Positions 1 to 64,000 of a stretch of DNA of 64,000 bases are shown here, piece after piece. Origin of the DNA: Candidatus Micrarchaeota archaeon (lineage in GTDB: Archaea > Micrarchaeota > Micrarchaeia > Norongarragalinales > SBBD01). The stretch covers positions 2,548-66,547 of the forward strand of contig JAZDGU010000029.1 in the NCBI GenBank assembly GCA_043806595.1, read 5' to 3'. Each line of letters begins with the position of its first letter. Positions within the stretch are counted from its first letter, which is position 1. Under the pieces are notes generated by a model. That model was not told where the DNA came from. It made no database searches and was given only the letters and a program-made list of their open reading frames with translations. Made by a program: the position numbers and the translations under genes.

Positions 1-285
1 TTCTACTACATAGGCACGATAATGCCGCGCATACGGCGCAACTTCTTCTTCGGCATCCGCACGCCGTGGACCATCGTGTCCGACAGGGTCTGGAAGAAGA
101 CGCACGAGTTGGGCGGGTTCACCTTCAAGCTGAACGCCGCGATAATGCTGCTCGCGCTCCTGCTGCCGAAGTACTTCATCGTGGTAGTGCTCTTCCCGAT
201 ACTCCTCAACATGCTCGGGCTCGTCGTATACTCCTACCTCGAGTTCAAGAAAACCGTTAAAAACAAGCCCTGGCTTAACAAGTAA
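1..285 (+). CDS. SdpI/YhfL-family small membrane protein, 5'-truncated at window edge
   Basis: Frame stays open to position 1. Motif FGIRTPWTIVSDRVWKKTHELGG followed by hydrophobic helices, as in SdpI-family proteins. Stop at 283-285. Confidence 0.45.
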   Translation, partial: FYYIGTIMPRIRRNFFFGIRTPWTIVSDRVWKKTHELGGFTFKLNAAIMLLALLLPKYFIVVVLFPILLNMLGLVVYSYLEFKKTVKNKPWLNK

Positions 286-298
286 TTCGGTGGGAAAA

Positions 299-1228
299 AT
301 GGGTTATGACGTGCTAGTCGTTGGAGCAGGCGCGGCCGGCCTCAGCGCCGCCATATACTCCGCGCGCAAGGGGCTGAAGACGGTCATCGCCAGCGTCGAC
401 ACCGGCGGCCAGCTCAACCTCACCAGCCACATCGAGAACTACCCTGCAGCCGACCCCATGTCCGGCCCGGAGCTGGCGTCCAAGATGTCCGAGCAGGCCG
501 GCAGGTTCGGTGCCGAAATGGTGCACGGCAAGGTCGTCAAGGTCGCCAAGTCGGGGGAAGGTTTCGAGGCCGCGCTCTCGAACGGCGAAACGATTCAGTC
601 GCGCGCAGTGGTGCTCGCGTTCGGGCAGGTAGCGCGCATGATGGGCGTGCCCGGCGAGGAGAAGTTCCTCGGCAGGGGCGTGAGCACGTGCGTCACCTGC
701 GACGGCCCGCTTTTCCGGGACAAGGAGGTCGCGGTCGTCGGAGGCGGCACGCCCGCGGTCGAGGGCGTAGTCGAGCTAGCGGCCCACTCGAAGAAGGTGT
801 ATTCGGTCAGCGAGAGGAAGGAGTATTCCGCCGACAAGGCGCTTGTGGAAAAGATGGCGGCGCTGCCGAACGTGGAAGTCGTTTCCCCGGCCAGGCCCGT
901 GGAAATATCGGGAGAGAAGGCCGTGCAGGCGCTTGCCGTGGAGAAGGACGGGAGCAGGCGCGAAATCGCGGTACAGGGCGTTTTCGTCGAGCTCGGGCAC
1001 GTGGTGGACACTTCGGCGGTCAAGGGGCTCGTCGAGCTAAACGATGCAAACGAGGTCATCGTGGACGCAAACGCGAACACTTCCGTGCCGGGGGTGTTCG
1101 CCGCAGGCGACTGCACGACCGTCAAGTTCAAGCAGGCGGTGATTTCCGCGGGCGAGGGGGCCAAGGCCGGGCTCGAGGCCTACCGCTACCTCAGCGGGGG
1201 CAAGGGAATCGCAATCGACTGGAAGTGA
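299..1228 (+). CDS. trxB: thioredoxin-disulfide reductase
   Basis: FAD motif VLVVGAGAAGLSAA, redox-active CVTCDG, second dinucleotide fold VAVVGGG, C-terminal AAGDCT. ATG at 299 preferred over the GTG at 290 used by the ORF track. Confidence 0.9.
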   Translation: MGYDVLVVGAGAAGLSAAIYSARKGLKTVIASVDTGGQLNLTSHIENYPAADPMSGPELASKMSEQAGRFGAEMVHGKVVKVAKSGEGFEAALSNGETIQSRAVVLAFGQVARMMGVPGEEKFLGRGVSTCVTCDGPLFRDKEVAVVGGGTPAVEGVVELAAHSKKVYSVSERKEYSADKALVEKMAALPNVEVVSPARPVEISGEKAVQALAVEKDGSRREIAVQGVFVELGHVVDTSAVKGLVELNDANEVIVDANANTSVPGVFAAGDCTTVKFKQAVISAGEGAKAGLEAYRYLSGGKGIAIDWK

Positions 1229-1287
1229 ACAAAAACCCAAGATATAAAAGACTCCCACGGCAGGAAAGGATGCAATAGCGGAAGACA

Positions 1288-2079
1288 ATGGGATTTCCGA
1301 TGCGAAGAAATGCTGAGGACACCTCAAAGGAAATGGCGAAATTCGTTCTCGTGCTGGCAGCAGGGACGGTCCTCGGAATCGGCATTTCTGCGGTGGCCTT
1401 CCCCCACGGCGTAGAGCCCCCCGCGGCAATCTCAATGCAGGCTCTTCCCCCCGATTTCTCAACCGTAATCACGCGAATCCCCGTGCTTGCGGTAAAGAGC
1501 AGCGACAACACCGGAATCGTGACCTTCGCGAGCGTGGAAATCAGGCCGGGCAAGGGGCGCGTGCTGATAAACACCAACCCGTTCGTGGAGCCCGACACGC
1601 AGTATTCCGCGGAGACCGCGGTCAAGATTGCGCAGGAATACACCAAGAAAAGCATCAACCAGAAGGACGTGATACTGACCTTCGAGGCCGAAACCCAGCT
1701 CGTCGGCGGGCCCTCGGCGGGCGCGGCGATGACGATTGCCGCGATTGCGGCAATACAGAACAAGACACTCCCCGCGGATGTCGCAATGACCGGAACCGTC
1801 GAGGAGGACGGCAGCGTCGGCCAGGTCGGCGGCGTGCTGGAGAAGGCCGAGGCCGCTGCCGAGGCCGGGATCCGGCTGTTCCTCGTCCCAAGGGGAGAGG
1901 CCAGGCTGCGGTATTACGAGGCCCAGACCGTGCAGAGGCGGATGGGCGCGTTCGTCGTACAGGAGACGCGGTACGTGCCCAAGACCCTGGACCTCGTCGC
2001 GTACATGGAGGAGAAGTACGGCATGGAAGTGCGGGAGGTCGCGGACATACGTGAGGCGGCGGGCGCCTTCGGCCTGTGA
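1288..2079 (+). CDS. membrane-anchored S16 (Lon C-terminal proteolytic domain) peptidase without an AAA+ module
   Basis: N-terminal hydrophobic helix (FVLVLAAGTVLGIGISAV). Lon protease catalytic region GGPSAGAAMTIAAIAAI...MTGTVEEDGSVGQVGGVLEKAEAA (Ser-Lys dyad context). Confidence 0.6.
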   Translation: MGFPMRRNAEDTSKEMAKFVLVLAAGTVLGIGISAVAFPHGVEPPAAISMQALPPDFSTVITRIPVLAVKSSDNTGIVTFASVEIRPGKGRVLINTNPFVEPDTQYSAETAVKIAQEYTKKSINQKDVILTFEAETQLVGGPSAGAAMTIAAIAAIQNKTLPADVAMTGTVEEDGSVGQVGGVLEKAEAAAEAGIRLFLVPRGEARLRYYEAQTVQRRMGAFVVQETRYVPKTLDLVAYMEEKYGMEVREVADIREAAGAFGL

Positions 2080-2122
2080 AGCCTTTTTAACGTTCGCCCG
2101 CCAACCAGAATGCTGGAAGACC

Positions 2123-2851
2123 ATGGAAAGCATAGCGGAGCGGCTGATGGCCGTGGAGAAGAGGCTGGCTTCGGCCTGCGCCAAGTCCGGAAGGGACTTC
2201 GGCGACGTGAGGCTCGTGGCGGTCAGCAAGGGCCGCTCCTTCGACGAGATGCGCGAAGCGTACGACGCGGGCATCCGCTGGTTCGGGGAAAGCAGGGTGC
2301 AGGAGGCTGAAACGAAATGGCCGCTGATGCCCGCCGGGGCGGAACTGCATCTCGTGGGGCACCTGCAGAGGAACAAGGCGAGGAAGGCGGCAGAGATATT
2401 CAGCCTAGTGCACTCCGTGGACAGCATCGATCTCGCCCAGAAGCTCAACAGGAGCGCGGAAGAGCTCCAGAAACGCCTGAAAGTGCTGGTGCAGGTCAAC
2501 GTCTCCGGCGAGGCCTCGAAGAAAGGATTCTCGCCGAAGGCGGCTGGTGCCGCCGTGCCGGAAATCGCCGGTTTCGAATGGCTCGAATTGCAGGGCCTGA
2601 TGACCATCGCCCCCATCGTCCGCGACGCCGAGCTTGCTAGGCCCGTTTTCCGGAAGGCGAGGGAACTACGCGACGAAATCGGGAAGAACGCGGGGCTATC
2701 CCTGCCCGAACTCTCAATGGGCATGAGCCAGGATTACTGGATAGCGGTGGAGGAGGGCTCTTCGATGGTCAGAGTCGGGCAAGCGGTGTTCGGGGAGGAA
2801 AGGAGGAAGACCGCGGCGGAAAAGCTCGAGGAGCTCGAGACCGAGGCCTAG
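2123..2851 (+). CDS. YggS/PLPBP-family pyridoxal-phosphate homeostasis protein (alanine-racemase N-terminal-like TIM barrel)
   Basis: VRLVAVSKGRS (PLP lysine), HLVGHLQRNKARK, MGMSQDY. Start moved to MESIAERL at 2123, an internal Met of the 2051 ORF. Confidence 0.8.
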   Translation: MESIAERLMAVEKRLASACAKSGRDFGDVRLVAVSKGRSFDEMREAYDAGIRWFGESRVQEAETKWPLMPAGAELHLVGHLQRNKARKAAEIFSLVHSVDSIDLAQKLNRSAEELQKRLKVLVQVNVSGEASKKGFSPKAAGAAVPEIAGFEWLELQGLMTIAPIVRDAELARPVFRKARELRDEIGKNAGLSLPELSMGMSQDYWIAVEEGSSMVRVGQAVFGEERRKTAAEKLEELETEA

Positions 2852-3267
2852 GCCGGCGTCATCGCATCCGAAATCTTCTGCCGATACTGCTCGATTTCGC
2901 CTTCCGCGTACGTGTTCCTCGGCCACTTGAGGAGCAGGCCGTCTTCCGGATAGCGCGGGATCACGTGGAAGTGGTTGTGCATGATGAGCTGCCCGGCGTC
3001 CTTGCCGTTGTTCTGCAGGACGTTGACCCCGGGGCATCCGAACGCCTTCTTCAGCGCGCGCACCACGGTCTGGACGACGAGAACCATGCCGGCCGCCTCC
3101 TCTTCAGTGAGTTCCTCAATCTGTTCGGAATGGCGTTTGGGAAGGACAAGGACGTGGCCCTTGTTCGCGGGGTAGAGGTCCAGAATCGCCAGGAACCCTC
3201 CGTCCTCGTAGACCTTCGAGGAAGGTATTTCCCCGGTGGCTATCCGGCAGAACACGCAGTCGGCCAT
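2848..3267 (-). CDS. HIT-family (histidine triad) nucleotide hydrolase
   Basis: CVFCRI...NKGHVLVLPKRH...HNHFHVIPR, a canonical HxHxHxx triad. Stop overlaps the YggS stop region, convergent. Confidence 0.85.
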   Translation of the reverse strand: MADCVFCRIATGEIPSSKVYEDGGFLAILDLYPANKGHVLVLPKRHSEQIEELTEEEAAGMVLVVQTVVRALKKAFGCPGVNVLQNNGKDAGQLIMHNHFHVIPRYPEDGLLLKWPRNTYAEGEIEQYRQKISDAMTPA

Positions 3268-3291
3268 CGGAAGACATGGGGCGGCCGTGGT

Positions 3292-3606
3292 TTAAAAACC
3301 TGTTTGGGCGCCCCAGCAGGTGAACATGTCGCTTGCCGCCGGGGTCACGGAATAGACTGCGGATTTGTGCCCCCTCCCGGCGGAGGAGCGCTTCAGCAGC
3401 TTCCTCCTCTCGAGTTCCTTCAAACGGCCGGCGAGGACTGCCGGCGTTATCCCTCGCAGGCGGCGCTTGAGCTCGTTGAAGTGCATCGGCGAGGAATAGA
3501 GCTGGCGGAGGATGCGCACCGTCCAGCGCTTCTCGAGCACGTCGAAATTGAGTACTATGGGGCACCTGTGCGGCATGTCGACAGCACCGGCAGGTATGAA
3601 AAACAT
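3292..3606 (-). CDS. HxlR-family winged-helix transcriptional regulator
   Basis: CPIVLNFDVLEKRWTVRILRQL...FNELKRRLRGITPAVLAGRLKELE. Start uncertain (GTG at 3627, ATG at 3606 or 3576). Confidence 0.65.
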   Translation of the reverse strand: MFFIPAGAVDMPHRCPIVLNFDVLEKRWTVRILRQLYSSPMHFNELKRRLRGITPAVLAGRLKELERRKLLKRSSAGRGHKSAVYSVTPAASDMFTCWGAQTGF

Positions 3607-3657
3607 ACTTATTAATAAAGGTTTCACCAGAATGATGGGGTAGAGGGGTGTCTAGTC

Positions 3658-4416
3658 TTGGCAACGCTTGAAATCAAAGACTTAAGCGCGAGCGTCGGGG
3701 GAAAGCTGATACTGAAGGGCGTGAGCCTTGCGGTCGCAGGCGGGGAGAGGCATGCCCTGATGGGGCCCAACGGCAGCGGCAAGAGCACGCTCGCCAACGT
3801 GATCATGGGAAACCCCAAGTACCATGTTGAATCCGGCGACATCCTGCTCGACGGTAAAAGCATTCTCAAGCTCGCGGCCGACGAGCGCGCGCGAAGGGGG
3901 ATCTTCCTCTCGTTCCAGTACCCGCAGGAAATCGGCGGCGTGCTGTATCCGAGCTTCCTTCGGAGCGCGTTCGAGGCCGTCAACGGGAAGGCCGAGAGGA
4001 TGCCCGTGGGCGAATTCAGGAAGATGCTGCGGGAGAAGATGGCTATGCTGAAGATGGACAAGTCGTATTCCGACCGCTATCTCAACGAGGGCTTCTCCGG
4101 GGGCGAGAAGAAGAGGAGCGAGATCCTCCAGATGGCAGTCCTCTCGCCTAAGATCGCGGTCTTGGACGAGCCGGACTCGGGGCTGGACATCGACTCAGTG
4201 AAGGTCGTCGCCGAAGGCGTGAATTCGATCCGGAAAAACGGGATGGGCGTGCTGTTGATCACGCATTACCCTCGCATCCTGAAGTTCTTCAAGCCGGAGT
4301 TCGTGCACATAATGATGGGCGGGGGCATCGTGCATTCCGGCGGCCACGATCTGGCGCAACTGCTGGAGGAGAAGGGCTACGGGGAGGCGCTCAAGCGCAT
4401 GAAGGCGAAGGTCTGA
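3658..4416 (+). CDS. sufC: Fe-S cluster assembly ATPase SufC
   Basis: Walker A GPNGSGKST, ABC signature FSGGEKKR, Walker B VLDEPDSGLD. TTG start. Confidence 0.9.
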   Translation: MATLEIKDLSASVGGKLILKGVSLAVAGGERHALMGPNGSGKSTLANVIMGNPKYHVESGDILLDGKSILKLAADERARRGIFLSFQYPQEIGGVLYPSFLRSAFEAVNGKAERMPVGEFRKMLREKMAMLKMDKSYSDRYLNEGFSGGEKKRSEILQMAVLSPKIAVLDEPDSGLDIDSVKVVAEGVNSIRKNGMGVLLITHYPRILKFFKPEFVHIMMGGGIVHSGGHDLAQLLEEKGYGEALKRMKAKV

Positions 4417-4422
4417 AGGCAC

Positions 4423-5883
4423 ATGAAGAAATCACTCGGGATCCGGGAAGGGTACGGCGAGAAATACGGGTTCCGGACCGACACCAAGGGCGAATTCGAT
4501 ACAGGCCGCGGGCTTTCACGGAACGTGGTACGGCAGATATCCGGGATGAAGGGGGAGCCGGAATGGCTCCTCGCGTTCCGTCTGAAGGCGTTGGAGCACT
4601 TCCGGGAAAGGGCGTTGCCCAAGTGGGGCGCCGACCTCTCGGGAATCGACTTCGCAGACGTAGTATACTATGTAAGGTCGACGGAAATGCAGGCCGAGAG
4701 CTGGGACGACGTGCCTAAGGAGATCAAGCGCACGTTCGAAAGGCTCGGCGTGCCCGAGGCCGAAAGGAAGTTCCTCGCAGGCGTCGGCGCGCAGTTCGAG
4801 AGCGAGAACGTCTACCACAGCCTGCAGAAGGGGCTGCAGGAACAGGGCGTGGTGTTCGTCGACCCCGACACCGGATTGAATCCGACGGCGAAACGCAAAG
4901 CGCAGTTCAGGATCAGCGACGCGGCAATGCTGAATGCGCACGCGAAGTTCCGGGAATGGTTCGGCAAGGTGGTGCCGCTCACGGACAACAAGTTCGCGGC
5001 GCTCAACGGCGCGGCATTCAGCGGGGGCAGCTTCATATACGTCCCGCCCGGAGTCGAGGTCGCGATGCCGCTGCAGGCATACTTCCGGATCAACCGGGAG
5101 AACATCGGCCAGTTCGAGCGCACGCTCATCATCGCGGACAAGGGAAGCAGGGTCCACTACATCGAGGGCTGCAGCGCGACGATGTACCAGAACGACAGGC
5201 ACTCGCTGCACTCGGCGGTGGTGGAAATCGTGGCGCTGGAGGGAGCGAAAGTCCGGTACACGACCCTCCAGAACTGGTCGGACAACGTTTACAACCTCGT
5301 CACCAAGCGCGCCTTCGCCTACGAGGATGCGGTCGTCGAGTGGATGGACGCCAACATCGGGAGCAGGGTCACTATGAAATACCCCGCGGTGCACCTGCTC
5401 GGAAGGGGGGCGAAGGCGGACATCCTCTCCGTGGCATACGCCGGAAAAGGCCAGGTGCAGGACACCGGGGGGAAGGTCCTCCACCTCGCCCCTGAGACGA
5501 CTTCGAGGATAATCTCGAAGTCCGTCAGCAAGGACGGCGGCAAGGCGACCTACCGCGGGCTGCTTCACATCGCCAAGGGCGCGACCGGCGCGAAGTCTAC
5601 GGTCAGGTGCGACGCCCTCCTCATGGACCCGCAGTCGAAGACCGAGACATACCCTTACAACAACGTGCGGGAGAAGACCGCTACAGTCTCCCACGAGGCG
5701 ACGGTCGGGAAGATCGGCGAGGAGCAGGTGTTCTACCTCATGAGCCGCGGGCTGTCCGAAACAGACGCGCTGGCGCTCATCGTCAACGGGTTCCTGGAGG
5801 TATTCAGCAAGGAGCTTCCCATGGAATACGCCGTCGAATTCAACCGCCTGATACACCTCGAGATGGGCGGAGCGGTCGGGTAG
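4423..5883 (+). CDS. sufB: Fe-S cluster assembly scaffold SufB
   Basis: 486 aa, SufB/SufD beta-helix core. SufB-type motifs KYPAVHLLGRGAKADI and EATVGKIGEEQVFYLMSRGL. Immediately downstream of sufC. Confidence 0.9.
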   Translation: MKKSLGIREGYGEKYGFRTDTKGEFDTGRGLSRNVVRQISGMKGEPEWLLAFRLKALEHFRERALPKWGADLSGIDFADVVYYVRSTEMQAESWDDVPKEIKRTFERLGVPEAERKFLAGVGAQFESENVYHSLQKGLQEQGVVFVDPDTGLNPTAKRKAQFRISDAAMLNAHAKFREWFGKVVPLTDNKFAALNGAAFSGGSFIYVPPGVEVAMPLQAYFRINRENIGQFERTLIIADKGSRVHYIEGCSATMYQNDRHSLHSAVVEIVALEGAKVRYTTLQNWSDNVYNLVTKRAFAYEDAVVEWMDANIGSRVTMKYPAVHLLGRGAKADILSVAYAGKGQVQDTGGKVLHLAPETTSRIISKSVSKDGGKATYRGLLHIAKGATGAKSTVRCDALLMDPQSKTETYPYNNVREKTATVSHEATVGKIGEEQVFYLMSRGLSETDALALIVNGFLEVFSKELPMEYAVEFNRLIHLEMGGAVG

Positions 5884-5898
5884 TGGGGGAAGGGGGAA

Positions 5899-7287
5899 AT
5901 GCTAGCGGATCCGGTGAAAATCAGACTCGGGGAGAAGCCCACACTCAGGATTTCAAGGGACAGGGGCGAGCCCGGCTGGCTTGCGGGAATGCGTGCCTTG
6001 GCGTTCGCGAAGTTCAAGGCCCTTCCCGTGGAATCCTCGGAAACCTTCAAGAAATACGCCGACGTCGGCGGCATCGGATGGGAAAAACTGCGCATCCCGG
6101 CGGAAGAAACGGACAATGTGCTGCACGGGCCGCTCGCGGAAATCGCAGGCGACGGCGGCATTGACCTTCTCCAGATCAACGGGAAAACCGTCAGACTGGG
6201 CAACAGGATAACTGGCAGGGGCGTGGTATTCGAGGACTGGAAGACCGCGATGGATAAGCATCCCGAACTTGCGCACGCTGCGTTGAAGGGGGTGCGGGCG
6301 GAAGGCAAGTTTGCGGCGTTGGGGCTCGCGCTTCACACCGGGGGAGTGCTCGTCCACGTGCCGGATGCGGCGAAGACCCGAGAGCCGATGCGCGTCGTAA
6401 GCATTTCGACGCGGGAAAACGCCATCTCCTCGGAATTGAACGTCGTCTCAGTTGGGAGCGGAGGAAAGGCGGCGGTGTCGTTCGAGCAATATTCTGCCGG
6501 AAAAGGCCGGTCGGTCGCACTCCGGTTTACGTACGCGAAGGCGGGAGAAGGCGCGCGGCTGGCCGTTTCGGAAGTGCAGGCTCTTGGCGGCAACGATGCA
6601 GCAATAGGCGGAAGGCATGCGGAAGTCAGGAGGGATGCGGTGTTCTCCTCGTCCGGCGGGCACTTCGGGGGGTCGACGGCCATTTCCACCGCGGACGCTA
6701 CGCTTGAGGGCGACGGCGCGGCCGCCGAAGACGTCTGCATAGCCTTCGGCAACGGCACACAGAGGCTCAGCATCACATCCAACCTTTTCCATGCGGCGGC
6801 GAACACCGTCGGCAGCGTGCACTCGAAGGGCGTGTTCGCGGAGAACTCCCGGGGCCAGTTCAAGGGAAACATCGAGATTGCAGCCGGCGCCCACGGCAGC
6901 TCGTCCTATCTCGCGGGCCATTCCATCCTCCTAGGAAGCGGAAGCTCCGCAGACTCGATGCCTTCCCTGAAAATCGGGAACAACGACGTCAAGGCCACCC
7001 ACTCCGCTTCCGTATCGCACATCGACGGGGACAAGCTTTTCTATCTCGCGACCCGCGGGTTAGGCCGGAAGCAGGCGGAGAACATCGCGGTCTGCGGGTT
7101 CCTCGAGCAGCTGGTTGCGCGGGCAAGCCAACCCAGGCATCGGAACATGCTCCGCGGGTTCATTGCGGCCAAAATCGCGGGCAGCGGAATCGAGCACGCA
7201 TGGAAGCACGGGGAAACGGATGACGAAAGGAACCAAGCCATGAATGCCGGCAGCGGGATGTTCGAAGGGCATTATAAATATCGCTGA
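5899..7287 (+). CDS. sufD: Fe-S cluster assembly protein SufD
   Basis: Position after sufB. C-terminal SufD motif HIDGDKLFYLATRGLGRKQAENIAVCGFL. 462 aa. Confidence 0.8.
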   Translation: MLADPVKIRLGEKPTLRISRDRGEPGWLAGMRALAFAKFKALPVESSETFKKYADVGGIGWEKLRIPAEETDNVLHGPLAEIAGDGGIDLLQINGKTVRLGNRITGRGVVFEDWKTAMDKHPELAHAALKGVRAEGKFAALGLALHTGGVLVHVPDAAKTREPMRVVSISTRENAISSELNVVSVGSGGKAAVSFEQYSAGKGRSVALRFTYAKAGEGARLAVSEVQALGGNDAAIGGRHAEVRRDAVFSSSGGHFGGSTAISTADATLEGDGAAAEDVCIAFGNGTQRLSITSNLFHAAANTVGSVHSKGVFAENSRGQFKGNIEIAAGAHGSSSYLAGHSILLGSGSSADSMPSLKIGNNDVKATHSASVSHIDGDKLFYLATRGLGRKQAENIAVCGFLEQLVARASQPRHRNMLRGFIAAKIAGSGIEHAWKHGETDDERNQAMNAGSGMFEGHYKYR

Positions 7288-7324
7288 AGCATATTGCAAT
7301 TTTGGATAAATGGGGGATGGATGA

Positions 7325-8545
7325 ATGTTCGACGCCGCGGAAATCAGGAAGGACTTCCCGATATTCAGGAGGAAGGCGAACGGCAAGCCGCTGGTGTACC
7401 TGGACTCCGCGGCCACGTCGCAGAAGCCGGGGCAGGTCATCGGGGCGATGACGCGCTTCCATGAGGAATGCAACGCAAACGTCCACCGCGGCATATACAG
7501 GCTAAGCGAGGAGGCCACCCAGGAGTACGAATCCTCGAGGAAAAAAACCGCGGGGCTCGTCGGCGCAAAGCCGCAGGAAATAGTCTTCACCAGGAACGCG
7601 ACCGAGGGGATAAACCTCGTCGCATACAGCTACGGCTCGCTGCTCAAGGAAGGGGGTACCGTGCTGCTTACGGAAATGGAGCACCACAGCAACATCGTGC
7701 CATGGCAGCTGCTCGCCGCGAGAAAGAAGATCAATTTGGAATTCGTGCCAGTTGACATCGGAACCGGAATGCTGGACATGGAGGCGTTCTCCCGGATGCT
7801 CGGGAAAAAACCTGCGCTCGTGGCATTCACGCAGGCGAGCAACGTCCTCGGGACGATAAGCGACGCCCGGAGCATGACCGCGGAGGCGCACGACGCCGGC
7901 GCGGCGGTGCTGGTGGACGGCGCGCAGGGGGTGCCTCACATCGCGACCGACGTCGGAAAGATCGGATGCGACTTCCTCGCCTTCTCGGGGCACAAGATGC
8001 TAGGGCCGAGCGGAATCGGCGCATTGTACGCGACCGGGGAAATGCTCGAAAAAATGCCGCCGTTCATGGCCGGCGGGGACATGATCCGCGAGGTCAGCCT
8101 GCAGGAGTCCACGTGGAACGACGTCCCGTACAAGTTCGAGGCCGGCACGCCGAACGCGGTCGGCGCGATCGGCATGGGAGCTGCGGCGGACTACCTAAAG
8201 GGCATCGGCTTCGACGTCGTGAGGGAACACGAGAAAAAAATCACGGAGCATGCGTTGCGCGGACTGGGCGCAATCCCGGAAGTCAGCATTTTCGGCCCCA
8301 TGCACGCGGACAATAAGACGGGCGTGGTGGCGTTCAACGTCAAAGGCGTGCACGCGCACGACCTTGCCAGCATAGCCGACTCCGAGGGTATTGCAATCCG
8401 CGCGGGGCACCATTGCGCGCAGCCGCTCCTGAATAGGTTCGGCGTCACGGCGACCGCGAGGGCGAGCTTCTACGTCTACAACACGGAAGAGGACGTCGAG
8501 GCGCTGGTCTTGGCGGTCAGGAAGGCGCTTGAGGTGTTCGGCTGA
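7325..8545 (+). CDS. sufS: cysteine desulfurase SufS (class V aminotransferase)
   Basis: PLP-lysine SGHKMLGPSGIGALY, active-site HHCAQPL, YLDSAATSQKP N-terminus. Stop overlaps the sufU ATG (ATGA). Confidence 0.9.
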   Translation: MFDAAEIRKDFPIFRRKANGKPLVYLDSAATSQKPGQVIGAMTRFHEECNANVHRGIYRLSEEATQEYESSRKKTAGLVGAKPQEIVFTRNATEGINLVAYSYGSLLKEGGTVLLTEMEHHSNIVPWQLLAARKKINLEFVPVDIGTGMLDMEAFSRMLGKKPALVAFTQASNVLGTISDARSMTAEAHDAGAAVLVDGAQGVPHIATDVGKIGCDFLAFSGHKMLGPSGIGALYATGEMLEKMPPFMAGGDMIREVSLQESTWNDVPYKFEAGTPNAVGAIGMGAAADYLKGIGFDVVREHEKKITEHALRGLGAIPEVSIFGPMHADNKTGVVAFNVKGVHAHDLASIADSEGIAIRAGHHCAQPLLNRFGVTATARASFYVYNTEEDVEALVLAVRKALEVFG

Positions 8546-8955
8546 TGCCGGATTCATCGCTCTACCGGGAGAACATCCTCGACCACTACAAGCACCCGCG
8601 CAACAAGGGGAAAATGGAGGGCGCGGACATGCACCGCAGGGAGGCCAACCCGCTGTGCGGCGACGTCATCGAGGTGTGGGCAAAAATCGGGAAGGACGGC
8701 AGGGTTTCCGCGGTCAAGTTCGACGGCGAGGGCTGTGCAATCAGCGTCTCCGCGGCATCCATGCTGACGGAAATGGCCAAGGGAAGGACCGCGGAGGAAC
8801 TGCTGCGCATGGACAAGGGGGAAATGCTTAAAGAGCTCGGCGTCAACCCCGGGCATGCGAGGATAAAGTGCGCGCTGCTCGCGTTCAAGGCGCTCAAGAC
8901 GGCCTCGTTCGAGTACCTCGGAAGGAAGGCGGACGAGGACACGAGGGCGCTCTGA
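8545..8955 (+). CDS. sufU: SufU/IscU-type sulfur-transfer scaffold
   Basis: NifU-N fold with conserved Cys in PLCGDVIEV, EGCAISVSAASM and IKCALLAFKAL. Translationally coupled to sufS. Confidence 0.8.
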   Translation: MPDSSLYRENILDHYKHPRNKGKMEGADMHRREANPLCGDVIEVWAKIGKDGRVSAVKFDGEGCAISVSAASMLTEMAKGRTAEELLRMDKGEMLKELGVNPGHARIKCALLAFKALKTASFEYLGRKADEDTRAL

Positions 8956-9789
8956 ATGGCCGGATTCGGCGGCCTCGTGTTCGGCAGCTCCGGCATCCCG
9001 GCGAGCGCGGAGCACAGGAATACGGCAGGCGGCATCCGGCAGACCGCGAAACTCGGGCTCGGCGCCATGGAGCTCGCGTTCGTGCACGGCGTGAACATCT
9101 CGGAGGCGGGCAGCCACGACGTTCGCAAGACTGCCGAGGAGGAAAAAATCATCCTGACCTGCCACGCGCCCTATTACATCAACCTGAACTCCGGGGGAAG
9201 CAAGCTTGCCGCGAGCCAGAAACGACTGTACGACAGCGCGCGCATCCTCGCGATGGCCGGCGGCTGGAGCGCGGCCTTCCACCCCGGATTCTACATGGGC
9301 ATGGAAAAGCAGGCGGTCTACTCCCGCGCAAGGGAGGGCCTCGCGCAGGTGAGGAAGAGGCTGGAGGACGAGGGCAACACAGTCTGGCTGCGTCCGGAGA
9401 CCATGGGCAAGGGCTCCCAGTTCGGCTCCCTCGACGAGATCATAAGGCTGTCGCAGGACGTCGAGGGCGTGCAGCCGCTCGTCGATTGGGGGCACATGCA
9501 GGCGAGGGACAACGGCACGACGAACGGGAGGGAGGCCTTCGACGGCGTCCTCGCGAAAATCGAGCAGGGCCTCGGCAGGGAGTCGCTCAGGAACGTCCAT
9601 TTCCAGGTCGCGGGCAACGAGTTCACGGATAAGGGCGAGCGCAGGCACCTGACGCTCATGGACGGCACGCTGAAGTACAGGGAGCTCGTCGAGTCATGGA
9701 AGGCCTTTTCCTGTGCAGGGGTGGTCATCAGCGAGAGCCCGAACCAGGAGCTCGACGCGCTGCTGTTGCAGAAGCTCTGGCGGGGCTAG
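8956..9789 (+). CDS. nfo: endonuclease IV (AP endonuclease family 2, TIM barrel)
   Basis: Endo IV signature HAPYYINL, metal-site motifs WLRPETMGKGSQ and VDWGHMQA. Start abuts the sufU stop. Confidence 0.7.
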   Translation: MAGFGGLVFGSSGIPASAEHRNTAGGIRQTAKLGLGAMELAFVHGVNISEAGSHDVRKTAEEEKIILTCHAPYYINLNSGGSKLAASQKRLYDSARILAMAGGWSAAFHPGFYMGMEKQAVYSRAREGLAQVRKRLEDEGNTVWLRPETMGKGSQFGSLDEIIRLSQDVEGVQPLVDWGHMQARDNGTTNGREAFDGVLAKIEQGLGRESLRNVHFQVAGNEFTDKGERRHLTLMDGTLKYRELVESWKAFSCAGVVISESPNQELDALLLQKLWRG

Positions 9790-9863
9790 CGCGGCAACGG
9801 ATTTTTATTTCTATCCTCCGCAAGTCAAAAGCTAGGGACAGGGGAAACGGGGGGAAACACTGA

Positions 9864-12800
9864 TTGGAGCCTGAGCAAGCCATCGCCGAGATACGCGCTG
9901 GGGACAAGCCGGAGCCGCAGCAGGCGCCCGGCCTGCCGGTAAAGCAGGAGGCCGCCGGGGAACTCGCCGTGGTCATAAGCGCGCTCAAGGACAAGCTCAC
10001 CGACGTTAGCAAGAAGAACCGGAGCCTCCGGCTGACCACGCTAAACATGCGCTCGCATTTCGACCTCGGCACGCTCGCCGAGGGCAAGCCCGCAGATGCG
10101 CTCCTCGAGAAGATCACTTCCGGCAAGAAGGCGCGGCTTGTCAGCCTGTTCGCCCACGACGAGGAGAAGATGAATGCCGCATACAGGCTCTCCCAGCTCC
10201 AGCTCGAGGCCGACTTCTTCGAGAAGGAGACGGGCAACTACGACCTCTACGTCGGGTACCCGTTCGCGGAAGGCGCTTTCGCCGACGGCACCTACTTTAA
10301 GTGCCCGCTCGTGCTCTTCCCCGTGGTCCTGAGGAAGGACTACCGGAGGCTTGAGCTGGCCCTCGAGCCCGACCCGGACCGCGCTCCCGTGCTCAACCGC
10401 GCCTTCCTCATCGGCTTCCAGAAGTTCAACAGCATAGCCTTCGATAACGAGGTCCCGGAGGAAATCGACGAAAACGGCGACCCGTTGGAGAAGGCGTTCG
10501 CGAAATACGCCGAACTCGGAATGAAATTCGAGAACCGCAGGACCCTCGAGAACAACCTGCAGACTTACGTGCAGAACCGGGGCAAGACCACGTCATCAAG
10601 GCTTCGCGGCAAAATCAAGGTCCTCAAGAACGCGGTGCTCGGACTGTTCCCGCAGACCGCCAGCACGCTTCTCTCGGACTACGAGGCGCTCAAGAGGGAC
10701 CCGCCCACAGCAGGCCTCCTGCACGACTTCTTCCAGGAACCCGACGACGGCAACCCCGCGCTCAGGCTCAAGCAGACGCGAATCGACGTCCCCGTCGTAA
10801 CCGAGGTGGACGACAGCCAGGAGGAGGCCCTCGCTGCGGCGCGCGTCTTCGACGGGGTGGTGGTGCACGGCCCGCCGGGGACCGGCAAGTCGCAGGTCAT
10901 AGTCAACCTCATCACCGGCGCGGTGTCGCAGGGGAAGCGCGTGCTCGTGGTGTGCGAGAAGCGCGCGGCGCTCGACGTCGTCCACAACAGGCTCCTCGGA
11001 ATCGGCCTCGGCGACCTCGCCGTGCTCGTCCACGACCACGGGAAGGACCGAAACGCGGTGTTCGAGAAAGCCGCGAGGATACTCGCCGACTACGCCGACC
11101 GCAGGCTCCCGGGGGCGGAGTTCGACGGCGCGAGAATGGAGGCGGTGCTCGACCGGCTGTACGCGAACAACCGCGCCATGCACGAGAAGCTCGCGTGCGG
11201 CGCGAGCCTGCACGAGCTTTATTCCGGGGACCCGATGCCCAAGGGCCCGGCGCTTCCGACGCTCACCCTCGAGGACCGGGTTACGTTCGCGGGGCTCAAG
11301 GACATCCGGGCGAGGCTCGAGGACACCATCCCGCTCGCGGTGCGCCACGATGCGCTGCAGGAGAAGACGCCGGCGAGGCGCAACCTCAGCGAGGTGTCGT
11401 CCGCGGAATGGAGGACGCTCGAGGAATCGCTCGAGACCGCGGAGCGCATGGAGCCGCTGCTGCACGGGCTGTGCTCGTCTTCCGCATGGAAGCTGCTCGA
11501 GCTAGCGAGGCTCGGCATACACTATCCCGTCACCCTGCGGCTCGAGGAGGACCTCGTCAGGCTCACGCGCTCGGGCATTGGCAAATTCACGGACGCCGCG
11601 TACTGGAAGGCGGCGCGCTACCTCGACGGGCTGGTCAAGCGGTGCGGCGAGGGCCGGAAGGAGAAGGACGCTGCGCTGAAGGCGATTGCGGGCGCGAGCA
11701 CGGCACACCGCCCCAAGACGCTGGAATCGATAGAGGCGCTCAGGACTTACAACTCGTGGATGAGGAACGTCGCCGGCGCGCTTGAGGCGCTGGAGGGCAC
11801 GTTCGGGCAGGACGCGACGGGAAGGGCGATACAGAAGGCCGCCGCAGGCGGGGACTACTCCGCGGAGCTCTCGGAAATCCGGCAGGCGCTCAAGGACAAG
11901 GACGGAGCGCTCACGCTAGACCGGCAGATCAAGGCGCTTTCCCCGGAGGAAAGGATCGCGTTCGAGATAGTCTACCCGCTCGTGAAGTCCGGCTACGGCG
12001 TCTCGAAGTCGCTCGACTCACTCGAGCACGCGGTGTACTCGAAGTGGATACAGCTGGCGGAGCAGTCGCGGCAGGACTCTTTCCTGGAAAGGGGCCAGCA
12101 TGAGAAGCTGCAGCGCGAGGCGAGGTCCTCGGCAAAGAAGCGCAAGCATTTCGCGCGCAGGCAGGCTGCAGCGGCATGGCTCGCGGGCATCATCCAATTG
12201 CCATACGGAAAGCGGAAGGACCTGCAGTTCCAGGTCGAGAAGCCGAGGCACAAGTGGCCCCTGCGCAGGCTGATGAACGAGCACGCGCCGGCGCTCCTCA
12301 AGATATTCCCGTGCTGGCTCGCCTCGCCGGCGACGGTCTCCTCGATTTTCCCGCTGAAGGAGGGCATGTTCGATTACGTGGTGTTCGACGAGGCCTCGCA
12401 ATGCCCAATAGAGCACGCGGTACCCGCCATGCACCGGGGCAGGCAGCTCGTGGTCGCCGGGGACGAGAAGCAGCTCCCGCCGTTCGATCTTTTCGAAGCG
12501 TACCTCGAGGAGGGCGAGCGCGGCGACGACGAGGACCCGCGGCCGAAGCCCCTGCAGGACGTCAGCGAGACCAAGTCCCTGCTGCAGCTGGCCCGCAAAC
12601 GCTACCACGAGGTCCTGCTCAAGTGGCACTACCGTTCGAGGCACGAGGAACTGATCGGCTTTTCGAACCATGCCTTCTACCGCGGGCGCATCGCGCACAC
12701 GCCGAACGCCTCCGCCTCCGACGAGCCGCCCATCGAGTGGGTGCGCGTCAACGGCACGTGGGACCACAGGAAGAACAGGGCCGAGGCCGAGAAGGTCGTG

Positions 12801-13652
12801 AGGCTCGTGGACCAGCTGATCTCCGGCCGCAACCCGCCTAGCGTCGGCATAATCACCTTCAACGCCAACCAGAAGGAGCTCATCCAGAACCTCCTCGAAC
12901 GCAAGGCGAGGGACGACCCTGACTTCTACAGGAAATACAAGCGCGAACGCGAGCGCATGCAGAACGAGGAGGTGCAGGGCCTCTTCGTGAAGAACATCGA
13001 GAACGTGCAGGGCGACGAGAGGGACGTGATCATCTTCAGCATCGGCTACGCGCCGTCTCCAGCGGGCAACGTCGTCGCGCAGTACGGAAGCCTCGCCGCC
13101 GAGGGCGGCGAGAACCGCCTCAACGTCGCCATTTCGCGCGCAAGGGAGATGATTTACGTCGTCGCCAGCATCGCTCCCGAAGACCTGCCGGTGAACGAGG
13201 ACTCGCCGACGGGCCCGAGGCTGCTGAAGGAATACCTCAGGTACGCGAAATTCGTCTCGGACGGCAAGACGCGGGACGCCGACACTCTTCTGCATTCGCT
13301 GAGCAGGATGTCCGGCGGGACGACGATGCATGCTACGGAGGCAAACCCGCTCGCCGTCAGGCTGGCGGAAACGCTGCAGGACCGCGGCCTCGAAATAGAC
13401 TCGAAGATCGGAGCGTCCGCGCACGGCCTCGAGCTCGCCGTCGTGAAAACCAAGAAGCCGCTGAGCTATTCGCTTGGCATCGAGTTCGACGGCAAGGAGT
13501 ACGACGGCATGCGCGAGCTCAAGGAATGGGAGCTCCACCGGCCGGAGTTCCTCGAGACGCGCGGCTGGAAGCTGCTGCGGCTTTCGAGCAGGGAATACTG
13601 GCAGGACCCGGACTCCATCCCCCAGCTTGTCAAGCAGGAGGCACGGCGGTGA
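9864..13652 (+). CDS. Upf1/DNA2-like SF1 helicase with N-terminal DUF4011-like region and C-terminal restriction-endonuclease-like (DUF559/REase_MTES_1575-type) domain
   Basis: Walker A VVHGPPGTGKSQVIVNL, motif II VVFDEASQC, helicase C-terminal motifs GDEKQLPP, NVQGDERDVIIFS and VAISRAREMIYVV. C-terminal LSYSLGIEFDGKEY...GWKLLRLSSREYWQDP resembles DUF559. First codon is TTG right after an in-frame stop. Confidence 0.75.
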   Translation: MEPEQAIAEIRAGDKPEPQQAPGLPVKQEAAGELAVVISALKDKLTDVSKKNRSLRLTTLNMRSHFDLGTLAEGKPADALLEKITSGKKARLVSLFAHDEEKMNAAYRLSQLQLEADFFEKETGNYDLYVGYPFAEGAFADGTYFKCPLVLFPVVLRKDYRRLELALEPDPDRAPVLNRAFLIGFQKFNSIAFDNEVPEEIDENGDPLEKAFAKYAELGMKFENRRTLENNLQTYVQNRGKTTSSRLRGKIKVLKNAVLGLFPQTASTLLSDYEALKRDPPTAGLLHDFFQEPDDGNPALRLKQTRIDVPVVTEVDDSQEEALAAARVFDGVVVHGPPGTGKSQVIVNLITGAVSQGKRVLVVCEKRAALDVVHNRLLGIGLGDLAVLVHDHGKDRNAVFEKAARILADYADRRLPGAEFDGARMEAVLDRLYANNRAMHEKLACGASLHELYSGDPMPKGPALPTLTLEDRVTFAGLKDIRARLEDTIPLAVRHDALQEKTPARRNLSEVSSAEWRTLEESLETAERMEPLLHGLCSSSAWKLLELARLGIHYPVTLRLEEDLVRLTRSGIGKFTDAAYWKAARYLDGLVKRCGEGRKEKDAALKAIAGASTAHRPKTLESIEALRTYNSWMRNVAGALEALEGTFGQDATGRAIQKAAAGGDYSAELSEIRQALKDKDGALTLDRQIKALSPEERIAFEIVYPLVKSGYGVSKSLDSLEHAVYSKWIQLAEQSRQDSFLERGQHEKLQREARSSAKKRKHFARRQAAAAWLAGIIQLPYGKRKDLQFQVEKPRHKWPLRRLMNEHAPALLKIFPCWLASPATVSSIFPLKEGMFDYVVFDEASQCPIEHAVPAMHRGRQLVVAGDEKQLPPFDLFEAYLEEGERGDDEDPRPKPLQDVSETKSLLQLARKRYHEVLLKWHYRSRHEELIGFSNHAFYRGRIAHTPNASASDEPPIEWVRVNGTWDHRKNRAEAEKVVRLVDQLISGRNPPSVGIITFNANQKELIQNLLERKARDDPDFYRKYKRERERMQNEEVQGLFVKNIENVQGDERDVIIFSIGYAPSPAGNVVAQYGSLAAEGGENRLNVAISRAREMIYVVASIAPEDLPVNEDSPTGPRLLKEYLRYAKFVSDGKTRDADTLLHSLSRMSGGTTMHATEANPLAVRLAETLQDRGLEIDSKIGASAHGLELAVVKTKKPLSYSLGIEFDGKEYDGMRELKEWELHRPEFLETRGWKLLRLSSREYWQDPDSIPQLVKQEARR

Positions 13653-13655
13653 AGT

Positions 13656-13988
13656 TCACGGAGGAGCCCCGACCTTTTGCGAATACCTGCCAATCTTTTC
13701 CGTAAGTTCACGCAGGTATTTTTTCGGCGCGCGGTTGGCGACGTCGGCCGCATCAAGGAGCGCAAGCGATTTCTGCGGATTCTTCCGGCCAAGCTTCAGG
13801 AGTATCGCGAGTACCGTGCAGGGCTGTTTCATGCCCGTGTCGGGGATATTGAGCCCGTCAACGAGGGAAACGAACGCCTCCTCGTCATAGGCTTCCAGCA
13901 TGCTGGAAAGGAGCCCGGGCTCGCGAATGAAGATTAGGCGGCCGTGCTCCCTTACCTTCTCCACGACGGCGGCAGCCGATGTTCCCAT
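13656..13988 (-). CDS. hypothetical protein (111 aa)
   Basis: Internal-Met start of a longer ORF, chosen to avoid overlap with the divergent trmB-like gene. No recognisable motif. Confidence 0.3.
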   Translation of the reverse strand: MGTSAAAVVEKVREHGRLIFIREPGLLSSMLEAYDEEAFVSLVDGLNIPDTGMKQPCTVLAILLKLGRKNPQKSLALLDAADVANRAPKKYLRELTEKIGRYSQKVGAPP

Positions 13989-14046
13989 GGAATCCTTGGC
14001 TCCTTCGCCCAATTTATTAAGCTGTCGTAACATAGCATTACTACAC

Positions 14047-14856
14047 ATGTTGAATATCGATGCGGGGGAGATTGCGCTGCAGTTCGAGCTCACCCTCGGC
14101 CAGGCGAAAACGTACTCCGCACTGGTCCGGCTGGGCAACGCCTCCGCCCCCGAAATAGTCAGGGAGACCGGCATCCACCGCGCGCTCGTCTACGACTACA
14201 TGAACCAGCTCGTCGAGCGCGGGATGGCGGCCCGTGCAGAGGTAAACAACCGGCTCGAATATGCCGCCGTCTCGCCTTCAGCGGTGGCAAGGGGATTGCG
14301 GGAGGGCTGGGAAAAGGAACGCAGGCTCGAGGACGGTCGCAGGAAGAAACTGGAAGGATTGGTTTCGGAGCTTGAGCGCCAGTTTGCCGCATCCGAAAAG
14401 CCGAACGCGTCGATACTATACGGGATGGAGGGAGTCAAGGCCCTATTCAGGGAGATATCTTCAAGTTTGGGCCCGGGCGAGGAGGACCTCGTCTTCATCG
14501 CCAACAGCGAGGGCAGGGCGCAGTTCGGCCCGACGATATTGAAGTATTACCGGGAGATGGGGAGGAACGGCGCGAGGGCGCGCGTGATATTTGACGGAAG
14601 GCCCGAGACCGTCAAGATCGGCCTGAAGACCGCCAAACTGCCATTTGTCAGCGTCCGGTTCTTGCCTGCGGAGTTTTCCACCCTGACTACCCTGCACGTC
14701 TTCCACGACACCGCGTGCCTCCTGCTTTTCTCCAAGGCCGAGGTATTCGGGCTCAAGATAGGGAACGGAAAAGTTGCCGACGGGTTCCGGAAGCAGTTCG
14801 AAGCGCTGTGGGAACTGGCCTCGCCCCCGGCCCGCTTCAGAACCGCTCGTTCCTGA
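14047..14856 (+). CDS. TrmB-family transcriptional regulator (sugar-responsive HTH)
   Basis: N-terminal TrmB HTH LTLGQAKTYSALVRLGNASAPEIVRETGIHRALVYDYMNQLVERGMA with a C-terminal effector domain. Start at MLNIDAGE. Confidence 0.65.
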   Translation: MLNIDAGEIALQFELTLGQAKTYSALVRLGNASAPEIVRETGIHRALVYDYMNQLVERGMAARAEVNNRLEYAAVSPSAVARGLREGWEKERRLEDGRRKKLEGLVSELERQFAASEKPNASILYGMEGVKALFREISSSLGPGEEDLVFIANSEGRAQFGPTILKYYREMGRNGARARVIFDGRPETVKIGLKTAKLPFVSVRFLPAEFSTLTTLHVFHDTACLLLFSKAEVFGLKIGNGKVADGFRKQFEALWELASPPARFRTARS

Positions 14857-15358
14857 AGATGGAGGAGAGCTTCCTGCGCGGGAACCGCACGCCCTTCTCC
14901 GCGGAGTACCCCAACGTGATCAGCGCCACGGGGTACATGAAGTTCGGGGCGCGAAGCAGCTCCATGACCTTCTCGGGAGCGAACTTGCCGACCCAGCAGG
15001 TTGCAAGGCCGGCGTCTGCCGCGGCGAGCTGGAAATACGCGGCGGCTATCGTCGCGTCCTGGATGCAGAGGAAGTGAGCGCCGCGGAAGCCGTATTTCAG
15101 CGAGCAGCGCGCCGAGTCGGCGAAGAAGGCGAGGACCACGGGGGCAGAGAGGACGAACTGCTGCCTGTTCGAAATCCCGTATAGCGCGCGCTTGGCCGCC
15201 GCGCTGCGGACCGCGACAATGGAGTACGACTGGAGGTTTCCCGCGGAAGGCGAATCCTGCATCTCGGTCAAAATCTTACGGAGGACAGGGTCGGGCACCG
15301 GCCTTTTTTGGTACTTCCTCGTCGAACGCCTTGCCTTCAGCACGCCGATGAAATCCAT
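14837..15358 (-). CDS. nitroreductase-family protein
   Basis: RRSTRKY...P (FMN-binding N-terminus) and overall nitroreductase fold pattern. 20-nt convergent overlap with the trmB-like gene. Confidence 0.6.
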   Translation of the reverse strand: MDFIGVLKARRSTRKYQKRPVPDPVLRKILTEMQDSPSAGNLQSYSIVAVRSAAAKRALYGISNRQQFVLSAPVVLAFFADSARCSLKYGFRGAHFLCIQDATIAAAYFQLAAADAGLATCWVGKFAPEKVMELLRAPNFMYPVALITLGYSAEKGVRFPRRKLSSIFRNERF

Positions 15359-15464
15359 TCCGACCACCGATTGAGACGGAGGCATTACGGGAAACCATTT
15401 AAAAAACTCGGCGCTTCCGAATAAAGCAGGACTGACGCGTTCGAATCAAGGGGGGTGCATTGGC

Positions 15465-16634
15465 GTGCAGATTGCGGACAGGCAGAAAGTGCTCGGGACG
15501 GAGACCGCCTTCGAGGTCTTGGCGAAGGCGAAGTCACTCGAGGCGAAGGGCAAGAACATCGTCCACATGGAAATCGGCGAGCCCGACTTCGACACGCCCA
15601 CGCACATCAAGGACGCCGCCAAGAAGGCGCTAGACGACAACCAGACGCATTACACGCCCTCCGCTGGGACGATAGAGCACAGGCAGGCCGTCGCGGGGTA
15701 TGCGGGAAGGCTGCGCGGCATGAAGTTCGACGCGGAAGAGGTCGTAGTGGTGCCCGGGGGCAAGCCCATCATCTTCTACAGCATGCTTTCCATAGTGAAC
15801 CCCGGGGACGAGGTCGTCTACCCGAACCCCGGCTTCCCGATATACGAGTCGATGATAAACTACGTCGGCGGAAAGGCCGTGCCGTACAAGCTAGGCTACG
15901 AGAAGCAGTTCCGCTTCGACCCCGACGAGATACGGAAGCTCGTGACGCCGAAGACGAAGATGATCGTCATCAACTCGCCGGCGAACCCGACCGGCGGGGT
16001 GCTGGAGAAGAGCGACATCGAGGCCGTGGCGCAGCTGGCGCTCGAGAACGACCTGTGGGTGCTCAGCGACGAGATCTACTCGCAGATAATGTATGAGGGC
16101 AGCCACTTCAGCATAGCCGCGCTGCCCGGCATGAAGGAGAGGACCATCATCCTCGACGGCTACAGCAAGACGTACGCGATGACCGGCTGGAGGGCCGGCT
16201 ACGGCATCATGAACAGGACGCTCGCGCCGCACATGACTAGGCTGATGACGAACAGCAACTCGTGCACCGCGACTTTCACGCAGAAGGCGTGCATCGCCGC
16301 GCTGCAGGGGCCGCAGGAGCCGGTGTTGAAGATGGTCTCGGAATTCCGGAAAAGGAGGGACTTCATCGTCGACGGCCTCAACGAGATTCCGGGATTCGAG
16401 TGCCTTAAGCCGAAGGGCGCGTTCTACGTGTTCCCGCGGATCACGAAGGCCGCGAAGGGCAAGACCTCGCAGCAGGTAAGCGACCATCTGCTCTTCAACG
16501 GCGGCGTGGCCGCCCTCCCGGGCACTTCCTTCGGCAGCTACGGCGAAGGCTACCTGCGTTTCTCCTACGCCACAGACATCCCAGTTATCGAGGAGGGGCT
16601 CAAGCGGGTCAAGGAGGCGGTAAAGGCGCTCTGA
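15465..16634 (+). CDS. aspartate/aromatic aminotransferase (PLP fold type I)
   Basis: MEIGEPDFDTP...VINSPANPTGGV...LDGYSKTYAMTGWRAGY (PLP lysine SK). GTG start. Confidence 0.85.
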   Translation: MQIADRQKVLGTETAFEVLAKAKSLEAKGKNIVHMEIGEPDFDTPTHIKDAAKKALDDNQTHYTPSAGTIEHRQAVAGYAGRLRGMKFDAEEVVVVPGGKPIIFYSMLSIVNPGDEVVYPNPGFPIYESMINYVGGKAVPYKLGYEKQFRFDPDEIRKLVTPKTKMIVINSPANPTGGVLEKSDIEAVAQLALENDLWVLSDEIYSQIMYEGSHFSIAALPGMKERTIILDGYSKTYAMTGWRAGYGIMNRTLAPHMTRLMTNSNSCTATFTQKACIAALQGPQEPVLKMVSEFRKRRDFIVDGLNEIPGFECLKPKGAFYVFPRITKAAKGKTSQQVSDHLLFNGGVAALPGTSFGSYGEGYLRFSYATDIPVIEEGLKRVKEAVKAL

Positions 16635-16665
16635 AACCCGCTGGCAAACCGCGGAGGGGGGAAAT

Positions 16666-16676
16666 GGTTTAAATAG
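16666..16676 (+). promoter_or_regulatory. TATA-box-like element (GGTTTAAATAG) about 23 nt upstream of the 16698 ATG; short or leaderless transcript
   Basis: A/T box in otherwise GC-rich DNA at the canonical archaeal distance. Confidence 0.3.
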
Positions 16677-16697
16677 TGCAAGGGGCTAGAGGGCTTC

Positions 16698-17396
16698 ATG
16701 GGCATCATATCCCGCCTGGGGGAGAAGCTCAGGGCCGCTGGAGGCAGGAAGCCGGCCGAAGAGGTCCGGGTTGACTCCTTGAAGGGCCGCGTCACCCTTT
16801 CCGCAGCGGACATCCGGGTAAGGATGGAACTTTTCAAGCTTTTCCCGGGACGAAGGGCGTGGGGCTTCGAAATCGTCGTCGAGAACGTCTACGGCAAGGA
16901 ACTCCACGACGTCCTCATCTGGTTCACGTCATCCAAGCATGCCACGCTGGACAGGCTTCCCGAAGGGAAGATGGCGATAAAAACCGTCGAGCTTTCGATG
17001 GACGAGGCCCCGCTTGCGGATATGGCGGTGCGCATCGAGCGCGCCCACGCACAGGGTCGCCTCACAAGCCACTTCACGGTGCCCCTGCAGAAGGTCATGC
17101 GGGAATTCCGAGAGGCGGGAAGGATTGACGTCATCGAGGAGGAGCCGGCAAGGCGTCGGGTTTCCGAGCCGGTTCCAACGTGGAGGAGCAGGCCGCCGGT
17201 TACCGCGGCCAAACCCGCGGTGGAAACTGCCGTGCCGGACCCGCTGCAGAGGCTAAGGGAAATCAATCGCGAGAAGGCCGACCTGACCGCGAACTTCATG
17301 AAGCGCAAGGTCGACTACGCGGCATACTCCCAGCTGATGAACTCCCTCCAGAAGGAGGAACTCGACATCAAGGCGAGAATCGACTCGAGGAAATGA
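16698..17396 (+). CDS. hypothetical protein with C-terminal coiled coil
   Basis: 232-aa ORF with host-like codon usage. TATA-like box 23 nt upstream. Confidence 0.45.
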   Translation: MGIISRLGEKLRAAGGRKPAEEVRVDSLKGRVTLSAADIRVRMELFKLFPGRRAWGFEIVVENVYGKELHDVLIWFTSSKHATLDRLPEGKMAIKTVELSMDEAPLADMAVRIERAHAQGRLTSHFTVPLQKVMREFREAGRIDVIEEEPARRRVSEPVPTWRSRPPVTAAKPAVETAVPDPLQRLREINREKADLTANFMKRKVDYAAYSQLMNSLQKEELDIKARIDSRK

Positions 17397-17643
17397 ATTC
17401 CAGCCAAGGCCAATGCACTTCGAGGTAAGCGCCAGACATCAGACATAGGTATGCTCGTCACGGCGTTGGAAGTCGAGCACCTGGATTTTCTTGGCAGACC
17501 AGTCGACGAAATACTTAATCCTGAAACTAGACAATCGGACTCTGTAGAATCCATCGCTTCCGGATAATTGTATTTGTTTAGCTGTCCCCTAGCCAGCTGA
17601 CTGGTAAATAATTGATTCCTACCGAAAAGTATATATTCTTAAT

Positions 17644-17937
17644 ATGTATATAATATATATTATGAAAATCGAGATTTTCGTGTGCAAGAATTGTGGCAGA
17701 GAACACCGAAAGAAAGTGTACGCCAATGCGTCTGAAGGAATAGCCGACCTTTTTACCGAGCGTTTTTTCACGCCCATCTGGGAGAAATTCAAAGACGAAC
17801 CCCACGAGCCGCTGGAAAAATTTTGTAAGGACTTAATGTTTTTCACCATCTACACCTATCACTTGAACAAGAGGCGAATTCACATTGCGAAAGATAGCGT
17901 TGAACACTCAAACGGAACTGAAACTCCACAACATTAG
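17644..17937 (+). CDS. small CxxC ORF in the AT-rich IS leader (possible IS accessory protein or spurious)
   Basis: 97-aa ORF containing CKNCG, inside the IS upstream of the transposase. Confidence 0.25.
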   Translation: MYIIYIMKIEIFVCKNCGREHRKKVYANASEGIADLFTERFFTPIWEKFKDEPHEPLEKFCKDLMFFTIYTYHLNKRRIHIAKDSVEHSNGTETPQH

Positions 17938-18035
17938 AGGGTTCCTGAAGAAGACGGTCACAAAATTCGGCACCGGCGCCAAAGTCGACTGCCCTAAAGA
18001 ATATCTCGGAAAACCAGTTTACCTAGTGATCATCG

Positions 18036-19361
18036 ATGAACGTGAGAATACGACTTGAGCGAGCATTGCTTCAAATTGCAGAATTGGAAGAAAAGATAAC
18101 CGTGCTCGAGAAGGACAAGAAGTTGCTCGAAAACGAATTGCGGAAGTACCAGAACCCTAACACCCCACCGTCCGCACACCCGCACCTGAAACCAGACTCG
18201 ACACCATTTGGAAGGCGCCGCAAACGCGGCGCCCCACTCAACCACCAAGGCGCTACGCGCCCGTGGAAGAACGCAGATGAAACCAGAGAAATCACTGCCA
18301 GAGAATGCCCCGGATGCCACAGCCCGGATATCCGCGTGATTGGCCAGCGGCACCAACAAGTCGAAGAAATGCCGCCAGACATACAACCCAAAGTAATTGA
18401 TGTTGCCCGCGAAGTCTGCCAGTGCAACGCCTGCCACCTCAAGTTTCAAGCCCGAGACGGCCGCACTCCCATACAAGGACGCTTCGGAATCAACCTAATG
18501 GTCCTCACAATCTTCCTCAAATTCATCGTGCGCGGCGTCCTGCGCAAAACCGCAGGCTTTCTCGAGGCAGGATTCGCCTTGCGAATCACTCCAGCCAGCG
18601 TAAACGCAATAATTACCCGAGCCTCACAGGCTGCCGAGGGTGAGTACGAGCAGTTGAAGCAAAAAATTCGCGTGGCGCGAATCGTTTACGTGGACGAGAC
18701 GAGCTTTTCTGTTCTCGGCGCGAAATGGTGGGTCTGGGTCTTCCGTTCAGATACGGACTTGCTCATCGTCATCCGGCACGACCGGGGGAACCCGGTCGTG
18801 AAAGAAGTGCTTGGGGTGGCTTTCAGTGGAATCGTGGTGTGTGACGGCTGGCGGGCTTACGATTGCCTTTCGCTTGCGAGCATCCAGCGTTGTTGGGCGC
18901 ATTTGCTTCGCAAGTCGGCCGAGTTGGAGGAACAGTCGGTGGCGGGAAGGCATTTTAACGAGAAGCTGGAGCGGTTGTTCAAGTGCATCGAACGGTTTAA
19001 CCGGAAACCGCGTACTGAAGAAGAACGTTTGCGAAAGTACGGGTTGTTGACGGTTAGGCTGCGGGAAACGATTCGGTATTACTCGGGTTATCCTGAGTGC
19101 GGGGGGGTAGCGAATTACGTGGGCAACCGTTTAGGGGAGTGGTTTACTTGTGTTTGGCTCGAGGGAGTCGAGCCTACGAACAATTTTGCCGAGCAGGCCA
19201 TTCGCGAGACGGTCGTGGTTCGTAAGATTATCGGCGCGTTCCGTTCACAGGGCGGTGCGAGGGCTTATGAGAAGTTGGCTTCGCTTCTTGCCACATGGCA
19301 ATTCCAACGGCGTGACGTGGCGAAAGAACTTACGCGAATGTTGTCCACGGGATTATGCTGA
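18036..19361 (+). CDS. IS66-family transposase (TnpC-like DDE)
   Basis: N-terminal leucine zipper, Zn-finger CPGC..CQCNAC, and IS66 hallmarks VYVDETSFSVLG...WWVWVF, QRCWAHLLRK and TNNFAEQAIRETVVVRKIIGAFRSQGGARAYEKLASLL. Confidence 0.85.
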   Translation: MNVRIRLERALLQIAELEEKITVLEKDKKLLENELRKYQNPNTPPSAHPHLKPDSTPFGRRRKRGAPLNHQGATRPWKNADETREITARECPGCHSPDIRVIGQRHQQVEEMPPDIQPKVIDVAREVCQCNACHLKFQARDGRTPIQGRFGINLMVLTIFLKFIVRGVLRKTAGFLEAGFALRITPASVNAIITRASQAAEGEYEQLKQKIRVARIVYVDETSFSVLGAKWWVWVFRSDTDLLIVIRHDRGNPVVKEVLGVAFSGIVVCDGWRAYDCLSLASIQRCWAHLLRKSAELEEQSVAGRHFNEKLERLFKCIERFNRKPRTEEERLRKYGLLTVRLRETIRYYSGYPECGGVANYVGNRLGEWFTCVWLEGVEPTNNFAEQAIRETVVVRKIIGAFRSQGGARAYEKLASLLATWQFQRRDVAKELTRMLSTGLC

Positions 19362-19536
19362 CCAGCTAAACAAATACGGATAATTTACTTAAGTCGAAGC
19401 GTTTTGCGGGGACGGGTTCGGTTGCAAGTACGCCGACAAGTTCGTGAATCCTTTGCCGCATTCTGGCATCCGTTTTTCGAACGGTCTTGAGCGCCTTTGG
19501 GCTGAATTCTACGGAAAACACGCCAAGCACCCTGAA

Positions 19537-19737
19537 TCAGAACAAATCCTTGGAATAAGCAATGGATTTCCCGGCGTCCATATCCTCTTTTATTCGGCGC
19601 AGTCTGGCCAGTTCGCTGGCGGATACTTTTTCTTCGGGAATCAGGCTCAGGAGCAAGGCGTTGTTTTTTTCGACTTCCTTCTGAAGATGCTTCACTTCCT
19701 TGAACAAATGGTTAACATTGACTTCCATCCAAAACAC
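19537..19737 (-). CDS. small coiled-coil ORF in low-GC DNA flanking the IS (uncertain)
   Basis: 66-aa ORF, KEVKHLQKEVEKNNALL...ELARLRRIKEDMDAG. No partner gene. Confidence 0.2.
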   Translation of the reverse strand: MFWMEVNVNHLFKEVKHLQKEVEKNNALLLSLIPEEKVSASELARLRRIKEDMDAGKSIAYSKDLF

Positions 19738-19901
19738 CGAACTTATATGGATTTGGCCATATTTAATGCCGTCGTTTATGCAAATTTAAGCGCATAATTT
19801 GCTATCGTGCCGAATCCGGCACAGTGACGCCAATATTTTTTTCGGAGTCCAACCCACGGCCAGCAGCTCGGCCAGGGCGCCTGATGACTCACTCCCTTGC
19901 G

Positions 19902-21389
19902 CTACTTCCAGTGCCGCAATGTTTCAACGACGAGCCTGACGCCGAAGCCCGTCGCGCCCTTGGCGAGGTACGGCCGCTCCTTGTCCGTCCAGGCGGTGCC
20001 CGCGATGTCTAAGTGCACCCACGGATAGTCGCCGACGAACTTCTTGAGGAAGGAAGCGCCCGAAATCGTGCCGGCTGCGCCGTTCGACCCGATGTTCTTC
20101 ACGTCCGCGCAGTCGCTCTTGACGTCCTCGTCGTAGGCCTTCCACAGCGGCAGCTGCCAGACCCTCTCCCCGCAGGCGTCGCCCGCACGGCGCAGCTTCT
20201 GGAAGAGGGCCTCGTCGTTGCCCAGCGCCCCGGCCGCCTTGTCGCCGAGGGCGACGACAACCGCCCCGGTCAAAGTCGCCAGGTCGATGACCGCCTGCGG
20301 CTTGTACCTCTGCGCGTAGGAAAGCGCGTCGGCGAGGACTAGCCTTCCCTCGGCATCCGTGTTCAGTATCTCGATGGTCTTGCCGTTCGAGGCCCTGACG
20401 ATGTCTCCCGGCTTTGAAGCGTTGCCGCCGGGAAGGTTCTCGGACGCAGGCATGAGCCCTACGAGGTTGACCTTGAGCCTGAGCTGGGCCGCGGCCTGCA
20501 TGATGCCCAACACCGCGACCGCGCCGGACTTGTCGTATTTCATGCGGTCCATGTCCTTTGAGGGCTTGAGGGAAATTCCGCCGGAATCGAAGGTGATGCC
20601 CTTGCCGACGATTGCGATGGGCTTGGAGCCCTTCCTTCCCTCGTATTCCAATACGGTCAGGGTGGGGGGCTGGCGGCTCCCGCGGGAGACGGCAAGCAGC
20701 GCCTCCATGCCGAGCTTGCGCATCTCCTTCTCGTCGATTATCCTGCATTTGAGGCCGTTCCTCTTGGCCATTTCCCGGGCCTTCTCCGCGAGCACCTGTG
20801 GCGTGACCACGTTCGCGGGCTCGTTGAGCAGCTGGCGCACGTCGTTCGCCGAGTTTGCGATGATTTCGGCGGCGGAAGCGGCCTCGCGGAATTCCCGCAG
20901 GTTGTTCGAGGGGCAGAACAGCGCGAACTCCCCGACTTCCGCACGCTCCTCCTTCTCGGTCTTGTACTTGTCGAACTTGTAGAGCGAGAGGATTGTTGCC
21001 CCGACCACGGCCTCCGCGTGGGAGGCGCTGTGCAGCACGCCGTCTGCAAGCAGGAAGCTCGCAATGGTTTTCGCTCCTGCGGACCGCAGGAAAACCGCGC
21101 TCCTTCCCGCGGCGTTCCTCAGCGTGTCGGCGTCGACGTCCTTGCGCTTGCCCAGCCCGATGAGCAGGATGCGGCCGAACCCTGCTTGTACGCCCGGCGG
21201 GGCGTGCAGGAGGGTAGCCTGCATCGCCTTTCCGGAAAACTCGCCGGACTTGACGACCGCCGAAGCCGCGCCGCCCAGCGCCAAGTCGGCTTTCTTCAGC
21301 TCGCCGGCCGGGACCTCGCCCTCGAACACGCCGAATACGGCGGCATCGCACACGAACTTGGAACCGAAAGGCTGAACCGAAACCCTCAT
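19902..21389 (-). CDS. pepA: leucyl aminopeptidase (M17 family)
   Basis: M17 signature NTDAEGRLVLADAL and metal ligands in VGKGITFDSGGISLKP. Confidence 0.85.
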   Translation of the reverse strand: MRVSVQPFGSKFVCDAAVFGVFEGEVPAGELKKADLALGGAASAVVKSGEFSGKAMQATLLHAPPGVQAGFGRILLIGLGKRKDVDADTLRNAAGRSAVFLRSAGAKTIASFLLADGVLHSASHAEAVVGATILSLYKFDKYKTEKEERAEVGEFALFCPSNNLREFREAASAAEIIANSANDVRQLLNEPANVVTPQVLAEKAREMAKRNGLKCRIIDEKEMRKLGMEALLAVSRGSRQPPTLTVLEYEGRKGSKPIAIVGKGITFDSGGISLKPSKDMDRMKYDKSGAVAVLGIMQAAAQLRLKVNLVGLMPASENLPGGNASKPGDIVRASNGKTIEILNTDAEGRLVLADALSYAQRYKPQAVIDLATLTGAVVVALGDKAAGALGNDEALFQKLRRAGDACGERVWQLPLWKAYDEDVKSDCADVKNIGSNGAAGTISGASFLKKFVGDYPWVHLDIAGTAWTDKERPYLAKGATGFGVRLVVETLRHWK

Positions 21390-21484
21390 ATCCGCATCCC
21401 CCCGCACGTGAATTTAGTGGAATAGGCTCGCGCGTATTTAAAGCGTTTCCATACGGGGAAGGGGGAGGGCCACGCGAGGCGTCG

Positions 21485-22018
21485 TCAGATTAGGCCGAGG
21501 CCCTGCATCGTCACGCCCCAGTTCTCCCCGAACACGGTGGCAAGCGCGTGCGCGCGCGGCGGGGTGGCGTAGCGCATGAGTATCCTCCTCGACTCGATTG
21601 CGACAGAGTCGCGGAGCAGGTGCTGTTCTCGGAAGGGAACGCGGCGGTTGCGGGCGACGATTATCTTCTTCACGCGGCGGAGGACGGGGGACCTGCGCAA
21701 AGAGGAAAGGAGGTCCCTCAAACGCACGTGCGGGATGGAATCGACGGCGTTTTTCGCCGCAAGCGCGTTGGAGGCGAAGCCCTCCCGCTCGGCGAGCTCT
21801 CCCAGGACGGCGGAGCTCAGCGAGGTGTTCTCGCCGGTGAACGCCCAGACCGCGGCCTTCTCGTAGTCCGATGCCCGGTGGGGCGGGAGCCTCGCGAAGA
21901 AGAGGTGCCTCGAGGCGGCAGTGCGGTTCCTCTCGTATTGCCTGAGTTTCATGGCCTTTCGCAATGCGTTCTTCGGGGCCGAATAAAAGGCTTTGGGTGT
22001 TGCGCTCGCGCTAGCCAT
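21485..22018 (-). CDS. hypothetical protein, weak resemblance to DUF1722 (YbgA C-terminal domain)
   Basis: RLPPHRASDYEKAAVWAF...RRVPFREQHLLRD loosely matches the DUF1722 pattern. True start may be the Met at 21952, given the A/T box at 22017-22026. Confidence 0.3.
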   Translation of the reverse strand: MASASATPKAFYSAPKNALRKAMKLRQYERNRTAASRHLFFARLPPHRASDYEKAAVWAFTGENTSLSSAVLGELAEREGFASNALAAKNAVDSIPHVRLRDLLSSLRRSPVLRRVKKIIVARNRRVPFREQHLLRDSVAIESRRILMRYATPPRAHALATVFGENWGVTMQGLGLI

Positions 22019-22026
22019 TTAAAAAT
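22017..22026 (+). promoter_or_regulatory. TATA-like box CCATTTAAAAAT in the divergent intergenic region upstream of rpl15
   Basis: Same CCATTTAAAAA motif recurs at 15397-15406 upstream of the aminotransferase gene. Confidence 0.3.
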
Positions 22027-22092
22027 ATTCACGTGCTTATGTTCTCTCCTGCTGTCCCGTCTTTTTGCAGAAGCAAATAGTGGTGTTCACAC

Positions 22093-22521
22093 ATGGCAAG
22101 GCGCATCAAGTCAAGCGTAAGGAAGCACGCCGGCAACCGCACGTACGGCGGGGGAAACAAGAAGAACCGCCGCGGGAAGGGCGTGCGCGGCGGAGTCGGG
22201 AGGGCGGGCTACCACAAGCACAAGTGGCTCCGCACGATAAAGACTGAAGGCACGACGCAGACCGCGCCCGGATTTGTCAATCCCTCGCCGCGCAAGGTCG
22301 CCGTCGTCCAGCTGAACAGGCTGGCGTACCGCATCGGCAAGGGCGAGTTTCAGGAGGAGAACGGCGCCTACAACATCGACGTGACGGCGAAAGGGGGTTA
22401 CGTCAAGGTGCTCGGGAACGGCAAATTCGCCAGCAAGGCGAACGTGAAGGCGAACGCTTTCTCCGCCTCCGCGAAGCGCAAGATAGAGGAGGCGGGCGGG
22501 ACCGTGCTCGTGGCTCAGTAA
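22093..22521 (+). CDS. rpl15: 50S ribosomal protein L15 (uL15)
   Basis: KHAGNRTYGGGNKKNRRGKGVRGGVGRAGYHKHKW (Gly/Arg-rich uL15 N-terminus). Upstream of secY as in archaeal spc-like operons. Confidence 0.9.
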   Translation: MARRIKSSVRKHAGNRTYGGGNKKNRRGKGVRGGVGRAGYHKHKWLRTIKTEGTTQTAPGFVNPSPRKVAVVQLNRLAYRIGKGEFQEENGAYNIDVTAKGGYVKVLGNGKFASKANVKANAFSASAKRKIEEAGGTVLVAQ

Positions 22522-22563
22522 GGTTTAAAAGAGGCGCGCGGAAAGAAATCGGAGGCTGATGCA

Positions 22564-23985
22564 ATGCTCAAGGCGTTGAAACCGATAATCGACAATCTAC
22601 CCGAAGTGAAGGCGCCGCTGAAGGCCCCCCCGCTCAAGGAGAAGCTCAAGTGGACCGCCGCCGTGCTCGTCATCTTCTACCTGATGGGGCAGATTTATCC
22701 GATCGGCCTTGACGCCACGCGAGTCGCGACCTTCGAGAGGCTCGAAATCCTGCTCGGCAGCCGCACCGGCACGCTCATCACCACCGGAATCGGGCCCATC
22801 GTGCTCGCCAGCATCTTCCTCCAGCTCGCAGTCGGCGCCAAGCTCATCAAGATAGACCTCTCCCAGCAGGAGAACAAGAAGCTCTACCAGGGCTTGCAGA
22901 AGCTGCTCGCCATCGCGCTCAGCATCCTCGAGGGATTCATCTACTCCAAGTCCATCGTCGTTGCGACCGACGCGATCACCCCGGCGCTCTTCGCGCAGAA
23001 CGCCATGTTCGGCATACTCACGCCGCTGCAGCTCGCGGTCATGTTCCAGCTTACTCTCGGATCCGTCATCCTGCTGTATCTCGACGAAATCGCACAGAAA
23101 TACGGCATCGGGTCTGGCATCTCGCTGTTCATCGCCGCGGGAGTCGCCCAGGCCGTGTTCATCGGCGCGTTCAGCTTCGCCACCACGGGAACGTCCGTCG
23201 CCGGGTTGATCCCGCAGGCGATTTTCGAGCTCGTGAACGCCAACGTCGCGAGCGCGATCTGGGCGCTGATGCCGCTCGTATTCACGATAGTCGTGTTCTC
23301 CATGGCGGTCTACGCCGAGGGAATGAAGATCGAGCTGCCCCTCGCGTACGGCGGGGCGCGCGGGCTCGGGGCGCGCTATCCCATCAAGTTCCTCTATGTG
23401 AGCAACATCCCGGTGATACTCGCCTCGGCGGTACTCCTCAACATACAAGTCTTCGGGCTGTTCATGAGCAACGCGGGCATCAACGTGCTGGGCACGTACC
23501 AGGACAACCAGCCCGTCGACGGCTTCGTTTATTATACCACACCCATGCAGTCGCCGCTGATGACCCCGGGCGGGTACTCCGTCTACCTCAGCCTCATCAC
23601 AGAGCCGAGGGAAATCCTGCACATATTCACGTACGGGATAGTGCTGGTGCTGCTCTGCGTCGTGTTCGGCTGGTTCTGGATAGAGAGCACGGGAATGGGG
23701 GCGAGCGACGTGGCGGCGCAGCTGGAGAAAACTGGAATGCAAATCCCGGGCTTCAGGCAGGACCCGCGCGTCACCGAGAGGATACTGCAGAGGTACATCC
23801 CGGTGATAACAATTCTGGGGAGCATTTTCGTGGGCATACTCGCATGGTTCGCGGACATCACCGGCGCGCTCGGAACCGGCACGGGAATCCTCCTGACCGT
23901 CGGAATCCTCTACCGGCTGTACGAGGACCTCTCCCGCCAGCAGGTATTCGAGATGTACCCGGTGCTGAACAGGTTCGTAAAATAG
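22564..23985 (+). CDS. secY: preprotein translocase SecY
   Basis: 473 aa, 10 TM segments, conserved SecY N-terminus KEKLKWTAAVLVIFYLMGQI. Position after L15. Confidence 0.92.
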   Translation: MLKALKPIIDNLPEVKAPLKAPPLKEKLKWTAAVLVIFYLMGQIYPIGLDATRVATFERLEILLGSRTGTLITTGIGPIVLASIFLQLAVGAKLIKIDLSQQENKKLYQGLQKLLAIALSILEGFIYSKSIVVATDAITPALFAQNAMFGILTPLQLAVMFQLTLGSVILLYLDEIAQKYGIGSGISLFIAAGVAQAVFIGAFSFATTGTSVAGLIPQAIFELVNANVASAIWALMPLVFTIVVFSMAVYAEGMKIELPLAYGGARGLGARYPIKFLYVSNIPVILASAVLLNIQVFGLFMSNAGINVLGTYQDNQPVDGFVYYTTPMQSPLMTPGGYSVYLSLITEPREILHIFTYGIVLVLLCVVFGWFWIESTGMGASDVAAQLEKTGMQIPGFRQDPRVTERILQRYIPVITILGSIFVGILAWFADITGALGTGTGILLTVGILYRLYEDLSRQQVFEMYPVLNRFVK

Positions 23986-23989
23986 GTGC

Positions 23990-24481
23990 ATGGAAATGGC
24001 ATTGCTCGGACTACCGGACGCGCTTGCGATATTCCTTGCCGCCGGAATCTTCTCCTTAATCACGAACGTGATCAACCGCGCGATGGGCATCACCAAGCGC
24101 AGGATCGAGCTCCAGAAGATTCAGAAGGACTACCAGAAGCGCTCGACGGACGCCATCAAGAGGAACGACGAGAAGGAGCTCGACAAGCTCAAGGAGGAGG
24201 AGAAGGTGTTCATGAAGACCGTGCAGGAGTCCATGATGCTCCCCTTCAAGAGCATGATATTCATCCTCCCGCTTTTCTTCGTGTTCCTCTGGTTCATGGA
24301 GGGCAACATGCACGGCTTCGCGATACAGCTGCCGTTCGCGCTCCACCTCAACGGCCACGAGCTCCTCGGACTGAACGTGTTCCAAGAGAGCACCTACGGC
24401 CCGAGGGGGCTGTTCATCCTCTCGTCCGTGCTCGCCGGAAGCGTTATAGAGTTTATCGCCGGAAAGACTATGAAAAACTGA
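23990..24481 (+). CDS. DUF106-family membrane protein (archaeal YidC/Oxa1/EMC3 homologue, Mj0480-like)
   Basis: Three hydrophobic helices with a long charged coiled-coil loop (KRRIELQKIQKDYQKR...KELDKLKEEEK). Conserved position directly downstream of secY. Confidence 0.65.
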   Translation: MEMALLGLPDALAIFLAAGIFSLITNVINRAMGITKRRIELQKIQKDYQKRSTDAIKRNDEKELDKLKEEEKVFMKTVQESMMLPFKSMIFILPLFFVFLWFMEGNMHGFAIQLPFALHLNGHELLGLNVFQESTYGPRGLFILSSVLAGSVIEFIAGKTMKN

Positions 24482-24499
24482 CGCGGTGATTAGGTAAAA

Positions 24500-24826
24500 A
24501 TGGTCGCACCACGACACAGGACAAGCAAGAAGACGCTCAGGAGGACTCCCGGGGGGAGGAGCGTCGCAATCTACAAGCCGAAGAAGCCGTCCAAGGCAAG
24601 ATGCGCCATCTGCGGCGCGAAGATGTTCGCCGTGCCGAACCGGAGCATTGTAGGCATGCGCAAGCTCGCGAAGACGCAGAAGCGCCCAGAGCGGGTGTTC
24701 GGGGGCGTGCTCTGCCACACGTGCGTGCAGCAGCTGCTCAAGGAGAAGCTGAGGCTGCAGGCCGGCGCGCACACCGAGGCAGACATCGGCGTCGTGCACC
24801 TGAAGTACATCCGGATGCTGAAGTGA
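24500..24826 (+). CDS. rpl34e: 50S ribosomal protein L34e
   Basis: RHRTSKKTLRRTPGGRSV...CAICGAKM...CHTC (eL34 zinc ribbon). Confidence 0.85.
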   Translation: MVAPRHRTSKKTLRRTPGGRSVAIYKPKKPSKARCAICGAKMFAVPNRSIVGMRKLAKTQKRPERVFGGVLCHTCVQQLLKEKLRLQAGAHTEADIGVVHLKYIRMLK

Positions 24827-24833
24827 AAATTGC

Positions 24834-25421
24834 ATGAGGATCGCGGTCTCGGGGCTGTCCGGCTGCGGCAACACCACGGTCTCCGCCTATGCCGCGAAAA
24901 TCCTCCGCCTCAGGCCCGTCAACTACACCATGCGCAGCCTCGCGAAGGACATCGGCATATCCTTCGGCGAGGCGATGGCGCTCCGCCTGAAGGACGGCAA
25001 GCTCGACCTCCTGCTCGACCTCAGGCAGTCCGAGCTAGCGAAGGCCGAAGGCGTGATACTCTCGAGCAGGCTCGCCATCTGGCTGATGCCCGCGGCCGAC
25101 CTCCGCGTCTGGCTCTCCGCCACGCCCGAGGTCCGGGCCCGCAGGATCGCCAAACGCGAAAACAAGACATACCGGCAGGCGCTCGCGGAGACATGCAAAC
25201 GGGACCGGCAGGACGTCTCGCAGTACAAGCGCCTCTACGGCATCGACGCAAGCGACACGTCGCAGGCTGACCTCGTGATAAACACGGAATGGCTCGACGC
25301 GCAGGAAGTCGCGGCAATCATCGCAGGCGCCGCGCGCCCGCTCAAGAGGCGCAGGGCCGCGCAAAGCGAGGCATATAATAAGATTGCCGCCGCAATAATG
25401 AAGAAACTCAAGTTCAGGTGA
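24834..25421 (+). CDS. cmk: cytidylate kinase (archaeal-type Cmk)
   Basis: P-loop VSGLSGCGNTTV and LID-region arginines. Conserved position between L34e and L14e. Confidence 0.8.
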   Translation: MRIAVSGLSGCGNTTVSAYAAKILRLRPVNYTMRSLAKDIGISFGEAMALRLKDGKLDLLLDLRQSELAKAEGVILSSRLAIWLMPAADLRVWLSATPEVRARRIAKRENKTYRQALAETCKRDRQDVSQYKRLYGIDASDTSQADLVINTEWLDAQEVAAIIAGAARPLKRRRAAQSEAYNKIAAAIMKKLKFR

Positions 25422-25430
25422 AAACGCATA

Positions 25431-25595
25431 ATGGGAGCATTGCAAGTGGGCAAGAAGTGCCTCAAGACAAAGGGAAGGAAGGCCGGACGCACGGTGGAGA
25501 TAACCAGGATAATCGACGCCAACTTCGTAGAAGTGAAGGACGACAAGGGCAAGGCCAAGCGATGCAACGTCCTCCACCTCGAACCCCTTCCCTGA
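25431..25595 (+). CDS. rpl14e: 50S ribosomal protein L14e (KOW domain), 54 aa, absent from the ORF track
   Basis: Own translation: MGALQVGKKCLKTKGRKAGRTVEITRIIDANFVEVKDDKGKAKRCNVLHLEPLP, matching the eL14 KOW core. Canonical position between cmk and cbf5. Confidence 0.7.
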   Translation: MGALQVGKKCLKTKGRKAGRTVEITRIIDANFVEVKDDKGKAKRCNVLHLEPLP

Positions 25596-25610
25596 AGGAA
25601 GGCACCGCTT

Positions 25611-26504
25611 ATGCCCAGCGCGAAAACCCCCAAAGCCGACATTGACGATCTGCTACGCTACGGGGTGGTGTGCATCGACAAGCCGTGCGGGCCCTCTTCG
25701 CACGAGGTCGCGGCGTTCGTGAGGAACATCCTCCATCTCAAGCGCACCGGCCACACGGGCACCCTCGACCAGAACGTCTCGGGGGTGTTGGTCGTCCTGC
25801 TGGAGGACTCGTGCAAGATGTCGCACTACCTGATGGGCTCGAGGAAGAAATACGAGTGCGTCATGAGGACGGAAAAACCCGTCGCAGGGGACGTGCTGGA
25901 GGACGCCTTCTCGCATTTCAGGGGGAGGATTTTCCAGACGCCGCCCCTCGCGAGCGCCGTCGCGAAGAAGCTCAGGGTCAGGGAGGTCTACCGCCTCGAC
26001 GTCCTTGAGGCGGACGGGCGGCTGGTGCTCTTCGAATGCGAGACCGAAGCCGGCACGTACATCCGCAAGATAGTGTCCGACGCGGGCGAGGTTCTCGGCG
26101 TCCGTACGGAAATGGCCGAGCTCCGGAGGACAGCGGCCTCGACGTTTTCCGAAGGCGACGCGGTCACCCTGCAGCAGCTCACGGACTACTTCTGGCTCTG
26201 GAAGGAACGCGGCGACGCGTCCAAACTGGGGAAAACCGTCCATTCCGTCGACGAGGTAGTCGGCAAGGCCATGAAAAAGGCCGTGCTCAAGGAAGGGGCG
26301 ATGAAGAAGGCCCTCAACGGCGTTAAGCCGCTGGCCGAGGACTTCATTTCAATTGACATCGAGGCACAAGCCGGGGAGGCCGTCGCGGCCTTCGACGCAG
26401 ACGGGGCGCTGCGGTGCGTATTGCAGATGAAATTCGGCGCCAGCGAGCTGGGGAAGCGGAAGGGGGAGGCCGCCGCAGACGTGCAGAGGGTCCTGCGGCC
26501 CTGA
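25611..26504 (+). CDS. cbf5: H/ACA RNP pseudouridine synthase Cbf5 (TruB family with PUA domain)
   Basis: GVVCIDKPCGPSSHEV...HTGTLDQNVSGVLVV (catalytic Asp context) and a C-terminal PUA-like region. Confidence 0.85.
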   Translation: MPSAKTPKADIDDLLRYGVVCIDKPCGPSSHEVAAFVRNILHLKRTGHTGTLDQNVSGVLVVLLEDSCKMSHYLMGSRKKYECVMRTEKPVAGDVLEDAFSHFRGRIFQTPPLASAVAKKLRVREVYRLDVLEADGRLVLFECETEAGTYIRKIVSDAGEVLGVRTEMAELRRTAASTFSEGDAVTLQQLTDYFWLWKERGDASKLGKTVHSVDEVVGKAMKKAVLKEGAMKKALNGVKPLAEDFISIDIEAQAGEAVAAFDADGALRCVLQMKFGASELGKRKGEAAADVQRVLRP

Positions 26505-26527
26505 AAACCCCTCGCTCCCGTCGGGGA

Positions 26528-26536
26528 TTATAAAGA
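26528..26536 (+). promoter_or_regulatory. TATA-like box ATTATAAAG about 40 nt upstream of the aIF2-gamma ATG
   Basis: Only A/T-rich octamer in the intergenic region. Confidence 0.3.
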
Positions 26537-26575
26537 TTGGCGTCGTTAGGAGTAGTGCTTATAGAGGGAATCTTG

Positions 26576-27787
26576 ATGCCTCAGGCTGCAGTCAACATAG
26601 GAACCATAGGGCACGTCGACCACGGCAAGACCACGCTTGTAGCGGCGCTGACCGGAAAGTGGACGGACACGCACTCCGAGGAACTCAAGCGCGGCATCAC
26701 AATCCAGCTCGGATTCGCGGACGTGACGTTCTACAAGTGCGGCAAGTGCCCCGCGCCGTACAATTATTCGGGCAAACCGAAGTGCCCCGTTTGCGGCGAA
26801 AGCGGCGAAATTGCTAGAAGGGTTTCATTCGTCGACTCGCCGGGCCACGAGACGCTCATGGCGACGGTAATAGCCGCGAGCAGCATCATGGACGGCGCGC
26901 TGTTCGTTATCGCCGCCAACGAGAAATGCCCGAAGCCCCAGACCGTGGAGCACCTCGCCGTGATGGAGTCCGCAGGAATCAAGAACGTCGTGATTGCACA
27001 GACGAAGGTGGACCTGATAGACAAGGACAAGGTCCTCGAGAATTACTCGCAGATCAAGGAATTCCTCAAGGGCAGCGCCTACGAGGACGCGCCCGTATTG
27101 CCGGTTTCCGTCAACTCGCCGAAGGCGGTAAGCGCGCTGATATCGGCGCTAGAGGAGGTCATCCCGACTCCCGAACGCCCGCAATCCGCGGAACTTCGGA
27201 TGCTCGTTGCGCGCAGCTTCGACGTGAACAAGCCGGGCATCGGCATCGACGGCATCGTCGGCGGGGTTGTCGGCGGCTCCATCGTGAGCGGCACGCTAAA
27301 GGTCGGCGACGAGATAGAGATAGCGCCCGGGCTCCTCAAGAAGAAGAAGGACCGCGAGGACTACGAGCGCCTCAAGACGAAAGTGATTTCGCTTCACGCC
27401 GAAAGGGACAGGTTCGAAACCGCCGGCCCCGGCGGTCTCGTCGCAGCCTCGACGACGCTCGACCCCGCGCTGACAAGGGCGAATGCGCTCGTCGGCAACG
27501 TCGTCGGCCTGCCCGGGACGCTTCCGGCCAACCGCACGGAAATCGACGTCGAGATCTCGGCGCTAAAGCGCACCGTGGAGGTGTTCAACGCCTCGCCGGG
27601 CATCAACGAGCCGCTCGTGCTCGGCATAGGGACGAACACTACCGTGGGATTCGTCGTCGAGCGCAAGAAGAAGTCGTATTCGCTCAAACTGAAGAAGCCA
27701 GTAGTCGCGAACGCGGGCGAGAGCCTCGCGGTGATGCGCCGCGCGAACAACCGCTGGCACCTCTACGGCACCGCGAAGATACTCTGA
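26576..27787 (+). CDS. eif2g: translation initiation factor aIF2 gamma subunit
   Basis: G1 GHVDHGKTTL, G2 RGITI, zinc knuckle CGKCPAPYNYSGKPKCPVCG, G4 QTKVD. Start at MPQAAVNIG. Confidence 0.9.
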   Translation: MPQAAVNIGTIGHVDHGKTTLVAALTGKWTDTHSEELKRGITIQLGFADVTFYKCGKCPAPYNYSGKPKCPVCGESGEIARRVSFVDSPGHETLMATVIAASSIMDGALFVIAANEKCPKPQTVEHLAVMESAGIKNVVIAQTKVDLIDKDKVLENYSQIKEFLKGSAYEDAPVLPVSVNSPKAVSALISALEEVIPTPERPQSAELRMLVARSFDVNKPGIGIDGIVGGVVGGSIVSGTLKVGDEIEIAPGLLKKKKDREDYERLKTKVISLHAERDRFETAGPGGLVAASTTLDPALTRANALVGNVVGLPGTLPANRTEIDVEISALKRTVEVFNASPGINEPLVLGIGTNTTVGFVVERKKKSYSLKLKKPVVANAGESLAVMRRANNRWHLYGTAKIL

Positions 27788-27789
27788 CG

Positions 27790-27939
27790 TCAGCCGTCCA
27801 GCATCTTGGCGAGCTGCCGGCTCCAGACCTTGTTCGGCGTTTTCTTCAGCCAATCGACGTAGGAGTCGATGAACTTCAGGCGCTCGATGAAATTCTGCCG
27901 CTTGGCCTCGTCCAACTTTTTGAGGGATGCTCTTTTCAT
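27790..27939 (-). CDS. 49-aa Lys-rich ORF translationally coupled (ATGA) to the upstream NTase gene
   Basis: Own translation: MKRASLKKLDEAKRQNFIERLKFIDSYVDWLKKTPNKVWSRQLAKMLDG. Its start codon overlaps the NTase stop. Ends 2 nt from the convergent aIF2-gamma stop. Confidence 0.35.
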   Translation of the reverse strand: MKRASLKKLDEAKRQNFIERLKFIDSYVDWLKKTPNKVWSRQLAKMLDG

Positions 27940-28547
27940 TTCAAATTCCCCGTAATGAATTCCACGTTTTCTTTTTCGACGCGCAATGCATACATGAATT
28001 CAGAAAGCTTCGCCGTATCTAAGTGCTTTGCGAATAGGCGGTATAAGAACCTTGCGTCCTCCAAATCCTTCTCCGAACCAAGGTACCCCTTGAAAGCAAT
28101 CTGAAGCTCCAAAGGCGATATAAACAGCGGGACGCCGTTAAGAACCAGCTTGACACGGTTTTCCAGCGAATGCGCATCCCACCGGCCCTTGGGGAACTTG
28201 AACTCTACGTTGGGGATGAACTGCCCCTTGAGGGCGAAGCGAATCGCAGTGCCTTTGAGCAGGTAGTCCTCGTAGGCGGCCCTGGCGGAAGGCGCGTTGA
28301 TGCAGTCGAAATCCGCGGAAAGCGACCCCCAAAGCGTTTCGAACTTGGAAAACGGGATTTTCTCGACTATAATGTCAACATCTTCAGTGTTCCTGCTCCT
28401 GCCGAAGGCGATGGCCACGTAGCCCGAAACGAAGACATAGCGGATTTTCGCGTATTCCAAACGGGCTATAAAACGTCGGGCGAAGCGGTCGACGGCGAAC
28501 TCCTCGCGGTCAAGGACGATTTTCTTGCGCGAGAACGTGATTTCCAT
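27936..28547 (-). CDS. minimal Pol-beta-superfamily nucleotidyltransferase (AbiEii/MNT-like toxin-type fold)
   Basis: NTase signature FVSGYVAIAFGRSRNTEDVDIIVE (hG[GS]...DxD) plus a downstream acidic residue in ADFDCI. 203 aa. Confidence 0.55.
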   Translation of the reverse strand: MEITFSRKKIVLDREEFAVDRFARRFIARLEYAKIRYVFVSGYVAIAFGRSRNTEDVDIIVEKIPFSKFETLWGSLSADFDCINAPSARAAYEDYLLKGTAIRFALKGQFIPNVEFKFPKGRWDAHSLENRVKLVLNGVPLFISPLELQIAFKGYLGSEKDLEDARFLYRLFAKHLDTAKLSEFMYALRVEKENVEFITGNLK

Positions 28548-28847
28548 GGCAAGCGTATTGGGCGGAAGGCTTATTTTAACCGTTTGGAACCGGCGTTTCG
28601 CTGGACTTCAAGGTAAGGTAAAAGCGGGCCCGCCGGGATTTCCAAGCTCGCCGTTTCACCCCGCCGGCGTTCCGGCGGTCGAGGCGCGCGGTTTTTTGAA
28701 CCCGGGTCTAAAGCTCCGCAAGCTTTCGTTCTGTCCAGGTTATACTACGGGCCCGCAAATGCGGAATATTTATAAGGCTCAAAGTTAAAAAGCGCTAGTC
28801 CGGATTGACGTCTGAAAACCGAAGACGCTTATTGGGTGCGATTGAAG

Positions 28848-29000
28848 ATGAAGACCTGCACGAGCTGCGGAAGGACCACGGAGGACTACACGATGTTCCC
28901 GTGCCCGGGATGCAGCAAGGCCAAGATAACGCGCTGCAAGGACTGCAAGGAGAACATAAACCGTTTTGCCTGCCCCGACTGCGGCTACGAAGGCCCCTAG
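28848..29000 (+). CDS. 50-aa double Zn-ribbon protein (COG2888/DUF1610-like translation-associated Zn-ribbon), absent from the ORF track
   Basis: Own translation: MKTCTSCGRTTEDYTMFPCPGCSKAKITRCKDCKENINRFACPDCGYEGP, four CxxC pairs. AAGGAG-like RBS of the next gene follows. Confidence 0.55.
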   Translation: MKTCTSCGRTTEDYTMFPCPGCSKAKITRCKDCKENINRFACPDCGYEGP

Positions 29001-29015
29001 AAGGAGATGCGAGGA

Positions 29016-29444
29016 ATGCCCAAGGCAAGAAAGGCGATGGCCTTCGGCGCTTTCGACGTCCTCCACCTCGGGCACATATCCTTCCTCGAGCAAGCCGCCG
29101 CTCTAGCAGAAACCTTGGTGGTCGTAGTCGCCACGGACAAGGTCATCCGCAAGGTCAAGGGCCGCGCGCCCTATTTCAACCAAGAGGAACGGCTCAAGCT
29201 TGTCTCCAGCCTGCGGTGCGTCGGCAAGGCGATCCTCGGCGACGAGGGCAACACCGTCCTCCCAATAGTCTGGGAAAAGCCGGATGTAATCGCGTTAGGC
29301 TACGACCAGCCGAAGAAGATTGGGGAGCTGCGGAAGGAAGTCGCCGAGGTCGGCCTGACCCCGAGAATCGTGCGCCTGAAGCCTTTCGGCGAGCGAAGGC
29401 ACAAGAGCAGCAAGGTCAAGGCCTACTTCGAGAGGTTCGTCTGA
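29016..29444 (+). CDS. ribL: FAD synthase RibL (CTP-dependent FMN adenylyltransferase, cytidylyltransferase fold)
   Basis: AFGAFDVLHLGHISFLEQA...VVVVATD...KGR.P...EER...ILGDE...IALGYDQ matches the MJ1179-type RibL pattern. Alternative start 29007. Confidence 0.8.
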   Translation: MPKARKAMAFGAFDVLHLGHISFLEQAAALAETLVVVVATDKVIRKVKGRAPYFNQEERLKLVSSLRCVGKAILGDEGNTVLPIVWEKPDVIALGYDQPKKIGELRKEVAEVGLTPRIVRLKPFGERRHKSSKVKAYFERFV

Positions 29445-30025
29445 TGAGCTATGCCGCGAGCAGTATTTTTGGGACTGCGATTGCAAGGGCAATGAAGCGC
29501 AATAGTTCCGAGGTCATTCACAACGGGGTGCGGGTTACGAAGAGGGGCAACATAATGCTCGCGCAGTATGCCGAAAGCAGATATCTGGGGATGCCGTATA
29601 TAGTCGCCTACCCCAAACCGGAGGACAAGCGTCTATTCGAAGAAGCGAACTCCGCGATTCACCCCTATGGGCCGGCCGAAGACTTTCCGGGGTCGATAGG
29701 AAGCCTCATGACCGAATGCGAAGAAAAAAGAGACACGGTCGTATTCATCCAGTCGCACTACAAAATCGGGAGGGAGGGGTCGCTGGAGCGCGAGATTCAC
29801 AATAAGTATGCCGGCCCGAGGGGCTGGAGATACTTCGCTGCGCTATCGGCTATCCGCAGGGCCCACTCCAACGACCGGGAAATAGTATTCCCGTTCAGGG
29901 TTCTGACAAGGAATCGCGGCCTCAAGTCCACTCTGGATACCATTTGCGAGGAGCACGGGTATTGGATGAAGAAAGAGGGCGCGAACTTCATAGTAAGGCA
30001 GAGGACGAGATTCGCTATAACATGA
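29444..30025 (+). CDS. hypothetical protein (193 aa), low-GC with atypical codon usage
   Basis: TGATG overlap with the ribL stop. Codons rich in AGA, AAA and ATA, unlike core genes. No recognisable motif. Confidence 0.45.
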   Translation: MSYAASSIFGTAIARAMKRNSSEVIHNGVRVTKRGNIMLAQYAESRYLGMPYIVAYPKPEDKRLFEEANSAIHPYGPAEDFPGSIGSLMTECEEKRDTVVFIQSHYKIGREGSLEREIHNKYAGPRGWRYFAALSAIRRAHSNDREIVFPFRVLTRNRGLKSTLDTICEEHGYWMKKEGANFIVRQRTRFAIT

Positions 30026-31100
30026 AGCCCCTGGCGTCCTCCAGCAAGCCCAGCCCGTCGCCCAGCTGCCTGCCCGCGAGCCTCGCCCCGCCGGTCTCCT
30101 CGTCGGTTGCCTCCACGAAATGCTGGTCGTAGCTGAACTCGCCCGTGCTCTGGAAGAGGAACTTGTGCCGGGCAAGCGGCCGCAGGCGCAAAAGCAGGCT
30201 CTTCTCGCCGTCGAGGAGCTCCCACGTGTTCCCCCGGGGGACATGCTCGAGCGAACATCCGCGGAACGTCCGGTAACGCCTCTTCCTGGCGTCGAAGAAG
30301 ACCGCGTCCGAGGGCGTCAGCGAACCCCATTCCCTGCTCGGCGCGAAGCGCAGGGAGAAGTAGTCGAGGCTGCTGTGGTCCTTGAAGTAGACGTGCACCC
30401 AGTTCCACGGCACGAACGGCCCGACAGCGACCACCTTCTGCACGTAGCACTCGCCGGAGAAGGGCCTGCCGTAGAGCGTGCCGGAAAAGCGGAGGAAGAT
30501 GTTGACGAGCTCGAAGCCGAAGACGCTCGTGGAGTAGTGGCCGAGCTCGAAGGGCTTGCCAGCCGGCCTCGCCTGCAGCCGCAGGTCTAGCACCTGCCTG
30601 CCCTTGTCGTGCAGCGACACGTGGTAGTCGGGGTATCGGCCGAAGAAATACATGCGCGAGGAGTCGCTCAGCACGCCGGTCTCGTGCATGCCCGCGGCGA
30701 ACGGCGAGGAGAACTCGCCCGAGCGCTTGTGCCCGCCGTCGAGGCTCCAGTAGACGCACGCGAGGTCGCACACCTCGGGCTTGCCGTGCTGCGGCCGGAG
30801 CAGGCGGCGGTTTATCCTCACGGAGCCCTCGCCCCTGCCGAAAGTCGCGATGAACTGCCTGCCGCGCGCGACGTCGACAAAGTACAGAAACCAGTATTCC
30901 TTGCCGAAGGCCGGGAGTTCCTCGAAGCCGAAAAACATCCTGTCCGGGCTGGTATGCACGGGCTTTTTCCCGAGCAGGAGCGAGACGCGGTGGAGCTGCT
31001 CGAGCGGCCAGCGGAAGTCGTGGAAGAAGCGCGCCTGCGAGTACGGGATCTTCGGGAGCAAGCGCCTGAGGGAGATAATCGCCTCCGACTGACGGGACAT
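30015..31100 (-). CDS. hypothetical 361-aa protein, possibly lipocalin-like/CrtC-AttH-like fold (speculative)
   Basis: Lower third of a 943-aa ORF whose upper part is antisense to tuf; start set at MSRQSEAI (31100). Trp/Phe/Tyr-rich beta-strand-like segments (WNWVHVYFKDHSSLDYFSLRF). Confidence 0.5.
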   Translation of the reverse strand: MSRQSEAIISLRRLLPKIPYSQARFFHDFRWPLEQLHRVSLLLGKKPVHTSPDRMFFGFEELPAFGKEYWFLYFVDVARGRQFIATFGRGEGSVRINRRLLRPQHGKPEVCDLACVYWSLDGGHKRSGEFSSPFAAGMHETGVLSDSSRMYFFGRYPDYHVSLHDKGRQVLDLRLQARPAGKPFELGHYSTSVFGFELVNIFLRFSGTLYGRPFSGECYVQKVVAVGPFVPWNWVHVYFKDHSSLDYFSLRFAPSREWGSLTPSDAVFFDARKRRYRTFRGCSLEHVPRGNTWELLDGEKSLLLRLRPLARHKFLFQSTGEFSYDQHFVEATDEETGGARLAGRQLGDGLGLLEDARGFML

Positions 31101-31138
31101 GGAATGCCGAAGTGTCCACTGGAATAAAAAGGGGGTTG

Positions 31139-31330
31139 TTAGTGGGTGATGTGGATGGGCTGGACCTTCATCATCATAGCGCCGAGGAAGACCGCGAAGA
31201 CGAGAAACGCCAGCTGCCAGCCCTCGAGCGCGTAGTTCTGCCACAGTATGTATAGGAGCATGGCGCCGACGACGAGCCAGAGAAGGTACTCGTCGAAAAT
31301 CAGCTGCCAGCTCGACACCCAGTCGACCAT
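31139..31330 (-). CDS. small two-helix membrane protein (63 aa)
   Basis: LLWLVVGAMLLYILW...LAFLVFAVFLGAMMM. Sits 38 nt upstream of the 361-aa gene on the same strand. Confidence 0.3.
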   Translation of the reverse strand: MVDWVSSWQLIFDEYLLWLVVGAMLLYILWQNYALEGWQLAFLVFAVFLGAMMMKVQPIHITH

Positions 31331-31499
31331 GGAAGCATTTTGTCGGGAAAAGCTTTTTAAAGCTGAGACGGCTAAAATTGGGATGCAGTCGATAGGCTAA
31401 ACATGGCTGATTCTTCGTAGTCAAGCGTTGGACGAGCATGCGCTTTTTCGCGCGGCCCGGCGGCGCTGCATCTGGAAAAAAAAGAGGGGGATGAGTGGA

Positions 31500-32771
31500 A
31501 TGGCCAACAAACCGCACCTGAACTTGATTTTCACGGGCCACGTGGACCACGGCAAGTCCACGCTCGTGGGCAGGATCCTGTACGACACGGGCGCGCTGTC
31601 CGAGAACGACCTTAGGAAGCTCAAGGAGGAGGCCGCAAAGATGGGCAAGGCAACATTCGAGTTCGCATTCGCGATGGACCAGCTCAAGGAGGAGAGGGAG
31701 CGCGGCGTGACCATCGACATCGCCCACAAGGACTTCAACACCCAGAAATACTACTTCACGATAATCGACGCCCCCGGGCACAAGGACTTCGTCAAGAACA
31801 TGATCACCGGCGCGTCGCAGGCCGACGCCGCCGTGCTCGTCTGCAGCGCGAAGGAGGGCGTGCAGGCGCAGACCATCGAGCACGCGTTCCTTCTCAAGGT
31901 GCTCGGCGTGTCGCAGTTCATCATCGCCATCAACAAGATGGATGCGGTGAACTACGACCGCATCAAGTACGAGGACACCAAGCAGGCGCTTTCCGCGAAG
32001 CTCAAGAGCATGGGCTACCCCGTGGACAAGATACCGTTCATCCCCGTGTCCGCATACATGGGCGACAACGTCGCCAAGAAGAGCGACAAGACGCAGTGGT
32101 ACGCCGGCCCGACCATACTCGAGGCCTTCGACCAGCTCACCGAGCCCAAGAAGGCGACCGACAAGCCCCTCAGGCTGCCCATACAGGAGGTCTTCACCAT
32201 CACCGGACAGGGCACGGTGCCCGTCGGCCGCGTAGAGTCCGGCATACTCAAGCCGAACACGACCATCGTCATCATGCCCGAGAACGTCACGGGAGAGGTC
32301 AAGACCATCGAGATGCACCACCAGCAGCTCGCGCAGGCCATCCCCGGCGACAACGTCGGCTTCGCGCTCAAGGGCATCGACAAGAAGGCCATCAAGCGCG
32401 GCAGCGTCGTCGGCTACCCGCAGGCGCCGCCGACCGTCGCCGAAGAGTTCACGGCGCAGATCGTCGTGCTCAACCACCCGACTGCAATCGGCAAGAACTA
32501 CACACCCGTGTTCCATTTGCACACCGCGCAGATTGCGTGCACGATAACCGAGATCCTCGAGAAGAAGGACCCCAAGACCGGGCAGACCGCACAGAAGAAC
32601 CCGGACTTCATCAAGACCGGCGACGTCGCCATCGTGAAGGTCAAGCCCACGAAGCCGACGTGCGCCGAGAAATACTCGGAATACCCGGCGCTCGGCCGCT
32701 TCGCCATGCGCGACATGGGCCAGACCGTCGCCGCGGGGATCATCCTCGAAATCGTGCCCAAGAAGGCATAG
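31500..32771 (+). CDS. tuf: translation elongation factor aEF-1 alpha
   Basis: GHVDHGKST, DAPGHKDF, NKMD, SAY, and the full EF-Tu/EF1A domain II and III. Alternative start 31509. Confidence 0.93.
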   Translation: MANKPHLNLIFTGHVDHGKSTLVGRILYDTGALSENDLRKLKEEAAKMGKATFEFAFAMDQLKEERERGVTIDIAHKDFNTQKYYFTIIDAPGHKDFVKNMITGASQADAAVLVCSAKEGVQAQTIEHAFLLKVLGVSQFIIAINKMDAVNYDRIKYEDTKQALSAKLKSMGYPVDKIPFIPVSAYMGDNVAKKSDKTQWYAGPTILEAFDQLTEPKKATDKPLRLPIQEVFTITGQGTVPVGRVESGILKPNTTIVIMPENVTGEVKTIEMHHQQLAQAIPGDNVGFALKGIDKKAIKRGSVVGYPQAPPTVAEEFTAQIVVLNHPTAIGKNYTPVFHLHTAQIACTITEILEKKDPKTGQTAQKNPDFIKTGDVAIVKVKPTKPTCAEKYSEYPALGRFAMRDMGQTVAAGIILEIVPKKA

Positions 32772-32820
32772 GCAGCAGGGGGGGCCGCGTGCCCCCGTCT
32801 TTTCATTTCCACAGGTCGTT

Positions 32821-33132
32821 TTGAACATGAACCGCGCGCGCATCAAGCTCGAAAGCCAGGACTACAATGACCTGGACGCAGTCTGCACCCAGATCAAGGA
32901 CATCGCCAAGAAGGCCGGCATCGAGCTCAAGGGCCCAATACCCCTACCCACCAAGAAGCTCAAGATTTCCACGCGCAAGACTCCCTGCGGCGACGGCTCG
33001 GACACGTACGAGAAGTGGGAGCTGCGCGTGCACAAGCGGCTGATTGAAATCAAGGCCGACGACCGCGTGCTCCGCGACATAATGAGAATCCGCATTCCCG
33101 ACAGCGTGCACGTCGAGATGCACCTCAACTGA
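32821..33132 (+). CDS. rps10: 30S ribosomal protein S10 (uS10)
   Basis: RIKLESQDYNDLDAVCTQIKDIAKKAGIELKGPIPLPTKK...RIPDSVHVEMHLN. Canonical tuf-rps10 linkage. Confidence 0.92.
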   Translation: MNMNRARIKLESQDYNDLDAVCTQIKDIAKKAGIELKGPIPLPTKKLKISTRKTPCGDGSDTYEKWELRVHKRLIEIKADDRVLRDIMRIRIPDSVHVEMHLN

Positions 33133-33204
33133 TTCACGAACGGACTAAATGGAAAGGGGAGAGGCCACACGCGTAGGGGAAAACCGAAGGTTGTCCCCTG
33201 AGGT

Positions 33205-33267
33205 GTGCGCGACATCATGCGCATCCGCATTCCCGACAGCGTGCACGTCGAGATGCACCTGAATTAA
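33205..33267 (+). repeat. direct duplicate of the last 21 codons of rps10, located 73 nt downstream of the gene
   Basis: 33205-33267 against 33066-33132: 38-nt identical core (atccgcattcccgacagcgtgcacgtcgagatgcacct). All other differences are synonymous (ata/atc, aga/cgc, ctc/ctg, aac/aat, tga/taa) plus one codon deletion. An in-frame stop lies 2 codons upstream of the copy. Confidence 0.8.
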
Positions 33268-33366
33268 GGACTTTTTCCGACTGCCCCCCCCGCCTAATAC
33301 CGTCGTAAGATACGTGCCTAGTAGCGGGCATACAAGTTGCGGGAAAGTCAGACTTGCAATGCGGGT

Positions 33367-33753
33367 TTAGAACCGGTTCTTGTTGTCCGCCTGCGAGAAG
33401 TCCTCCTCGACCTTGTAGCGCTCCTTAGGCGGGCGCCGGCCCGGCGAATCTGAGGAAAGCCTCGCGAGGATGTCCGCGGAAGAAATCGCCGCGTTCTCCC
33501 TTGCAGGAGTGCCGCCACTGCCATGCGGGCCCGGCTCCCCCTGCGTTCTGGAAGAGAGGTAGAAGAAAATCGCCGCCACGCCGGCTGCGAAAAGGACTAC
33601 CGATGCGGTCAAGGCCGGATTGGCCATCGAAAGCCCGGGAAGCGTCAGCGCCCCCGTCAGCGGGTGCGAGACGGACAGCGCCTGCAGGAAGAAGTAGGAC
33701 GCGCCCATGAACAGCAGGAGGACCGCTACGGCTATTGAAATGTTCCCACGCAT
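33367..33753 (-). CDS. hypothetical membrane protein (128 aa)
   Basis: Three hydrophobic helices and a C-terminal charged tail. 3 nt downstream of the next gene on the same strand. Confidence 0.45.
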   Translation of the reverse strand: MRGNISIAVAVLLLFMGASYFFLQALSVSHPLTGALTLPGLSMANPALTASVVLFAAGVAAIFFYLSSRTQGEPGPHGSGGTPARENAAISSADILARLSSDSPGRRPPKERYKVEEDFSQADNKNRF

Positions 33754-33756
33754 TTG

Positions 33757-34395
33757 CTACTGGCACCGCATTGTTGAAATCATGTAGTCGACGAGGTCCA
33801 AGTCCGGCACCAGCGGCTCGGAAATTGCGGCCACCAGCACAACCCAGTTTGAGGGGCACTGCAGGTACGCCTGCCTGATGAAGATCCTCTCGTTCCCGTC
33901 AACGGGATTCTGCATGGCCATGGAGAGCACGTAAACCGTCCTGCCGTCCTGCGGGTATGATGCGAGCGACGCGTTCTCCTCGGCCGCTGCCTCGCCAATC
34001 TTGACATCGCTCAGCTCGCCGGATTCAACCACGCGCACGTCAATGATTTCCGCGGAATACGGCGGGTGGTATGCGGAGAACCTCACGCGCACTGAAGGGA
34101 AGGGGTCGAGGTCGGCGAGGTAGCCCTGCAGATACCGCAGGGAGAAGCTGTAGTTCTGGTCGAAGTATTCCAGCGAACGCGGGTCGTACTCGGCGGCAAG
34201 CAGAGAGACTTGGGCGGCCCTCGCGGCCCCCGCGTCGGGCTTGATGAACGGGAGCGTGGAGACGAATTTCGGCGGCTGGGGCGCGAGGAAGAGAAAATAC
34301 GCGCCAACCGCGAGAGCCACAATTAGGATGATGGTCCAGAACGCGTTCGCGGACGGCGACACCCTCTTTTCCCTTGCCACGAATATTCCCTCCAC
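33757..34395 (-). CDS. hypothetical N-terminally anchored extracytoplasmic protein (212 aa)
   Basis: Single N-terminal TM helix (FWTIILIVALAVGAYFLFLA) then a soluble domain. Likely operon with 33367-33753. Confidence 0.5.
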   Translation of the reverse strand: MEGIFVAREKRVSPSANAFWTIILIVALAVGAYFLFLAPQPPKFVSTLPFIKPDAGAARAAQVSLLAAEYDPRSLEYFDQNYSFSLRYLQGYLADLDPFPSVRVRFSAYHPPYSAEIIDVRVVESGELSDVKIGEAAAEENASLASYPQDGRTVYVLSMAMQNPVDGNERIFIRQAYLQCPSNWVVLVAAISEPLVPDLDLVDYMISTMRCQ

Positions 34396-34452
34396 TGGAT
34401 AATTTTCCGCGGTTTAAAAAGAGTATGCCCGCGGGGGGCCGCATGCGCTGCG

Positions 34453-34728
34453 TCACCGCCGCAGGCCGAATGACTTGAACTTGCCCTCCGACTCGCCCCA
34501 TTCCGAAGCGATTGCCGCGACGCGGATGAAGCCGTCGTCCAATTTCACTGCGTCCAGGAACCGCTCGAGCTCCTCCCGTTCACCCTCGGCGCCGATTTCC
34601 ACGGTGCCGTCCTGCAGGTTCCGCACGAAGCCCGCGACCTTGAACCCCGCCGCGGCCCTAAGCACGAAATACCTGAAGCCGACACCCTGCACTTCGCCCG
34701 AGACGATGGCTCGCACCGATTTCAGCAT
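34453..34728 (-). CDS. acyP: acylphosphatase
   Basis: AIVSGEVQGVGFRYFV...GFVRNLQDGTVEI...G (acylphosphatase signatures 1 and 2). Start at MLKSVRAI. Confidence 0.75.
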   Translation of the reverse strand: MLKSVRAIVSGEVQGVGFRYFVLRAAAGFKVAGFVRNLQDGTVEIGAEGEREELERFLDAVKLDDGFIRVAAIASEWGESEGKFKSFGLRR

Positions 34729-34761
34729 TGCCGACACACGAGGGGTATTGGGAAGGGCAAG

Positions 34762-34771
34762 GGTTTTAAAT
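34762..34771 (-). promoter_or_regulatory. TATA-like box (TTTAAAACC on minus strand) about 35 nt upstream of acyP; near-leaderless
   Basis: GGTTTTAAAT in a 41-bp divergent intergenic region. It also overlaps the nominal ATG of the plus-strand 34770 ORF, so that ORF probably starts at a downstream Met. Confidence 0.3.
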
Positions 34772-35621
34772 GAAGAAACGCATGGCAGTCTTTCATAGAA
34801 TATTGCGGGCGATTCCACATATGGTTAGGCGGGCTTCAGGCACTCAAGGGATTTCTGGAATCCGGAGGAATCGGGTGGAGGGACCGTTCATCCACGATGT
34901 AATCCCGTGGATTCACTCACCGGACATCACCAATCCGGAGCTATCTCCAAGGAAAAGGCGGGATTTAATTCGCAAGCGATTCAGCGAGATGGTGAAAAAT
35001 CCGGAATCAATGAGGCGGTTAATCATACATGCACACGAGACCGCAGGGGCTCCGCCGTTGTCACCGGCAAGGCTAGGCATGCTACGGCACGCATTGCAGG
35101 TAGATTCAGCAGAATTCCGGTCCGTTGCAGAGGCGCACGTAAGAAAAGCGATTGGAAACGACGAAGAAGGCAGGGTGCATCTGGCAAGAATTGATTCAGC
35201 AGTCGGACTCTTGCGACAGTATGCGAGGGCGGGCACAAACCCGTTCCTCCAGGCAATAAACCAAGACCTGGGAAGGGAAGGACCGAGAACGCAGCTGGCC
35301 AGGAGGGACAGCGGTTCCAGACTGGTGAGTCTGATAGAAAGCATGGCCATCGGAAGGGCTCGCGGGAGAACCACCGACAGGAACGCCGTGGCCGGATCCG
35401 GACGGCTTGAGCAGACGTTGGCGGAGGTTTATCGCGGAACGTCCGCGGAAACCATTCTTAGAGTCATCCGCAACCTTCCCCGGCGCAAGCGCGAGCAGGC
35501 GCAGACCGTGAATATTCCAGTCGGGGTGCTTAACCAACTGCTCCAGCAAGGGGGACCCGCAGGGCATGCAGAACCCCGCGAGGAAGAAGGGGAGGAAGGA
35601 GGCCACGAGGGACATCATTAG
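34770..35621 (+). CDS. hypothetical Arg-rich protein (283 aa), atypical codon usage
   Basis: Longest ORF in a region of lower GC and low GC3; antisense ORFs look spurious. No motif recognised. Start may be 34782 or 34821. Confidence 0.4.
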   Translation: MKKRMAVFHRILRAIPHMVRRASGTQGISGIRRNRVEGPFIHDVIPWIHSPDITNPELSPRKRRDLIRKRFSEMVKNPESMRRLIIHAHETAGAPPLSPARLGMLRHALQVDSAEFRSVAEAHVRKAIGNDEEGRVHLARIDSAVGLLRQYARAGTNPFLQAINQDLGREGPRTQLARRDSGSRLVSLIESMAIGRARGRTTDRNAVAGSGRLEQTLAEVYRGTSAETILRVIRNLPRRKREQAQTVNIPVGVLNQLLQQGGPAGHAEPREEEGEEGGHEGHH

Positions 35622-35624
35622 AAG

Positions 35625-36242
35625 GTGCATCAAATGCCTCGCGAAGAACGCGCAAAACCGGAAAAAATCGACATCGAACTCCCGCCGTTGGCAAGAAGGC
35701 CGGGCAGGTGGAAAAGGTTCAAGTTACGGCTCGGCATCGGGCGCGAGAAATTCGCCCGGGAACAGCTGTATGAGCTCAGCGACAACCCCCACCTCTTCGA
35801 GCAGCTGCATCGGCAGGTTCTTGAGAGGGCGGCGCAAAGACAGGGCCTCGAAAGTGCCGGCCACGGCAGGATGACCGCGGAGGTAATCTCGGGAAGGGAA
35901 AAAAGCTTCGGAAGGATGTCTGATATTCTGAGGAAAAACCCCGAGACAGCGGACCTTGCATGGCTTTTTACCCAGCTGGGGTATACGGTGGAAAGGGATG
36001 TACGTTCTGAAGGCGTGCAGAGCTCGCGCTTCCAAAGCGTATTAAGGCAGGAGCTAAACAACCCGAACAGCGCACATGGCCGAAACCTAGTACGACTGTT
36101 TGCCAAGGGAATGCGCAGCGACGGCTCACGGACCAGCATAGAGGTTGACGCCGCAGCCTCCGCCCTCCTTCAATTGTACAAGAACAGGAACCTGCTCCGG
36201 CAGAGGATGGAGGATCTGGACGCAATCCACCGCACGGCCTGA
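35625..36242 (+). CDS. hypothetical Arg-rich protein (205 aa), atypical codon usage
   Basis: 3 nt after the previous ORF. Convergent with the giant gene (24-nt gap). Confidence 0.4.
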   Translation: MHQMPREERAKPEKIDIELPPLARRPGRWKRFKLRLGIGREKFAREQLYELSDNPHLFEQLHRQVLERAAQRQGLESAGHGRMTAEVISGREKSFGRMSDILRKNPETADLAWLFTQLGYTVERDVRSEGVQSSRFQSVLRQELNNPNSAHGRNLVRLFAKGMRSDGSRTSIEVDAAASALLQLYKNRNLLRQRMEDLDAIHRTA

Positions 36243-36266
36243 AGAGCGCGTAAGACCCCTGGGGCC

Positions 36267-39200
36267 TCAGCCTGAAGTCGCGGCCTGGGCGCGCAACGCC
36301 TCGTTGAGAAACTCGAGCGCCTTCCGGTAGCCGGCGTCATTGCCCTGGTCGACGAGCTTTTCCGCCTCCTCGATGGACTTGACGACCTCCGGCGGGCACT
36401 GGTAACCGTCGCACCACTCCTTATAGCGCGCCAACAGGTTCGTCGCGGCTTCCGACAATGGAACAGGCGTCTGCGGGCCAGACTGCTCGTCCGACACCGG
36501 CACCCCAGCCCCCTCCAGCGCCGAATACCCGGGCAGTGCCGAAGACGTGACCACTGCTTCCGTGACGCTGAACGAGTCCGTCTGGACAGGCTTGGATGCC
36601 GCGAAGAAGGACTCCGCAATCGCCTGGGTGGCCTGCCTGCCGTTGAAAGCGGTAAGCAAATCATACTGGGGGACTCCGGCATACTCCGGGCCCTTGATGA
36701 AGTAGAAGCAGAACGGCTTCGTCCTCGGGCACAAGGCATTGGCGTCGACGCGGTTGAGGCAGACGGTCTTGCTTGCCTCGTCGCGCGTGCAAATCTCCTT
36801 GACCGACGTGACCGGGTCAGGGGCGTTGTCCAAGGTGGGGTTGTTGAAGACCACGACGTGGTTGCCGTAGCGGTAGTCCAACTCGGCGCGCACGGGCCTC
36901 AGGTCCGCGTAGGTGAGTATTGGTCCGAGAACGGCGACGATGGTCCCAACCAGCCGCGGGATCTTTGCGGGGGCGAACATGGACTTGAACCTGCTGCCGG
37001 CGTTCGTGAACTGCTTGAAGAAGCCTCCCGTGGTCTTCGCCGCCTTCGCGACGTCGTCGCCCTCGCTCTTGAGGACGTTCCGAGTGATGTCGATTATCGG
37101 TTTCTCGCTCTTGACGTTTCCTCCGGAAATCAGGGTCCGAGTTCTCGATAAAAGCCGGTCAGTCACTGTCGCTCCCCTTCCGAATTTTACATCGGCATCT
37201 GGAATTGAGGACATCGCGTTTTGCACCGTTCCCAGCCTAGGATACTTCGCGGTCATTTTGCGCAGGAAATCGTCGTACTGATCGGCAGGCACTATCGATT
37301 CCGCCTTGAGTATTCCCTTGAAGCTGAACGGCTTTCGGGTTCCTGTTGCGACATCCCCCCTTTGCCTCAAGTGCTCAAGCACGTGATCAAGTGTCTCTTC
37401 CTTCAAATATTGTGCCTCACTACTAATTCCAGCAGGCCATGGACCAGAGTGTAGGAAATTCCCGTTTCTAGGACCCTTGGCGGCAGTAAGCGAATCAACA
37501 ACATCGGCCCAGAGAGATGTCGAACCCGCCTTGGTGGATCTTGTGCCTCTCAACGAGGTCACTATCTGCTCCATGCGGCGCTGATACAAGGCGTTATCTA
37601 CGGGATTAAGCGACTTCTGCAGGGTGTCGTCGGCGAGCTTGTCGAAGAGTTCCTCCATCGCGTCGCGCCCGAGCATGTCGGACATGGCATCCATTATTAC
37701 TGGGTCGTTGGGTGGAATCTTCACCTTCACCAGTTCGTGGAAATCGGCGGCAGCCTTGCCCTTGGCGACAAGTTTCGTGATTGTCCTTGCGCTGAGGTCG
37801 CCGCCGAGGCCGAGGCGTTCTGCTTCCTTGATGCCATTGCGGAGGCCGATCGAGGCGTCGTAAGCCGAGCCCATCGATAGCCCGTAGTAGCGCGTCCCCT
37901 GTTCGGCCATCCACGCCGTGCTCCCCCAAGGCAGAATCGACCTGAACGCCTTCCCCGCTGGCAGCACAAGGTCGGGCTTGGCAACGACCTTGTCGTCTCC
38001 CTTGACGTACTCCACTCCCGAGAAAACCGCGCTGAAAGCCGTGAACGTGAGGAACTCGCTGGCAAATCTTGCGCCCAGGAACTTGGCGCTGAACGCCTGC
38101 CCGATGTTCCTCATAGTAGCGGCGCTGACGCCTTCGGCCGGCTTGAGGCCGAAGTTGGGGATGTACGCGGTAAACGTGTTAAGCAGGTAGTATGACGCGC
38201 CCTGCGCGCAGGCGTTCGCGGCGTCGCACGTGTTTGCGTCCTTGAATACGGCGTTTCCGACGTTGACGACGGAAGTCGAGCCGCACAATGCTAGCGTCGA
38301 AGCGAAGCCCATGACGGTTTCCTTGAGAGCGTAAGATACGCCGAAGGTCGCCATGATACCCTGGATGACCAAGTTTGGAGCGCTCGCGGCCATCACCGAA
38401 CCGGTGACCGCGCCCAACCGCTTGGTGCAGTAGCCTGCGTCGCTGTAGGACGGCGAATAGGAGAACAGGTTGGGACTGCTGCCATACAAGGCGGAGATCA
38501 AGCCCTGGGCGTTCCGCTCGTCCAACTCGCTGTTTCCGCCGCGGTAGGAACCAAAGTAAATCAGCTTGAACTTGTCGAATATGCTCTTGGCTTCCGCGGC
38601 GTCATTCGGCTTGCGGAGCTCGAAATAGGGCAGCTTGGTGTTCGCCTTGACCTGCTCGCGTCCGACGATGATTTGCGGGTCCTCGGCGGTAAGCAGGCCG
38701 GCGTTCGCGAGCGTCTCCTCGCACGCCTTGAACTGCGTCGGGTCGGCGGGATTGACGGCCATCTCTATTGACGCGGAGCGCAGCCACGCCTTCTTGTCCG
38801 GGAAGGAATTGGGGCTCTTGCAGAGGCCGAGGCGCGCAGTCACGATGTAGATGCCGCACGAGGATATGCCGCCCGAGGTGTCCCACTTGAAGTCTTCTAC
38901 GTACTTCTCGCCAGAAGCGTCGCGGAGCTCGCCGAGGCCCTCGTCAACGGACTTCTGCAGCTCGTTGAAAGAGACGCGCGTGTTCGCGCTCTGCACGATG
39001 ATGCTTTTATAGAAGCCGTTGCGGTTGTGGACGACGAGCCTCGGCTCGGACGGGTTGCAGAACGTCGAGATTTCCTTGGGGTATTTCTCGTCGAAGTAGA
39101 ACTTGAGGACGAACTCCTGCAGCTTCGCACCGAAGCCCTTGTAGGCGTCCTGCAGCTGTTCGCCGTTGCCCGTGCAGAAGTTCGTCTGGCACTGCATCGT

Positions 39201-42200
39201 CCCACCGGCGAGCGCGTCCAGCTTGCCCTGACTCTGGGCTCCAGTAGCGCCGGCATCGGACGCCAACAGCGCATCCGCGGCGTTTTCAGGAGTCCCGGCG
39301 CCGTCGGCAGGCGTCTCGAAGTAGAGGAAAACCCCGCCCGCGGTCTGGGCCGCGCCGCCTCCTGCGGGCTCGCCGGTGCCGCCCTCCTGCGCGGCCTTCT
39401 TGGCATCGTCCGTCGAGGCGAGCTCGGGCACCGGGACGGTGAGCGTCTGCTGTGGCACGAGGTCGCCCATGGGCGAGGACGGGAAGAACTCCTTGAGGGT
39501 TTCGTCGAGCGGCTTGCCGCCGACACCGACAATGACGGCGACCCTGCGCTGTTCGGGCTTGGTGGAAATCGCGCCGACGGAACGGATCTCGATGAAGCCT
39601 TCACCGGCCTTTTCCGCGGTGCATTCCGCGATGTAGCCGGTTCCGGCCTTCAGCGCCTGCGGGATGTCGCAGGATGCAAGAATGCTTCCGTCGCGGGATT
39701 TCGCGGCGTAGGAGAGCGAGAGGTCCTCGTCGTAGTTGTTCGTCATGGAGAGCCAGCGCTTGTGGCCGACGTCCTTGAAGACGAGCACCTGCGGCTCGCC
39801 GTTCTTGGCGTTGGTCTGGCCCTGCTGGTAGTTGACGTAGAAGCCGTTGAGCGCCGCGGACAGCTGCTTGCCGAGGTTGCCGAGGCACTTGCCGGTGTCC
39901 ACGAACGAAATCCTGATGGGCGCATCCTTGGCGGGCACCGTGCCCTGCCTTACCACGCCGAAGACGATCAGCTTGCCTTCCACGGACTGTTCCTCGAACG
40001 CCTCGGGCTTGAGGCAGCCGTACTCGTCGAGGAACTGCTCGGGGACGCCGACCTCGACCTCGAAACTCTGCCTCGGGCACGGGTCTTCGCCGGCGAGGTT
40101 GCGCTCGTTGACCCGCATGGAGACCAATTCCTTCAGCCAGGCGCCCTTCTTGGTGATGCTTTTCACCGCGTGGTCGAGGTCGCCCTTGGTAGAGACTATT
40201 GAGGGTCCCTCGAGCCATCCCTGCGGGCCGGAAAGCCGGAGGCCGGAGTTGAGCGGCGTGTTGATTTCCAACCGCACTTCCCTGTTGGAACTTCCCTCGT
40301 TCTTGACGCACAGCAGTTGCGACTGCGTGAGGTGGGAGTTCTCGTTGTTGAAAGTGAAGGTCAGGTCGCCCTCGAGAAGTATCGGGAAGGCCTCGTCGGT
40401 AATCAGCAGCATGCTGCCCTTCGTCTGCTTCTCGCACAGCACGAAGACGGTCTCCTCCTTCTTGGGGACGAGGACCTCGACGGGCGCGGCAGGGGCCTCC
40501 TGGCCGTCAGCAGCTGGTGCTGCAGCAGAGGTCAATATCCGGAAGGAAGGCGGGAAGATGACCTTGCGCACCTGCTTGAGCCCGTATTTCCGCCCGTTGC
40601 GGGAAATCTGGACGGAGAGGCAGGCTCCGTTGAAGTCGGTCTCGCGCGACACCTTGTCGACTTCCGAGGCGGTTGCGGGAAGGGTGTAGGTCACTTCCTC
40701 GCTGAAGATGCCCTTGATGCGGAAGCGTTCCTTGGGCTGGGCCATGTCCGTGGGGGCAATGCGCAACACGAAGAGCGTGTTGTCGGGGATGGTGAACTCG
40801 AGGGGGTCGGAGCCGAAGCTCTCTTCAGTGGTGCGCTTGGACATGATGCGCGTGGCATCGGCCTCGAAGCGGTCCAGCGTCTGTGGATCGGACAGGGTGA
40901 GGGTCACGGGGTTGGAAAGCCGTACTGATTCCATGGGCGAGTCCTTCCAGTAGTCGGTCTTGAGGCCGAGGAGGCTCTCCTGCGGCACGGACACCCCGAC
41001 GTCGAAAGGCAGGGTGAACTCGAAGTCCATGCCCTGCAGCATGGCGAGCTCGGGGTCGACGGTTGTGAAGGTTATTGGCTGGTTGGCGGCAAGCAGGACG
41101 TCGAACGAGGAGTCTTTCCTTTGTGTCTGGGGGGTGAAGCCGGCGGGGAAGGTCGCCTCGTAGCTCGTCGTGGCGATGCGGTTCTGGACGAGGTTCGACT
41201 CGCGGGGGAAGTGCCAGACGGAAGGCGCGGGGAAGGCGACGGTGAAGCTCTCCTGCCCGCGCACGGATTCGGAAGCCTTGAGGATCCTGCGGTCCATGGT
41301 GAGCATCGAGCCTGCGTGAACCTCGAGCTTGGCCGTGCCCTGCGGGGTCTCGGCGGAGGAGGACGCGCCTTCCGCGAGCATCCTGGCTCCGTTGGCGAAC
41401 TCGACGAGCTTGGCGTCGGAGGTCGGCACGTTCCTCACATTGACGTTGGGTGCCAGTGAGAGGCTGAAGCCAGCTGGAATCTCCTTCTCGGAGCCGTAGA
41501 CGCCGAACTCGGCTGGTCCGAGGGACATCTGCGTGTACGGAAGGACGTCAACGGAATAGCTGGAGTCGGGGAGCTTGAGGCCCTTGCGCGCGACACCGTA
41601 GAACGAGAGCTGGCTGCGGTCGTTGGAGATGGAGCTGACGGTGAAGCCGTCCTGCGCGACGCTCACCGAGACCTGCTCGTCCTTCTGGATTCGGAACATC
41701 ACGCGGAACGGCAGCATCATGCTGAGCCTGCCGTAGGGGTCCTGCTGGGCGAAAGGCGAGGGCATGCGGACGGCGCTGCCCGCGGGTATTGTTATCTTCT
41801 TGAAGTCGTTGGAGTCCGTGGAAATTACTGCGTCTGCGGGCAGGGAAATCGTCGTGCCGCTGCGGAACTGGAGCGCCTTGTTGCCGTTGAACTCGTCGCG
41901 CTTGACGCGCACGAACTCCTGCGGCAGGAATACGGCCTCCACGGGGAAGTAGACCTCGTAGGCGTCGCGGGAGGAGACGAAAGGCGTCAGCTGGATGCGG
42001 AAGGGCGTGTTGGAGGGAAGTGAAGCACGGCGCTGGCCGATGTCCCGCTGGCGCGTAAGCCGTATGCTTGCGGGGATGGTGATGTCGAAGTCCTCGACGG
42101 TCGCGGTCTGGAGGGAGCCCTCGCGCGTGAACTCGGTCTCGGGCTCGAAGTCCATGAACAGGCTGACGGGGAAGCGGAGCTCCCACGCGGTGTCGGCCAT

Positions 42201-45200
42201 CGGCTGCTGGTAGGGCTCGTAGCGGTTGGAGTAGCGCTGGTTGCTTGCGACTGCTATCTTGCGCGCCCACGCCGGCGGCACCTGGAAGAACGCGCCCGCC
42301 GGGACTATCGCGGCGAGCGAGCCCGCGGAGGTCTGCAGGGAGAATATGTAGGACGCCTGGTAGGGCGACTGCGCGAGATTCGAGAGGTCGCCGACCTGCG
42401 CGCCCTGCTCGAAGAGCATCGAGTCGCCGCTCGGCAGCTCGACGTACTCCGTTCCGTCGGGGTTCTCCTTGTGCAGGGTGCCCTTGGGGAACTGGAAGAC
42501 GAGCTCGACGGGAAGCGCGAGCCGCACTCCGTTCTTGACCTCGCCGACGTCGGGCAGGGCCTCGGTGGCGCTCACCTCGATTTCGTCGGACGAGCACGGC
42601 GACCCTCCGGCAGCCGTAGTCGCCTTGTAGGTGCCTGCCGCGGGGTAGCTGCATTTGATTGAACAGGAGCCTGTGGTGCCGGTGCAGTCCTTCGCGGTGA
42701 CGGTGCGACCGTTGCCGCAGTTGACTGGAAAGACGTTGGGGGCCTTGGGCAGGTCGTAGTAGCTTATCGTGAGGAGCGTGTTCTGGTTGCGGGAGAGCGT
42801 GGTCGGGTCCGCGGTTATGACGCACTGGGGCTCGGCCTCTGACAGCGGGTCCTCGTCTGGCTTGAGCACGTCGACCTGCACGGCACTGCATTGCGTGCCG
42901 GAGGCGGCTGCCTGGACGGCGTATGTGCCGTCCTGCTCGTAGTAGCACTTGGCCTGGCATGTTCCGGTGGTGCCGCTGCAGCCGGCGGCGTTCGCTGTCC
43001 TGCCGTTGCCGCAGTTGATGAGGAGCGCGTTGGGGGCGCGGGCGAGGTTGTAGTAGTTCGCCGTCACCATCGTGAACTCGCCTTCCTTTATCCTCGAGGG
43101 GTCGATGGTGAGCGCGCAGGAGGGGCGGGATGCCTGAACCTCCACGTATGCCGTCGTACATTCGACGCCGCCGGAAACCGCCAAAACCGTGAACTCGCCT
43201 GCCCGGGGATACCGGCATTTCGCCGAGCACGAGCCGGACTCGCCGGAGCATGAGACCGCGGAAACCTTCCTTCCGTTGCCGCACTCGATTTCGAAGGAGT
43301 TCGGGGAAGGCGAGAAGTCGGAGAAGGCGACGGTAACCGAGGATTCCTGGCCCTCGTCGAGGAGGGAAGGTTCGACGGTGAGGGCGCAGGACGGTTCGGG
43401 CAATGGCGTGGGGGTGACGGTGCCGCCCGAGCCGACGTCGCTGCAGCTGTCCGAGGAAGTGGCCGAATACGTCAGGGAGAGCTGGCGTTTGGAGGAGACG
43501 CCTTGCGTCGTTGCGATAAGCTTGAGCGTCGCGTTGCGCTCGTCCGGCTCGGTTTCGCAGGGGTCGACGGGCATCGCCTTGGCATAGACCCGAAACTCCG
43601 CTGAGCCGCCGCTGGGGACCACCACGGACAGGGGCTCGACGGAGAAAATCCTCGGGAGCGTGTTCTCCTGGTTGACGAGCAGCGGGTAAGGCGCGTCGTT
43701 GGTGACGGTTATCGACTGCATGTCGGACCTGACCTTCGGGGGCTGGAGGGCGAACTGCAGGGACTCGCTGGAGACCTGCCAGAGCGTGCCAAGCTCCTGC
43801 TGGACGAAAGAGGTCTTGACGGTGAACGGCACATATTCCTCCTGAGAGCTTCCGCCGAGCCTGGCGGAAATCCTGATGCGGCCGTTTATCTTCTCGGAGA
43901 CCGTCGAGGCGCGTTCGGCGATCTGGAGGACGGCATCGTCGATTTCGGCGGTCAGGCTCACGGTGCCGGACTGGCGCGCCTTCAACCGCAAGGAGAAGGT
44001 GTCGACGTTGATGCGGGTGTACTTTGGAATCTGCGAGAACTGCAGGGACATGGTCACGGGCACACTGTCCTCGAGGAGGTTGTTCACGGAGAACGCCTGC
44101 TGCTGGGGGTCGCGGGACTCGACGGCGAGGGCAAGGGCAGTTGAGTCGACTTCGACGAGCCTGACTGCGGAAACCAGGAGGGTGCCGCGCTTGGACTTGA
44201 AGCCCTCGGCGTCAATCTTGAAGGATACGTACCCCACGCTGACCGGCCTGATGCCCTCCGCGCGGTACGACGCGCTGCCGTCCCTGCCCTCGGTGTAGAC
44301 GCCCTCAACCTGCGCGCCCCTCAAGGCGTCCGAGCCGTCCCCGAGAACAACTGAAGCGTCCTTGACCGGGAGTCCGAGGGAGTCCGAGACCTTGAACGTT
44401 ACCACGCCGTCGGCAAGCGCCTGCAGCGACTTGGGCGAGTAGGAGACCTTCAGGTCGGGCTTGGTGCCGACGACGCGCGCCGCGAGATTGCGGGTCACCG
44501 TCGACTCGCCGAAGCGCGCCTGCAGCGTCAACGGGACGTCGTTTGAGAGGCGCTGAGCGCGGATTGAGAAGGTGCCGGCTGCGTTGTCATCGGAAGTGGT
44601 AAGCGATATCGCCTGCTCGTCGCCCTTGCGCGCACGCGCGCGGCTGTCACCGCTCACGCCCTCCTCGAGGGAAAGCGAGAGGTCGTCCGCGGGCGAGGTC
44701 AGCTCTATGACCGCGCCGCGTGGGGCCGCTAGCGTGAACTTGAGGGAGAACGTTTCGCCGGACTCCGCGGCGTAGTTGTCCGAGACCGTGCCGCCCCTGC
44801 CCTCGAAGTGAGACTCGAGGCAGACCTCGCCCTCGCAGATGCCGCCGAAGGAGAGGGGAAGCGACACGGAATTGGTTGCCGCGGAGAGGGCGTCGGGCCC
44901 GGCGACGGAGTCGACGGGGTCGCGGAGGATCTCGCGCGAGGTGTAGAACGCGGCGCGGTATTGGACGTTGACCGAGGCGCGGGAAAGCGGCCTGGTGCGT
45001 ATCTGAACGGACACCTCACGGGTGCCCTCGAAGGGCTGGAAGGTGAAGTCCGCGAACTTGTAGCCTTGCACGTCCTCGCCCGCCAGAAACAGGGCGGCGG
45101 CATTCCCGGCCGGGGTCGGCGTCGGGGTCGCGGTGACAGTCGCGGTAGGCTCCTCGCGCGAATACTCGGTGCCCTTGCGGACCACCGCGCTGCCGGAACC

Positions 45201-47240
45201 GTATCCGACTATTTCCGCGGTCTCGCTCTCGAGGGAGGAGTCCTCGTTCCCGATGCGGATGTGAGCCTGTATGCGGGAGACGGAGACCGGCGGCTTGGAC
45301 AGGACGAATCGCAAATTATAGACCGTCGAGGGGGAAAGAGAGGAGGCCTTGTTCCCGGTGAGGTCGTATGCCCCCTGGAACACGAGCTTTGCCCCCGAGA
45401 GCACGCCGACGGGCATCAGCTCGAACTCCTGCTTGTTGTTGACCCCGGGCTTGACCTCGAATTCCGAGGAAAGGAGGTCGTCGTAACCCTCGGCCTCGAC
45501 CCTGGCGGCATAGAAGCCCTCGAGGATCTTGAGGGAACACGCTCCCTTCGAGGTGGTGCAGGAGCCAGTTGCGGCAAACTCGCCCATCGAGGGCGAAAAC
45601 TCGACCCGGGCGCCGTCGATGGTCTTGTTCGTGAAATGGTCGCGGACCTTGACGGAGAGCTTGCCCGGCGCGGGCATGAGTAAGACGTGAAGGAGGTTGA
45701 CGTCCTCGGACTCGCCCGTTCCTTCGACAGTGAGGAGGACGGGCAGGCTGGAGCCGTTCCTTCCCGCGGCGCTCGCAACCGCGATGACCTCGTCGAGGGG
45801 CAGGCCGTCAAATCCCGTCGTGCCGTCCGCGCTCGTGTATTTCTCCGGGACCCCGGTCGGAAGGCCGTCCAAGTAGGAAAGGGATACGTATGCGGAGGGC
45901 ACGAACTCGCCGTTCTTGTCGGTGACCTCGACGACGGCCTTCGCCGAATTGTCCTTGCCGGCCTCCTCCAGCCTGACGGAATACGATTTGCCCTTCTCTG
46001 CGTCCATGATCCTGGCGGGAAGGAAGCCGTACTTGTAGACCGTGACGTAATATGAAGACCTTTCGAGGTCCTTGAAGACGGCGACGCCGTCCGAGGGTAT
46101 TTCCTCGCTTATCTTGGCGCCTTGCGGCTCATGCAGCCAGACCGAGGGATTGGAAAGCGAGCGGTTGTCGGAATCGAAGACGGCTACCGTAATCGAGCGG
46201 AGCTGTTCCTTTGAAACCTTCCTAAGAACCGCGTCGATGCCGGTCTCGGCCTGGACCTCGGTCTCCGCGGAAAGGAAGGCAGGATATCCTGCCGCCTTCA
46301 CGGAGACGTATATGGCCGTTCCTAGCTTGATTTCCTGCGAGGGCACGCCGCCGTCCGCGCCCGACTTGAGGTTCCGGAAGATCGTCTTGCCGGTGCCGGC
46401 CTCGCTTATTTCGATTGTGGCGTTCCCAATGCCCTCGCGGGTGTCCGAGTCGGTGACGCGGATGATAACGCGGCCGTTGACCGCGGACTGCTTCGGCGTC
46501 AGGCCGAAGGGCGGCAGGGTCTTGTCGCTTGAATCGACACGCACGTCGCGCGACTCGTCGTTGAAGCCCTCGGCCTGGACGACGACCTTGTAGGCGGTGT
46601 TCTGCTGGACGTCGAACGTGACAGTAGCCCCGGTCTTGGAATCGGCGATGGGAACGTATGTAGCGGTGTCGAAGAGCCAGAAGGTCGCGGACGAGGGCGG
46701 GGGCTCGACTGAAAGCGCGAGCGAAACAGTGGTCCTTGCGGGTTCGGGCGCGAGCCTGACGGTCACGAGGTTGTTCTCCGACTTCTTGCCGACGCTAACC
46801 CTCGAGCTGGCGCCCGAGTCGAAGGTGAGGGTGGAGCCGTCGAAGCCCGCGGCGGTGAGGGTGAGCTCGGCGCCTACGGGGGCCCCGGAGAAGTAGGCGA
46901 CGCCGTCGGAGCCCGTGGTGGCCTCCATGCGCTTCATGCCGTAGGCGTTCTCGGGGTCGGCGAGGAACACCCTCGCGTCTGACACCGGCAGGCCGTCGGA
47001 TGCGAGCAGCGTGACGGTGACGTCCGCGGTCTTGGGCTCGAATGCCTTCGTGCCGCCGAGCAGAAGGAAGGCGGCCCCGCCGAAAATCAGGAGAAGGATG
47101 AGCAGGAACACGGGCAGCGAGGGAAGGCCCTTCTCCTCGAGCCAGTCCGCGGCGTCCTTGAGGGGGAGGCCCTTGTCCGCGCACCATTCGAGAAAGCCCT
47201 GCCACTTCTCATTGACGGATTCGAAGAATTCCTCGAGCAT
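36267..47240 (-). CDS. giant membrane-anchored surface protein (3657 aa) with many beta-rich Ig/CarbopepD-reg-like repeats, three Cys-rich modules and a roughly 1000-aa non-repetitive C-terminal region
   Basis: Uninterrupted 10,974-nt ORF with host-like GC3. N-terminal signal-anchor LPSLPVFLLILLLIFGGAAFLLLGG. Start set at MLEEFF (47240) because the first in-frame codon (47417) would overlap the upstream Zn-ribbon ORF. Confidence 0.75.
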   Translation of the reverse strand: MLEEFFESVNEKWQGFLEWCADKGLPLKDAADWLEEKGLPSLPVFLLILLLIFGGAAFLLLGGTKAFEPKTADVTVTLLASDGLPVSDARVFLADPENAYGMKRMEATTGSDGVAYFSGAPVGAELTLTAAGFDGSTLTFDSGASSRVSVGKKSENNLVTVRLAPEPARTTVSLALSVEPPPSSATFWLFDTATYVPIADSKTGATVTFDVQQNTAYKVVVQAEGFNDESRDVRVDSSDKTLPPFGLTPKQSAVNGRVIIRVTDSDTREGIGNATIEISEAGTGKTIFRNLKSGADGGVPSQEIKLGTAIYVSVKAAGYPAFLSAETEVQAETGIDAVLRKVSKEQLRSITVAVFDSDNRSLSNPSVWLHEPQGAKISEEIPSDGVAVFKDLERSSYYVTVYKYGFLPARIMDAEKGKSYSVRLEEAGKDNSAKAVVEVTDKNGEFVPSAYVSLSYLDGLPTGVPEKYTSADGTTGFDGLPLDEVIAVASAAGRNGSSLPVLLTVEGTGESEDVNLLHVLLMPAPGKLSVKVRDHFTNKTIDGARVEFSPSMGEFAATGSCTTSKGACSLKILEGFYAARVEAEGYDDLLSSEFEVKPGVNNKQEFELMPVGVLSGAKLVFQGAYDLTGNKASSLSPSTVYNLRFVLSKPPVSVSRIQAHIRIGNEDSSLESETAEIVGYGSGSAVVRKGTEYSREEPTATVTATPTPTPAGNAAALFLAGEDVQGYKFADFTFQPFEGTREVSVQIRTRPLSRASVNVQYRAAFYTSREILRDPVDSVAGPDALSAATNSVSLPLSFGGICEGEVCLESHFEGRGGTVSDNYAAESGETFSLKFTLAAPRGAVIELTSPADDLSLSLEEGVSGDSRARARKGDEQAISLTTSDDNAAGTFSIRAQRLSNDVPLTLQARFGESTVTRNLAARVVGTKPDLKVSYSPKSLQALADGVVTFKVSDSLGLPVKDASVVLGDGSDALRGAQVEGVYTEGRDGSASYRAEGIRPVSVGYVSFKIDAEGFKSKRGTLLVSAVRLVEVDSTALALAVESRDPQQQAFSVNNLLEDSVPVTMSLQFSQIPKYTRINVDTFSLRLKARQSGTVSLTAEIDDAVLQIAERASTVSEKINGRIRISARLGGSSQEEYVPFTVKTSFVQQELGTLWQVSSESLQFALQPPKVRSDMQSITVTNDAPYPLLVNQENTLPRIFSVEPLSVVVPSGGSAEFRVYAKAMPVDPCETEPDERNATLKLIATTQGVSSKRQLSLTYSATSSDSCSDVGSGGTVTPTPLPEPSCALTVEPSLLDEGQESSVTVAFSDFSPSPNSFEIECGNGRKVSAVSCSGESGSCSAKCRYPRAGEFTVLAVSGGVECTTAYVEVQASRPSCALTIDPSRIKEGEFTMVTANYYNLARAPNALLINCGNGRTANAAGCSGTTGTCQAKCYYEQDGTYAVQAAASGTQCSAVQVDVLKPDEDPLSEAEPQCVITADPTTLSRNQNTLLTISYYDLPKAPNVFPVNCGNGRTVTAKDCTGTTGSCSIKCSYPAAGTYKATTAAGGSPCSSDEIEVSATEALPDVGEVKNGVRLALPVELVFQFPKGTLHKENPDGTEYVELPSGDSMLFEQGAQVGDLSNLAQSPYQASYIFSLQTSAGSLAAIVPAGAFFQVPPAWARKIAVASNQRYSNRYEPYQQPMADTAWELRFPVSLFMDFEPETEFTREGSLQTATVEDFDITIPASIRLTRQRDIGQRRASLPSNTPFRIQLTPFVSSRDAYEVYFPVEAVFLPQEFVRVKRDEFNGNKALQFRSGTTISLPADAVISTDSNDFKKITIPAGSAVRMPSPFAQQDPYGRLSMMLPFRVMFRIQKDEQVSVSVAQDGFTVSSISNDRSQLSFYGVARKGLKLPDSSYSVDVLPYTQMSLGPAEFGVYGSEKEIPAGFSLSLAPNVNVRNVPTSDAKLVEFANGARMLAEGASSSAETPQGTAKLEVHAGSMLTMDRRILKASESVRGQESFTVAFPAPSVWHFPRESNLVQNRIATTSYEATFPAGFTPQTQRKDSSFDVLLAANQPITFTTVDPELAMLQGMDFEFTLPFDVGVSVPQESLLGLKTDYWKDSPMESVRLSNPVTLTLSDPQTLDRFEADATRIMSKRTTEESFGSDPLEFTIPDNTLFVLRIAPTDMAQPKERFRIKGIFSEEVTYTLPATASEVDKVSRETDFNGACLSVQISRNGRKYGLKQVRKVIFPPSFRILTSAAAPAADGQEAPAAPVEVLVPKKEETVFVLCEKQTKGSMLLITDEAFPILLEGDLTFTFNNENSHLTQSQLLCVKNEGSSNREVRLEINTPLNSGLRLSGPQGWLEGPSIVSTKGDLDHAVKSITKKGAWLKELVSMRVNERNLAGEDPCPRQSFEVEVGVPEQFLDEYGCLKPEAFEEQSVEGKLIVFGVVRQGTVPAKDAPIRISFVDTGKCLGNLGKQLSAALNGFYVNYQQGQTNAKNGEPQVLVFKDVGHKRWLSMTNNYDEDLSLSYAAKSRDGSILASCDIPQALKAGTGYIAECTAEKAGEGFIEIRSVGAISTKPEQRRVAVIVGVGGKPLDETLKEFFPSSPMGDLVPQQTLTVPVPELASTDDAKKAAQEGGTGEPAGGGAAQTAGGVFLYFETPADGAGTPENAADALLASDAGATGAQSQGKLDALAGGTMQCQTNFCTGNGEQLQDAYKGFGAKLQEFVLKFYFDEKYPKEISTFCNPSEPRLVVHNRNGFYKSIIVQSANTRVSFNELQKSVDEGLGELRDASGEKYVEDFKWDTSGGISSCGIYIVTARLGLCKSPNSFPDKKAWLRSASIEMAVNPADPTQFKACEETLANAGLLTAEDPQIIVGREQVKANTKLPYFELRKPNDAAEAKSIFDKFKLIYFGSYRGGNSELDERNAQGLISALYGSSPNLFSYSPSYSDAGYCTKRLGAVTGSVMAASAPNLVIQGIMATFGVSYALKETVMGFASTLALCGSTSVVNVGNAVFKDANTCDAANACAQGASYYLLNTFTAYIPNFGLKPAEGVSAATMRNIGQAFSAKFLGARFASEFLTFTAFSAVFSGVEYVKGDDKVVAKPDLVLPAGKAFRSILPWGSTAWMAEQGTRYYGLSMGSAYDASIGLRNGIKEAERLGLGGDLSARTITKLVAKGKAAADFHELVKVKIPPNDPVIMDAMSDMLGRDAMEELFDKLADDTLQKSLNPVDNALYQRRMEQIVTSLRGTRSTKAGSTSLWADVVDSLTAAKGPRNGNFLHSGPWPAGISSEAQYLKEETLDHVLEHLRQRGDVATGTRKPFSFKGILKAESIVPADQYDDFLRKMTAKYPRLGTVQNAMSSIPDADVKFGRGATVTDRLLSRTRTLISGGNVKSEKPIIDITRNVLKSEGDDVAKAAKTTGGFFKQFTNAGSRFKSMFAPAKIPRLVGTIVAVLGPILTYADLRPVRAELDYRYGNHVVVFNNPTLDNAPDPVTSVKEICTRDEASKTVCLNRVDANALCPRTKPFCFYFIKGPEYAGVPQYDLLTAFNGRQATQAIAESFFAASKPVQTDSFSVTEAVVTSSALPGYSALEGAGVPVSDEQSGPQTPVPLSEAATNLLARYKEWCDGYQCPPEVVKSIEEAEKLVDQGNDAGYRKALEFLNEALRAQAATSG
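42570..43400 (-). repeat. three tandem Cys-rich modules of about 85-95 aa (about 270 nt each) inside the giant gene
   Basis: Protein repeats SCALTVEPS...IECGNGRKVSAVSCSGESGSCSAKCRYPRAGEF, SCALTIDPS...INCGNGRTANAAGCSGTTGTCQAKCYYEQDGTY and CVITADPT...VNCGNGRTVTAKDCTGTTGSCSIKCSYPAAGTY. Consensus C..(T/I).P......I.CGNGR....C.G..G.C..KC.Y...G.Y. Confidence 0.6.
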
Positions 47241-47320
47241 GCGGATTATCGGAAAGATAGGGCGAAAACACTTATTTAAATACCATCGTAGCGGCCAAAT
47301 GGAAAAAATTCGCGTCCTGC

Positions 47321-47656
47321 TCAGCGGACCCTCCGCTGGAGAGGCAGGACCGAACCGCACTTCCTGCAGACCTTCTCCTTGTGCTTCCAGTTCAGTTCGA
47401 AGTCCGTGCCTCCGCACTCGGGGCAGGCGCGTATCTCGCTCTTGTGGAAGTCCATCCAGCCCTCCTTGCCGTCGCGGCCGGCGAAGGACTGGTGGGAGAA
47501 GGCGACGCGCTCGCGGCGGTCGGTCAGCTGGGGCTTGTCGTCATCGAACTTCTTCTTCTCGACGGCGGGCTTGACCTTGCGGCTGGAGCACCGCGGGCAG
47601 ATGACCGCATCCTCGGCCTCCCAGTGCAGCGAACAATTGTCGCAGGCGTATTTCAT
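47321..47656 (-). CDS. double zinc-ribbon protein (111 aa)
   Basis: CDNC...CPRC and CPEC...CRKC pairs. 80 nt upstream of the giant gene on the same strand. Confidence 0.5.
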   Translation of the reverse strand: MKYACDNCSLHWEAEDAVICPRCSSRKVKPAVEKKKFDDDKPQLTDRRERVAFSHQSFAGRDGKEGWMDFHKSEIRACPECGGTDFELNWKHKEKVCRKCGSVLPLQRRVR

Positions 47657-47701
47657 CGGAACCACGATTGTTTGGCATGGATAAAATATTATTGCTTGCG
47701 G

Positions 47702-48694
47702 TCAGCCCCCCGCGGCGGAGATCTCGCGGATGAACCGCTTCAGCCCCGAGGCGAACTTCACCCGGGGAGAAAAACGCAAGAGACGGCGCGCCTTGCCTAT
47801 GTCGTACTGGCGGTGCTCGGAAAGGGTATGAAGGTATTCCTCGGGGAAGCGTGTTTTCCTGCCGAGGAGCCGCGATCTCCACGCGTCCAGCCTCGCGGCG
47901 AGAAGCGCCATCCGCTTTGAAACGTGCTTTTTCGGGGGTTCGACGGCCAGCTCGTTGGCCACCGCCTCGAACAGCTCCCGCTGGGTGAACGACTCTCCCG
48001 AGGTTACGATGAAGTCCTCGCGCACTGCGCGCGTGCGCATCGCAAGCAGTACCGCACGGGCTAGGTCGTCGACGTGGATGAAAGAGACCGAGTTCGCACC
48101 GTCGCCGACGAGCCTCATCCTTCCCGCACGAATGCGCCCGACGACCTGCCGGAAGCCCTCCCGGAAGCCCTTCCCGTAGACAATCGGCGGCCTCAGAATC
48201 ACGTATTCGAGGGGGGAGGCGCGGAGCGCGTTCTCCGCGGCGAGCTTGCTCCTGCCGTAGGCGTTCGCCGGAAGGGGGAGGGTGCTTTCGCTGATATGCT
48301 CGCCGGGCCCGAGGCTGACGCCCCGGTAGATGGAAGTGGAGGACACGAATACGAACCGGCGCACGCCCTCGGCCACGGCGGCGTTCGCCAGCTGGGAGGT
48401 CGCGAGGTAGTTGTTCCTCACGAGCTCGTCATCCGGCGCGGAATAATCGACCTGCCCGGCGAGGTGGAGCACCGCGGACGCGCCACGGCATGCGGCGCGC
48501 AACCTCTGGAAGTTGGAGAAGTCCGAAATGTCGACGCCTTCGGCGCGCACGCCCATCGCCTTGAGGCGAGACACGCCCTGGCCCGGAAGGCAGAGCGCGC
48601 GCACGCGGACCTTGCCGCGCACGAGCGCCTGCACGACGGCAGTACCGAGCCTGCCGTCGGCCCCGGTCACCAGCACTTCGCCTTTCGCGGCCAT
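47702..48694 (-). CDS. NAD-dependent epimerase/dehydratase (extended SDR)
   Basis: Rossmann VLVTGADGRLGTAVV, catalytic YGRSK, 330 aa. Confidence 0.8.
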   Translation of the reverse strand: MAAKGEVLVTGADGRLGTAVVQALVRGKVRVRALCLPGQGVSRLKAMGVRAEGVDISDFSNFQRLRAACRGASAVLHLAGQVDYSAPDDELVRNNYLATSQLANAAVAEGVRRFVFVSSTSIYRGVSLGPGEHISESTLPLPANAYGRSKLAAENALRASPLEYVILRPPIVYGKGFREGFRQVVGRIRAGRMRLVGDGANSVSFIHVDDLARAVLLAMRTRAVREDFIVTSGESFTQRELFEAVANELAVEPPKKHVSKRMALLAARLDAWRSRLLGRKTRFPEEYLHTLSEHRQYDIGKARRLLRFSPRVKFASGLKRFIREISAAGG

Positions 48695-48703
48695 GACGGG
48701 GTT

Positions 48704-51837
<3,134 letters not shown>

Positions 51838-51841
<4 letters not shown>

Positions 51842-52944
51842 AGCGATTTCACGAAGTCGTCGAAGAGGAAATTGGCGTCCTTGGGGCCGCACGAGCCCTC
51901 GGGATGGAACTGGCAGCTGAACACCGGAAGCTCCGAGTGGCGCAGGCCCTCGTTCGTGCCGTCGTTGCAGTTCTCGAACAGCGGTTTGACGCCGTGCGGG
52001 AGGTCCTTGACGGCATAGCCGTGGTTCTGCGACGTGATGAAGATTTTCCCGGTTTCCAGGTTTCGGACGGCGTGGTTGGCGCCGCGGTGTCCGAACTTGA
52101 GCTTGTACGTCGAGGCGCCGAGGGCGTGCGCGAGAAGCTGGTGCCCCAAGCAAATGCCGAAGAACGGCAGCCTGCCCAACAGCGTTTTGATGGCGGCGAT
52201 GCTTTCCTTCAATAGCGCGGGGTCGCCGGGACCGTTGGAGACGAGCATGCCGTCGGGCTCCTCTCTCCGGATGTCGTCTGGGGAGGAGTTGAACGGGAGG
52301 ACGGTGACCGCGACATTCCGGCGAAGAAGCTCGTTGATGATGCTGCGCTTGACCCCGCAATCCAGAAGCACCGCCCGTTTCTCCGCCGCCTCGGGTAGAT
52401 ACTCAGTCTTCTTCCTGGAGGAGACCTGCTCCACGAAATTGATGCCGCCGTAGTCGTAGGAGCGGACGTTTTTCATCAGCGCGAGGACCTGCTCGCCCCG
52501 AGGGGCGGAAGCGTCGAGGGGGGCGATGGCGGCGGGCATGACGCCGCTCTCTCGGACCCGGCGGACGATGGAGCGGGTGTCCACGCCGCAAATTCCGGGG
52601 ACTTCGCTGGAGGAGAGGAAGTCGGGAAACGATGCGCCGCCGGAAGCGTGCCACTCGAAGCCGGAGACCTCGCGCGCGACTACCGCGCGCACCTGCGGCC
52701 GGTCTGATTCGAACCAGTCGCTGGAAGTCCCGTAGTTGCCCTGCAGGGGATAGGCGAAGGTGAGGATCTGGCCGGCGTAGGAGGGGTCCGTGACCGCCTC
52801 GGGATATCCAGTCATGGAAGTATTGAACACGAGCTCGCCGACTGCGGCGGAATCCGCGCCGAAGCGCCTTCCGATGTAATGGGAGCCGTCGGAAAGCACT
52901 AGCAGCGACTGCGGCGCACTAGCGTCTCGGCCTTCGGTGTCCAT
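51838..52944 (-). CDS. carA: carbamoyl-phosphate synthase small subunit (glutamine amidotransferase)
   Basis: Class I GATase triad context GICLGHQLL, N-terminal CPSase small-chain domain. ATG at 52944 (the ORF-track start is TTG at 52947). Confidence 0.92.
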
Positions 52945-52974
52945 CAAGAATCAGGATGAATAGAAGATTGGGCA

Positions 52975-52987
52975 AGTTTAAAAAATG
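52975..52987 (-). promoter_or_regulatory. TATA-like box (TTTTTTAAAC on minus strand) about 35 nt upstream of carA
   Basis: AAGTTTAAAAAATGA in the 58-bp intergenic region. Confidence 0.3.
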
Positions 52988-53005
52988 ATTGGACGGCGCG
53001 ACGCT

Positions 53006-56000
53006 TCAGAGCCGCTCGCGCAGCCTCCTGAGGGCCTCGGCGGCGGAAAACCGGGGAGCCGCCTTCACACCATCCTTCGCATTGCCCGCTTGTACGACGC
53101 CCCCGGGCGGGTTTTCGGCCCGCCGGGCGGAAATGTACACCGCGGCGCCGACAATCAATGCCAGGAGGACGAACGCCAGCCACGAATATTGCATGTAGTC
53201 GAACCCCGCACGTGCCTGCTTCTCCTTCAACAGCCGCTCGTATTCGCGCCGTATCGCGTCCTCGTCGTCGGGGTCGATTCCCATGGACTGCAGGTTCCGG
53301 ATGACCTTGAGCCGGTCCTCCGCGGAAACGTCCCCGAGGTTCAGCCTCGTCCAAACGGCTTCAATCTCGGGAGGGATATATCCGCCGTTCCAGTCCGCCC
53401 AGTCGAAGGTGGGCTCGGGGGTGGGGGTGCCGTCGGGGCCACTGGTGCCGTTGCCGCCGCCCTCGCCGTTTCCGTTACCGTTCCCGTCGGGGCCCCCGCC
53501 GGGCGGCGTTGCAGTCGGGGTTGGAGCAGCGGGGGGAGGGGTGGGCGTGGGCAGGTCGGGCGGTTCGATGATTGAGCCGGTGCCGAGGACGAATGTGAAC
53601 GCGCCCGTGCGGTTCACCGTCTCGTTCCAAGCCTCGGCGTAGGGCCCGAGGTAGTATGTGAACGTGTGCGGCGTGGACAAAACCATGAGCCCCGAATTGT
53701 CCATTTTCTCGCGGAGGGTCAGGGGGGCAGTGCCGTTCGCGAGGAGGATGACGTTCTCGACAGGCCTGCCTGAGACGTTGTAGACCGCGGCGTAGCCGGT
53801 AGCCGGCGATCCGTTGGAATACCTGAACCTCGCCTCGACGTCCCAGTCGAACCCAATCCATGCCGCGGGGTCCAGCGAATAGCGGACCGACGCGGAGCGG
53901 ATGTTGACGAAAGCCATGCTGGACTGGAACGCGAGCCGCGCGTCCAGCGCGTTTGAGGTGAAGGAGGGGCTGCGGGCGGTGATGCAGGGGCCCGAAGGGC
54001 AATCAATGGCGGAGGAGTGGTTGAAGAAAGTGGTGTTCGGGAAGACGTTCGAGCCGGTGCCCCCCCATTCCGACACTCCGTAGGCGTTGCTCCTGAACGC
54101 GTTGCTCTGGAAGACGTTCCGGTTGGACGAGCTGAGCGATGTCCCCCTCTGGGCGCCGGAGACGGAATTCAGCGAGAACAGGCTGTCCGCCGACCACACG
54201 GAAGAGATGCCGGTGCCGCCCTTCATGGCGAAGGCGTTGTTCGAGAACGTGTTGAAGCGGGAGTGGTCCGTGGAAAGCCCCACCGTCGGATCCGCGTAGT
54301 TGGCGTTGGTCGCAGTGAACCTGCAGTTGCTTATGCGCACGCCCTTCCTGCCGGAGACGTTCGCGCCGATCCGCGGAAACGACACGGAATAGCCGGCGCA
54401 GTCAAGGGACGCGTTGTCCGCGGCGAACTCGAAGCAAGGGGCGTTGCCGGGGGCCGTCACGCTCCGTGCGAGGGCGTAATTGCCGGCGGAAGAGAAAGTT
54501 GTGCATGACGAAACCTGCGAGGCGTTGGGCGGCGGGGGCGGCGCCACCGGAGTCCCGGTGCCCCAGGAGAAATTGAATATGCCGGAGCGGTTGACGGTGG
54601 TGTTCCACTGCTCGGTCCTGCCGCCGAGGGTGAAGTCGAAGCGGTGCGGAGTCTGGTTGGTCACATACGCCCAGCTCACACTGCAGCTCGTCCACCGGTA
54701 GGTCTTCTGCCTGAGGCGGAACGCCGCGGTGCCGTTGGCTCCGGTCTGGGCGCCTCCGGCTGCAGCGCCCTGCAGGTCGTGGACCAGCGCGGCGGCGTCA
54801 ACCGGCATGCCTGTAGTGGAGTTCGAAAGGTTTGCGACCGCGTGCCAGTCGACGTAGATGTACACCGGCGGGTTGCCGCCGTACGGGGCGCATAGGCACG
54901 GAATTGATACCTTGGGCTCGCCGGTCAAGGCGTTGAATATCGTAATGTTGGAGGTGAGGGTAGAACTGACGTCTATCCTGTTGTTGAGGAAAGAACAGTT
55001 GTTGATATCAATGGTGGTCAAAGCTAGCACTATGGCCTTCCCGGCGTTCGCGAACGAAGAGCGGGAAATCCGGCCGGTACTGCCCCAGTCATAGCCCGAA
55101 AGCGCATAGGAGTCGTAGTCCGTGAAATCCGAAAAGGTGTTCAGGTCGATGGTGACCGACGACACTCTAGAGACATGCAAGCCGTTCTGCCCGCCCGTGA
55201 AATGATTCCCCGTAAGATTGACGCCAGAGGACCGGTAGATAAGGCCGCTATTTCTTCCTCCGGAAACGCGGTTGCCCACGAACGCGAGCGCGTTGATGTT
55301 GCTGAAATTCAGGCCCGTTGTCTGCGATTTCAGCGAGAGGTTGTTCGCGGTCGCAGTCAAGCCCGTGACGTTGACGAAGTCGAGCGCGTAGGAGTATGTT
55401 ATGTTGGCTGAGGCAGAGAGGTTGCAGTTCGATACCGAGACGTTGCGCCGGTTGTTGGCCCTCACACCGACGTTGTAGTATTCGGCTTTGAATCCCGCGC
55501 AGTCGAGATGGACGTTGTCCGCGGTGATGGTGAAGCACGTCCCGTAATCGGAGGACACGTCGCGCACGAGGACGTAGGAGCCCGGCGCGCCCAACGTCCC
55601 GCAAGCATACACTGGGATGCAGGGCGGGTTCTGCTGAGTGCAGTCCGGGGATTCGAGGACGTTGACTGCTGCCACGCCCGAAACCGCACCGAGGCGCGCC
55701 GTGACCGTGCCATTCGAGGGGGTAGCGCCCGCGGTGAAGAGGCCGGATTGGGTGACTGAGCCGGTGGTGGAGGACCACTCAAGCGGGGGGCAGGCGACGT
55801 TCGACCCGCATTCGTTCGTGCAGGTGGCGGTGAACTGCTGGCTCGCGTTGACGAGGACGTTCGCGGGATCGGGGCTAACGGAAATCCGCGTGATCGCCGG
55901 CTGGGATCCGCCGACGCCGGTGAAACCGTAGTAATTCGTCATGACCAGCGCCCCTCCGGCGATCGCGGCACCCGCTCCATCAGAGGGATTGGAGAGCTGC

Positions 56001-57079
56001 GCCGACTGGCCGATGACGCTCCCGTTTGAAGCCGAAAGGCGCGTCACCCTGAAAGCCGGGCTGTTGTAGTCGCCGGGGAAACACTCCGTCACAACCTCGT
56101 CCTGGCCTTGGAGATAGAACGAGAAATAGGCGCACTTGATGTTGCTGTTCACCCAAACCAGCTGGCCGCTGGAGGAATCGAGCGCGCGCGGCCTGAAGTC
56201 GCCCCTGGGGCCGGAGACGGTGTACAGCCGGCCGCCGTTCTCGGACATGTAATAGCCGCTGCCGTTGACCGGCCCCCAAATCCTCCCGCTGCCGTCCGCG
56301 GCATAGGCGGCAATCTGCTCGATGTAGGGCGGGTGCGTCACGTCTCCCCTAATGCCCCCGAGGAAAATCTTGTCCCCCGAGGAAAGGATCTGCACGGGCG
56401 AGAACCGCGTGTCGTGCAAGGGCACCTGCCAGGCAGTGACCCCGGAATCCTTGTACAAAGCGACGAGGTAGCCGCTCCTCGTGAAGACGAGCACGTTGCC
56501 GGAGACCACTGGAGGGGCGTTGCCGATCGTGGAGGACGTCGCGGTCCAGATGAACTCCTTGGAGACCGTGTCGAAAGCCCGGATCTCGATGGAGTTGTAC
56601 CGCGGGAAGAACACGTAAACCCGGTTCCCCTCGGCGGCGAGCATGGGGGTCGCGCCGGAACCCTCCCCGAGGTAATACTCCTCGCCGAACCACAGCCGGT
56701 CGGTCAGCTCCTGCAGGTAATAGCTGTAGTAATAGTTCTTATGGGTAACCGAATAAACGTTCCCGCCGGCGGTCACCAAACCGGTGGGCGTCCGGTCAAG
56801 GCGGCATGCGCGCGAATCCTTGACGCTCCCGCACGCAACGTCCACCTTCTGCCAGCGGCAGTTCGACCCATCAAGCGTGAAAAACTCCTTTCCGGAAGGC
56901 GCCTCGACGGGACTCGATGCGCTCCAGGTCTTTTGCCACATCACGTAGGACATGTTCAAGGGCGCCGCGGTCGCAACCGACGGATTGCGCTGGCTGCCGG
57001 AGAAGGCCTGGTCCCATATCGCGTTGGAGCACGCCACCGACGCCAAAAGGAAGAGGATTGCTGCGAGCCGCCGGGCCAT
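53006..57079 (-). CDS. large secreted surface protein (1357 aa): signal peptide, PQQ-like beta-propeller, Ig-like (Big_2) domain, parallel beta-helix (NosD/CASH) repeats, Thr/Pro-rich and GNGNG linker, C-terminal TM anchor
   Basis: Signal peptide MARRLAAILFLLASVACSNA. PQQ-type repeats (VYVFFPRYN..., LVALYKDSGVTAWQ). PbH1 repeats (NNLSLKSQTTGLNFSNINALAFVGNRVSGG...). PTPTPPPAAPTPTATPPGGGPDGNGNGNGEGGGNG low-complexity linker. C-terminal helix WLAFVLLALIVGAAVYI plus a 45-aa cytoplasmic tail. Confidence 0.75.
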   Translation of the reverse strand: MARRLAAILFLLASVACSNAIWDQAFSGSQRNPSVATAAPLNMSYVMWQKTWSASSPVEAPSGKEFFTLDGSNCRWQKVDVACGSVKDSRACRLDRTPTGLVTAGGNVYSVTHKNYYYSYYLQELTDRLWFGEEYYLGEGSGATPMLAAEGNRVYVFFPRYNSIEIRAFDTVSKEFIWTATSSTIGNAPPVVSGNVLVFTRSGYLVALYKDSGVTAWQVPLHDTRFSPVQILSSGDKIFLGGIRGDVTHPPYIEQIAAYAADGSGRIWGPVNGSGYYMSENGGRLYTVSGPRGDFRPRALDSSSGQLVWVNSNIKCAYFSFYLQGQDEVVTECFPGDYNSPAFRVTRLSASNGSVIGQSAQLSNPSDGAGAAIAGGALVMTNYYGFTGVGGSQPAITRISVSPDPANVLVNASQQFTATCTNECGSNVACPPLEWSSTTGSVTQSGLFTAGATPSNGTVTARLGAVSGVAAVNVLESPDCTQQNPPCIPVYACGTLGAPGSYVLVRDVSSDYGTCFTITADNVHLDCAGFKAEYYNVGVRANNRRNVSVSNCNLSASANITYSYALDFVNVTGLTATANNLSLKSQTTGLNFSNINALAFVGNRVSGGRNSGLIYRSSGVNLTGNHFTGGQNGLHVSRVSSVTIDLNTFSDFTDYDSYALSGYDWGSTGRISRSSFANAGKAIVLALTTIDINNCSFLNNRIDVSSTLTSNITIFNALTGEPKVSIPCLCAPYGGNPPVYIYVDWHAVANLSNSTTGMPVDAAALVHDLQGAAAGGAQTGANGTAAFRLRQKTYRWTSCSVSWAYVTNQTPHRFDFTLGGRTEQWNTTVNRSGIFNFSWGTGTPVAPPPPPNASQVSSCTTFSSAGNYALARSVTAPGNAPCFEFAADNASLDCAGYSVSFPRIGANVSGRKGVRISNCRFTATNANYADPTVGLSTDHSRFNTFSNNAFAMKGGTGISSVWSADSLFSLNSVSGAQRGTSLSSSNRNVFQSNAFRSNAYGVSEWGGTGSNVFPNTTFFNHSSAIDCPSGPCITARSPSFTSNALDARLAFQSSMAFVNIRSASVRYSLDPAAWIGFDWDVEARFRYSNGSPATGYAAVYNVSGRPVENVILLANGTAPLTLREKMDNSGLMVLSTPHTFTYYLGPYAEAWNETVNRTGAFTFVLGTGSIIEPPDLPTPTPPPAAPTPTATPPGGGPDGNGNGNGEGGGNGTSGPDGTPTPEPTFDWADWNGGYIPPEIEAVWTRLNLGDVSAEDRLKVIRNLQSMGIDPDDEDAIRREYERLLKEKQARAGFDYMQYSWLAFVLLALIVGAAVYISARRAENPPGGVVQAGNAKDGVKAAPRFSAAEALRRLRERL

Positions 57080-57224
57080 AAGTGAACTACTGCGGCGTAT
57101 TAAAAAACGATGCCTGCGGCGAGGGGTCCGGACACCGTCCGGCAGATGCCCCGCGCGCCCGAAACCCCGTCTCCCGCCGCGAACGGTTTTTAAGGGATTC
57201 CCCGCTAATGCACGCATGTTCCTC

Positions 57225-57899
57225 TTCGACAACGTGCTCAAGCTGCTGGCGAAGGTCTTCCGGGTGGTGAACCGGCGGAGGTCGGTGGCCATCACGTTCC
57301 TCGTCGGGTCGCCGCTCACAGTCTACTGGTTCCGGACGATATGGCTGGAGCAGCCGTTCACGATGCAGGTGGTGGCGGTGTACAGCCTCGTCTTCCTGCC
57401 CTTCCTGCTCTACAAGGCGCTGCTGTACTTCTTCCTTTCCCTCTTCGATACCGTCGTGATATTCTTCGCGGACTACACGAAAAGCTACGACGTCGACTTC
57501 GAGAAGGTTCGCGCGCGCGTCGCCAAGATACTCGTCGAGAAGAACGTAAAGTACCAGTCGCTCGACAGCATGGCTCTCGGCGCGGAAAGGGGCCTCCTTG
57601 AACGACTGCGCGGCTGGCTCCACATAAAATACCCGCTCATCTTCGTCTGCGCCGACGACCCGTTCGTTGTAATAAAGATATTCAAGTCCCTCGGCTCGCC
57701 GCGCATCCAGGACCTCAAGCACCAGATTACGCACAAGGAGGCCATCAGCGTCAAGATATTCTTCGAGGAGGAACCGAGGGCGCGCGTGCTCGCCAAGCTG
57801 ATAATGAACTCGCTGGAGGTGCTCAACACCGACCAGAGGGAGGCCGAGCCCCCCGGAATTGCAGTGCAGGCGATCCAACTCTCCGACGAGGGCAGGTGA
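57225..57899 (+). CDS. hypothetical membrane protein, paralogue A (224 aa), unrecognised family
   Basis: N-terminal TM helices, then cytosolic motif EKVRARVAKILVEKNVKYQSLDSMALGAERGLL...PLIFVCADDPFVVIK. Start at first Met after the divergent intergenic region. Confidence 0.5.
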   Translation, partial: FDNVLKLLAKVFRVVNRRRSVAITFLVGSPLTVYWFRTIWLEQPFTMQVVAVYSLVFLPFLLYKALLYFFLSLFDTVVIFFADYTKSYDVDFEKVRARVAKILVEKNVKYQSLDSMALGAERGLLERLRGWLHIKYPLIFVCADDPFVVIKIFKSLGSPRIQDLKHQITHKEAISVKIFFEEEPRARVLAKLIMNSLEVLNTDQREAEPPGIAVQAIQLSDEGR

Positions 57900-58480
57900 G
57901 CATGGGCACCCTCCGTTTAGCGGTCAAGGCATGTTCGGCGCTGAATTCGCGGCCTGTGACGATAATCCTCATTGTCGCGGGATTCGTGATCAGCATACTC
58001 GCCTTCCCGAAACTCTATTCGGACGGGCTCTCCCGCAAGGAGGCCTTCGCGGAAGTCCTTTTCATTTTCGTGCCCCTTCTCTTCGGGAAGCTCACCAGCC
58101 TCACGCTCCTCTCGTTCGTCGACTTCACGCTCGGCAAGAGCCAGGAATCGTACCGGTACCGGCTCAACATCGAGAAAGCCCGAGCGCGCGTGATAAGGAT
58201 CATGGTCGAAAAGAAGGTGAGGAGCTATTCGCTCGATTCCATGGCGTTGGGAAGCGAGAGGCTGTTCCTCACCGCCGCGGCGTACATCCTGCACGCGGCC
58301 GGGGTGAAAGGCGAGCCGCCCCTCGTCATCGTCGGAGAAAACCCATTCGTGCTTGTGCGGATGCGCCGCCAGCCCGTGGCCGCGGACGAGGAAGAGGGGA
58401 TCAGCGCGCAGCTCCACTACGACGACCAGAAGGGCCAGGTGCTCTCCAAGCTGATTTCAAGCACGCTCGGCGCGCCGTAG
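57896..58480 (+). CDS. hypothetical membrane protein, paralogue B (194 aa), unrecognised family
   Basis: Shares EKARARVIRIMVEKKVRSYSLDSMALGSERLFL...PLVIVGENPFVLVR with paralogue A. GTG start overlapping A's stop (ATG 6 nt later). Confidence 0.5.
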   Translation: MSMGTLRLAVKACSALNSRPVTIILIVAGFVISILAFPKLYSDGLSRKEAFAEVLFIFVPLLFGKLTSLTLLSFVDFTLGKSQESYRYRLNIEKARARVIRIMVEKKVRSYSLDSMALGSERLFLTAAAYILHAAGVKGEPPLVIVGENPFVLVRMRRQPVAADEEEGISAQLHYDDQKGQVLSKLISSTLGAP

Positions 58481-58548
58481 CCGGTAAACCCGCGGTTGAT
58501 TCGGCTTCTACCCACGTAATATTAGCCTCTCCGCCGACTGGGAATCGC

Positions 58549-59694
58549 ATGGAAGAGCTGGGGTGGGCGACATTCGGAAACCCCTCGGCAGGCTATTCCG
58601 TCGGGAAGGCCTTCGACTTCAGCGCCGCGGAGCTGCGCGCATTCTCCTCGGCCATGTCCGAGCTGAGGGAAGGCGCCCCAGGGGAGCCGACCGCTTTTGC
58701 CGCGGTGGTGTCCGCGTGCGAGAAATTGGAACTCCCCCTTTCAAGAGCCCGCGCGGAGCTGGTCGCGCAAGCCGCGGAGCTCAACCTGAATGGCTCCGGA
58801 ATCCTCGGCCTGCTGATGGACGACGAGGACATCGAGGAAATCGCCGTCATCGGGATAGGAAAGCCCGTCCGCGTCTACCTGCGCGGCCGCGGATGGCGGG
58901 AGACCGACTGCATGCTCGCCAGCGAGGAATTCGCGGTCAACGCCGTCAACTCGATTGCCCGGCCGCTCGGCCGCAGGCTCACATATTCCAGCCCGCGGCT
59001 TAACGCCGGCATGCGAAATATGAGGCTGCACGCGAGCATGCCCCCGCTTTCGCGCGAAATAGAGATAACCATCCGCAAGTTCACAGCGAAGCCGATGCCC
59101 ATGGCGGAGCTGGTCGGGCGCGGCATGCTTACAGCGGAACAGGCCGAATTGCTGGGCAGAGCGGTGGCCCGCGACACGTCGGTCCTCGTAGCCGGGAACA
59201 CGGGCAGCGGGAAGACCACGCTCCTCAACGCGCTATTCGAGGCCGTGCCGCGCCACGAGAGGATAATCCTCATCGAGGAGACGCCGGAACTCCGGCTGCC
59301 GCACGAGCACTTGGTCGGCATGGTAAGCCAGAAGGAGCTCGGGATTTCCATGGCGTCGCTTGTCGAGGACAGCCTCCGCATGCGGCCGGACCGCGTCGTC
59401 ATCGGGGAGGTGCGCGCGCCCGAGGAGGTCAGGGCGCTCTTCGACTCCCTGCTGGCGGGGCAGGCCAAGTCCGCGTATTCGACGTTCCATGCGAATTCCG
59501 CGGCGGAGTCCTTGGAGAGGCTGGTCTCCCTCGGCGCCCGCAGGGAAGAGCTCGACTCGCTCGGGCTCATCGTGGTGTGCAAGCGGGCGACAATCCCGGG
59601 ACCGCAGGGAGTGCCGGCGGCCGAGTCGCGGCGCGTTACGGAGATTGCGGAGGTCAGGAAGGGCAGGGCAAGGAGGCTATCCGCCCGCAGGTGA
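58549..59694 (+). CDS. type II/IV secretion-system family ATPase (VirB11/CpaF/FlaI-like)
   Basis: Walker A VLVAGNTGSGKTTLLNAL, Asp box RIILIEETPEL, Walker B DRVVIGEVR, His box AYSTFHANSA. N-terminal 170 aa not recognisable. Confidence 0.75.
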   Translation: MEELGWATFGNPSAGYSVGKAFDFSAAELRAFSSAMSELREGAPGEPTAFAAVVSACEKLELPLSRARAELVAQAAELNLNGSGILGLLMDDEDIEEIAVIGIGKPVRVYLRGRGWRETDCMLASEEFAVNAVNSIARPLGRRLTYSSPRLNAGMRNMRLHASMPPLSREIEITIRKFTAKPMPMAELVGRGMLTAEQAELLGRAVARDTSVLVAGNTGSGKTTLLNALFEAVPRHERIILIEETPELRLPHEHLVGMVSQKELGISMASLVEDSLRMRPDRVVIGEVRAPEEVRALFDSLLAGQAKSAYSTFHANSAAESLERLVSLGARREELDSLGLIVVCKRATIPGPQGVPAAESRRVTEIAEVRKGRARRLSARR

Positions 59695-60696
59695 CTCCCA
59701 GCAGACCTTCTCCTCGTCAATCCTCACGCGCTGGCTCGGCGCCCTCCCCAGGCCGCATCTGCTGGAGAGCTGGAAAAGGCCGGTCAGCGCAATCATGCCG
59801 CCGTTGTCCCCGCAGTAGTCAAACGGCGGGACGCCGAACTCCGACTTGTGCTCGGCAGCTACCAGGGAAAGCATTTCCGCAAGCCGCTTGTTGCGCGCGT
59901 TCCCCCCGACAAGGAGCACCTGCCGTTTCTTGGAGACTACGAGTGCCTTCTCCGCGGTTTCGCATAGCATGGAAAACGCCGTCTCCTGCACGGAATAGCA
60001 CAAATCCGCGGCCGCAGCGCCGCGAAGCCTGCGCGCCGCGGTCAGCATGCCCGCAAAGGAAAGGTTCATGCCCTTGACGGAATACGGCAGGTCGAGCATG
60101 GTTCTGCCTTTGGCGGCTGCCTTGAGCACCCCCACCGCATCCGGAGGGGAAAGCCCGAGGTCCCTTCCGACGAGGTCCAGCAAATTCCCGAGGCCGATGT
60201 CCAAGGTCTCCCCCAGAACGCGGTACCGCATCGAGCCGCGCCTGCCTTCCAGCACGAGCAGCTGGGTGTTGCCGCCGGAGACGTACGCGACGAGCGGGTC
60301 GTGCAGGCCGCAGAAGAACCTGCCTACCTCGACGTGCGCGAGGGCATGGTTGACGCCGACGAGCGGGATGCCGAGGGATTCCGAAAACGCCCTTGCCGCG
60401 ACGTGGCCCACGTGCAGCGAGTGCCCCAGCCCGGGGCCGTAGGAGTAAGCCACGCCGTCCAAATCCCGGGGGGAGATTTTCGCCCGCTCCAGCGCCTCTA
60501 CGGCCACGGACCTGAAGTGCAGGGCATGGTGGTCCGCGAGCTTGCGCGGGATGAATCCCTCGCGGAGCGAGGGGAATTTCGCCGAGGAATTCGAGAGGAT
60601 TGAGGTCGAGCGCTTGGAGTAGGGCGTGCGTGGGTCGCCACTTGCCACTGCGACGCCGAAGGTGTGCGCGGTGCACTCGATGCCGAGGATTATCAT
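59677..60696 (-). CDS. kae1: tRNA N6-adenosine threonylcarbamoyltransferase Kae1
   Basis: MIILGIECTAHTFGVAV..., metal-binding HxxxH context HVAARAF and ASKL-fold motifs. 18-nt convergent overlap with the ATPase gene. Confidence 0.85.
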   Translation of the reverse strand: MIILGIECTAHTFGVAVASGDPRTPYSKRSTSILSNSSAKFPSLREGFIPRKLADHHALHFRSVAVEALERAKISPRDLDGVAYSYGPGLGHSLHVGHVAARAFSESLGIPLVGVNHALAHVEVGRFFCGLHDPLVAYVSGGNTQLLVLEGRRGSMRYRVLGETLDIGLGNLLDLVGRDLGLSPPDAVGVLKAAAKGRTMLDLPYSVKGMNLSFAGMLTAARRLRGAAAADLCYSVQETAFSMLCETAEKALVVSKKRQVLLVGGNARNKRLAEMLSLVAAEHKSEFGVPPFDYCGDNGGMIALTGLFQLSSRCGLGRAPSQRVRIDEEKVCWESPAGG

Positions 60697-60725
60697 GCCG
60701 GTCCAACGGAACCAAGGCGGCGTGG

Positions 60726-60736
60726 GATTAAAAAAT
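60726..60736. promoter_or_regulatory. bidirectional A/T box GATTAAAAAAT between divergent kae1 and polD small-subunit genes
   Basis: About 35 nt upstream of the kae1 ATG on the minus strand and 45-80 nt upstream of the polD1 start candidates. Confidence 0.3.
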
Positions 60737-60812
60737 CGTCGGCGCGCTAAATGATTGCCTGATTTCGGGGGGATTCCGCTTGGCAGTGCCGCGCGCGCAG
60801 ATACTGGAGAAA

Positions 60813-62282
60813 ATGTCGGAAAAGGGGCTGATGCTCGCCCCGGAAGCGCTAGCCGCGCTCGAGAAGGAGGAGCTCGCCCTCGAATACGTCGACGAGATCG
60901 CAGCTGCCACGAAGGAGCTCGTCGTCGGCGAGAAGGCGGTCGTCGACTTCCTCGACAACAAGAGCCTCGAGAGGAAGGTCGTGCAGGTCGAGGTCTCGCA
61001 GGCCACCAACTACGACCCGCCGGCGAAGGGCATGGATTCCAGTCTCGAGCTCTCCATCCGCGACAGCGACGTGACCGGCAAGTCGAAATGCGGGGGGAAC
61101 GTCGAGGACTTCGTCAAGCACCTGCGGAACAGGTTCGATAGGCAGAAGGCGAACCTGCGCGGAATGCGCGGCGAGGCGAGCGGGACACTTTCGCTGCGCG
61201 AGGCCAAGGGCGTCACCAACCGCGAGTTCCGCACCATCGCGATGGTCTACGACCGCAGGGTGACAAAGAACGGACACCTCCTCATCGAGATCGAGGACGA
61301 GGAGGGGACCGCCAACGCGCTCGTGCCAAAGGACTCGCCGCTCATGGCCGAGGCGCTCCAGATAATCCCGGACGAGATCATGGCCTTCGACGTCTACGCC
61401 TCGAAGTCGCAGCTGCTCATCGTCAAGAACTTCATGCGGCCCGGCAGCGTGCTGCAGGAGAGGAGGAAGAGGCTCGCCGAGGAGGACGTCAGCATGGCGT
61501 TCGTCAGCGACATCCACGTAGGCAGCAAGTATTTCATGCAGGAGAACTTCCAGCGCATGCTGAAATTCCTCAACGGCTACGGGTCGCCCGAGGAGCGCGA
61601 GATCGCGGGGAGGATAAAATACGTCTCCGTCGCGGGCGACCTCGTCGACGGCATCGGCGTGTTCCCGACGCAGGAGAAGCAGCTCGTCACCAAGGACATC
61701 TACACGCAGTACGAGATGCTCGGCGAGTTCCTCAAGAACATCCCCGAGCACATCGAGGCCATCGTCTGCCCCGGCAACCACGACGGCGTCCGCCTCGCCG
61801 AGCCCCAGCCGGCGCTGCCAGCGGAGTTCACGGAAAGCGTCAAGGGCCTTGGGAACATCCACTTCGTCGGCAACCCCTCGCGTCATCTCGTCCACGGCCT
61901 CGAGCACCTCATGTACCACGGCACGAGCATCGACGGGCTCATCGCCCACTCCGCGGCGCTCAAGCAGGGCTACGAGAGGCCGGAGATAATGGGCGTGTTC
62001 ATGCTCCAGCGCAGGCACCTCTGCCCCCTCTACGGGGAGGACGCCATTGTTCCCGAGGAGAGGGACTACATGGTCATCGACGAGACGCCCGACATATTCC
62101 ACTTCGGGCACGTGCACAAGACGGGCTACATCGAGGACTACAACGGCACGTTCATCGTGAACTCCGGCACGTGGCAGGACCGCACCGACTACCAGGTGCG
62201 CATGGGGCACATCCCGACGCCGTGCCAGCTGCCCGTCTACTCTCTCAAGACGGGAAAGGTCCAAGTGCTCAACTTCAAGTGA
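60813..62282 (+). CDS. polD1: DNA polymerase D small subunit (DP1, calcineurin-like phosphoesterase)
   Basis: MAFVSDIHVGSKYF, AGDLVDGIGVFP, CPGNHD, HFGHVH (phosphoesterase motifs I-V) and OB-fold region. Alternative TTG start at 60780. Confidence 0.88.
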   Translation: MSEKGLMLAPEALAALEKEELALEYVDEIAAATKELVVGEKAVVDFLDNKSLERKVVQVEVSQATNYDPPAKGMDSSLELSIRDSDVTGKSKCGGNVEDFVKHLRNRFDRQKANLRGMRGEASGTLSLREAKGVTNREFRTIAMVYDRRVTKNGHLLIEIEDEEGTANALVPKDSPLMAEALQIIPDEIMAFDVYASKSQLLIVKNFMRPGSVLQERRKRLAEEDVSMAFVSDIHVGSKYFMQENFQRMLKFLNGYGSPEEREIAGRIKYVSVAGDLVDGIGVFPTQEKQLVTKDIYTQYEMLGEFLKNIPEHIEAIVCPGNHDGVRLAEPQPALPAEFTESVKGLGNIHFVGNPSRHLVHGLEHLMYHGTSIDGLIAHSAALKQGYERPEIMGVFMLQRRHLCPLYGEDAIVPEERDYMVIDETPDIFHFGHVHKTGYIEDYNGTFIVNSGTWQDRTDYQVRMGHIPTPCQLPVYSLKTGKVQVLNFK

Positions 62283-62293
62283 AAGGTGAAAAA

Positions 62294-62845
62294 ATGCCGG
62301 CAAGAAAATTGAACCCTGAAAGGCTCGTCAGGGAAACGCGGGAAATGCTCGAAAGGATGAACGCGGACAATCCAGTCGATTTGAAGAAAGTCAATTTCGA
62401 GTGGAATGCCTACCGGGAAAACTTCTTGCGGGGCGAACCCCACACCGTGGCCAATGCCGAACAGAACAGGGCGGTGCTGACCAAGTGGATTAGAAGCACC
62501 ACGGCGTCCATCGACGCACCAAGAATGCACAAGAAAATCCTCGCCGTTACCTTCCAGAAGGCATTCGGGAATCCGCCCATCCTCAAGGCTTCACATGTGG
62601 GAGATAGCATTGCAATGAACATTTCCGATGGCGATTTGCGGGAATTCATGAAAAAAACGGGCGGAGCCGATGAAGCCAATGGGTTGTTAACGAAATATCA
62701 AATGGCGCATGTGAGGCTATTTGGACACGTCGACCGGACGCCTGTTGGTACTGTCGGCCCGGTATCTCATAATATTTGGCATTCAGTTTATGCGTTAGAT
62801 ACGATGGTTTCCTCGCTCATAATGCGGGTACATAAGTTGGGATAA
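62294..62845 (+). CDS. hypothetical protein (183 aa), low-GC, inserted between the two PolD subunit genes
   Basis: Codon usage rich in AAA, AGA and ATA, unlike its neighbours. 11 nt after the DP1 stop and 3 nt before the DP2 ATG. Confidence 0.45.
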   Translation: MPARKLNPERLVRETREMLERMNADNPVDLKKVNFEWNAYRENFLRGEPHTVANAEQNRAVLTKWIRSTTASIDAPRMHKKILAVTFQKAFGNPPILKASHVGDSIAMNISDGDLREFMKKTGGADEANGLLTKYQMAHVRLFGHVDRTPVGTVGPVSHNIWHSVYALDTMVSSLIMRVHKLG

Positions 62846-62848
62846 GAC

Positions 62849-64000
62849 ATGCCAATCGCCTCGCCGGAAATGCAGAAGTACTTCGCCTCCATCGAGGCCG
62901 AGTTCGCGCGCGGCATGAAGGCGGCGCAGGAGGCGCGCAGCAGGGGGCTCGACCCGGCTGACGAGGTGGAAATCAAGCCCGCCAAGGACATCGCCTCGCG
63001 GGTTGAAGGGCTCGTTGGGCCGCCGGGGGTCGCGGACCGCATCCGAGAGATCCTCAAGGCGGAGTCCGGCAGGGCCGAGGCGGCGTTCGTCGTCAGCCGG
63101 GACATCCTCGAGGAGAGGCTGCCGACGGACATGGGCGGCGTGCAGACGGAATACGAGAGGAAGGAAAGGCTGCTCGAGCAGGCGGTCAGGACGGGGCTGG
63201 CGCTTTTCACGGAAGGCGTGGTGTCCGCGCCCATCGAGGGAATCACGAAGGTGAAGCTGAAGAGGAATGCGGACGGCACCGATTATGCCGCGGTGTATTT
63301 TTCGGGGCCGATAAGGGGGGCGGGAGGCACGGGACAGGCGTTCACTCTACTGCTCGCCGACCACGGGAGGAGGCTGCTCGGCATCGGCGACTACCGCGCG
63401 ACCGCGACGGAGAGCGACAGGTACGTCGAGGAGAGCAACCTCTACGCGATAAAGACGCGCGCAGGGCAGTACGTGCCGACGGAGGAGGAGGTCAGGCACA
63501 TCGCCGCCAACTGCCCCGTGTGCATCACCGGCGACCCGACGGAGGACTACGAGGTGAACGTCAACAAGGGCACGCTCAACGTCGACAGCGACAGGGTGCG
63601 GGGGGGCATGTGCCTCGTGCTGAGCGAGGGCGTCTGCCTCAAGGCCGCGAAGATTCTCAAGATAAGCAAGAAGGCGGGGCTGCAGTGGCAGTGGCTGGAG
63701 AAGCTCATCAAGGTCGCGAAAAAGGGCGAGCAGAGGACGGAGCTCAAGCCAGTGGACAAGTTCATCGAGGAAATCGTCGGGGGCAGGCCCATATTCGCGT
63801 ATCCGATGCGCCCCGGCGGCTTCAGGCTCAGGTACGGCAGGACGAGGTTCACGGGAATCGCCAGCAAGGCTGTGCATCCCGCGACTATGGTCATCCTCGA
63901 CGAGTTCCTCGCGATCGGCACGCAGATGAAGATCGAGAGGCCGGGGAAGGGGTGCATCGTCACGCCGTGCTCGGCTGTCGACGGGCCCGTCGTCAGGCTG
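62849..64000 (+). CDS. polD2: DNA polymerase D large subunit (DP2), N-terminal part, continues beyond window
   Basis: Own translation from the ATG at 62849: MPIASPEMQKYFASIEAEFARGMKAAQEARSRGLDPADEVEIKPAKDIASRVEGL...ERYVEESNLYAIKTRAGQYVP...GGFRLRYGRTRFTG, characteristic of the DP2 N-terminus. Not in the ORF track because no stop lies inside the window. Confidence 0.85.
   Translation, partial: MPIASPEMQKYFASIEAEFARGMKAAQEARSRGLDPADEVEIKPAKDIASRVEGLVGPPGVADRIREILKAESGRAEAAFVVSRDILEERLPTDMGGVQTEYERKERLLEQAVRTGLALFTEGVVSAPIEGITKVKLKRNADGTDYAAVYFSGPIRGAGGTGQAFTLLLADHGRRLLGIGDYRATATESDRYVEESNLYAIKTRAGQYVPTEEEVRHIAANCPVCITGDPTEDYEVNVNKGTLNVDSDRVRGGMCLVLSEGVCLKAAKILKISKKAGLQWQWLEKLIKVAKKGEQRTELKPVDKFIEEIVGGRPIFAYPMRPGGFRLRYGRTRFTGIASKAVHPATMVILDEFLAIGTQMKIERPGKGCIVTPCSAVDGPVVRL

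Follow-up and report, generated by a model that had tools for sequence, protein, structure and literature searches.

The final ~980 residues of a giant archaeal surface protein (protein residues ~2682-3657) form a conserved, Cys-rich module, predicted to be mostly helical, that occurs only at the C-terminus, in a handful of orthologous giant proteins. With slightly less than even confidence, we favor a model in which this module is an extracellular, disulfide-stabilized distal head that bears no glycans and has a helical core with a latent capacity to interact with membranes, and it may contact the envelope of another cell. In sequence, the module is specific to this family and could not be matched to any known one; a function is only proposed for it here.

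The giant gene and its family

In the 64,000-nucleotide stretch of DNA analyzed here (the window), the ORF list and its translations place a single minus-strand ORF at 36267..47417. The ATG at 47240 is read here as the true start of a gene whose 3,657-aa product is identical to the representative-library protein P0001 (Table 1); the GTG-extended part of the ORF overlaps the conserved upstream Zn-ribbon gene. ORF residues are numbered below within 36267..47417 and protein residues within the product that begins at this ATG. The original prediction gave the coordinates, strand, and frame of the C-terminal region correctly, as 36270-39500 (minus strand) lies within the one ORF and encodes its final, non-repetitive 1,077 residues.

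Table 1. Features of the giant gene and its product, in window coordinates
Feature	Position	Strand	Protein residues	Basis or remark
Whole giant gene	36267..47240	-	3,657 aa	ATG start at 47240; stop codon 36267-36269
Conserved N-terminal segment (~43 aa) and TM helix	47055..47240	-	TM, 44-62	Kyte-Doolittle, insertion free energy, motif
Pro/Ala/Gly/Thr low-complexity linker	39198..39503	-	~2580-2681	Sequence; precedes the C-terminal module
Domain A, Cys-rich alpha/beta	38427..39197	-	2682-2938
Charge-depleted Gly/Ala/Ser-rich segment, ~4 helices	37941..38426	-	2939-3100 (~160 aa)
[FW]G[ST]xA[FYW]xxDY motif segment	37866..37940	-	3101-3125	Alignment; 30% mean pairwise identity
Variable helical region, Cys-free, sequon-free	36966..37865	-	3126-3425
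Short hydrophobic helix with basic N-flank	36900..36965	-	3426-3447
Domain C, beta-rich, four conserved Cys	36561..36899	-	3448-3560	Motif RPVxAxLDYRxxNH
Linker and three-helix tail with conserved CxxxxCP	36270..36560	-	3561-3657

The protein is best read as a cell-surface protein of type II, anchored by its N-terminus, in a Micrarchaeota-like (DPANN) archaeon; the archaeal origin agrees with the original prediction. Its only strong transmembrane (TM) helix reaches a Kyte-Doolittle value of 2.86 (2.5-2.8 in relatives keeping their N-terminus) and an approximate insertion free energy of -3.9 to -4.9, on hydrophobicity scales that are crude; every other segment is far weaker. The N-terminus carries the motif EKWxxFLxWxDEKG[IL]P...EEKG[IL]P in every member that retains it. 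The segment preceding the TM helix is probably cytoplasmic, and the ~2,600-residue region after it, which opens with CarboxypepD_reg/Ig-like beta-sandwich domains, would form the ectodomain. Matches to CarboxypepD_reg, Big_1, and PEGA were confined to the first ~400 residues when the whole protein was scanned with Pfam and NCBIfam. The C-terminal module lies at the opposite end from this anchor, as expected of the distal position originally proposed for it.

Chunked self-BLAST located repeats only at ORF residues 1341-1618, where a Cys-rich unit of ~90 aa occurs three times, apart from one weak match near the N-terminus. The last third was therefore free of internal repeats, as predicted, and its domains A and C were unrelated at the profile level (hhalign probability, 0.4%). 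However, the predicted contrast between a repeat stalk and a non-repetitive last third was overstated, since ORF residues 1620-2640 also lacked sequence-level repeats by the same method.

An exhaustive HMMER comparison with 1.84 billion representative proteins turned up no more than nine relatives (10 proteins counting P0001), all of them giant proteins (2,843-3,453 aa) or fragments, the short members being pieces of giant genes. Five giant relatives matched the C-terminal module with E-values of 1e-92 to 6e-34. Those records that carry a name come from groundwater Micrarchaeota genomes. A survey of 185,579 species genomes gave one locus of the family, and three metagenome contigs carry it besides. 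Full-length relatives are syntenic and colinear with the giant protein from end to end. For the family made up of P0001-P0006 and the L001 orthologue (Micrarchaeota, 3,313 aa; 38% identity over 1,289 aa and 32% over 1,543 aa by BLASTP), this colinearity was confirmed over the whole length, including the N-terminal motif and TM helix, as were the C-terminal motifs CQTNFC/CGIY/ANAxLL, CxxxNxC, RPVxAxLDYRxxNH with its four Cys, and CxxxxCP. The shared neighborhood comprises CPSase, epimerase, and Zn-ribbon genes upstream and an acylphosphatase gene and a gene for a ~205-212-aa protein downstream. The giant genes sit among housekeeping genes; the genes immediately downstream are not conserved as a pair. 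The 64,000-nt window holds no paralogue of the C-terminal region. Identity to the relatives over this region is 20-31% with most Cys conserved, which marks it as genuine coding sequence maintained by selection.

Parts of the C-terminal module

The family alignment resolved six parts in the module, which follows a Pro/Ala/Gly/Thr linker that aligns poorly and varies among relatives. Conservation is not readable from a single sequence and was judged here by this alignment; the many conserved Gly, Asp, and Asn positions suggested earlier did not emerge from it, the invariant positions being mostly Cys, with a few Gln, Asn, Gly, Tyr, Leu, Asp, His, and Pro. Both Cys clusters that had been singled out are present (ORF residues 3045-3070 and 3543-3573), the first coinciding with a conserved LC and CxxxNxC loop inside the Gly/Ala/Ser-rich segment and the second lying in domain C. 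Conserved Cys are located in domain A, in this hydrophobic-segment loop, in domain C, and in the tail.

Domain A is the most conserved part, with the motifs CQTNFC, SI[VI]xQxAN, CGIY...C, CxETxANAxLL, IGPYKE, and PYEDxxYC. Its invariant CG.Y motif and invariant polar residues (Q69, N72, Y117, N165, and Y218) are what might be expected if the stalk ended in a peptidase, glycosidase, lectin, or toxin, and functional heads on giant adhesins offer a general precedent. We nevertheless consider such a catalytic or toxic head very improbable. Neither sequence nor profile searches with the C-terminal region gave a match in Pfam, NCBIfam, PHROGs, or PDB, and no motif or fold match pointed to such a head. 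The family alignment of domain A contains no invariant His, and hence no Cys-His dyad was identified; the protein ends in conserved rather than polymorphic sequence, and the giant gene is not followed by any conserved gene of immunity type. The original prediction was thus right in declining to place the region in a family and in calling it a distinct distal terminal module, but the peptidase, lectin, or toxin that it suggested as the head was not supported.

The segment that follows domain A is depleted of charge across the family (charged fraction, 0.01-0.10 over ~150 aligned columns), with 36% Gly+Ala+Ser, about 5% Lys+Arg, about 5% Asp+Glu, and a positive mean hydropathy of up to +1.3. Kyte-Doolittle peaks range from 1.2 to 2.15, and its approximate insertion free energy of +1.5 to +6 is marginal compared to the N-terminal TM helix. 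Farther along, the variable helical region has a mean pairwise identity of 17%, a length of 213-307 aa, and no Cys in 8/8 sequences; the helical sequence next to the hydrophobic segment is amphipathic in part of the family. Against PDB, the variable region returned only coiled-coil and apolipoprotein matches, all insignificant. The last hydrophobic helix reaches a Kyte-Doolittle value of 1.57 in the window protein and at most ~1.5 in relatives, its N-flank carrying a net charge of +1 to +5 and its C-flank about 0 in 10/10 members. About 210 residues, including conserved Cys, come after it; in domain C, the near-invariant positions of alignment A2 are P776, V777, L781, D782, H788, C811, C821, C831, C838, Y853, N860, and S871. 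The charge-depleted helical segment and the second hydrophobic helix were absent from the original prediction, and together they suggest a different likely mechanism.

Two AlphaFold models, both of low confidence (mean pLDDT, 45.7 and 52.8), show an order of alpha/beta domain, ~500 residues of helices, small beta-rich domain, and three-helix tail. The Gly/Ala/Ser-rich segment was predicted to be helical at low confidence, the variable region was all-helical at pLDDT <50, and the strands of domain C were predicted at pLDDT 43-70. Further beta-sandwich repeats, the alternative to a distinct head named in the original prediction, were absent from these low-confidence models, and together with the conservation and lack of repeats the predicted secondary structure favors a distinct terminal module over more stalk. 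Because both models are of low confidence, the helical-bundle picture is tentative. Fold searches with them returned nothing specific, the three-helix tail resembling Ebh-type modules only generically, and the searches found no homologue of known function for the module.

One possibility is that the module is a soluble structural cap, a disulfide-stabilized helical domain whose hydrophobic helices are simply its core and which serves to oligomerize, to build a lattice or canopy, or to bind other proteins at the stalk tip. The hydrophobic helices hold conserved motifs and conserved acidic residues (GESL and IDAG), suggesting specific packing over generic lipid contact; their hydrophobicity is marginal, no membrane-protein family matched, and the three-helix bundle of the tail is of a generic kind that giant bacterial adhesins also have. 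However, so long a run of nearly uncharged columns would be unusual in a soluble extracellular domain, and the conserved basic flank of the last hydrophobic helix would have no obvious role. We regard a cap devoid of membrane activity as rather unlikely, although at the structural level the data here do not tell it apart from the membrane-interacting head that we favor.

Sequon avoidance and topology

The whole family is poor in N-x-S/T sequons. Pooled over eight members, the C-terminal modules contain 1 sequon versus ~41 expected, with every part depleted; the C-terminus of the window protein has 0 versus 5.9 expected, a value reached by 0.25% of shuffles. The depletion is motif specific. It is absent from cytoplasmic neighbors and other cytoplasmic proteins of the same genomes, and the adjacent NosD/PQQ surface protein (window 53006-57319) is enriched, with 32 sequons versus 17.1 expected. 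These data suggest that the C-terminal module is kept free of N-glycans, and they serve as an indirect proxy for its extracellular exposure.

Such exposure bears on a second topology, in which the hydrophobic segment, making an odd number of passes, and the last hydrophobic helix would both span the producer's own membrane. The variable helical region would then be cytoplasmic, domain C and the tail would be outside again, and the ectodomain would form a loop fixed at either end. The row of four largely uncharged helices, whose Kyte-Doolittle peaks reach 2.06-2.15 in P0002 and P0005, could be read this way, as could the alternation of K/R-bearing loops with a Cys-rich, nearly K/R-free loop and the lack of Cys in the helical region. 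In all members, the basic N-flank and neutral C-flank of the last helix fit the positive-inside rule for an in-to-out TM helix, which counts against the model that we favor: if this helix is a real TM helix, the variable helical region would be cytoplasmic, contrary to the sequon argument. SPEARE proteins, with a TM helix near one end and a conserved intracellular part, offer a precedent (PMC6642349). Yet the C-terminal helices all lie at +1.5 to +6 in approximate insertion free energy, whereas the N-terminal TM helix has -4 to -5, and several members have no segment that reaches a Kyte-Doolittle value of 1.6. Four apparent helices also make the number of passes even, which disagrees with the orientation that the last helix calls for. 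The supposedly cytoplasmic helical region, with sequons counted over residues 3101-3425, is as sequon-free as the ectodomain, with 0 versus 13.7±3.2 expected, whereas cytoplasmic proteins are undepleted. A second anchor is unlikely on balance.

According to the extracellular-head model, the whole C-terminal module would lie outside the cell, stabilized by disulfides and without N-glycans. Its weakly hydrophobic helices, too polar for stop-transfer anchors, would be buried in a helical bundle but able to interact with an envelope or lipid membrane, which would most plausibly belong to a host or partner cell. If the module makes this contact, it follows that the giant protein would link two cells as a tether or bridge, and recognition would fall to the two Cys-rich domains. 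One report (PMC12892359) indicates that some Micrarchaeota may depend little on hosts, and a host membrane as the target is for this reason an assumption.

A bolder extension, which we think improbable, would make the giant protein a glycan-free "harpoon," fixed by its N-terminus in a Micrarchaeota-like cell, whose far tip carries a latent membrane-insertion or fusion-like module that enters the membrane of a host archaeon and nucleates a bridge or pore. The tip would consist of the Gly/Ala-rich uncharged helices, the helices with amphipathic character in some members, and the basic-flanked hydrophobic helix; sequons would be avoided because the filament must thread an S-layer or insert in a bilayer without bulky glycans. 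If true, such an intercellular bridge or pore would be a route by which DPANN cells obtain lipids and metabolites.

Comparison with known systems

The SPEARE proteins of Nanohaloarchaeota are giant DPANN proteins of 3,300-8,500 aa, mostly extracytoplasmic with a TM helix near one end. Their defining domains are serine-protease, laminin-G/adhesion, and type III restriction-enzyme domains, and they have been proposed to mediate contact with the host and perhaps to form pores (Hamm et al. 2019, PMC6642349). The protein described here is likewise giant, from a DPANN archaeon, probably mostly extracytoplasmic, and anchored near one end; none of the three defining domains was found by Pfam and NCBIfam over its whole length, and the two groups have no sequence relationship.

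Giant bacterial adhesins combine an anchor, an extender, and a distal head, as in the RTX adhesins LapA, SiiE, and MpIBP and in Ebh of Staphylococcus aureus. By analogy, our protein would share their cell-proximal N-terminal anchor, long beta-sandwich region, and non-repetitive C-terminal functional region. RTX adhesins secreted by a T1SS have tandem Ig-like extender repeats, Ca-binding GGxGxD nonapeptide repeats, and a T1SS signal at the C-terminus. Unlike in RTX adhesins, its stalk is not a tandem sequence repeat, and secretion and anchoring are archaeal. Neither RTX repeats nor a T1SS signal was detected, nor tandem repeats other than the three Cys-rich units; one member gave an insignificant match (E=0.46) to the Pfam model of an RTX-protein N-terminal domain, and no member matched a nonapeptide-repeat family in Pfam. 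A charge-free hydrophobic helical segment like that of the present module is not known from the heads of these adhesins.

With the S-layer and surface glycoproteins of archaea, the giant protein has in common a large size, a place in the envelope, and beta-rich domains. Those proteins are typically N-glycosylated, in contrast to the almost sequon-free giant family; the sequon-rich NosD/PQQ neighbor is an example. An archaeosortase-sorted, PGF-CTERM-type protein does not fit, as there is no terminal tripartite sorting signal (motif, TM helix, and basic tail), the C-terminus is a hydrophilic three-helix bundle, and sequons are depleted where such proteins are heavily N-glycosylated. Polymorphic toxins of the CdiA/Rhs type, which end in a hypervariable toxin domain behind a conserved pre-toxin motif and have a cognate immunity gene downstream, were also rejected: here conservation extends to the very end of the protein (domain C and tail), variation is internal, the downstream genes do not form a conserved pair, and no toxin family matched.

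Class I viral fusion glycoproteins have a fusion peptide, HR1/HR2 heptad repeats, a trimeric six-helix bundle, and a C-terminal TM anchor. A possible parallel lies in the linear order of large receptor-side ectodomain, Gly/Ala-rich hydrophobic segment, long helical region, and hydrophobic helix near the C-terminus; unlike them, the giant protein is anchored at its N-terminus and continues well beyond its last hydrophobic helix.

Pore-forming colicins, the diphtheria toxin T domain, and the Bcl-2 family carry inside-out helical insertion domains, bundles of ~10 helices around one hydrophobic hairpin, with a hydrophobic part of ~40 aa. No Pfam or PDB match to these domains was found by sequence or fold, a fold test that is powerless at the pLDDT of <50 modeled there, and the hydrophobic part of our module differs in being ~160 aa long with conserved Cys and acidic residues. 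The putative resemblance is that weakly hydrophobic, uncharged helices stand beside helical sequence that is amphipathic in some members of the family, with a marginal insertion energy, so that the module, like these domains, could be soluble until triggered.

The giant gene and its rare family

The giant protein is read from one minus-strand frame, and its translation in fact begins with the ATG at 47240, giving a 3,657-aa product identical to the database protein P0001. The GTG-extended stretch ahead of this ATG is spurious as a start and overlaps a conserved Zn-ribbon gene with 60% identity to L002:7586-7924, in a comparison locus. The original prediction had placed a repeat-free region with two cysteine clusters at the end of this protein, as the possible head of a repeat stalk. 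Its coordinates and both clusters proved correct for the last 1,077 residues of the ORF, and since chunked self-BLAST found repeats only elsewhere (ORF residues 1341-1618, three ~90-aa Cys-rich units, plus one weak N-terminal match), the C-terminal region is indeed non-repetitive. The implied contrast with a repeat stalk is weakened, because ORF residues 1620-2640 are equally repeat-free. The three Cys-rich units share 35-49% mutual identity and are apparently missing from the orthologue at locus L001, where the tblastx match skips the stretch; they resemble an insert of variable copy number within the stalk. No paralogue lies in the window.

The window is archaeal chromosome, with genes for SecY, eIF2-gamma, Cbf5, the PolD small subunit, SufBD, and carbamoyl-phosphate synthase. 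Across 185,579 species, each represented by one genome, a scan returned one related locus, L001, in a groundwater 'Candidatus Micrarchaeota' genome, where a 3,313-aa ORF (L001:3023-12961) aligns colinearly with the window protein (32-38% identity) and has flanking genes in common. When 1.84 billion representative proteins were scanned exhaustively with HMMER, the 1,077-aa region matched 10: the query itself, five giant proteins of 2,843-3,453 aa, and four fragments. The gene for the giant relative P0002 lies in the same neighborhood (T2SSE, CPSase small and large subunits, epimerase, ATP-cone, Zn-ribbon, giant gene, acylphosphatase, S10, and EF1A), and the fragment relative P0009 corresponds to the 3' portion of a giant gene interrupted by a frame change. 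A metagenome scan of 241 million records with a domain C profile from one clade (clade 2) yielded only three contig-edge fragments, from two Hainich groundwater assemblies and one JGI metagenome. Because matches were limited to these giant relatives and fragments, the module is, by sequence search, confined to the C termini of giant proteins that form one rare orthologous family, of which we found no prior description in the literature.

Several further features of the window and of related loci stand out. At L008:5-8688 (GCA_002763345.1), the orthologous giant gene is frame-split into a 1,852-aa ORF and the 1,056-aa P0009, whether through a genuine disruption or an error of assembly. Between the giant stop and the acylphosphatase gene, relatives have two same-strand genes (227 and 267 aa) with no detectable homologues in the window, which instead has two Arg-rich ORFs there; this interval may be a replaced or inserted segment. 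Downstream, a 212-aa protein that has a hydrophobic, TM-like stretch at its N terminus and belongs to no Pfam family is kept in L001 (13028-13666) and L002 (20207-20824, 36% identity), and could be a partner of the giant protein. A transposase in a low-GC patch and an Upf1-like helicase are also present in the window.

Anatomy and predicted structure of the C-terminal module

Parts of the C-terminal module, delimited from the family alignment and per-segment statistics, and other features of the window. Residues are protein residues counted from the ATG unless marked ORF.
Feature	Window position (strand)	Residues	Observations
Giant ORF	36267..47417 (-)		
Last 1,077 residues of ORF	36270-39500 (-)		
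GTG-extended stretch	47241-47417 (-)		
Pre-TM segment	47055-47240 (-)		~43 aa
Cys-rich tandem repeats	~42560-43400 (-)	ORF 1340-1620	three, ~90 aa each
Low-complexity linker		~2580-2681	
Domain A		2682-2938	mean pairwise identity 35%; seven conserved Cys; invariant Q, N, CG.Y, N..LL, G, Y
Hydrophobic segment		2939-3100	36% Gly+Ala+Ser; Lys+Arg ~5%, Asp+Glu ~5%
Conserved motif		3101-3125	[FW]G[ST]xA[FYW]xxDY
Variable helical region		3126-3425	mean pairwise identity 17%; length 213-307 aa; no Cys
Short hydrophobic helix		3426-3447	
Domain C		3448-3560	RPVxAxLDYRxxNH; four conserved Cys
Linker and tail		3561-3657	CxxxxCP
Zn-ribbon gene	47327-47653 (-)		~110 aa
NosD/PQQ beta-helix surface protein	53006-57319 (-)		1,437 aa
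Giant stop to acylphosphatase gene	34819-36266		
Arg-rich ORFs	34770-35621 (+), 35625-36242 (+)		no Pfam matches
212-aa protein	33757-34395 (-)		
IS66-family transposase	18036-19361 (+)		
Low-GC patch	16000-20000		0.535-0.56 vs ~0.62 elsewhere
Upf1-like helicase (AAA_11/AAA_12)	9864-13652 (+)		1,262 aa; C-terminal REase_MTES_1575 endonuclease domain

In window coordinates, domain A occupies 38427-39197, the helical core from the hydrophobic segment through the short hydrophobic helix 36900-38426, and domain C with the tail 36270-36899. The GESL and IDAG motifs of the hydrophobic segment are conserved as well, as are three further cysteines, in LC and in a CxxxNxC loop. In the family average, hydropathy is positive and the charged fraction is 0.01-0.10 over about 150 columns; the length of uncharged runs alone was rejected as a mark of the segment, as beta-rich and linker regions have long runs too. 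Amphipathicity of the variable helical region was likewise set aside, since it reached significance in only one clade, that of the window (z 2.4-2.8). The idea that domains A and C are a diverged repeat was ruled out by hhalign profile comparison (probability 0.4%).

Searches of Pfam, NCBIfam, PHROGs, and the PDB returned nothing above noise for the module, as a single sequence or as a profile; the best PDB profile matches, apolipoprotein A-I/E and coiled coils (E 0.5-1.6), were rejected as compositional. An AlphaFold2 model of the 984-aa module, built on a 10-sequence alignment, is of low confidence (mean pLDDT 45.7). It shows an alpha/beta core in domain A (pLDDT 50-74), helices over some 500 residues (pLDDT <50), a domain C rich in beta structure (pLDDT 43-70), and a tail of three helices (pLDDT 72-92), and thus more than the further beta-sandwich repeats that would have spoken against a distinct head. 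Domain A modeled alone reached pLDDT 52.8 and pTM 0.52, and Foldseek gave no match to the PDB at E<=0.001. We consider a catalytic or toxic head, such as the peptidase, lectin, or toxin suggested by the original prediction, very improbable: no family, motif, or fold evidence points to one, and an invariant His is lacking from domain A.

Sequon avoidance and membrane topology

The N-terminal TM segment is clear-cut (Kyte-Doolittle 2.5-2.9; approximate insertion energy, by a crude biological scale, -4 to -5), and besides it only the C-terminal hydrophobic helices approach TM character, all of them marginally (Kyte-Doolittle 1.2-2.15; insertion energy +1.5 to +6). Just before the TM segment, members that keep their N terminus carry a strongly conserved duplicated motif, EKWxxFLxWxDEKG[IL]P ... 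LEEKG[IL]P, with no match in Pfam and no second EEKG[IL]P-type copy within the window, which suggests a cytoplasmic partner or targeting signal.

The evidence on topology that we judge most informative came from an unplanned test, a count of N-x-S/T sequons. These are nearly absent across the giant family, with 0-5 observed per protein versus 15-25 expected (window protein, 5 versus 19.7±3.9; P0002, 4 versus 21; P0003, 5 versus 15; P0004, 1 versus 23; P0005, 0 versus 24; P0006, 2 versus 18; L001 orthologue, 0 versus 25). The five in the window protein all fall within residues 273-1236; its own C terminus has none versus 5.9 expected, a result reached in 0.25% of shuffles. Pooled over eight members, the module has 1 versus ~41 expected, and the variable helical region has 0 versus 13.7±3.2. 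The depletion is motif-specific, with nothing comparable for the reverse motif, Q-x-S/T, D-x-S/T, or N-x-A/G, and cytoplasmic neighbors show no depletion. In the adjoining NosD/PQQ surface protein sequons are enriched (32 versus 17.1±3.7 expected). A NosD/PKD/CARDB giant similar to this neighbor lies upstream of the orthologue in locus L009.

The simplest reading would be that the whole giant protein, variable helical region included, lies on the external, glycosylating side and has been selected to stay unglycosylated, and the depletion thus favors a type-II, all-outside topology. The conserved cysteines, in domain A, the hydrophobic-segment loop, domain C, and the tail, are placed as expected for extracellular disulfides. 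Counter to an all-outside topology, all ten members carry positive charge (+1 to +5) on the N-terminal side of the last hydrophobic helix and are neutral on its C-terminal side, an arrangement that would suit an in-to-out TM segment. These flanks would be accounted for if the protein had a second, polytopic anchor in the membrane of the producing cell and its helical region in the cytoplasm, but sequon depletion favors the opposite placement, and we regard such an anchor as unlikely.

We tentatively propose, at somewhat less than even confidence, that the module is the extracellular, disulfide-stabilized, glycan-free distal head of a giant protein anchored by its N-terminal TM segment. Every segment would lie outside the cell; charge-free Gly/Ala/Ser-rich helices and the basic-flanked hydrophobic helix would form a latent membrane- or envelope-interacting core, buried at first and exposed later, and the two Cys-rich domains would serve as recognition elements; the target would be a partner cell. 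A possible analogy is with class I fusion proteins and with insertion domains of the colicin and diphtheria-T kind, which have a similar segment order and hydrophobicity pattern. A purely structural soluble cap or oligomerization domain is a less probable explanation, though still a candidate, and would make the module one more orphan domain family of uncultured archaea. A more novel reading, which we consider doubtful, is that the giant protein acts as a harpoon free of glycans, with its tip inserting into the membrane of a host to seed an intercellular bridge.

Relation to known surface proteins

Giant surface proteins are the usual suspects for how DPANN archaea attach to other cells and exchange material with them, and to our knowledge almost none of these proteins has a defined working end. 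A rare conserved end module is now delimited, with clear boundaries, conserved cysteines and motifs, and a candidate membrane-interacting core. Its function is still a proposal and the structure models are weak, but the module is well delimited and the sequon result surprising, and together with the sequon-rich neighbor they lead to concrete constructs and testable predictions for topology, liposome binding, and glycoproteomics.

A PGF-CTERM-type sorted S-layer glycoprotein is excluded by the hydrophilic C terminus and the sequon depletion. Bacterial giant adhesins have the anchor-extender-head logic in common with the window protein, but it lacks their repeats, RTX motifs, and secretion signal. 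The nearest conceptual relatives are the SPEARE proteins of Nanohaloarchaeota, giant, mostly extracytoplasmic DPANN proteins with a proposed role in host contact (PMC6642349). Pfam and NCBIfam searches of the window protein found none of the protease, laminin-G, and restriction-enzyme domains that define them. The window protein is of a known kind, a giant DPANN/archaeal surface protein with a distal head; what is new is the head itself, which belongs to no classified family and is unusual in its composition and in its signature of glycosylation avoidance.

Follow-up and report, generated by a model that had tools for sequence, protein, structure and literature searches.

Analyzing a stretch of 64,000 nucleotides from a Candidatus Micrarchaeota contig (hereafter, the window), we found that one giant gene on the minus strand carries three tandem cysteine-rich modules, which are probably Ig-like beta-sandwiches of about 90 residues each, an offshoot of the PKD domain that is rich in cysteines, is braced by disulfides, and serves as extracellular spacer or adhesion units. 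A well-known building block is thereby extended by a new subfamily; the kind of domain itself is not new. The link to PKD comes from a family-level sequence match, a shared motif register, a confident structural model, and PKD repeats that already carry part of the cysteine framework, while the disulfides are suggested by the way in which cysteines are lost across the family.

The module array and the giant protein

The array occupies window positions 43394-42561 on the minus strand and consists of three copies of 90 to 98 aa (Table 1), which bears out the earlier note's claim of three tandem Cys-rich modules inside the giant gene. A family HMM run on the six-frame translation of the whole window finds exactly these three copies, all within that gene. 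Cysteines stand at module positions 3, 38, 49, 56, 60, and 79 in all three, with the same spacing, C-35-C-11-C-7-C-4-C-19-C; the fixed spacing had thus been recognized correctly, while the reported "six or seven" cysteines come down to exactly six per module. The CGNGR motif is unchanged throughout, and the two stretches previously read as the ends of modules, CSAKCRYPRAGEF and CQAKCYYEQDGTY, are indeed present, at module positions 56-68 rather than at the ends. A Thr/Pro linker, TPTPLPEP, lies upstream of module 1, module 2 abuts module 1 without any linker, and the C-terminal end of module 2 is an acidic/proline linker, LKPDEDPLSEAE.

Protein identity between modules is 40-45% in pairwise comparison (BLASTP E = 2e-28 to 3e-30) and 36-42% without the Cys columns. 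This similarity far exceeds chance. At the DNA level the modules are 54-57% identical. A recent tandem duplication is rejected because of this low DNA identity and because each module is closer to its positional counterpart in the ortholog P0003 than to its neighbors: the P0003 triplet matches one-to-one, with modules 1, 2, and 3 being 57, 59, and 52% identical on the diagonal and 37-42% off the diagonal.

Table 1. Positions of the giant gene, its modules, and its other features in the window
Feature	Window position	Strand	Residues	Details
Open frame containing the giant gene	36267..47417	minus		reaches up to GTG at 47417
Giant gene	36267..47240	minus	3,657 aa	from ATG at 47240; ORF list and translation
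Single N-terminal hydrophobic helix	47052..47117	minus	aa 42-63	LPVFLLILLLIFGGAAFLLLGG; Kyte-Doolittle scan
CarboxypepD_reg (prealbumin-like) repeat, best of five	46794..47021	minus	aa 74-149	Pfam PF13620, E 7.8e-19, 68.3 bits
Module 1	43125..43394	minus	aa 1283-1372 (90 aa)	96.6 bits on family HMM
Module 2	42831..43124	minus	aa 1373-1470 (98 aa)	102.0 bits on family HMM
Module 3	42561..42830	minus	aa 1471-1560 (90 aa)	94.5 bits on family HMM
Distal C-terminal region	36270..42560	minus	~2,100 aa	no recognized domain; conserved with P0003

The ORF list and translation make the ATG at 47240 the likely start, and the resulting protein of 3,657 aa is identical to the representative P0001, which is NCBI protein MFH1106925.1 from a Candidatus Micrarchaeota MAG. 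The helix at aa 42-63 is the only segment in the entire protein with a 19-residue Kyte-Doolittle mean of at least 1.6. It is predicted to act as a signal-anchor, and with this single N-terminal anchor the other ~3,590 aa would be outside the cell. Judged from its sequence, then, the giant protein is a predicted membrane-anchored surface protein of a Micrarchaeota (DPANN) archaeon, and the single anchor supports the probable extracellular location that the earlier note had proposed.

Five PF13620 stretches form the membrane-proximal part. The C-terminal region of ~2,100 aa, presumed to be the functional part that contacts host or substrate, gave no Pfam match at E<0.01 and no PDB sequence match at E<0.5, and Pfam and PDB sequence searches with the rest of the giant protein returned nothing usable. 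P0003 is 44% identical to the giant protein over 2,906 aa, with the C-terminal region conserved too. Lying between the CarboxypepD_reg stalk and this distal region, the modules most likely act, by analogy, as rigid spacer or adhesion units with covalent bracing, which would hold the distal region off the cell and would be resistant to proteolysis, unfolding, and a harsh environment. Archaeal S-layer proteins and bacterial giant adhesins use PKD and other Ig-like repeats in this way.

The module family and its relationship to PKD

Since indexed homology searches, both with the three modules and with a 72-sequence family alignment (A3), found no homologs, an exhaustive hmmsearch of cluster-representative proteins was needed. 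With a profile built from the three window copies, this search retrieved 144 representative proteins at E<=1e-3, including 64 at E<=1e-10. Full-length copies with at least six cysteines number 178 in 107 proteins, and all six columns are occupied by cysteine in 161 of the 197 full-length family copies. The named matches with six-Cys modules all belong to DPANN archaea and for the most part to Micrarchaeota, being listed either as Micrarchaeota or Norongarragalinales plus one Aenigmarchaeota, consistent with the lineage-centered distribution suggested before, and they carry no annotation in the module region. Two named matches fall outside DPANN, one being a canonical PKD protein of Methanospirillum and the other a cyanobacterial Calx-beta protein that matches weakly and only in part. 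A literature search found no account of the cysteine-rich module.

None of the Pfam, NCBIfam, or PDB sequence models scored above threshold on the window copies. The NCBIfam search gave nothing meaningful, PDB sequence searches with the 3- and 72-sequence profiles returned only chance-level matches (RNase K6 and complement factor H, E>0.05), and single window modules had no PKD match whatsoever in Pfam. The three-module segment reaches 21.0 bits on Pfam PKD, below the gathering score of 23.5. The family consensus, however, reaches 24.2 bits (E 3.4e-5), a margin of only 0.7 bit, in a match that is full length (residues 4-84 on profile positions 3-76 of 80), and 5 of the 72 real family members match Pfam PKD, the best at E 9.9e-7. 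When the family profile was aligned by hhalign with six canonical PKD sequences, 76 columns matched at E 4.9e-5 and 68% probability, five of the six templates coming from proteins that the module HMM had itself retrieved; with the single sequence of 1b4r, identical to the PDB chain, just 18 columns aligned at 2% probability.

In the hhalign register, CGNG falls on FGDG and C5 on the HxY histidine, with the C3-C4 hairpin as an insertion. The WDFGDG motif is absent from the module, which has (I/V)-x-C-G-N-G instead and retains G-x-G alone (G39 in 69, N40 in 65, and G41 in 70 of the 72 family sequences). The H-x-Y-x3-G-x-Y-x-V motif of strands E and F is present as C-x-Y-x3-G-x-[YF], with His replaced by Cys (C5), and aligns on HxYxxPGxY of PKD; here Y62 is found in 71, G66 in 54, and Y/F68 in 66 of the 72 sequences.

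The predicted structure points in the same direction. AlphaFold2 with alignment A3, whose first sequence is module 1, gave a model of eight strands at pLDDT 96.4 and pTM 0.83, an Ig-like beta-sandwich of ~80-90 residues with PKD topology, and the top Foldseek match is 4xed, a PKD structure. A single-sequence AlphaFold run on the three-module segment reached pLDDT 50 and was not informative. The CARDB structures 2kl6 and 3idu follow at Foldseek ranks 5-7 (TM 0.55-0.60), below the PKD match, and CARDB (PF07705) has no Pfam match even at E up to 10 for modules, members, or consensus.

We consider it unlikely that the module is instead a generic bacterial/archaeal Ig-like (E-set) domain nearer to invasin/intimin-type Big_1 or Big_3_5, with PKD-like motifs arising by convergence. 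Weak Pfam matches to Big_1 (15 of 72 members) and Big_3_5 (10 of 72) are indeed more frequent than those to PKD, and the three-module segment scores 26.4 bits on Big_1. However, that score is far from the Big_1 gathering score of 34.9, and the consensus, which stands at threshold for PKD, obtains 18.0 bits on Big_1 (PF02369) and 20.1 bits against 35.5 on Big_3_5 (PF16640). Moreover, the best Big_1 matches are partial (profile 48-91 or 38-92), in contrast to the full-length PKD match, and the module is tied to PKD both by the register of xGNG on xGDG and C/H-x-Y-x3-G-x-Y and by intermediate PKD repeats that have four of the six cysteines.

All in all, the module fits best into the PKD/Ig-like (E-set) superfamily, as a divergent branch rich in cysteines. 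The earlier note had recognized no PKD, CARDB, or Big domain and had regarded a high-probability match to a named family as fatal to its reading. CARDB is indeed absent and Big stays below threshold; the claim that the module is no PKD/Big-type domain is not supported, given the consensus score, the five matching members, and the end-to-end WDFGDG-type alignment. The match to a named family is nevertheless a marginal one, resting on the hhalign probability and on a Pfam score above threshold for the consensus only.

Probable cysteine pairing and its implications

The six Cys columns of the family are invariant or nearly so, and losses occur in pairs: C3 and C4 are missing together in 11 copies, C2 and C5 in 6 copies, two of which read FGD...H-x-Y as in PKD, and C1 and C6 are both missing in several. 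One lone cysteine is missing in only two copies. This pairwise loss implies that the module most likely holds three intradomain disulfides, C1-C6, C2-C5, and C3-C4, and it lends support to the earlier idea of a cysteine-stabilized module. The putative C1-C6 bond would join the first strand to the segment ahead of the last strand, C2-C5 would stand in for two PKD residues, the aromatic ahead of GDG and the HxY histidine, and C3-C4 would staple an inserted hairpin of ~8 residues.

Alternatively, the cysteines could bind metal, for example, with C2-C5 as a Cys4 zinc or iron-sulfur site, and the module would be a redox or metal-binding unit without disulfides. Four cysteines (38, 49, 56, and 60) do lie within 23 residues and include one C-x3-C pair, and extracellular disulfides are less to be expected in the anoxic habitats of some DPANN archaea. 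However, the loss of C3 with C4 or C2 with C5 while the other four are kept fits independent disulfides, C2 and C5 give way to the Phe and His that are buried in canonical PKD, no metal-binding family is matched in Pfam, NCBIfam, or PDB, and the module region is predicted to be extracellular, so we regard metal binding as very improbable. Still less credible is a genuinely novel fold, specific to the lineage and without relation to known domains, which would fit the lack of above-threshold Pfam, NCBIfam, or PDB sequence matches for the window modules and the empty indexed homology search but is largely refuted by the AlphaFold model, the structural matches, and the consensus score on Pfam PKD.

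Returning to the disulfide-braced PKD offshoot, we see an even chance that it constitutes an unnamed, Micrarchaeota-centered domain family in which the PKD core pair is replaced by a disulfide and two further disulfides are added, a triply cross-braced PKD derivative that marks giant unannotated surface proteins of DPANN archaea. For host attachment and exploitation by DPANN archaea such as Micrarchaeota, giant surface proteins are the prime candidates, and most of their sequence carries no annotation. If true, the family merits its own model within the E-set clan, and the module could help to find the proteins with which these episymbionts contact their hosts. The PKD-type reading annotates ~180 copies of the domain, spread over more than 100 representative proteins now called hypothetical, and provides a searchable signature for this protein class, C...CGNG...C-x-G-x2-G-x-C-x3-C-x-Y...C. 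It reveals no new mechanism, as both the fold and what tandem Ig-like repeats do in surface proteins are already well known.

Comparison with known systems

The best structural match is PKD (Pfam PF00801/PKD_4), which, like the module, is an eight-strand Ig-like sandwich of ~80-90 residues and has the G-[DN]-G turn after strand C and x-Y-x3-G-x-Y-x-V in the same register. In contrast to PKD, the module has lost the Trp-Asp-Phe of WDFGDG, carries Cys for the His of HxY, adds a Cys-Cys hairpin of ~8 residues (C-x-G-x2-G-x-C), and has an extra Cys pair connecting its N- and C-terminal ends, and its window copies score under the Pfam PKD threshold. PKD structures are available from a Thermoplasmatales M14-like peptidase (4xed), a Methanosarcina mazei surface layer protein (1l0q), and human polycystin-1 (1b4r). 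Like the module, PKD occurs in tandem in archaeal extracellular proteins, and proteins with the PKD fold have been suggested to take part in the surface layer and in cell-cell interaction in Micrarchaeon Mia14 (PMC5498576).

The Methanospirillum "PKD domain-containing protein" WP_319539163.1 (P0060) scores 471.7 bits on Pfam PKD over 11 repeats. These tandem repeats have C1, C3, C4, and C6 and the same hairpin insertion, and most of the 11 can be aligned with the module profile from position 1 to position 85 of 90, but they keep the canonical WDFGDG and HTY and are without C2 and C5. In sequence, they look like an intermediate form between canonical PKD and the module, which suggests a simple path of evolution, leading from canonical PKD by way of four-Cys forms to the six-Cys module. 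Invasin/intimin-type Big_1 and Big_3_5, in contrast, yield partial matches well under their thresholds and share with the module neither a common motif register nor a conserved cysteine framework.

The same principle is found in the giant adhesins of Gram-positive bacteria such as Mobiluncus mulieris, which contain many cross-linked Ig-like repeats, each braced by intradomain covalent links that include disulfides (PMC10619420). However, they belong to a different domain family and organism group, and most of their links are ester and isopeptide bonds, next to a single disulfide, whereas the module has three putative disulfides and shows no signature of ester or isopeptide bonds.

The giant gene and its modules

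The longest ORF of the window encodes a protein of 3,657 aa, counted from the first ATG at 47240, that houses three cysteine-rich modules. This giant protein is identical to P0001 (MFH1106925.1 in the public representative library), which comes from a Candidatus Micrarchaeota MAG and carries as its sole annotation "carboxypeptidase-like regulatory domain-containing protein". Its only strongly hydrophobic segment is aa 42-63, near the N-terminus, suggesting as the simplest arrangement that a short N-terminal stretch lies in the cytoplasm, that this segment is a signal-anchor and that the other ~3,590 residues are extracellular, in keeping with an earlier note that proposed a possibly extracellular module. 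The membrane-proximal part contains five CarboxypepD_reg repeats (E 7.8e-19), followed by a Thr/Pro linker and the modules at aa 1283-1560. The distal 2,100 residues have no match in Pfam or PDB sequences and are well conserved in the ortholog P0003 (about 44% identity overall); this large, conserved and predicted extracellular region probably forms the protein's functional end. Cysteines outside the modules are mostly closely spaced pairs too, which fits further small disulfide loops.

In translation of the giant ORF the modules run head-to-tail, module 1 abutting module 2 without a linker and a short acidic/proline linker separating modules 2 and 3. Pairwise they share 40-45% protein identity (BLASTP E 2e-28 to 3e-30), 36-42% when the cysteine columns are left out, and 54-57% DNA identity, and a family HMM run against the six-frame translation of the whole window detects no copy besides these three. 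The tandem triplet noticed from the sequence alone thus exists, with small corrections: it is encoded by the minus strand; the cysteines number exactly six per module rather than "six or seven", in a common spacing at positions 3, 38, 49, 56, 60 and 79 (C1 to C6); and the strings CSAKCRY... and CQAKCYY..., quoted as module ends, are present but occupy module positions 56-68.

Features of the window, with strand and length where available
Feature	Position	Strand	Length	Content
SUF iron-sulfur cluster assembly cluster	4423-8545	+		two SufB/D-type genes, class-V aminotransferase (SufS-like)
Superfamily-1 helicase (AAA_11/AAA_12)	9864-13652	+	1,262 aa	C-terminal MTES_1575 restriction-endonuclease-like domain
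G+C dip	16001-20000			G+C 0.535-0.56
IS66-family transposase	18036-19361	+		inside the G+C dip
Giant ORF	36267-47417	-		Cys pairs outside modules at ORF residues 620/627, 861/866, 2743/2748, 3064/3070, 3669/3674
C-terminal region of giant protein	36270-42560	-	~2,100 aa	
Module 3	42830-42561	-	90 aa	
Module 2	43124-42831	-	98 aa	
Module 1	43394-43125	-	90 aa	
Second large protein	53006-57319	-	1,437 aa	NosD-type beta-helix, PQQ-like beta-propeller repeats
T2SSE-family ATPase	57859-59694	+		type IV pilus/archaellum-type

The eIF2-gamma gene of the window has its best matches (64-67% identity) in Micrarchaeota, Micrarchaeia and Norongarragalinales MAGs, which places the organism among the DPANN archaea; its G+C, about 62% in the window, is unusually high. 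Against this value the dip is the only low-G+C stretch, and the transposase inside it is probably a recent insertion. The second large protein adjoins the T2SSE-family ATPase, and the two may form a surface-structure neighbourhood. No tRNA genes and no Rfam matches at gathering score were found in the 64-kb window.

A probable divergent PKD-type family centred on Micrarchaeota

Although a word-indexed homology search with the module gives no match, an exhaustive hmmsearch that takes the three copies as query against 1.84 billion representatives retrieves 144 proteins at E<=1e-3, of which 64 reach E<=1e-10 and 19 reach E<=1e-30. After re-extraction of domains, 107 of the 144 proteins contain full-length copies with six or more cysteines, 178 in all; these 107 have a median length of 1,101 aa and one to six copies each. 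In a 72-sequence alignment of family members (A3), five of the cysteine columns never vary and the remaining one is cysteine in 70 sequences; conservation is 90% or higher at G39, N40, G41, Y24 and Y62. The family signature reads C-x-[LIV]-x-A-x-P ... Y-x2-L ... [VI]-x-C-G-N-G ... A-x2-C-x-G-x2-G-[ST]-C-x-A-x-C-x-Y-x3-G-x-[YF] ... G-x2-C-x2-A-x-V-x-V. Named proteins with the six-cysteine module belong to Micrarchaeota, Micrarchaeia or Norongarragalinales, plus one Aenigmarchaeota, all DPANN groups, bearing out the proposed lineage specificity as a lineage-centred distribution. Nearly all are labelled "hypothetical", and many also contain CarboxypepD_reg repeats. One of them, P0004 (MFH1106996.1, 1,904 aa), has five full-length copies with other regions between them and one CarboxypepD_reg repeat; since its accession number is only 71 away from that of the giant protein, both probably come from the same MAG, and the organism would therefore employ the module in at least two proteins.

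The earlier note did not recognise the module as a standard PKD, CARDB or Big domain, but several lines of evidence, each marginal by itself, converge on a divergent PKD-type domain. AlphaFold on the whole three-module segment from single sequence reaches a pLDDT of only 50; module 1 modelled with A3 gives an eight-strand all-beta domain (pLDDT 96.4, pTM 0.83), for which 4xed is the top-ranked Foldseek match and the sole one at E<=1e-3. The three-module segment stays below the gathering scores of Pfam PKD (21.0 vs 23.5 bits) and Big_1 (26.4 vs 34.9 bits), and single modules match neither. Among the 72 family members, 15 match Big_1 weakly, 10 match Big_3_5 weakly and 5 match PKD (best E 9.9e-7). 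The family consensus barely passes the PKD threshold at 24.2 bits, over its full length (residues 4-84 on profile 3-76 of 80), and scores lower on PKD_4, Big_3_5 and Big_1. With six cysteine-poor canonical PKD sequences as templates (five from HMM-retrieved proteins, plus 1b4r), hhalign aligns A3 over 76 columns (E 4.9e-5, 68% probability); C2 falls opposite the WDFGDG Phe, C5 opposite the HxY His, and the C3-C4 hairpin forms an 8-residue insertion relative to canonical PKD. Against 1b4r alone, whose sequence is identical to the PDB chain, only the C-x-Y...G-x-Y-x-V segment aligned.

Canonical PKD proteins are themselves among those fetched by the module HMM. In WP_319539163.1 of Methanospirillum sp. 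(P0060), with 11 Pfam PKD repeats (471.7 bits in total), the HMM aligns to most repeats over profile positions 1-85, with iNCGNG on WDFGDG and C-x-Y-x2-aG-x-Y on HTYxxPGTY. These repeats (aa 300-1070) keep the canonical WDFGDG motif and share with the module its hairpin insertion (C-x-G-G-x-C) and cysteines at four of its six positions, C1, C3, C4 and C6. In evolutionary terms they look intermediate, standing between ordinary PKD and the six-cysteine module.

Proposed cysteine pairing and age of the triplication

Cysteine variation among full-length family copies fits three independent disulfide pairs, C1-C6, C2-C5 and C3-C4. All six columns are cysteine in 161 copies; in 17 others C3 is missing only through alignment shifts, each still having six cysteines. 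Where cysteines are lost, they mostly go by pairs: C3 and C4 together in 11 copies from 9 proteins, leaving exactly four; C2 and C5 together in six, two of which (P0081) read FGD...H-x-Y, the PKD residues; and C1 and C6 together, with the middle four kept, in several copies (P0021, P0030, P0052, P0074, P0097). A single cysteine, C6, is missing in two copies. This pattern fits the three putative pairs, agreeing with the suggested disulfide-type module, and argues against the cysteines forming a single four-cysteine metal site.

The ortholog P0003 (44% identity over 2,906 aa, its N-terminus truncated where the contig ends) contains this module triplet as well. Modules 1, 2 and 3 are 57, 59 and 52% identical to their positional counterparts there vs 37-43% to their own neighbours; since each is nearest its counterpart, the triplication is, judged from sequence comparison, old, fixed and under selection, and a recent slippage event is ruled out by the same identities. 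More distant relatives (P0024, P0033, P0035, P0041, P0049) each carry one module only, at ~aa 1300.

Proposed role and known systems

The role of the modules is most likely structural, by analogy with related repeats that act so. PKD repeats are found in archaeal surface-layer proteins. Moreover, in the cultured Micrarchaeon Mia14 a part in cell-cell interaction has been proposed for PKD-fold proteins (PMC5498576), and cross-linked Ig-like repeats occur in giant adhesins (PMC10619420). As covalently braced Ig-like beads, the modules would lengthen and stiffen the extracellular stalk of the giant protein, present its distal 2,100 residues and perhaps add to adhesion. None of the window's copies is covered by an entry in Pfam, NCBIfam or PDB, and we found no description of the six-cysteine module in the literature. 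We rate the module as a PKD-like subfamily with six cysteines and with Micrarchaeota as its centre; its fold and superfamily are already familiar, as is the occurrence of tandem Ig-like repeats in giant surface proteins.

Follow-up and report, generated by a model that had tools for sequence, protein, structure and literature searches.

A probable surface adhesin or ligand-binding protein of a Micrarchaeota archaeon, joining a propeller and Ig-like head to doubled beta-helix modules and a membrane anchor

The gene described here encodes a protein of a Micrarchaeota (DPANN) archaeon that we consider, with a probability of roughly 0.6, to be a type I membrane-anchored surface adhesin or ligand-binding protein. 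Domain scores, a signal-like N-terminus, enriched glycosylation sequons and a C-terminal transmembrane (TM) helix support the view taken in a preliminary description that it is a large exported, anchored, multi-domain surface protein. We infer the binding role from fold and context only, and the ligand would most likely be a glycan or glycoprotein, either on a partner cell or in the archaeon's own envelope. Like other DPANN archaea, the tiny symbiotic Micrarchaeota grow attached to archaeal partners, and for the largely uncharacterised molecules that establish and specify this contact the leading candidates are surface proteins that are large, glycosylated and quick to evolve.

The window, i.e. 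the whole stretch of 64 kb (64,000 nucleotides) that was analysed, contains the open reading frame of 1357 codons with the domains named in the preliminary description, which is confirmed overall (Table 1). The translated protein is 100% identical to the NCBI entry 'MAG: NosD domain-containing protein [Candidatus Micrarchaeota archaeon]' (P0001). The open frame extends upstream to a GTG at position 57319, corresponding to 1437 amino acids. We rejected this longer start and prefer the ATG because the NCBI record comprises the same 1357 residues, a hydrophobic signal-like peptide begins at residue 1, the TATA-like sequence TTTTTAATA is found some 20 nt ahead of that codon, and the remaining 136 bp are needed by the divergent gene. 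The pattern TTTTTWAWA occurs three times in 64 kb (0.27 expected), and two of the three occurrences flank the gene. Downstream, the T-run TTTTTTAAA is likely to be the end of the transcription unit and/or the carA promoter. As previously noted, carA, carB and a giant open reading frame of 3716 amino acids lie on the same strand; the neighbourhood comprises carAB, an epimerase, a T2SSE-type ATPase, Kae1 and the PolD small subunit. BLASTP against all window ORFs and against the protein itself revealed neither a paralogue nor an internal repeat, and a link to the giant reading frame was rejected as the two share no similarity. We also dismissed a tandem repeat in the linker-coding DNA as trivial, since it amounts to a hexanucleotide only (CCGTTA x 3.7).

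Table 1. Features of the gene and the encoded protein, with positions in the window
Feature	Residues	Position	Strand	Basis or remark
Whole CDS	1-1357	53006..57079	(-)	1357 aa + stop, ATG start
TATA-like box TTTTTAATA		57098..57106	(-)	~20 nt upstream of ATG
Signal-like peptide MARRLAAILFLLASVACS	1-18	57026..57079	(-)	hydropathy peak at residues 4-23
BamB/PQQ-type beta-propeller	~75-390	55910..56857	(-)	Pfam PQQ_2, AF2, Foldseek
Ig-like beta-sandwich (Big_2-like)	396-478	55646..55894	(-)	weak Big_2, AF2
Module A right-handed beta-helix, Cys-rich N-cap	489-730	54890..55615	(-)	NosD, module B alignment
Module A beta-sandwich	737-845	54545..54871	(-)	aligns with module B sandwich
Module B right-handed beta-helix	854-1069	53873..54520	(-)	
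Module B transthyretin-like beta-sandwich	1074-1171	53567..53860	(-)	AF2, Foldseek
Pro/Thr-rich and Gly/Asn-rich linker (IIEPPDLPTPTPPPAAPTPTATPPGGGPDGNGNGNGEGGGNGTSGPDGTPTPEP, residues 1170-1223)	1172-1223	53411..53566	(-)	sequence, model
Conserved acidic helical domain next to membrane	1224-1297	53189..53410	(-)	alignments, model
Single TM helix YSWLAFVLLALIVGAAVYISA	1298-1318	53126..53188	(-)	hydropathy up to 2.38
Cytoplasmic tail	1319-1357	53009..53125	(-)	sequence, model, P0007/P0008 alignment
T-run/TATA-like TTTTTTAAA		52977..52985	(-)	in 58-bp spacer preceding carA

The N-terminus (MARRLAAILFLLASVAC) carries two arginines, a hydrophobic core of 12-13 residues and small residues at positions -3/-1. 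Hydropathy shows just one further hydrophobic stretch, located near the C-terminus, and the relatives P0003, P0007 and P0008 begin with similar peptides. The signal peptide proposed earlier is retained as a signal-like N-terminus, judged, like the TM helix, by hydropathy and homologues. Given the RR at positions 3-4, a Tat route would be formally open. A canonical lipoprotein was rejected, since SVAC does not fit a lipobox, which needs L/V/I at -3. The protein contains 25 cysteines and 32 N-X-S/T sequons, a two-fold enrichment over shuffled sequences (16.7 +/- 3.7; 0 of 2000 shuffles reach 32), while cytoplasmic CarB has one. The TM helix is followed by basic residues, and the net charge of the tail is +5. 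Together these sequence signals suggest that the protein is probably exported by Sec and heavily N-glycosylated.

The PQQ-type propeller of the preliminary description holds, with PQQ_2 (PF13360) scoring 28.5-33.8 bits, above the gathering cut-off of 27.6. This is further supported by the AF2 model of the head, which matches BamB (Foldseek E 6.9e-12, TM 0.64) and the archaeal S-layer YVTN propeller and PKD structure 1l0q (E 7.3e-10, 450 columns), the model being of moderate quality (mean pLDDT 60, residues 14-100 unreliable) and, like the other AF2 model, resting on a very shallow alignment (4 and 2 sequences). For the Big_2-like domain, the score of Big_2 (PF02368) is 16.6-18.6 bits and thus below the gathering cut-off of 22.8, too low for formal family membership; the Ig-like sandwich itself stands, and 'Big_2-like Ig fold' is a fair description because, despite that score, the model gives a beta-sandwich here with confidence (pLDDT ~90). 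It is also the best conserved part common to this protein and P0003.

The beta-helix repeats noted in the preliminary description are present, but they are arranged as two duplicated modules, each consisting of a Cys-capped helix followed by a transthyretin-like sandwich. The internal duplication of the helix region is clear from Smith-Waterman alignment (308 vs 45 +/- 7.6 for shuffles). NosD (PF05048) scores 55.4 bits for the whole protein, 27.8 for module A and 41.9 for module B against a cut-off of 23.6, and Beta_helix (PF13229) scores 32.1 against 25.9. The modelled three-dimensional fold is a right-handed beta-helix of the pectin-lyase type. The module B sandwich is modelled with a pLDDT of ~80-90 and matches transthyretin, CnaB-type and PapC C-terminal domains in Foldseek; the boundaries of its counterpart in module A were set by homology to this model. 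Over 195 module copies the four cysteines of the helix cap, which also carries an LDC motif, are conserved or nearly so (74-100%). The conserved columns are Cys, Gly, Asn and the aliphatic ladder positions. Only two positions are charged in all four close modules, D526/D893 in the LDC motif and D703/D1046 in the last coil, and both sit in caps.

These observations bear on whether the protein is a cell-anchored enzyme that depolymerises or modifies polysaccharides (a lyase, hydrolase or epimerase). In such a scenario one or both helix modules would, in the manner of a cell-fixed tailspike, cut or remodel glycans of a host envelope, biofilm matrix or S-layer glycoprotein, aided in substrate binding by the propeller and Ig-like domain. 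The same idea has been proposed for pectin-lyase-fold surface proteins of Nanobdella (bioRxiv 10.1101/2023.10.27.564410), and Pect-lyase_RHGA_epim of Pfam gives a weak match (18.4 bits vs a cut-off of 27). The solved proteins of this fold are mostly enzymes acting on polysaccharides, so that one of the modules could conceivably be enzymatic. However, no CAZy-type family, be it polysaccharide lyase, GH28 or alginate epimerase, reaches its threshold in the Pfam searches, no PHROG tailspike family matches, and neither the four close modules nor the 195 copies show conserved catalytic-type residues or a cluster of acidic, basic, His or Tyr residues in the helix body. The fold itself is about equally like lyases, epimerases, tailspikes, NosD and adhesins. 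We regard an enzyme as possible but unlikely: the protein is apparently no conserved enzyme, and glycan cleavage, which the preliminary description had put forward beside glycan binding, is conceivable but unsupported.

A true NosD-type accessory protein of N2O reductase maturation, or a PQQ-dependent dehydrogenase, is hardly credible despite the family matches. With NCBIfam TIGR04247 the protein reaches 32.3 bits where 300 are required, and no nosZ, nosF or nosY occurs among the window ORFs scanned. PQQ_2 is a generic BamB-type repeat family, and quinoprotein dehydrogenases match far less well than BamB in Foldseek. With the architecture being that of a surface protein, we rejected both on scores and gene context.

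The Thr/Pro-rich and low-complexity stretch reported earlier corresponds to the linker and is predicted to be disordered (pLDDT below 40). It is followed by a helical domain of ~75 amino acids with the consensus ED.LKVLRRL..MG.DP.EEEA.LR.YEEL.KEK in alignments with P0007 and P0008, further supported by a local phmmer match (E 1.7e-8). The model shows three helices, of which the last continues into the TM helix. Neither a Pfam scan nor a PDB sequence search yielded a family or structure for this domain, and for the C-terminal module as a whole Pfam gave noise only and the PDB nothing meaningful. The helical domain had gone unmentioned in the preliminary description. The single C-terminal TM helix given there is borne out by hydropathy and the model, in which it is helical, and is conserved in P0007 and P0008. 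The tail is basic as described (7 Arg and 2 Lys vs 4 acidic residues) but 39 rather than 45 residues long; it contains a conserved PP and ends in an amphipathic helix, AAEALRRLRERL.

A C-terminal TM helix followed by a basic tail is ordinary type I topology, and the anchor is in this respect not 'unusual' as had been claimed. What sets it apart is the helical domain, small and conserved, that precedes the TM helix. The distinction from the PGF-CTERM arrangement, in which PGF directly precedes the TM helix and a very short basic tail follows, is upheld: the protein lacks PGF over its whole length, its tail is long, and no exosortase or archaeosortase matched among the ~40 ORFs scanned in the window.

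The anchor region also raises the question of a structural envelope component, either an S-layer protein or a SlaB-like stalk by which an S-layer is anchored. The order of sandwich, linker, helices and TM helix resembles SlaB, which Foldseek retrieves (8qox_B, 108 columns, 18% identity, E 2.2e-3), and archaeal envelopes typically contain glycosylated proteins that are anchored at the C-terminus. Yet only ~50 helical residues precede the membrane, modelled as three short helices after a disordered linker in place of a long coiled coil. Moreover, the protein is nearly a singleton, which counts against a lattice protein because one would expect the lineage to conserve the core of its lattice. A structural role is improbable on these grounds.

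Beyond the identical NCBI entry, four proteins match the full-length query, each over part of its length, and 108 distant module matches are found among 1.84 billion representatives. A PDB sequence search with the whole protein gave nothing below E 0.1, and PHROGs hold no family for it. P0003 (1206 aa) shares only residues 13-481 (28% identity, E 3e-41) and consists of signal peptide, propeller and Big_2 head, ending in a plain TM helix and RRR. P0007 (553 aa, MBU1197470.1) and P0008 (653 aa) comprise one helix and sandwich module and a Pro/Thr linker, followed by the anchor with helical domain, TM helix and PP tail. Another Micrarchaeota MAG encodes P0003 and P0007 in two separate genes. The three are true homologues of parts of the protein, while the full architecture is present in none. 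By these alignments the protein is a mosaic, in which a propeller and Ig-like head is joined to a doubled helix and sandwich module with its anchor.

The continuous run from Cys-capped helix to PP tail is found in this protein, P0007 and P0008, and a profile of the C-terminal module, run against the window ORFs, the fetched loci and 107 distant relatives, retrieved no others. Scans of a genome collection and metagenomes returned the P0007 locus only (L004 being identical to L003). An exact-sequence look-up of the protein gave no contig on record. Judged at the sequence level, the helix and sandwich module with its helical-TM anchor is previously undescribed and known from these three proteins.

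In the adhesin or ligand-binding reading, the propeller and Ig-like domain would form the outermost, distal head, with the two tandem disulfide-capped pectin-lyase-fold helix and transthyretin-like sandwich modules below it. A flexible Pro/Thr/Gly/Asn spacer of ~50 residues may hold the protein away from the membrane. The last helix of the acidic domain would run into the TM helix, and this helical-TM module would fix the protein and possibly oligomerise it, leaving the basic tail of 39 residues innermost in the cytoplasm. A further, rather doubtful extension is that residues 1224-1357 are a Micrarchaeota-specific cassette for anchoring and oligomerisation that is shuffled between surface proteins, and that the duplicated helix modules act as cell-bound tailspikes recognising, perhaps cutting, the glycan coat of the host archaeon where the cells touch; if true, the protein would be a host-specificity determinant of an ectosymbiont. 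The protein illustrates how such surface proteins are assembled, as head and anchored module are separate genes in a related genome and are here joined, with the module doubled. This makes it a reasonable subject for localisation and binding studies, although no long-standing question is opened by it.

Among known systems, the protein is like the archaeal S-layer protein of the 1l0q type (2002, Structure 10:1453, cited in PMC5498576) in being exported and in having a propeller followed by Ig-like and beta-helix domains. In contrast to that system, its propeller is BamB/PQQ-type and not YVTN by sequence, its Ig-like domain is Big_2-like and not PKD, its helix modules are duplicated with a sandwich of their own, its anchor differs, and there is no detectable sequence homology. 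Strain-specific propeller/PKD surface proteins have been described in Micrarchaeote Mia14, with a proposed role in host contact (PMC5498576). In Nanobdella aerobiophila, pectin-lyase-fold surface proteins of 908-1320 amino acids carry 36-52 glycosylation sites, and surface proteins with C-terminal TM helices are also found (bioRxiv 10.1101/2023.10.27.564410). MJ1_0451, MJ1_0701 and MJ1_0776 as well as MJ1_0299, MJ1_0309 and MJ1_0707 are comparable in size, sequons and C-terminal TM helices, and share Ig-like folds, the parallel beta-helix and the setting of a DPANN ectosymbiont; they belong, however, to another phylum, a propeller head and a membrane-adjacent helical domain are unreported for them, and the likeness is one of description only. 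The protein is not a NosD equivalog (PF05048; PDB 7o0y, 7osf), with 32 vs 300 bits and neither NosFY nor a nos cluster. SlaB, the S-layer anchor of Sulfolobales (PDB 8qox chain B), likewise has sandwiches followed by helices as a stalk and a single TM helix at the C-terminus, but it forms a long trimeric coiled coil and has no beta-helix or propeller, whereas the helical part here is short and follows a disordered linker. Surface proteins combining propeller, Ig-like and beta-helix domains have long been known in archaea including DPANN, and the Micrarchaeota protein is a fresh example of this established type rather than the sign of a new type of system.

Judged by the end-to-end alignment of residues 489-843 with residues 855-1169 (29% identity; Smith-Waterman score 308 compared to 45 ± 7.6 for shuffles), the helix region of the 1357-aa predicted surface protein is an internal duplication. 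The architecture therefore contains two helix-plus-sandwich modules (A and B), and its order is signal peptide, propeller, Ig-like domain, (helix + sandwich) x 2, linker, helical domain, transmembrane (TM) helix and tail. The preliminary description had overlooked this duplication, while the parallel beta-helix repeats it proposed are recovered. Pfam NosD scores 27.8 and 41.9 bits in the two halves of the region (cut-off 23.6) and Beta_helix is also above its cut-off at 32.1 bits. In a model of residues 851-1357, based on a four-sequence alignment (mean pLDDT 74), module B forms a right-handed beta-helix (pLDDT 75-96) followed by a beta-sandwich (about 80-90). Each helix carries four Cys in its N-terminal cap that are conserved or nearly so (74-100% of 195 module copies from 101 proteins), which would fit disulfides in an exported protein.

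For the head, the assignment of a PQQ-type propeller is confirmed by PQQ_2 scores of 28.5-33.8 bits (Pfam cut-off 27.6) and by the Foldseek match to BamB (E 6.9e-12, TM 0.64) of a model of residues 1-485, which was derived from an alignment of two sequences (mean pLDDT 60; propeller 60-89). The same model matches the solved structure 1l0q, 'tandem YVTN beta-propeller and PKD domains from an archaeal surface layer protein' (E 7.3e-10). The suggested Big_2-like domain holds as an Ig-like fold, modelled at a pLDDT of about 90, but its Big_2 score of 16.6-18.6 bits is under the Pfam cut-off of 22.8. A true NosD or PQQ-enzyme was rejected (TIGR04247 32 bits vs 300; no nos genes among the window ORFs scanned).

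The protein has only two hydrophobic stretches, residues 4-23 and 1298-1318, and 32 N-X-S/T sequons, a two-fold enrichment over shuffles (16.7 ± 3.7) that none of 2000 shuffles reaches; CarB has one sequon. The N-terminal hydrophobic peptide, the single further stretch and the sequon enrichment agree with the signal peptide and surface exposure claimed earlier. Taken together with 25 Cys, the conserved cap Cys and the basic residues after the TM helix, they support a predicted topology in which the N-terminus is outside and the C-terminus is inside.

The C-terminal TM helix with an Arg-rich tail is upheld, although the tail is 39 aa long, with 7 Arg, 2 Lys and 4 acidic residues, and not 45. 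A stretch of about 75 residues (1224-1297), which follows the low-complexity linker and precedes the TM helix, forms an acidic helical domain that had been missed. In the model the linker is disordered (pLDDT below 40) and is followed by three helices, the last running continuously from 1273 to 1322 through the membrane segment; a short terminal helix spans residues 1346-1356. The protein is indeed not of the PGF-CTERM type, as the PGF motif is absent and the tail is long, and no archaeosortase was found among the approximately 40 ORFs scanned in the window. The absence of PGF-CTERM is unremarkable, and the anchor, described as unusual, is of an ordinary type. With these corrections the preliminary observation holds, and its interpretation is supported in part.

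Besides the identical NCBI entry, a full-length search retrieved four proteins that match in part. P0003, a Micrarchaeota protein of 1206 aa, shares only residues 13-481 (28% identity, E 3e-41); beyond these it has Cys-rich parts, additional Ig-like regions and, at the C-terminal end, a plain TM helix with RRR after it. When residues 486-1170 were searched exhaustively by HMMER, 1.84 billion representatives gave just 108 matches at E <= 0.001 (best non-self match 1.3e-14), most of which cover no more than a module's first 100-190 residues. The named matches are archaeal and mostly DPANN (Micrarchaeota, Woesearchaeota, Nanoarchaeota), with Marsarchaeota and Halobacteriales also represented; one bears the label PGF-pre-PGF. 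Similarity over a whole module together with the C-terminal anchor is seen in two proteins: P0007 (553 aa, Micrarchaeota, MBU1197470.1) and P0008 (653 aa, known from a read-archive assembly only). They share with the 1357-aa protein the motif ED.LKVLRRL..MG.DP.EEEA.LR.YEEL.KEK, the TM helix LAF.LVVVIVGAA.Y and PP in the tail, and P0008 alone ends in LAELRKKL, resembling AEALRRLRERL of the 1357-aa protein. With the anchor profile, no additional copies turned up in the window, the fetched loci or 107 distant relatives, a metagenome scan re-found the P0007 locus and nothing else, and helical domain plus TM matched no Pfam or PDB family. The three proteins share a small, previously undescribed helical-TM anchor cassette, which is modestly new.

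P0003 and P0007 come from one metagenome-assembled genome, JAHJQN01. P0003 shares the head only and P0007 the module and anchor; in the 1357-aa protein, a head like that of P0003 is thus fused to two copies of the P0007-type module and to the same type of anchor as in P0007. This mosaic, assembled from pieces that a related genome encodes separately, is likewise modestly new. P0007 stands in one row with three other large proteins, likewise secreted or anchored: an RHS-repeat protein (1861 aa, weak dockerin match), a protein of unknown function (600 aa, hydrophobic stretch at the N-terminus) and an LVIVD/PKD protein (859 aa, C-terminal TM helix). The four may form an island of surface proteins or toxins. 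At the P0003 locus (L001), a 392-aa NosD/Beta_helix protein is encoded 4 kb from P0003. Its match to a class III (pilin-like) signal peptide is weak (19.7 bits, cut-off 23.7), and it could be exported by the pilin route.

The open frame extends upstream as far as a GTG at 57319. We favour the ATG as start because the NCBI entry 'MAG: NosD domain-containing protein [Candidatus Micrarchaeota archaeon]' (100% identity) also spans exactly 1357 aa, the hydrophobic N-terminal peptide begins at residue 1, the TATA-like TTTTTAATA sits about 20 nt upstream and the divergent upstream gene begins just 136 bp away. The pattern TTTTTWAWA occurs three times in the 64-kb window (62% G+C) compared to 0.27 expected; two copies precede the start codons of this gene and carA by 20-35 nt, one of them in the 58-bp spacer separating the stop of this gene from carA. 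The pattern is likely a TATA box of the source organism. With TATA-like elements before both genes and a divergent gene upstream, the gene looks like its own transcription unit. The ORF map bears out that it shares its strand with carA, carB and the giant 3716-aa ORF, and also with an NAD-dependent epimerase.

Other loci were noted alongside. The first two divergent genes encode paralogous small membrane proteins of no known family with the common motif VEK.V.Y/SLDSMALG.ER. The third encodes a T2SSE/TadA/FlaI-type ATPase; since the next gene is Kae1, on the opposite strand, neither a platform protein nor a pilin gene comes after it. In L001, too, a T2SSE ATPase is encoded about 9 kb from P0003. 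The 3716-aa ORF has a single hydrophobic stretch, close to its N-terminus, CarboxypepD_reg (residues 133-208) as sole Pfam domain above cut-off, and 5 sequons compared to 20.1 ± 4.1 (2000 of 2000 shuffles have at least as many), a strong depletion opposite to the enrichment in the 1357-aa protein; should its product be at the surface, N-glycosylation seems to be avoided. The 943-aa ORF is probably a spurious high-G+C antisense ORF, as are several others in the window.

Coordinates of features in the window and, where indicated, in the fetched homologue loci
Feature	Position	Strand	Remark
ORF of the 1357-aa protein	53006..57079	-	from ATG
Three divergent genes	57216..59694	+
Paralogous small membrane proteins	about 57216..57899 and 57896..58480	+
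T2SSE/TadA/FlaI-type ATPase	start probably near 58513	+
TTTTTWAWA copies	52977..52985, 57098..57106, 15398..15406	-	pattern count
3716-aa ORF	36267..47417	-
SF1 helicase (AAA_11/AAA_12) fused to MTES_1575 restriction-endonuclease-like domain	9864..13652	+	1262 aa
IS66-family transposase	18036..19361	+	within G+C dip, 53-56% vs about 62%
943-aa ORF	30015..32846	-	no family; antisense to EF-1-alpha gene 31428..32771 (+)
Row of four proteins including P0007	L003 497..12267	+	JAHJQN010000004.1, Micrarchaeota
392-aa NosD/Beta_helix protein	L001 17884..19062	-

Hydrolases, lyases and epimerases of the pectin-lyase fold use a conserved acid/base set in the central coils. The four close modules have only two charged positions in common, D526/D893 within the LDC cap motif (present in 84% of all modules) and D703/D1046 in the last coil; the remaining conserved columns are all Cys, Gly, Asn or aliphatic ladder positions. 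The central coils of these modules thus have no conserved acid/base set, and for this reason a binding role is preferred to catalysis. Of the glycan binding or cleavage proposed earlier, binding is favoured, and an anchored depolymerase, against which the missing acid/base set speaks, is kept as the main rival. With moderate confidence, we regard the protein as a putative adhesin or receptor rather than a catalyst. That it is the main S-layer protein is unlikely, as predicted S-layer proteins of Micrarchaeota have an MSTP-like sandwich fold and the protein is nearly a singleton.

The domain combination has parallels. Archaeal surface proteins with propeller, Ig-like/PKD and beta-helix domains have been known since the Methanosarcina work behind 1l0q, which PMC5498576 cites, and the present protein likewise combines propeller, Ig-like domain and beta-helix. 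In the micrarchaeote Mia14, strain-specific propeller/PKD surface proteins are proposed mediators of host contact (PMC5498576). The cultivated DPANN archaeon Nanobdella has pectin-lyase-fold proteins of 908-1320 aa with 36-52 sequons and Ig folds, and other surface proteins with C-terminal TM helices (bioRxiv 10.1101/2023.10.27.564410); the protein described here is similarly of pectin-lyase fold, sequon-rich and equipped with an Ig-like fold and a C-terminal TM helix. It is a new member of a kind of archaeal surface protein that is already known.

Follow-up and report, generated by a model that had tools for sequence, protein, structure and literature searches.

A Tad/CpaF-like ATPase of Micrarchaeota encoded next to tandem paralogues of a small predicted membrane protein family

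In the stretch of Micrarchaeota DNA analysed here (64 kb, referred to as the window), the gene of a secretion-type ATPase is preceded by two tandem genes, par1 and par2, that encode paralogous small membrane proteins. The order and strand of these genes, with an optional gene for a surface protein of ~800 aa between par2 and the ATPase gene, were retained in all seven independent loci that are long enough to show them. Our preferred interpretation, to which we assign a probability of about 45%, is that the locus represents a lineage-specific variant of the archaeal Tad/Epd-type type-IV-filament ATPase module in Micrarchaeota, with non-canonical membrane neighbours, in which the par pair would dock or regulate the ATPase. 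Conserved gene order is the only evidence that links the pair to the ATPase, and functional coupling of the two appears plausible.

Gene organization and promoter-like boxes

A first-pass annotation of the window had described three open reading frames. All three were found on the plus strand, but the start of par1, previously set at 57225 (224 aa), had to be relocated (Table 1). The GTG start codon of par2 overlaps the TGA stop codon of par1 as GTGA, as had been noted before; the ATG at 57902, which is in frame and lies two codons downstream of the GTG, would be an alternative start. BLASTP analysis revealed 28% identity between Par1 and Par2 across 199 residues (E 4e-20), demonstrating that the two are true paralogues. 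The signature EK.RARV..I.VEK.V...SLDSMALG.ER...PL..V...PFV occurs in both proteins, and the tandem paralogy initially proposed is thus well founded.

Table 1. Features of the par1-par2-ATPase locus (positions within the window)
Feature	Coordinates	Strand	Description
Context gene	53006..57079	-	1357-aa surface protein, divergent from par1; membership in the system uncertain; based on Pfam and termini
TATA-like box TTTTTAA	57187..57193	+	AT-rich, centred ~26 nt upstream of the par1 ATG; read from sequence
par1	57216..57899	+	227-aa membrane protein; ATG at 57216; 100% identical to NCBI protein P0001 (227 aa)
par2	57896..58480	+	194 aa; paralogous to Par1, architecture as in Par1
TATA-like box TAATATTA	58517..58524	+	AT-rich, ~28 nt upstream of the ATPase ATG, within the 68-nt par2-ATPase gap
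T2SSE ATPase	58549..59694	+	ATG at 58549; 381 aa; identical to NCBI P0041

A box of the TTTTTATA type is located at equal distance from par1 in all six orthologous loci and is a putative promoter; its position suggests that the par1-par2 transcript is leaderless. The AT-rich box ahead of the ATPase gene has similar counterparts in loci L007, L009, L001, L002, and L005. Because of the TATA-like box in the par2-ATPase gap, the ATPase gene may form a transcription unit of its own. Since a separate TATA-like box accompanies the ATPase gene in every locus and the par2-ATPase gap can accommodate a further gene, the three genes do not constitute an obligate operon.

The par family and its predicted fold

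Neither Par1 nor Par2 matched Pfam (none at E ≤ 1), NCBIfam, PHROG, PADLOC, or PDB sequences, in agreement with the initial statement that the family is an unrecognised one. An exhaustive profile search of 1.84 billion proteins yielded about 29 genuine clusters, and every named cluster belongs to Micrarchaeota. A metagenome scan using the par1 alignment retrieved four loci only, and no relative was found in IMG/VR. Judged from these searches, Par1 and Par2 represent a previously undescribed, small family that is restricted to Micrarchaeota. Orthologues of the two proteins shared 47-78% identity and had conserved motifs in common. An origin from a defence system or a virus was rejected based on the negative PADLOC, PHROG, and IMG/VR results for the par proteins; the ATPase gave generic P-loop matches only.

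In a confident AF2 model of Par1 (pLDDT 89), an amphipathic helix is followed by a membrane hairpin of two helices and by an α/β domain. The basic amphipathic helix spans residues 2-18 and is followed by a transmembrane helix (21-38), a long hydrophobic helix (48-84) with the conserved residues P62, K67, and D78, a KA1/TBP-like α/β domain (~87-210), and an acidic tail. As the proteins have a basic N-terminus and two transmembrane helices, the α/β domain of ~120 aa was placed in the cytosol, on the same side as the ATPase, and both proteins are predicted to adopt an N-in/C-in topology. By structural superposition, the C-terminal domain shows the KA1/TBP-like arrangement, in which two helices pack against the same side of an antiparallel sheet of 4-5 strands. 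A Foldseek comparison of the Par1 model with the PDB produced no match that was significant over the full length (best E 0.08). Domains of this α+β type (KA1 of MARK/BRSK/Chk1, AMPK α-CTD, METTL16 VCR, DUF3568, DUF302, and domain IV of PGM/PMM) share only 3-20% identity with the par domain, and the likeness is therefore one of fold only. None of the solved KA1-type matches combines a par-like membrane hairpin with a KA1-like domain, and no profile similarity was detected between the par family and the PGM/PMM protein encoded next to par in the single-copy loci.

The ATPase and conservation of the locus

The ATPase carries a Walker A motif (GNTGSGKT, residue 216), an Asp box (IILIEETPE, 239), a Walker B motif (RMRPDRVVIGEVR, 277), and a His box (TFHA, 312). 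With all four motifs and a match to PF00437 (T2SSE; E 1e-36, 126.8 bits against a cutoff of 24.9), its proposed assignment to the FlaI/CpaF/VirB11 superfamily was substantiated. The best NCBIfam match was TadA-like TIGR03819 with 176.5 bits, which is below the curated cutoff of 373, and the PDB matches were 2oap (1e-31), CpaF (2.5e-29), and FlaI (1e-23). By sequence comparison, the protein is a member of the Tad/CpaF/Epd-like group and closest to Tad/CpaF and archaeal GspE2. The N-terminal 170 aa had been described as divergent, which was an overstatement: the alignments to CpaF (residues 62-328) and to afGspE (81-327) extend over their N-domains, so that a canonical N-domain is present, and only the first ~60 residues are lineage-specific. 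This segment also occurs in T2SSF-linked ATPases of Micrarchaeota.

The ATPase had further been called intact, which holds for the core motifs but not for the C-terminus. A tail of ~70 aa that is carried by all five orthologues is absent, the sequence breaks off within a conserved strand (GRARRLSARR* compared to GKARILFAYD in the orthologues), and kae1 abuts the gene. A frameshifted tail was rejected since tblastn with the orthologue tails detected no remnant in any frame. The loss could impair the window ATPase. Together with the missing platform genes, a protein that stops in this way might be a decaying relic, leaving nothing functional to explain. We consider this very unlikely, as all catalytic motifs are intact in an open frame of 381 codons, both par genes are likewise intact, six other loci have kept full-length orthologues, and VirB11-type enzymes function with short C-termini (HP0525 has 330 aa).

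As the first-pass annotation had stated, such ATPases are normally encoded beside genes for platform proteins of the FlaJ/TadC type (T2SSF). Using an iterated T2SSF HMM, two half-size T2SSF genes were found downstream of related ATPase genes in 62 of 80 genome loci fetched by an ATPase-alignment scan (with few close Micrarchaeota loci among the matches listed), and also in L008, where a Micrarchaeota ATPase 46% identical to that of the window is followed by two ordinary T2SSF genes. This is in accordance with the literature on archaeal ATPases (PMC4858521; bioRxiv 10.64898/2026.04.22.720090). At L010, neither T2SSF nor par genes occur near a related ATPase gene. With the same HMM, no match was obtained in the 64-kb window, in L001-L007, or in L009, that is, within 8-10 kb of the par-linked ATPases. 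A scan of the window ORFs for class-III signal peptides gave nothing credible. The locus thus lacks platform genes and appears to lack pilin genes, as reported initially, and T2SSF genes are missing from the orthologous loci as well. The small ORFs downstream of the ATPase gene in related loci are not pilin-like, and no prepilin peptidase (Peptidase_A24) was present among the called neighbours of the loci orthologous to that of the window. The sole polytopic membrane ORF in the 64 kb (22564-23985, 473 aa) has many hydrophobic segments and is probably SecY-like. Genes for T2SSF, pilins, and prepilin peptidase could be located elsewhere in this genome.

The seven loci that retain the gene order are the window, L001, L002/3/4 (L096 being a metagenome copy), L005, L007, L009 (identical to L094), and the 25,291-bp contig of P0161 and P0090, which presumably lie together on it. 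The inserted gene for the ~800-aa surface protein is present in L001, L002, and L005. Upstream, the cluster is flanked by either carA or three Tricorn-like genes, and downstream by kae1, by small ORFs and ftsZ, by an SLT gene, or by a small membrane ORF and alaS. Between L002-4/L096, L001/L005, and window/L007/L009, both flanks are replaced with the order kept; within the last group, conservation around the cluster extends to carA, kae1, and polD, which are unrelated neighbours. In a neighbour-joining tree of the ATPases, five of the six par-linked ATPases fall into a clade of 17, with L009/P0130/P0092 close by. The par1 clade is sister to the par2 clade, and an orthologous par2 is located 3' of par1 in every locus.

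All paired par members examined were linked to an ATPase gene and all single members examined were not. Four more distant, single-copy par homologues had no ATPase gene within 6-8 kb; three of them are preceded by glmS, a glmU-like gene, and a PGM/PMM gene, and the fourth is located between the genes for S17e and PCMT. On one contig of 1.23 Mb, a single par homologue is separated by ~800 kb from an ATPase gene whose product is 47-48% identical to that of the window. The gene-neighbourhood analysis suggested along with the first-pass annotation came out in favour of a conserved linkage of the par pair to this ATPase clade, which probably goes back to just one ancestral event within one lineage of Micrarchaeota.

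Possible roles of the par pair and related systems

According to the preferred reading of a variant Tad/Epd-type module, a sub-clade of the ATPases would be flanked by the bicistronic par1-par2 instead of the two adjoining half-size T2SSF genes, and the pair would have been born by duplication inside the small Micrarchaeota-only family. Each protein would lie on the membrane with its amphipathic helix, insert the two-helix hairpin, and expose the KA1/TBP-like domain to the cytosol. As the mechanism that we consider most likely, Par1 and Par2 would form a membrane heterodimer whose cytosolic domains may serve to dock the hexameric ATPase at the membrane, to position it there, or to regulate it. 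Their role would be comparable to that of PilM/GspL, FlaX/FlaH, or TadZ elsewhere, or possibly to that of the platform itself. ATP hydrolysis might then be coupled to the assembly or export of envelope components that are encoded elsewhere or next door, for example large, C-terminally anchored surface proteins.

Counting against coupling, the linkage may reflect one ancestral event followed by inheritance. The par proteins would then be a general, perhaps envelope-related membrane family of Micrarchaeota, and the orphan ATPase would work in trans with T2SSF platform proteins, pilins, and a prepilin peptidase whose genes lie elsewhere. This reading is possible but doubtful to us. It is in line with the single-copy homologues that occur in housekeeping contexts without an ATPase gene, with the promoter-like box of the ATPase gene itself, with the likewise conserved carA, kae1, and polD, and with L010, whose ATPase gene has neither kind of neighbour. 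As argued by Makarova et al. 2016 (PMC4858521), ATPase/TadC modules of archaea may operate in trans with pilins encoded elsewhere, which also favours mere synteny. However, the par1-par2-ATPase order outlives the replacement of both flanks, the pair is ATPase-linked in each of the informative loci, the par duplication coincides exactly with the linkage, and the usual T2SSF pair is absent from precisely the par-linked ATPase clade.

It is also conceivable that a Par1/Par2 heterodimer has replaced TadB/TadC (EpdJ/EpdK), resulting in a T4-filament-like or novel export machine without a GspF-family protein. Proteins of the GspF/PilC/TadB family (T2SSF) are mostly cytosolic, with a cytosolic domain of ~110-125 aa and few transmembrane helices. 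The par proteins resemble them in these respects, two paralogous small membrane proteins are present where relatives of the ATPase have two paralogous half-size T2SSF proteins, and no T2SSF gene lies within 8-10 kb in any par-linked locus. Such a replacement is nevertheless unlikely, given an hhalign probability of 0.25% for the par family against 18 DPANN T2SSF halves and an α/β, KA1-like fold as opposed to a helical bundle. In addition, the pair is located upstream of the ATPase gene and the T2SSF pair downstream, no pilin gene was detected in any par-linked locus, and the single-copy relatives operate without an adjacent ATPase. Similarly, we see little likelihood for a minimal membrane machine of a new type, in which a Tad-type ATPase and an unrelated two-TM, KA1-like heterodimer in place of the universal GspF/TadC platform would have been combined in one Micrarchaeota lineage. 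Such a machine might help these episymbionts to assemble their envelope or surface proteins or to contact their hosts. Micrarchaeota are DPANN episymbionts whose host-contact surface machinery is, to our knowledge, largely unknown. Finally, Par1 and Par2 might be TadB/TadC/FlaJ halves, or pilin-like subunits, of such extreme divergence that sequence methods missed them, as their position beside a Tad-like ATPase, the hydrophobic N-terminal region, and a superficially pilin-like long helix followed by a β-sheet domain could suggest. This identity is close to refuted and is given hardly any weight here: split platform halves were rejected because of the missing PF00482 match, the hhalign result, and the confidently modelled α/β fold, and pilins or pseudopilins because of the two-TM hairpin and because no class-III cleavage motif [KR][GA] is conserved before the hydrophobic segment.

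Among known systems, the ATPase is nearest to the motors of the archaeal 'System 1'/Epd-like and bacterial Tad systems (EpdL or TadA/CpaF with EpdJ/EpdK or TadB/TadC; CpaF 2.5e-29, afGspE 1e-31), which likewise have two paralogous small membrane proteins beside the motor. The par locus differs from these in that the neighbours are not T2SSF and are located upstream rather than downstream, in that pilin and prepilin peptidase genes were not detected in the locus, and in the lower score (176 versus a cutoff of 373 bits) and absent C-terminal tail of the window ATPase. PilM/N/O, GspL/GspM, FlaX/FlaH, and TadZ are small membrane-anchored proteins, often in tandem paralogous pairs (PilN/PilO, GspL/GspM), which keep the ATPase tethered or organised at the membrane. 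Their likeness to the par proteins would be a functional analogy only, as no sequence or fold match was found. PilN/O and GspL/M possess a single transmembrane helix and periplasmic ferredoxin-like domains, whereas the par proteins are predicted to have a cytosolic domain. VirB11-type ATPases, with their short C-terminus, belong to the same superfamily and function in the absence of a GspF-family platform. However, the window ATPase scored 127.9 bits with TIGR02788, below the equivalog cutoff of 249.95, the genes called in the orthologous loci included no VirB4-, VirD4-, or relaxase-type Pfam families, and the flanks consist of housekeeping genes and not of a mobile element. Likewise, the score against archaellum FlaI (NF058587) was 107.9 bits compared to a cutoff of 550, and no fla genes are present in the loci.

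By the definition used in current surveys of archaeal type-IV filaments (PMC4858521; bioRxiv 10.64898/2026.04.22.720090), every system includes a TadC/FlaJ platform, pilins, and a peptidase in addition to the ATPase. This definition does not cover a conserved clade of ATPases whose constant neighbours are a different, duplicated membrane pair. If the pair is the membrane partner of the ATPase, the motor could be re-plugged into a non-homologous membrane module, and an unannotated family would gain a function. If it is not, the pair defines a small, Micrarchaeota-specific membrane family with a confident fold prediction, and attention is drawn to 'orphan' Tad-like ATPases that are likely missed by locus classifiers requiring a platform gene.

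Besides its Sec signal and C-terminal transmembrane anchor, the surface protein that is divergently encoded from par1 contains a β-propeller, a Big_2 domain, and two NosD/β-helix regions. It displayed no significant similarity to the ~800-aa insert protein of L001, L002, and L005; the design of a signal and a C-terminal anchor is common to both.

The par genes and the adjoining ATPase

The window carries two tandem genes for small membrane proteins, par1 and par2, followed by a gene for a secretion-superfamily ATPase. The products of par1 and the ATPase gene are 100% identical to NCBI Micrarchaeota MAG proteins on an 87.5-kb contig. The three open reading frames of the first-pass annotation were borne out, except that its start for par1 (57225) is placed three codons too far downstream. 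As it had proposed, par1 and par2 are tandem paralogues (28% identity, E 4e-20) with overlapping stop and start codons, and the signature quoted for them occurs in both. An antisense ORF inside the ATPase gene, favoured by a naive GC3-based gene picker, was rejected as an artefact of high-GC codon structure.

Features of the window within and around the par-ATPase locus
Feature	Position	Strand	Remarks
par1	57216-57899	+	227 aa
par2	57896-58480	+	194 aa; GTG start overlaps par1 TGA
ATPase	58549-59694	+	381 aa
kae1	59677-60696	-	convergent; overlaps ATPase 3' end
Antisense ORF	58875-59720	-	281 aa; GC3 0.86
Surface protein	53006-57079	-	1357 aa; divergent from par1
Spacer, par1/surface protein	57080-57215		136 nt
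TATA-like box, par1	57187-57193	+	~25-26 nt from ATG
TATA-like box, surface protein	57098-57107	-	~25 nt from ATG
AT-rich box, ATPase	58517-58524		TAATATTA
Polytopic membrane ORF	22564-23985		
Small ORF	33367-33753	-	128 aa
Small ORF	33757-34395	-	212 aa
Giant ORF	36267-47417	-	3716 aa; GC3 0.84

The ATPase belongs to a known superfamily (PF00437, E 1e-36), of which it is an unexceptional member. Its best NCBIfam match is the TadA-like TIGR03819 (176 bits vs a cutoff of 373); TrbB, VirB11 and FlaI models also match, all far below their own cutoffs. Matches in the PDB are archaeal GspE (2oap, 1e-31), CpaF (2.5e-29), FlaI (1e-23) and VirB11 (3e-19). Relatives at E <= 1e-20 form >5,800 clusters, the best 120 of which share 41-61% identity with the window ATPase, the named ones being nearly all from Micrarchaeota. 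Of the N-terminal 170 aa described as divergent, only the first ~60 residues are unusual, and these are common to other Micrarchaeota ATPases whatever their partner; the remaining N-domain aligns to CpaF and afGspE. Many Micrarchaeota T2SSE ATPases of 529-581 aa (41-51% identity to that of the window) carry 4Fe-4S ferredoxin domains (PF00037/PF12838), among them P0062, P0072-P0074, P0105, P0114, P0116, P0122-P0126 and P0156; we know of no description of such a fusion.

Neither par1 nor par2 matched Pfam, NCBIfam, PHROG, PADLOC or PDB sequences. When 1.84 billion cluster representatives were searched exhaustively with an HMMER profile, 30 proteins were recovered, one of them a repeat artefact; the others have 113-251 aa, two are fragments, and all named members are from Micrarchaeota, in agreement with the view that the family is unrecognised. 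An AlphaFold2 model built from a 36-sequence alignment was confident (pLDDT 89.4, pTM 0.80) and displays an amphipathic basic helix (residues 2-18), a TM helix (21-38), a 37-residue hydrophobic helix (48-84; conserved P62, K67, D78) and an α/β domain (~87-210). From the basic N-terminus and two membrane helices, both termini are predicted to lie inside the cell (N-in/C-in), which would place the conserved domain in the cytosol. The family tree pairs the par1 clade with the par2 clade as sister groups and puts every other member outside both, which points to a single duplication within the pair-bearing lineage.

Gene order and platform partners

In all loci carrying the pair, par2 comes after par1, and the ATPase gene lies downstream on the same strand wherever the contig reaches far enough; in L006, L095 and L097 the contig ends too early. 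The order is par1, par2, ATPase, kae1 in L007, with carBA in front and polD further downstream in L009 (= L094). An ~800-aa surface protein gene is inserted between par2 and the ATPase gene in L001 and L005, which start with carA, and in L002-4 and L096 (same lineage), where Tricorn-like genes precede par1 and alaS comes after the ATPase gene. P0161 and P0090 are presumably linked as well, judging solely by the equal length of their contigs (25,291 bp). The differing flanks and the inserted gene indicate that the par1-par2-ATPase order survives both flank replacement and insertion. In an NJ tree, which is star-like, five of six par-linked ATPases fall into one clade of 17, with the L009 group nearby. 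The carB gene of L005 (5509-8689) is seemingly split in two (596 and 409 aa), and within the carB region of L007 (3884-8768) lie an uncalled gap and a LAGLIDADG-like ORF, which may point to an intein or a homing endonuclease in this carbamoyl-phosphate synthase.

Loci encoding related ATPases were retrieved from DPANN archaea and bacteria, 80 in all, and scanned with an iterated HMM of the T2SSF platform family. Matches were obtained in 62, several of the remainder being truncated contigs, and also in L008, supporting the statement that such ATPases normally adjoin platform genes. In the great majority, two half-size T2SSF genes lie directly downstream of the ATPase gene, the Tad/Epd or 'System 1' layout (PMC4858521; bioRxiv 10.64898/2026.04.22.720090), which L008, encoding a Micrarchaeia ATPase with 46% identity to that of the window, follows exactly. 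In contrast, par-linked ATPases have the par pair upstream, and no T2SSF, pilin, peptidase or VirB4-type gene occurs in any par-linked locus retrieved. Within the window, too, nothing matched T2SSF and no ORF had a credible class-III signal peptide; the sole polytopic membrane ORF is putatively SecY-like. Thus, three genes, paralogy, ATPase motifs and missing platform and pilin genes together confirm the original observation, with caveats on the ATPase N-terminus and tail.

Two neighbouring small ORFs of the window lack any Pfam match, and each has a hydrophobic segment at its N-terminus; the 128-aa product starts MRGNISIAVAVLLLF..., near the archaeal class-III (prepilin) signal pattern, but fails it. 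Another 'orphan' Tad-like ATPase (528 aa, 47-48% identity to that of the window) is encoded at 7001-8587 of L010 (1.23-Mb contig, GCA_053535615.1), with neither T2SSF nor par genes within 7 kb; this locus is syntenic with L008.

Possible roles of the par pair

On the reading that the data support best (probability roughly 0.45), this duplicated, lineage-specific membrane pair has become the constant companion of a Tad/Epd-type ATPase stripped of linked platform genes, and probably serves as its partner in the membrane. Par1 and Par2 would form a heterodimer, with the KA1-like domains on the cytosolic side serving to tether the ATPase hexamer or to regulate it. The pair may replace the platform or supplement one encoded elsewhere; full replacement is doubtful. 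That the proteins are themselves an unrecognised T2SSF or pilin is essentially excluded by an hhalign probability of 0.25% against 18 DPANN T2SSF halves and by the lack of a prepilin cleavage motif conserved across the family. The ATPase had been called intact, and its Walker A, Asp, Walker B and His boxes are all present, but it lacks the ~70-aa C-terminal tail found in 5/5 orthologues, stopping inside a conserved strand (GRARRLSARR* vs GKARILFAYD; 3' end near 59664-59694), and no remnant occurs in any frame. Decay of the ATPase in this particular genome is nevertheless very improbable.

The main rival, inherited synteny without coupling, is less likely than membrane partnership yet a serious contender. 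The unrelated neighbours carA, kae1 and polD are also partly syntenic across par loci, and part of the adjacency could be plain inheritance; against this, the three-gene order outlasts replacement of both flanks and a gene insertion. The reading as a membrane machine is limited by these neighbours, by the separate promoter-like box of the ATPase gene, and by single-copy relatives. The four more distant par members examined are single genes (L091 8001-8639, L092 8001-8636, L093 8001-8675, L098 8001-8567), and no ATPase is encoded within 6-8 kb of them. P0166, P0035 and P0039 directly follow a conserved row of glmS, glmU-like and PGM/PMM (glmM-like) genes, with thrS opposite, and P0026 lies between genes for ribosomal protein S17e and a PCMT methyltransferase. 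P0166 is ~800 kb from the T2SSF-less, par-less ATPase of L010 (47-48% identity to that of the window) on the same 1.23-Mb contig. PGM domain IV has a TBP-like fold, as is predicted for the par family, and PGM/PMM adjoins three single-copy par genes; hhalign shows no homology between them.

As far as profile libraries and two surveys show (PMC4858521; bioRxiv 10.64898/2026.04.22.720090), neither the par family nor its constant association with a Tad-like ATPase lacking a platform has been described. They offer the DPANN cell-surface field a concrete, testable lead, whose basis is gene order within a single lineage and which meets counter-evidence in the wider family.

Promoter-like boxes and surface proteins

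In every locus a TTTTTATA-type box precedes the ATG of par1 by ~26 nt, which suggests a leaderless par1-par2 transcript. The ATPase gene is preceded by its own AT-rich box and is therefore probably a separate transcription unit. In the window, two back-to-back TATA-like boxes occupy the spacer between par1 and the divergent surface protein gene, suggesting that the latter transcript is leaderless as well. The 1357-aa protein comprises a Sec signal, a PQQ-like β-propeller, Big_2, two NosD/β-helix regions, a Pro/Thr-rich linker and a C-terminal TM anchor; it is not homologous to the ~800-aa protein encoded inside the cluster in four loci. Such large C-terminally anchored proteins are candidate clients or co-components of the par/ATPase module. 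Very large surface proteins are typical of DPANN archaea, and the giant ORF, with coding-like GC3 and an N-terminal hydrophobic segment, presumably encodes one. Upstream of the ~800-aa protein gene, just 3' of a TTTTTAT box, a ~23-nt motif, TTACCACTA(T/G)(C/T)AAGTTATATCA, is kept in three divergent loci (L001 ~11500-11557, L002 ~11490-11530, L005 ~11520-11573) and could represent a 5'-UTR or an element with a regulatory role.
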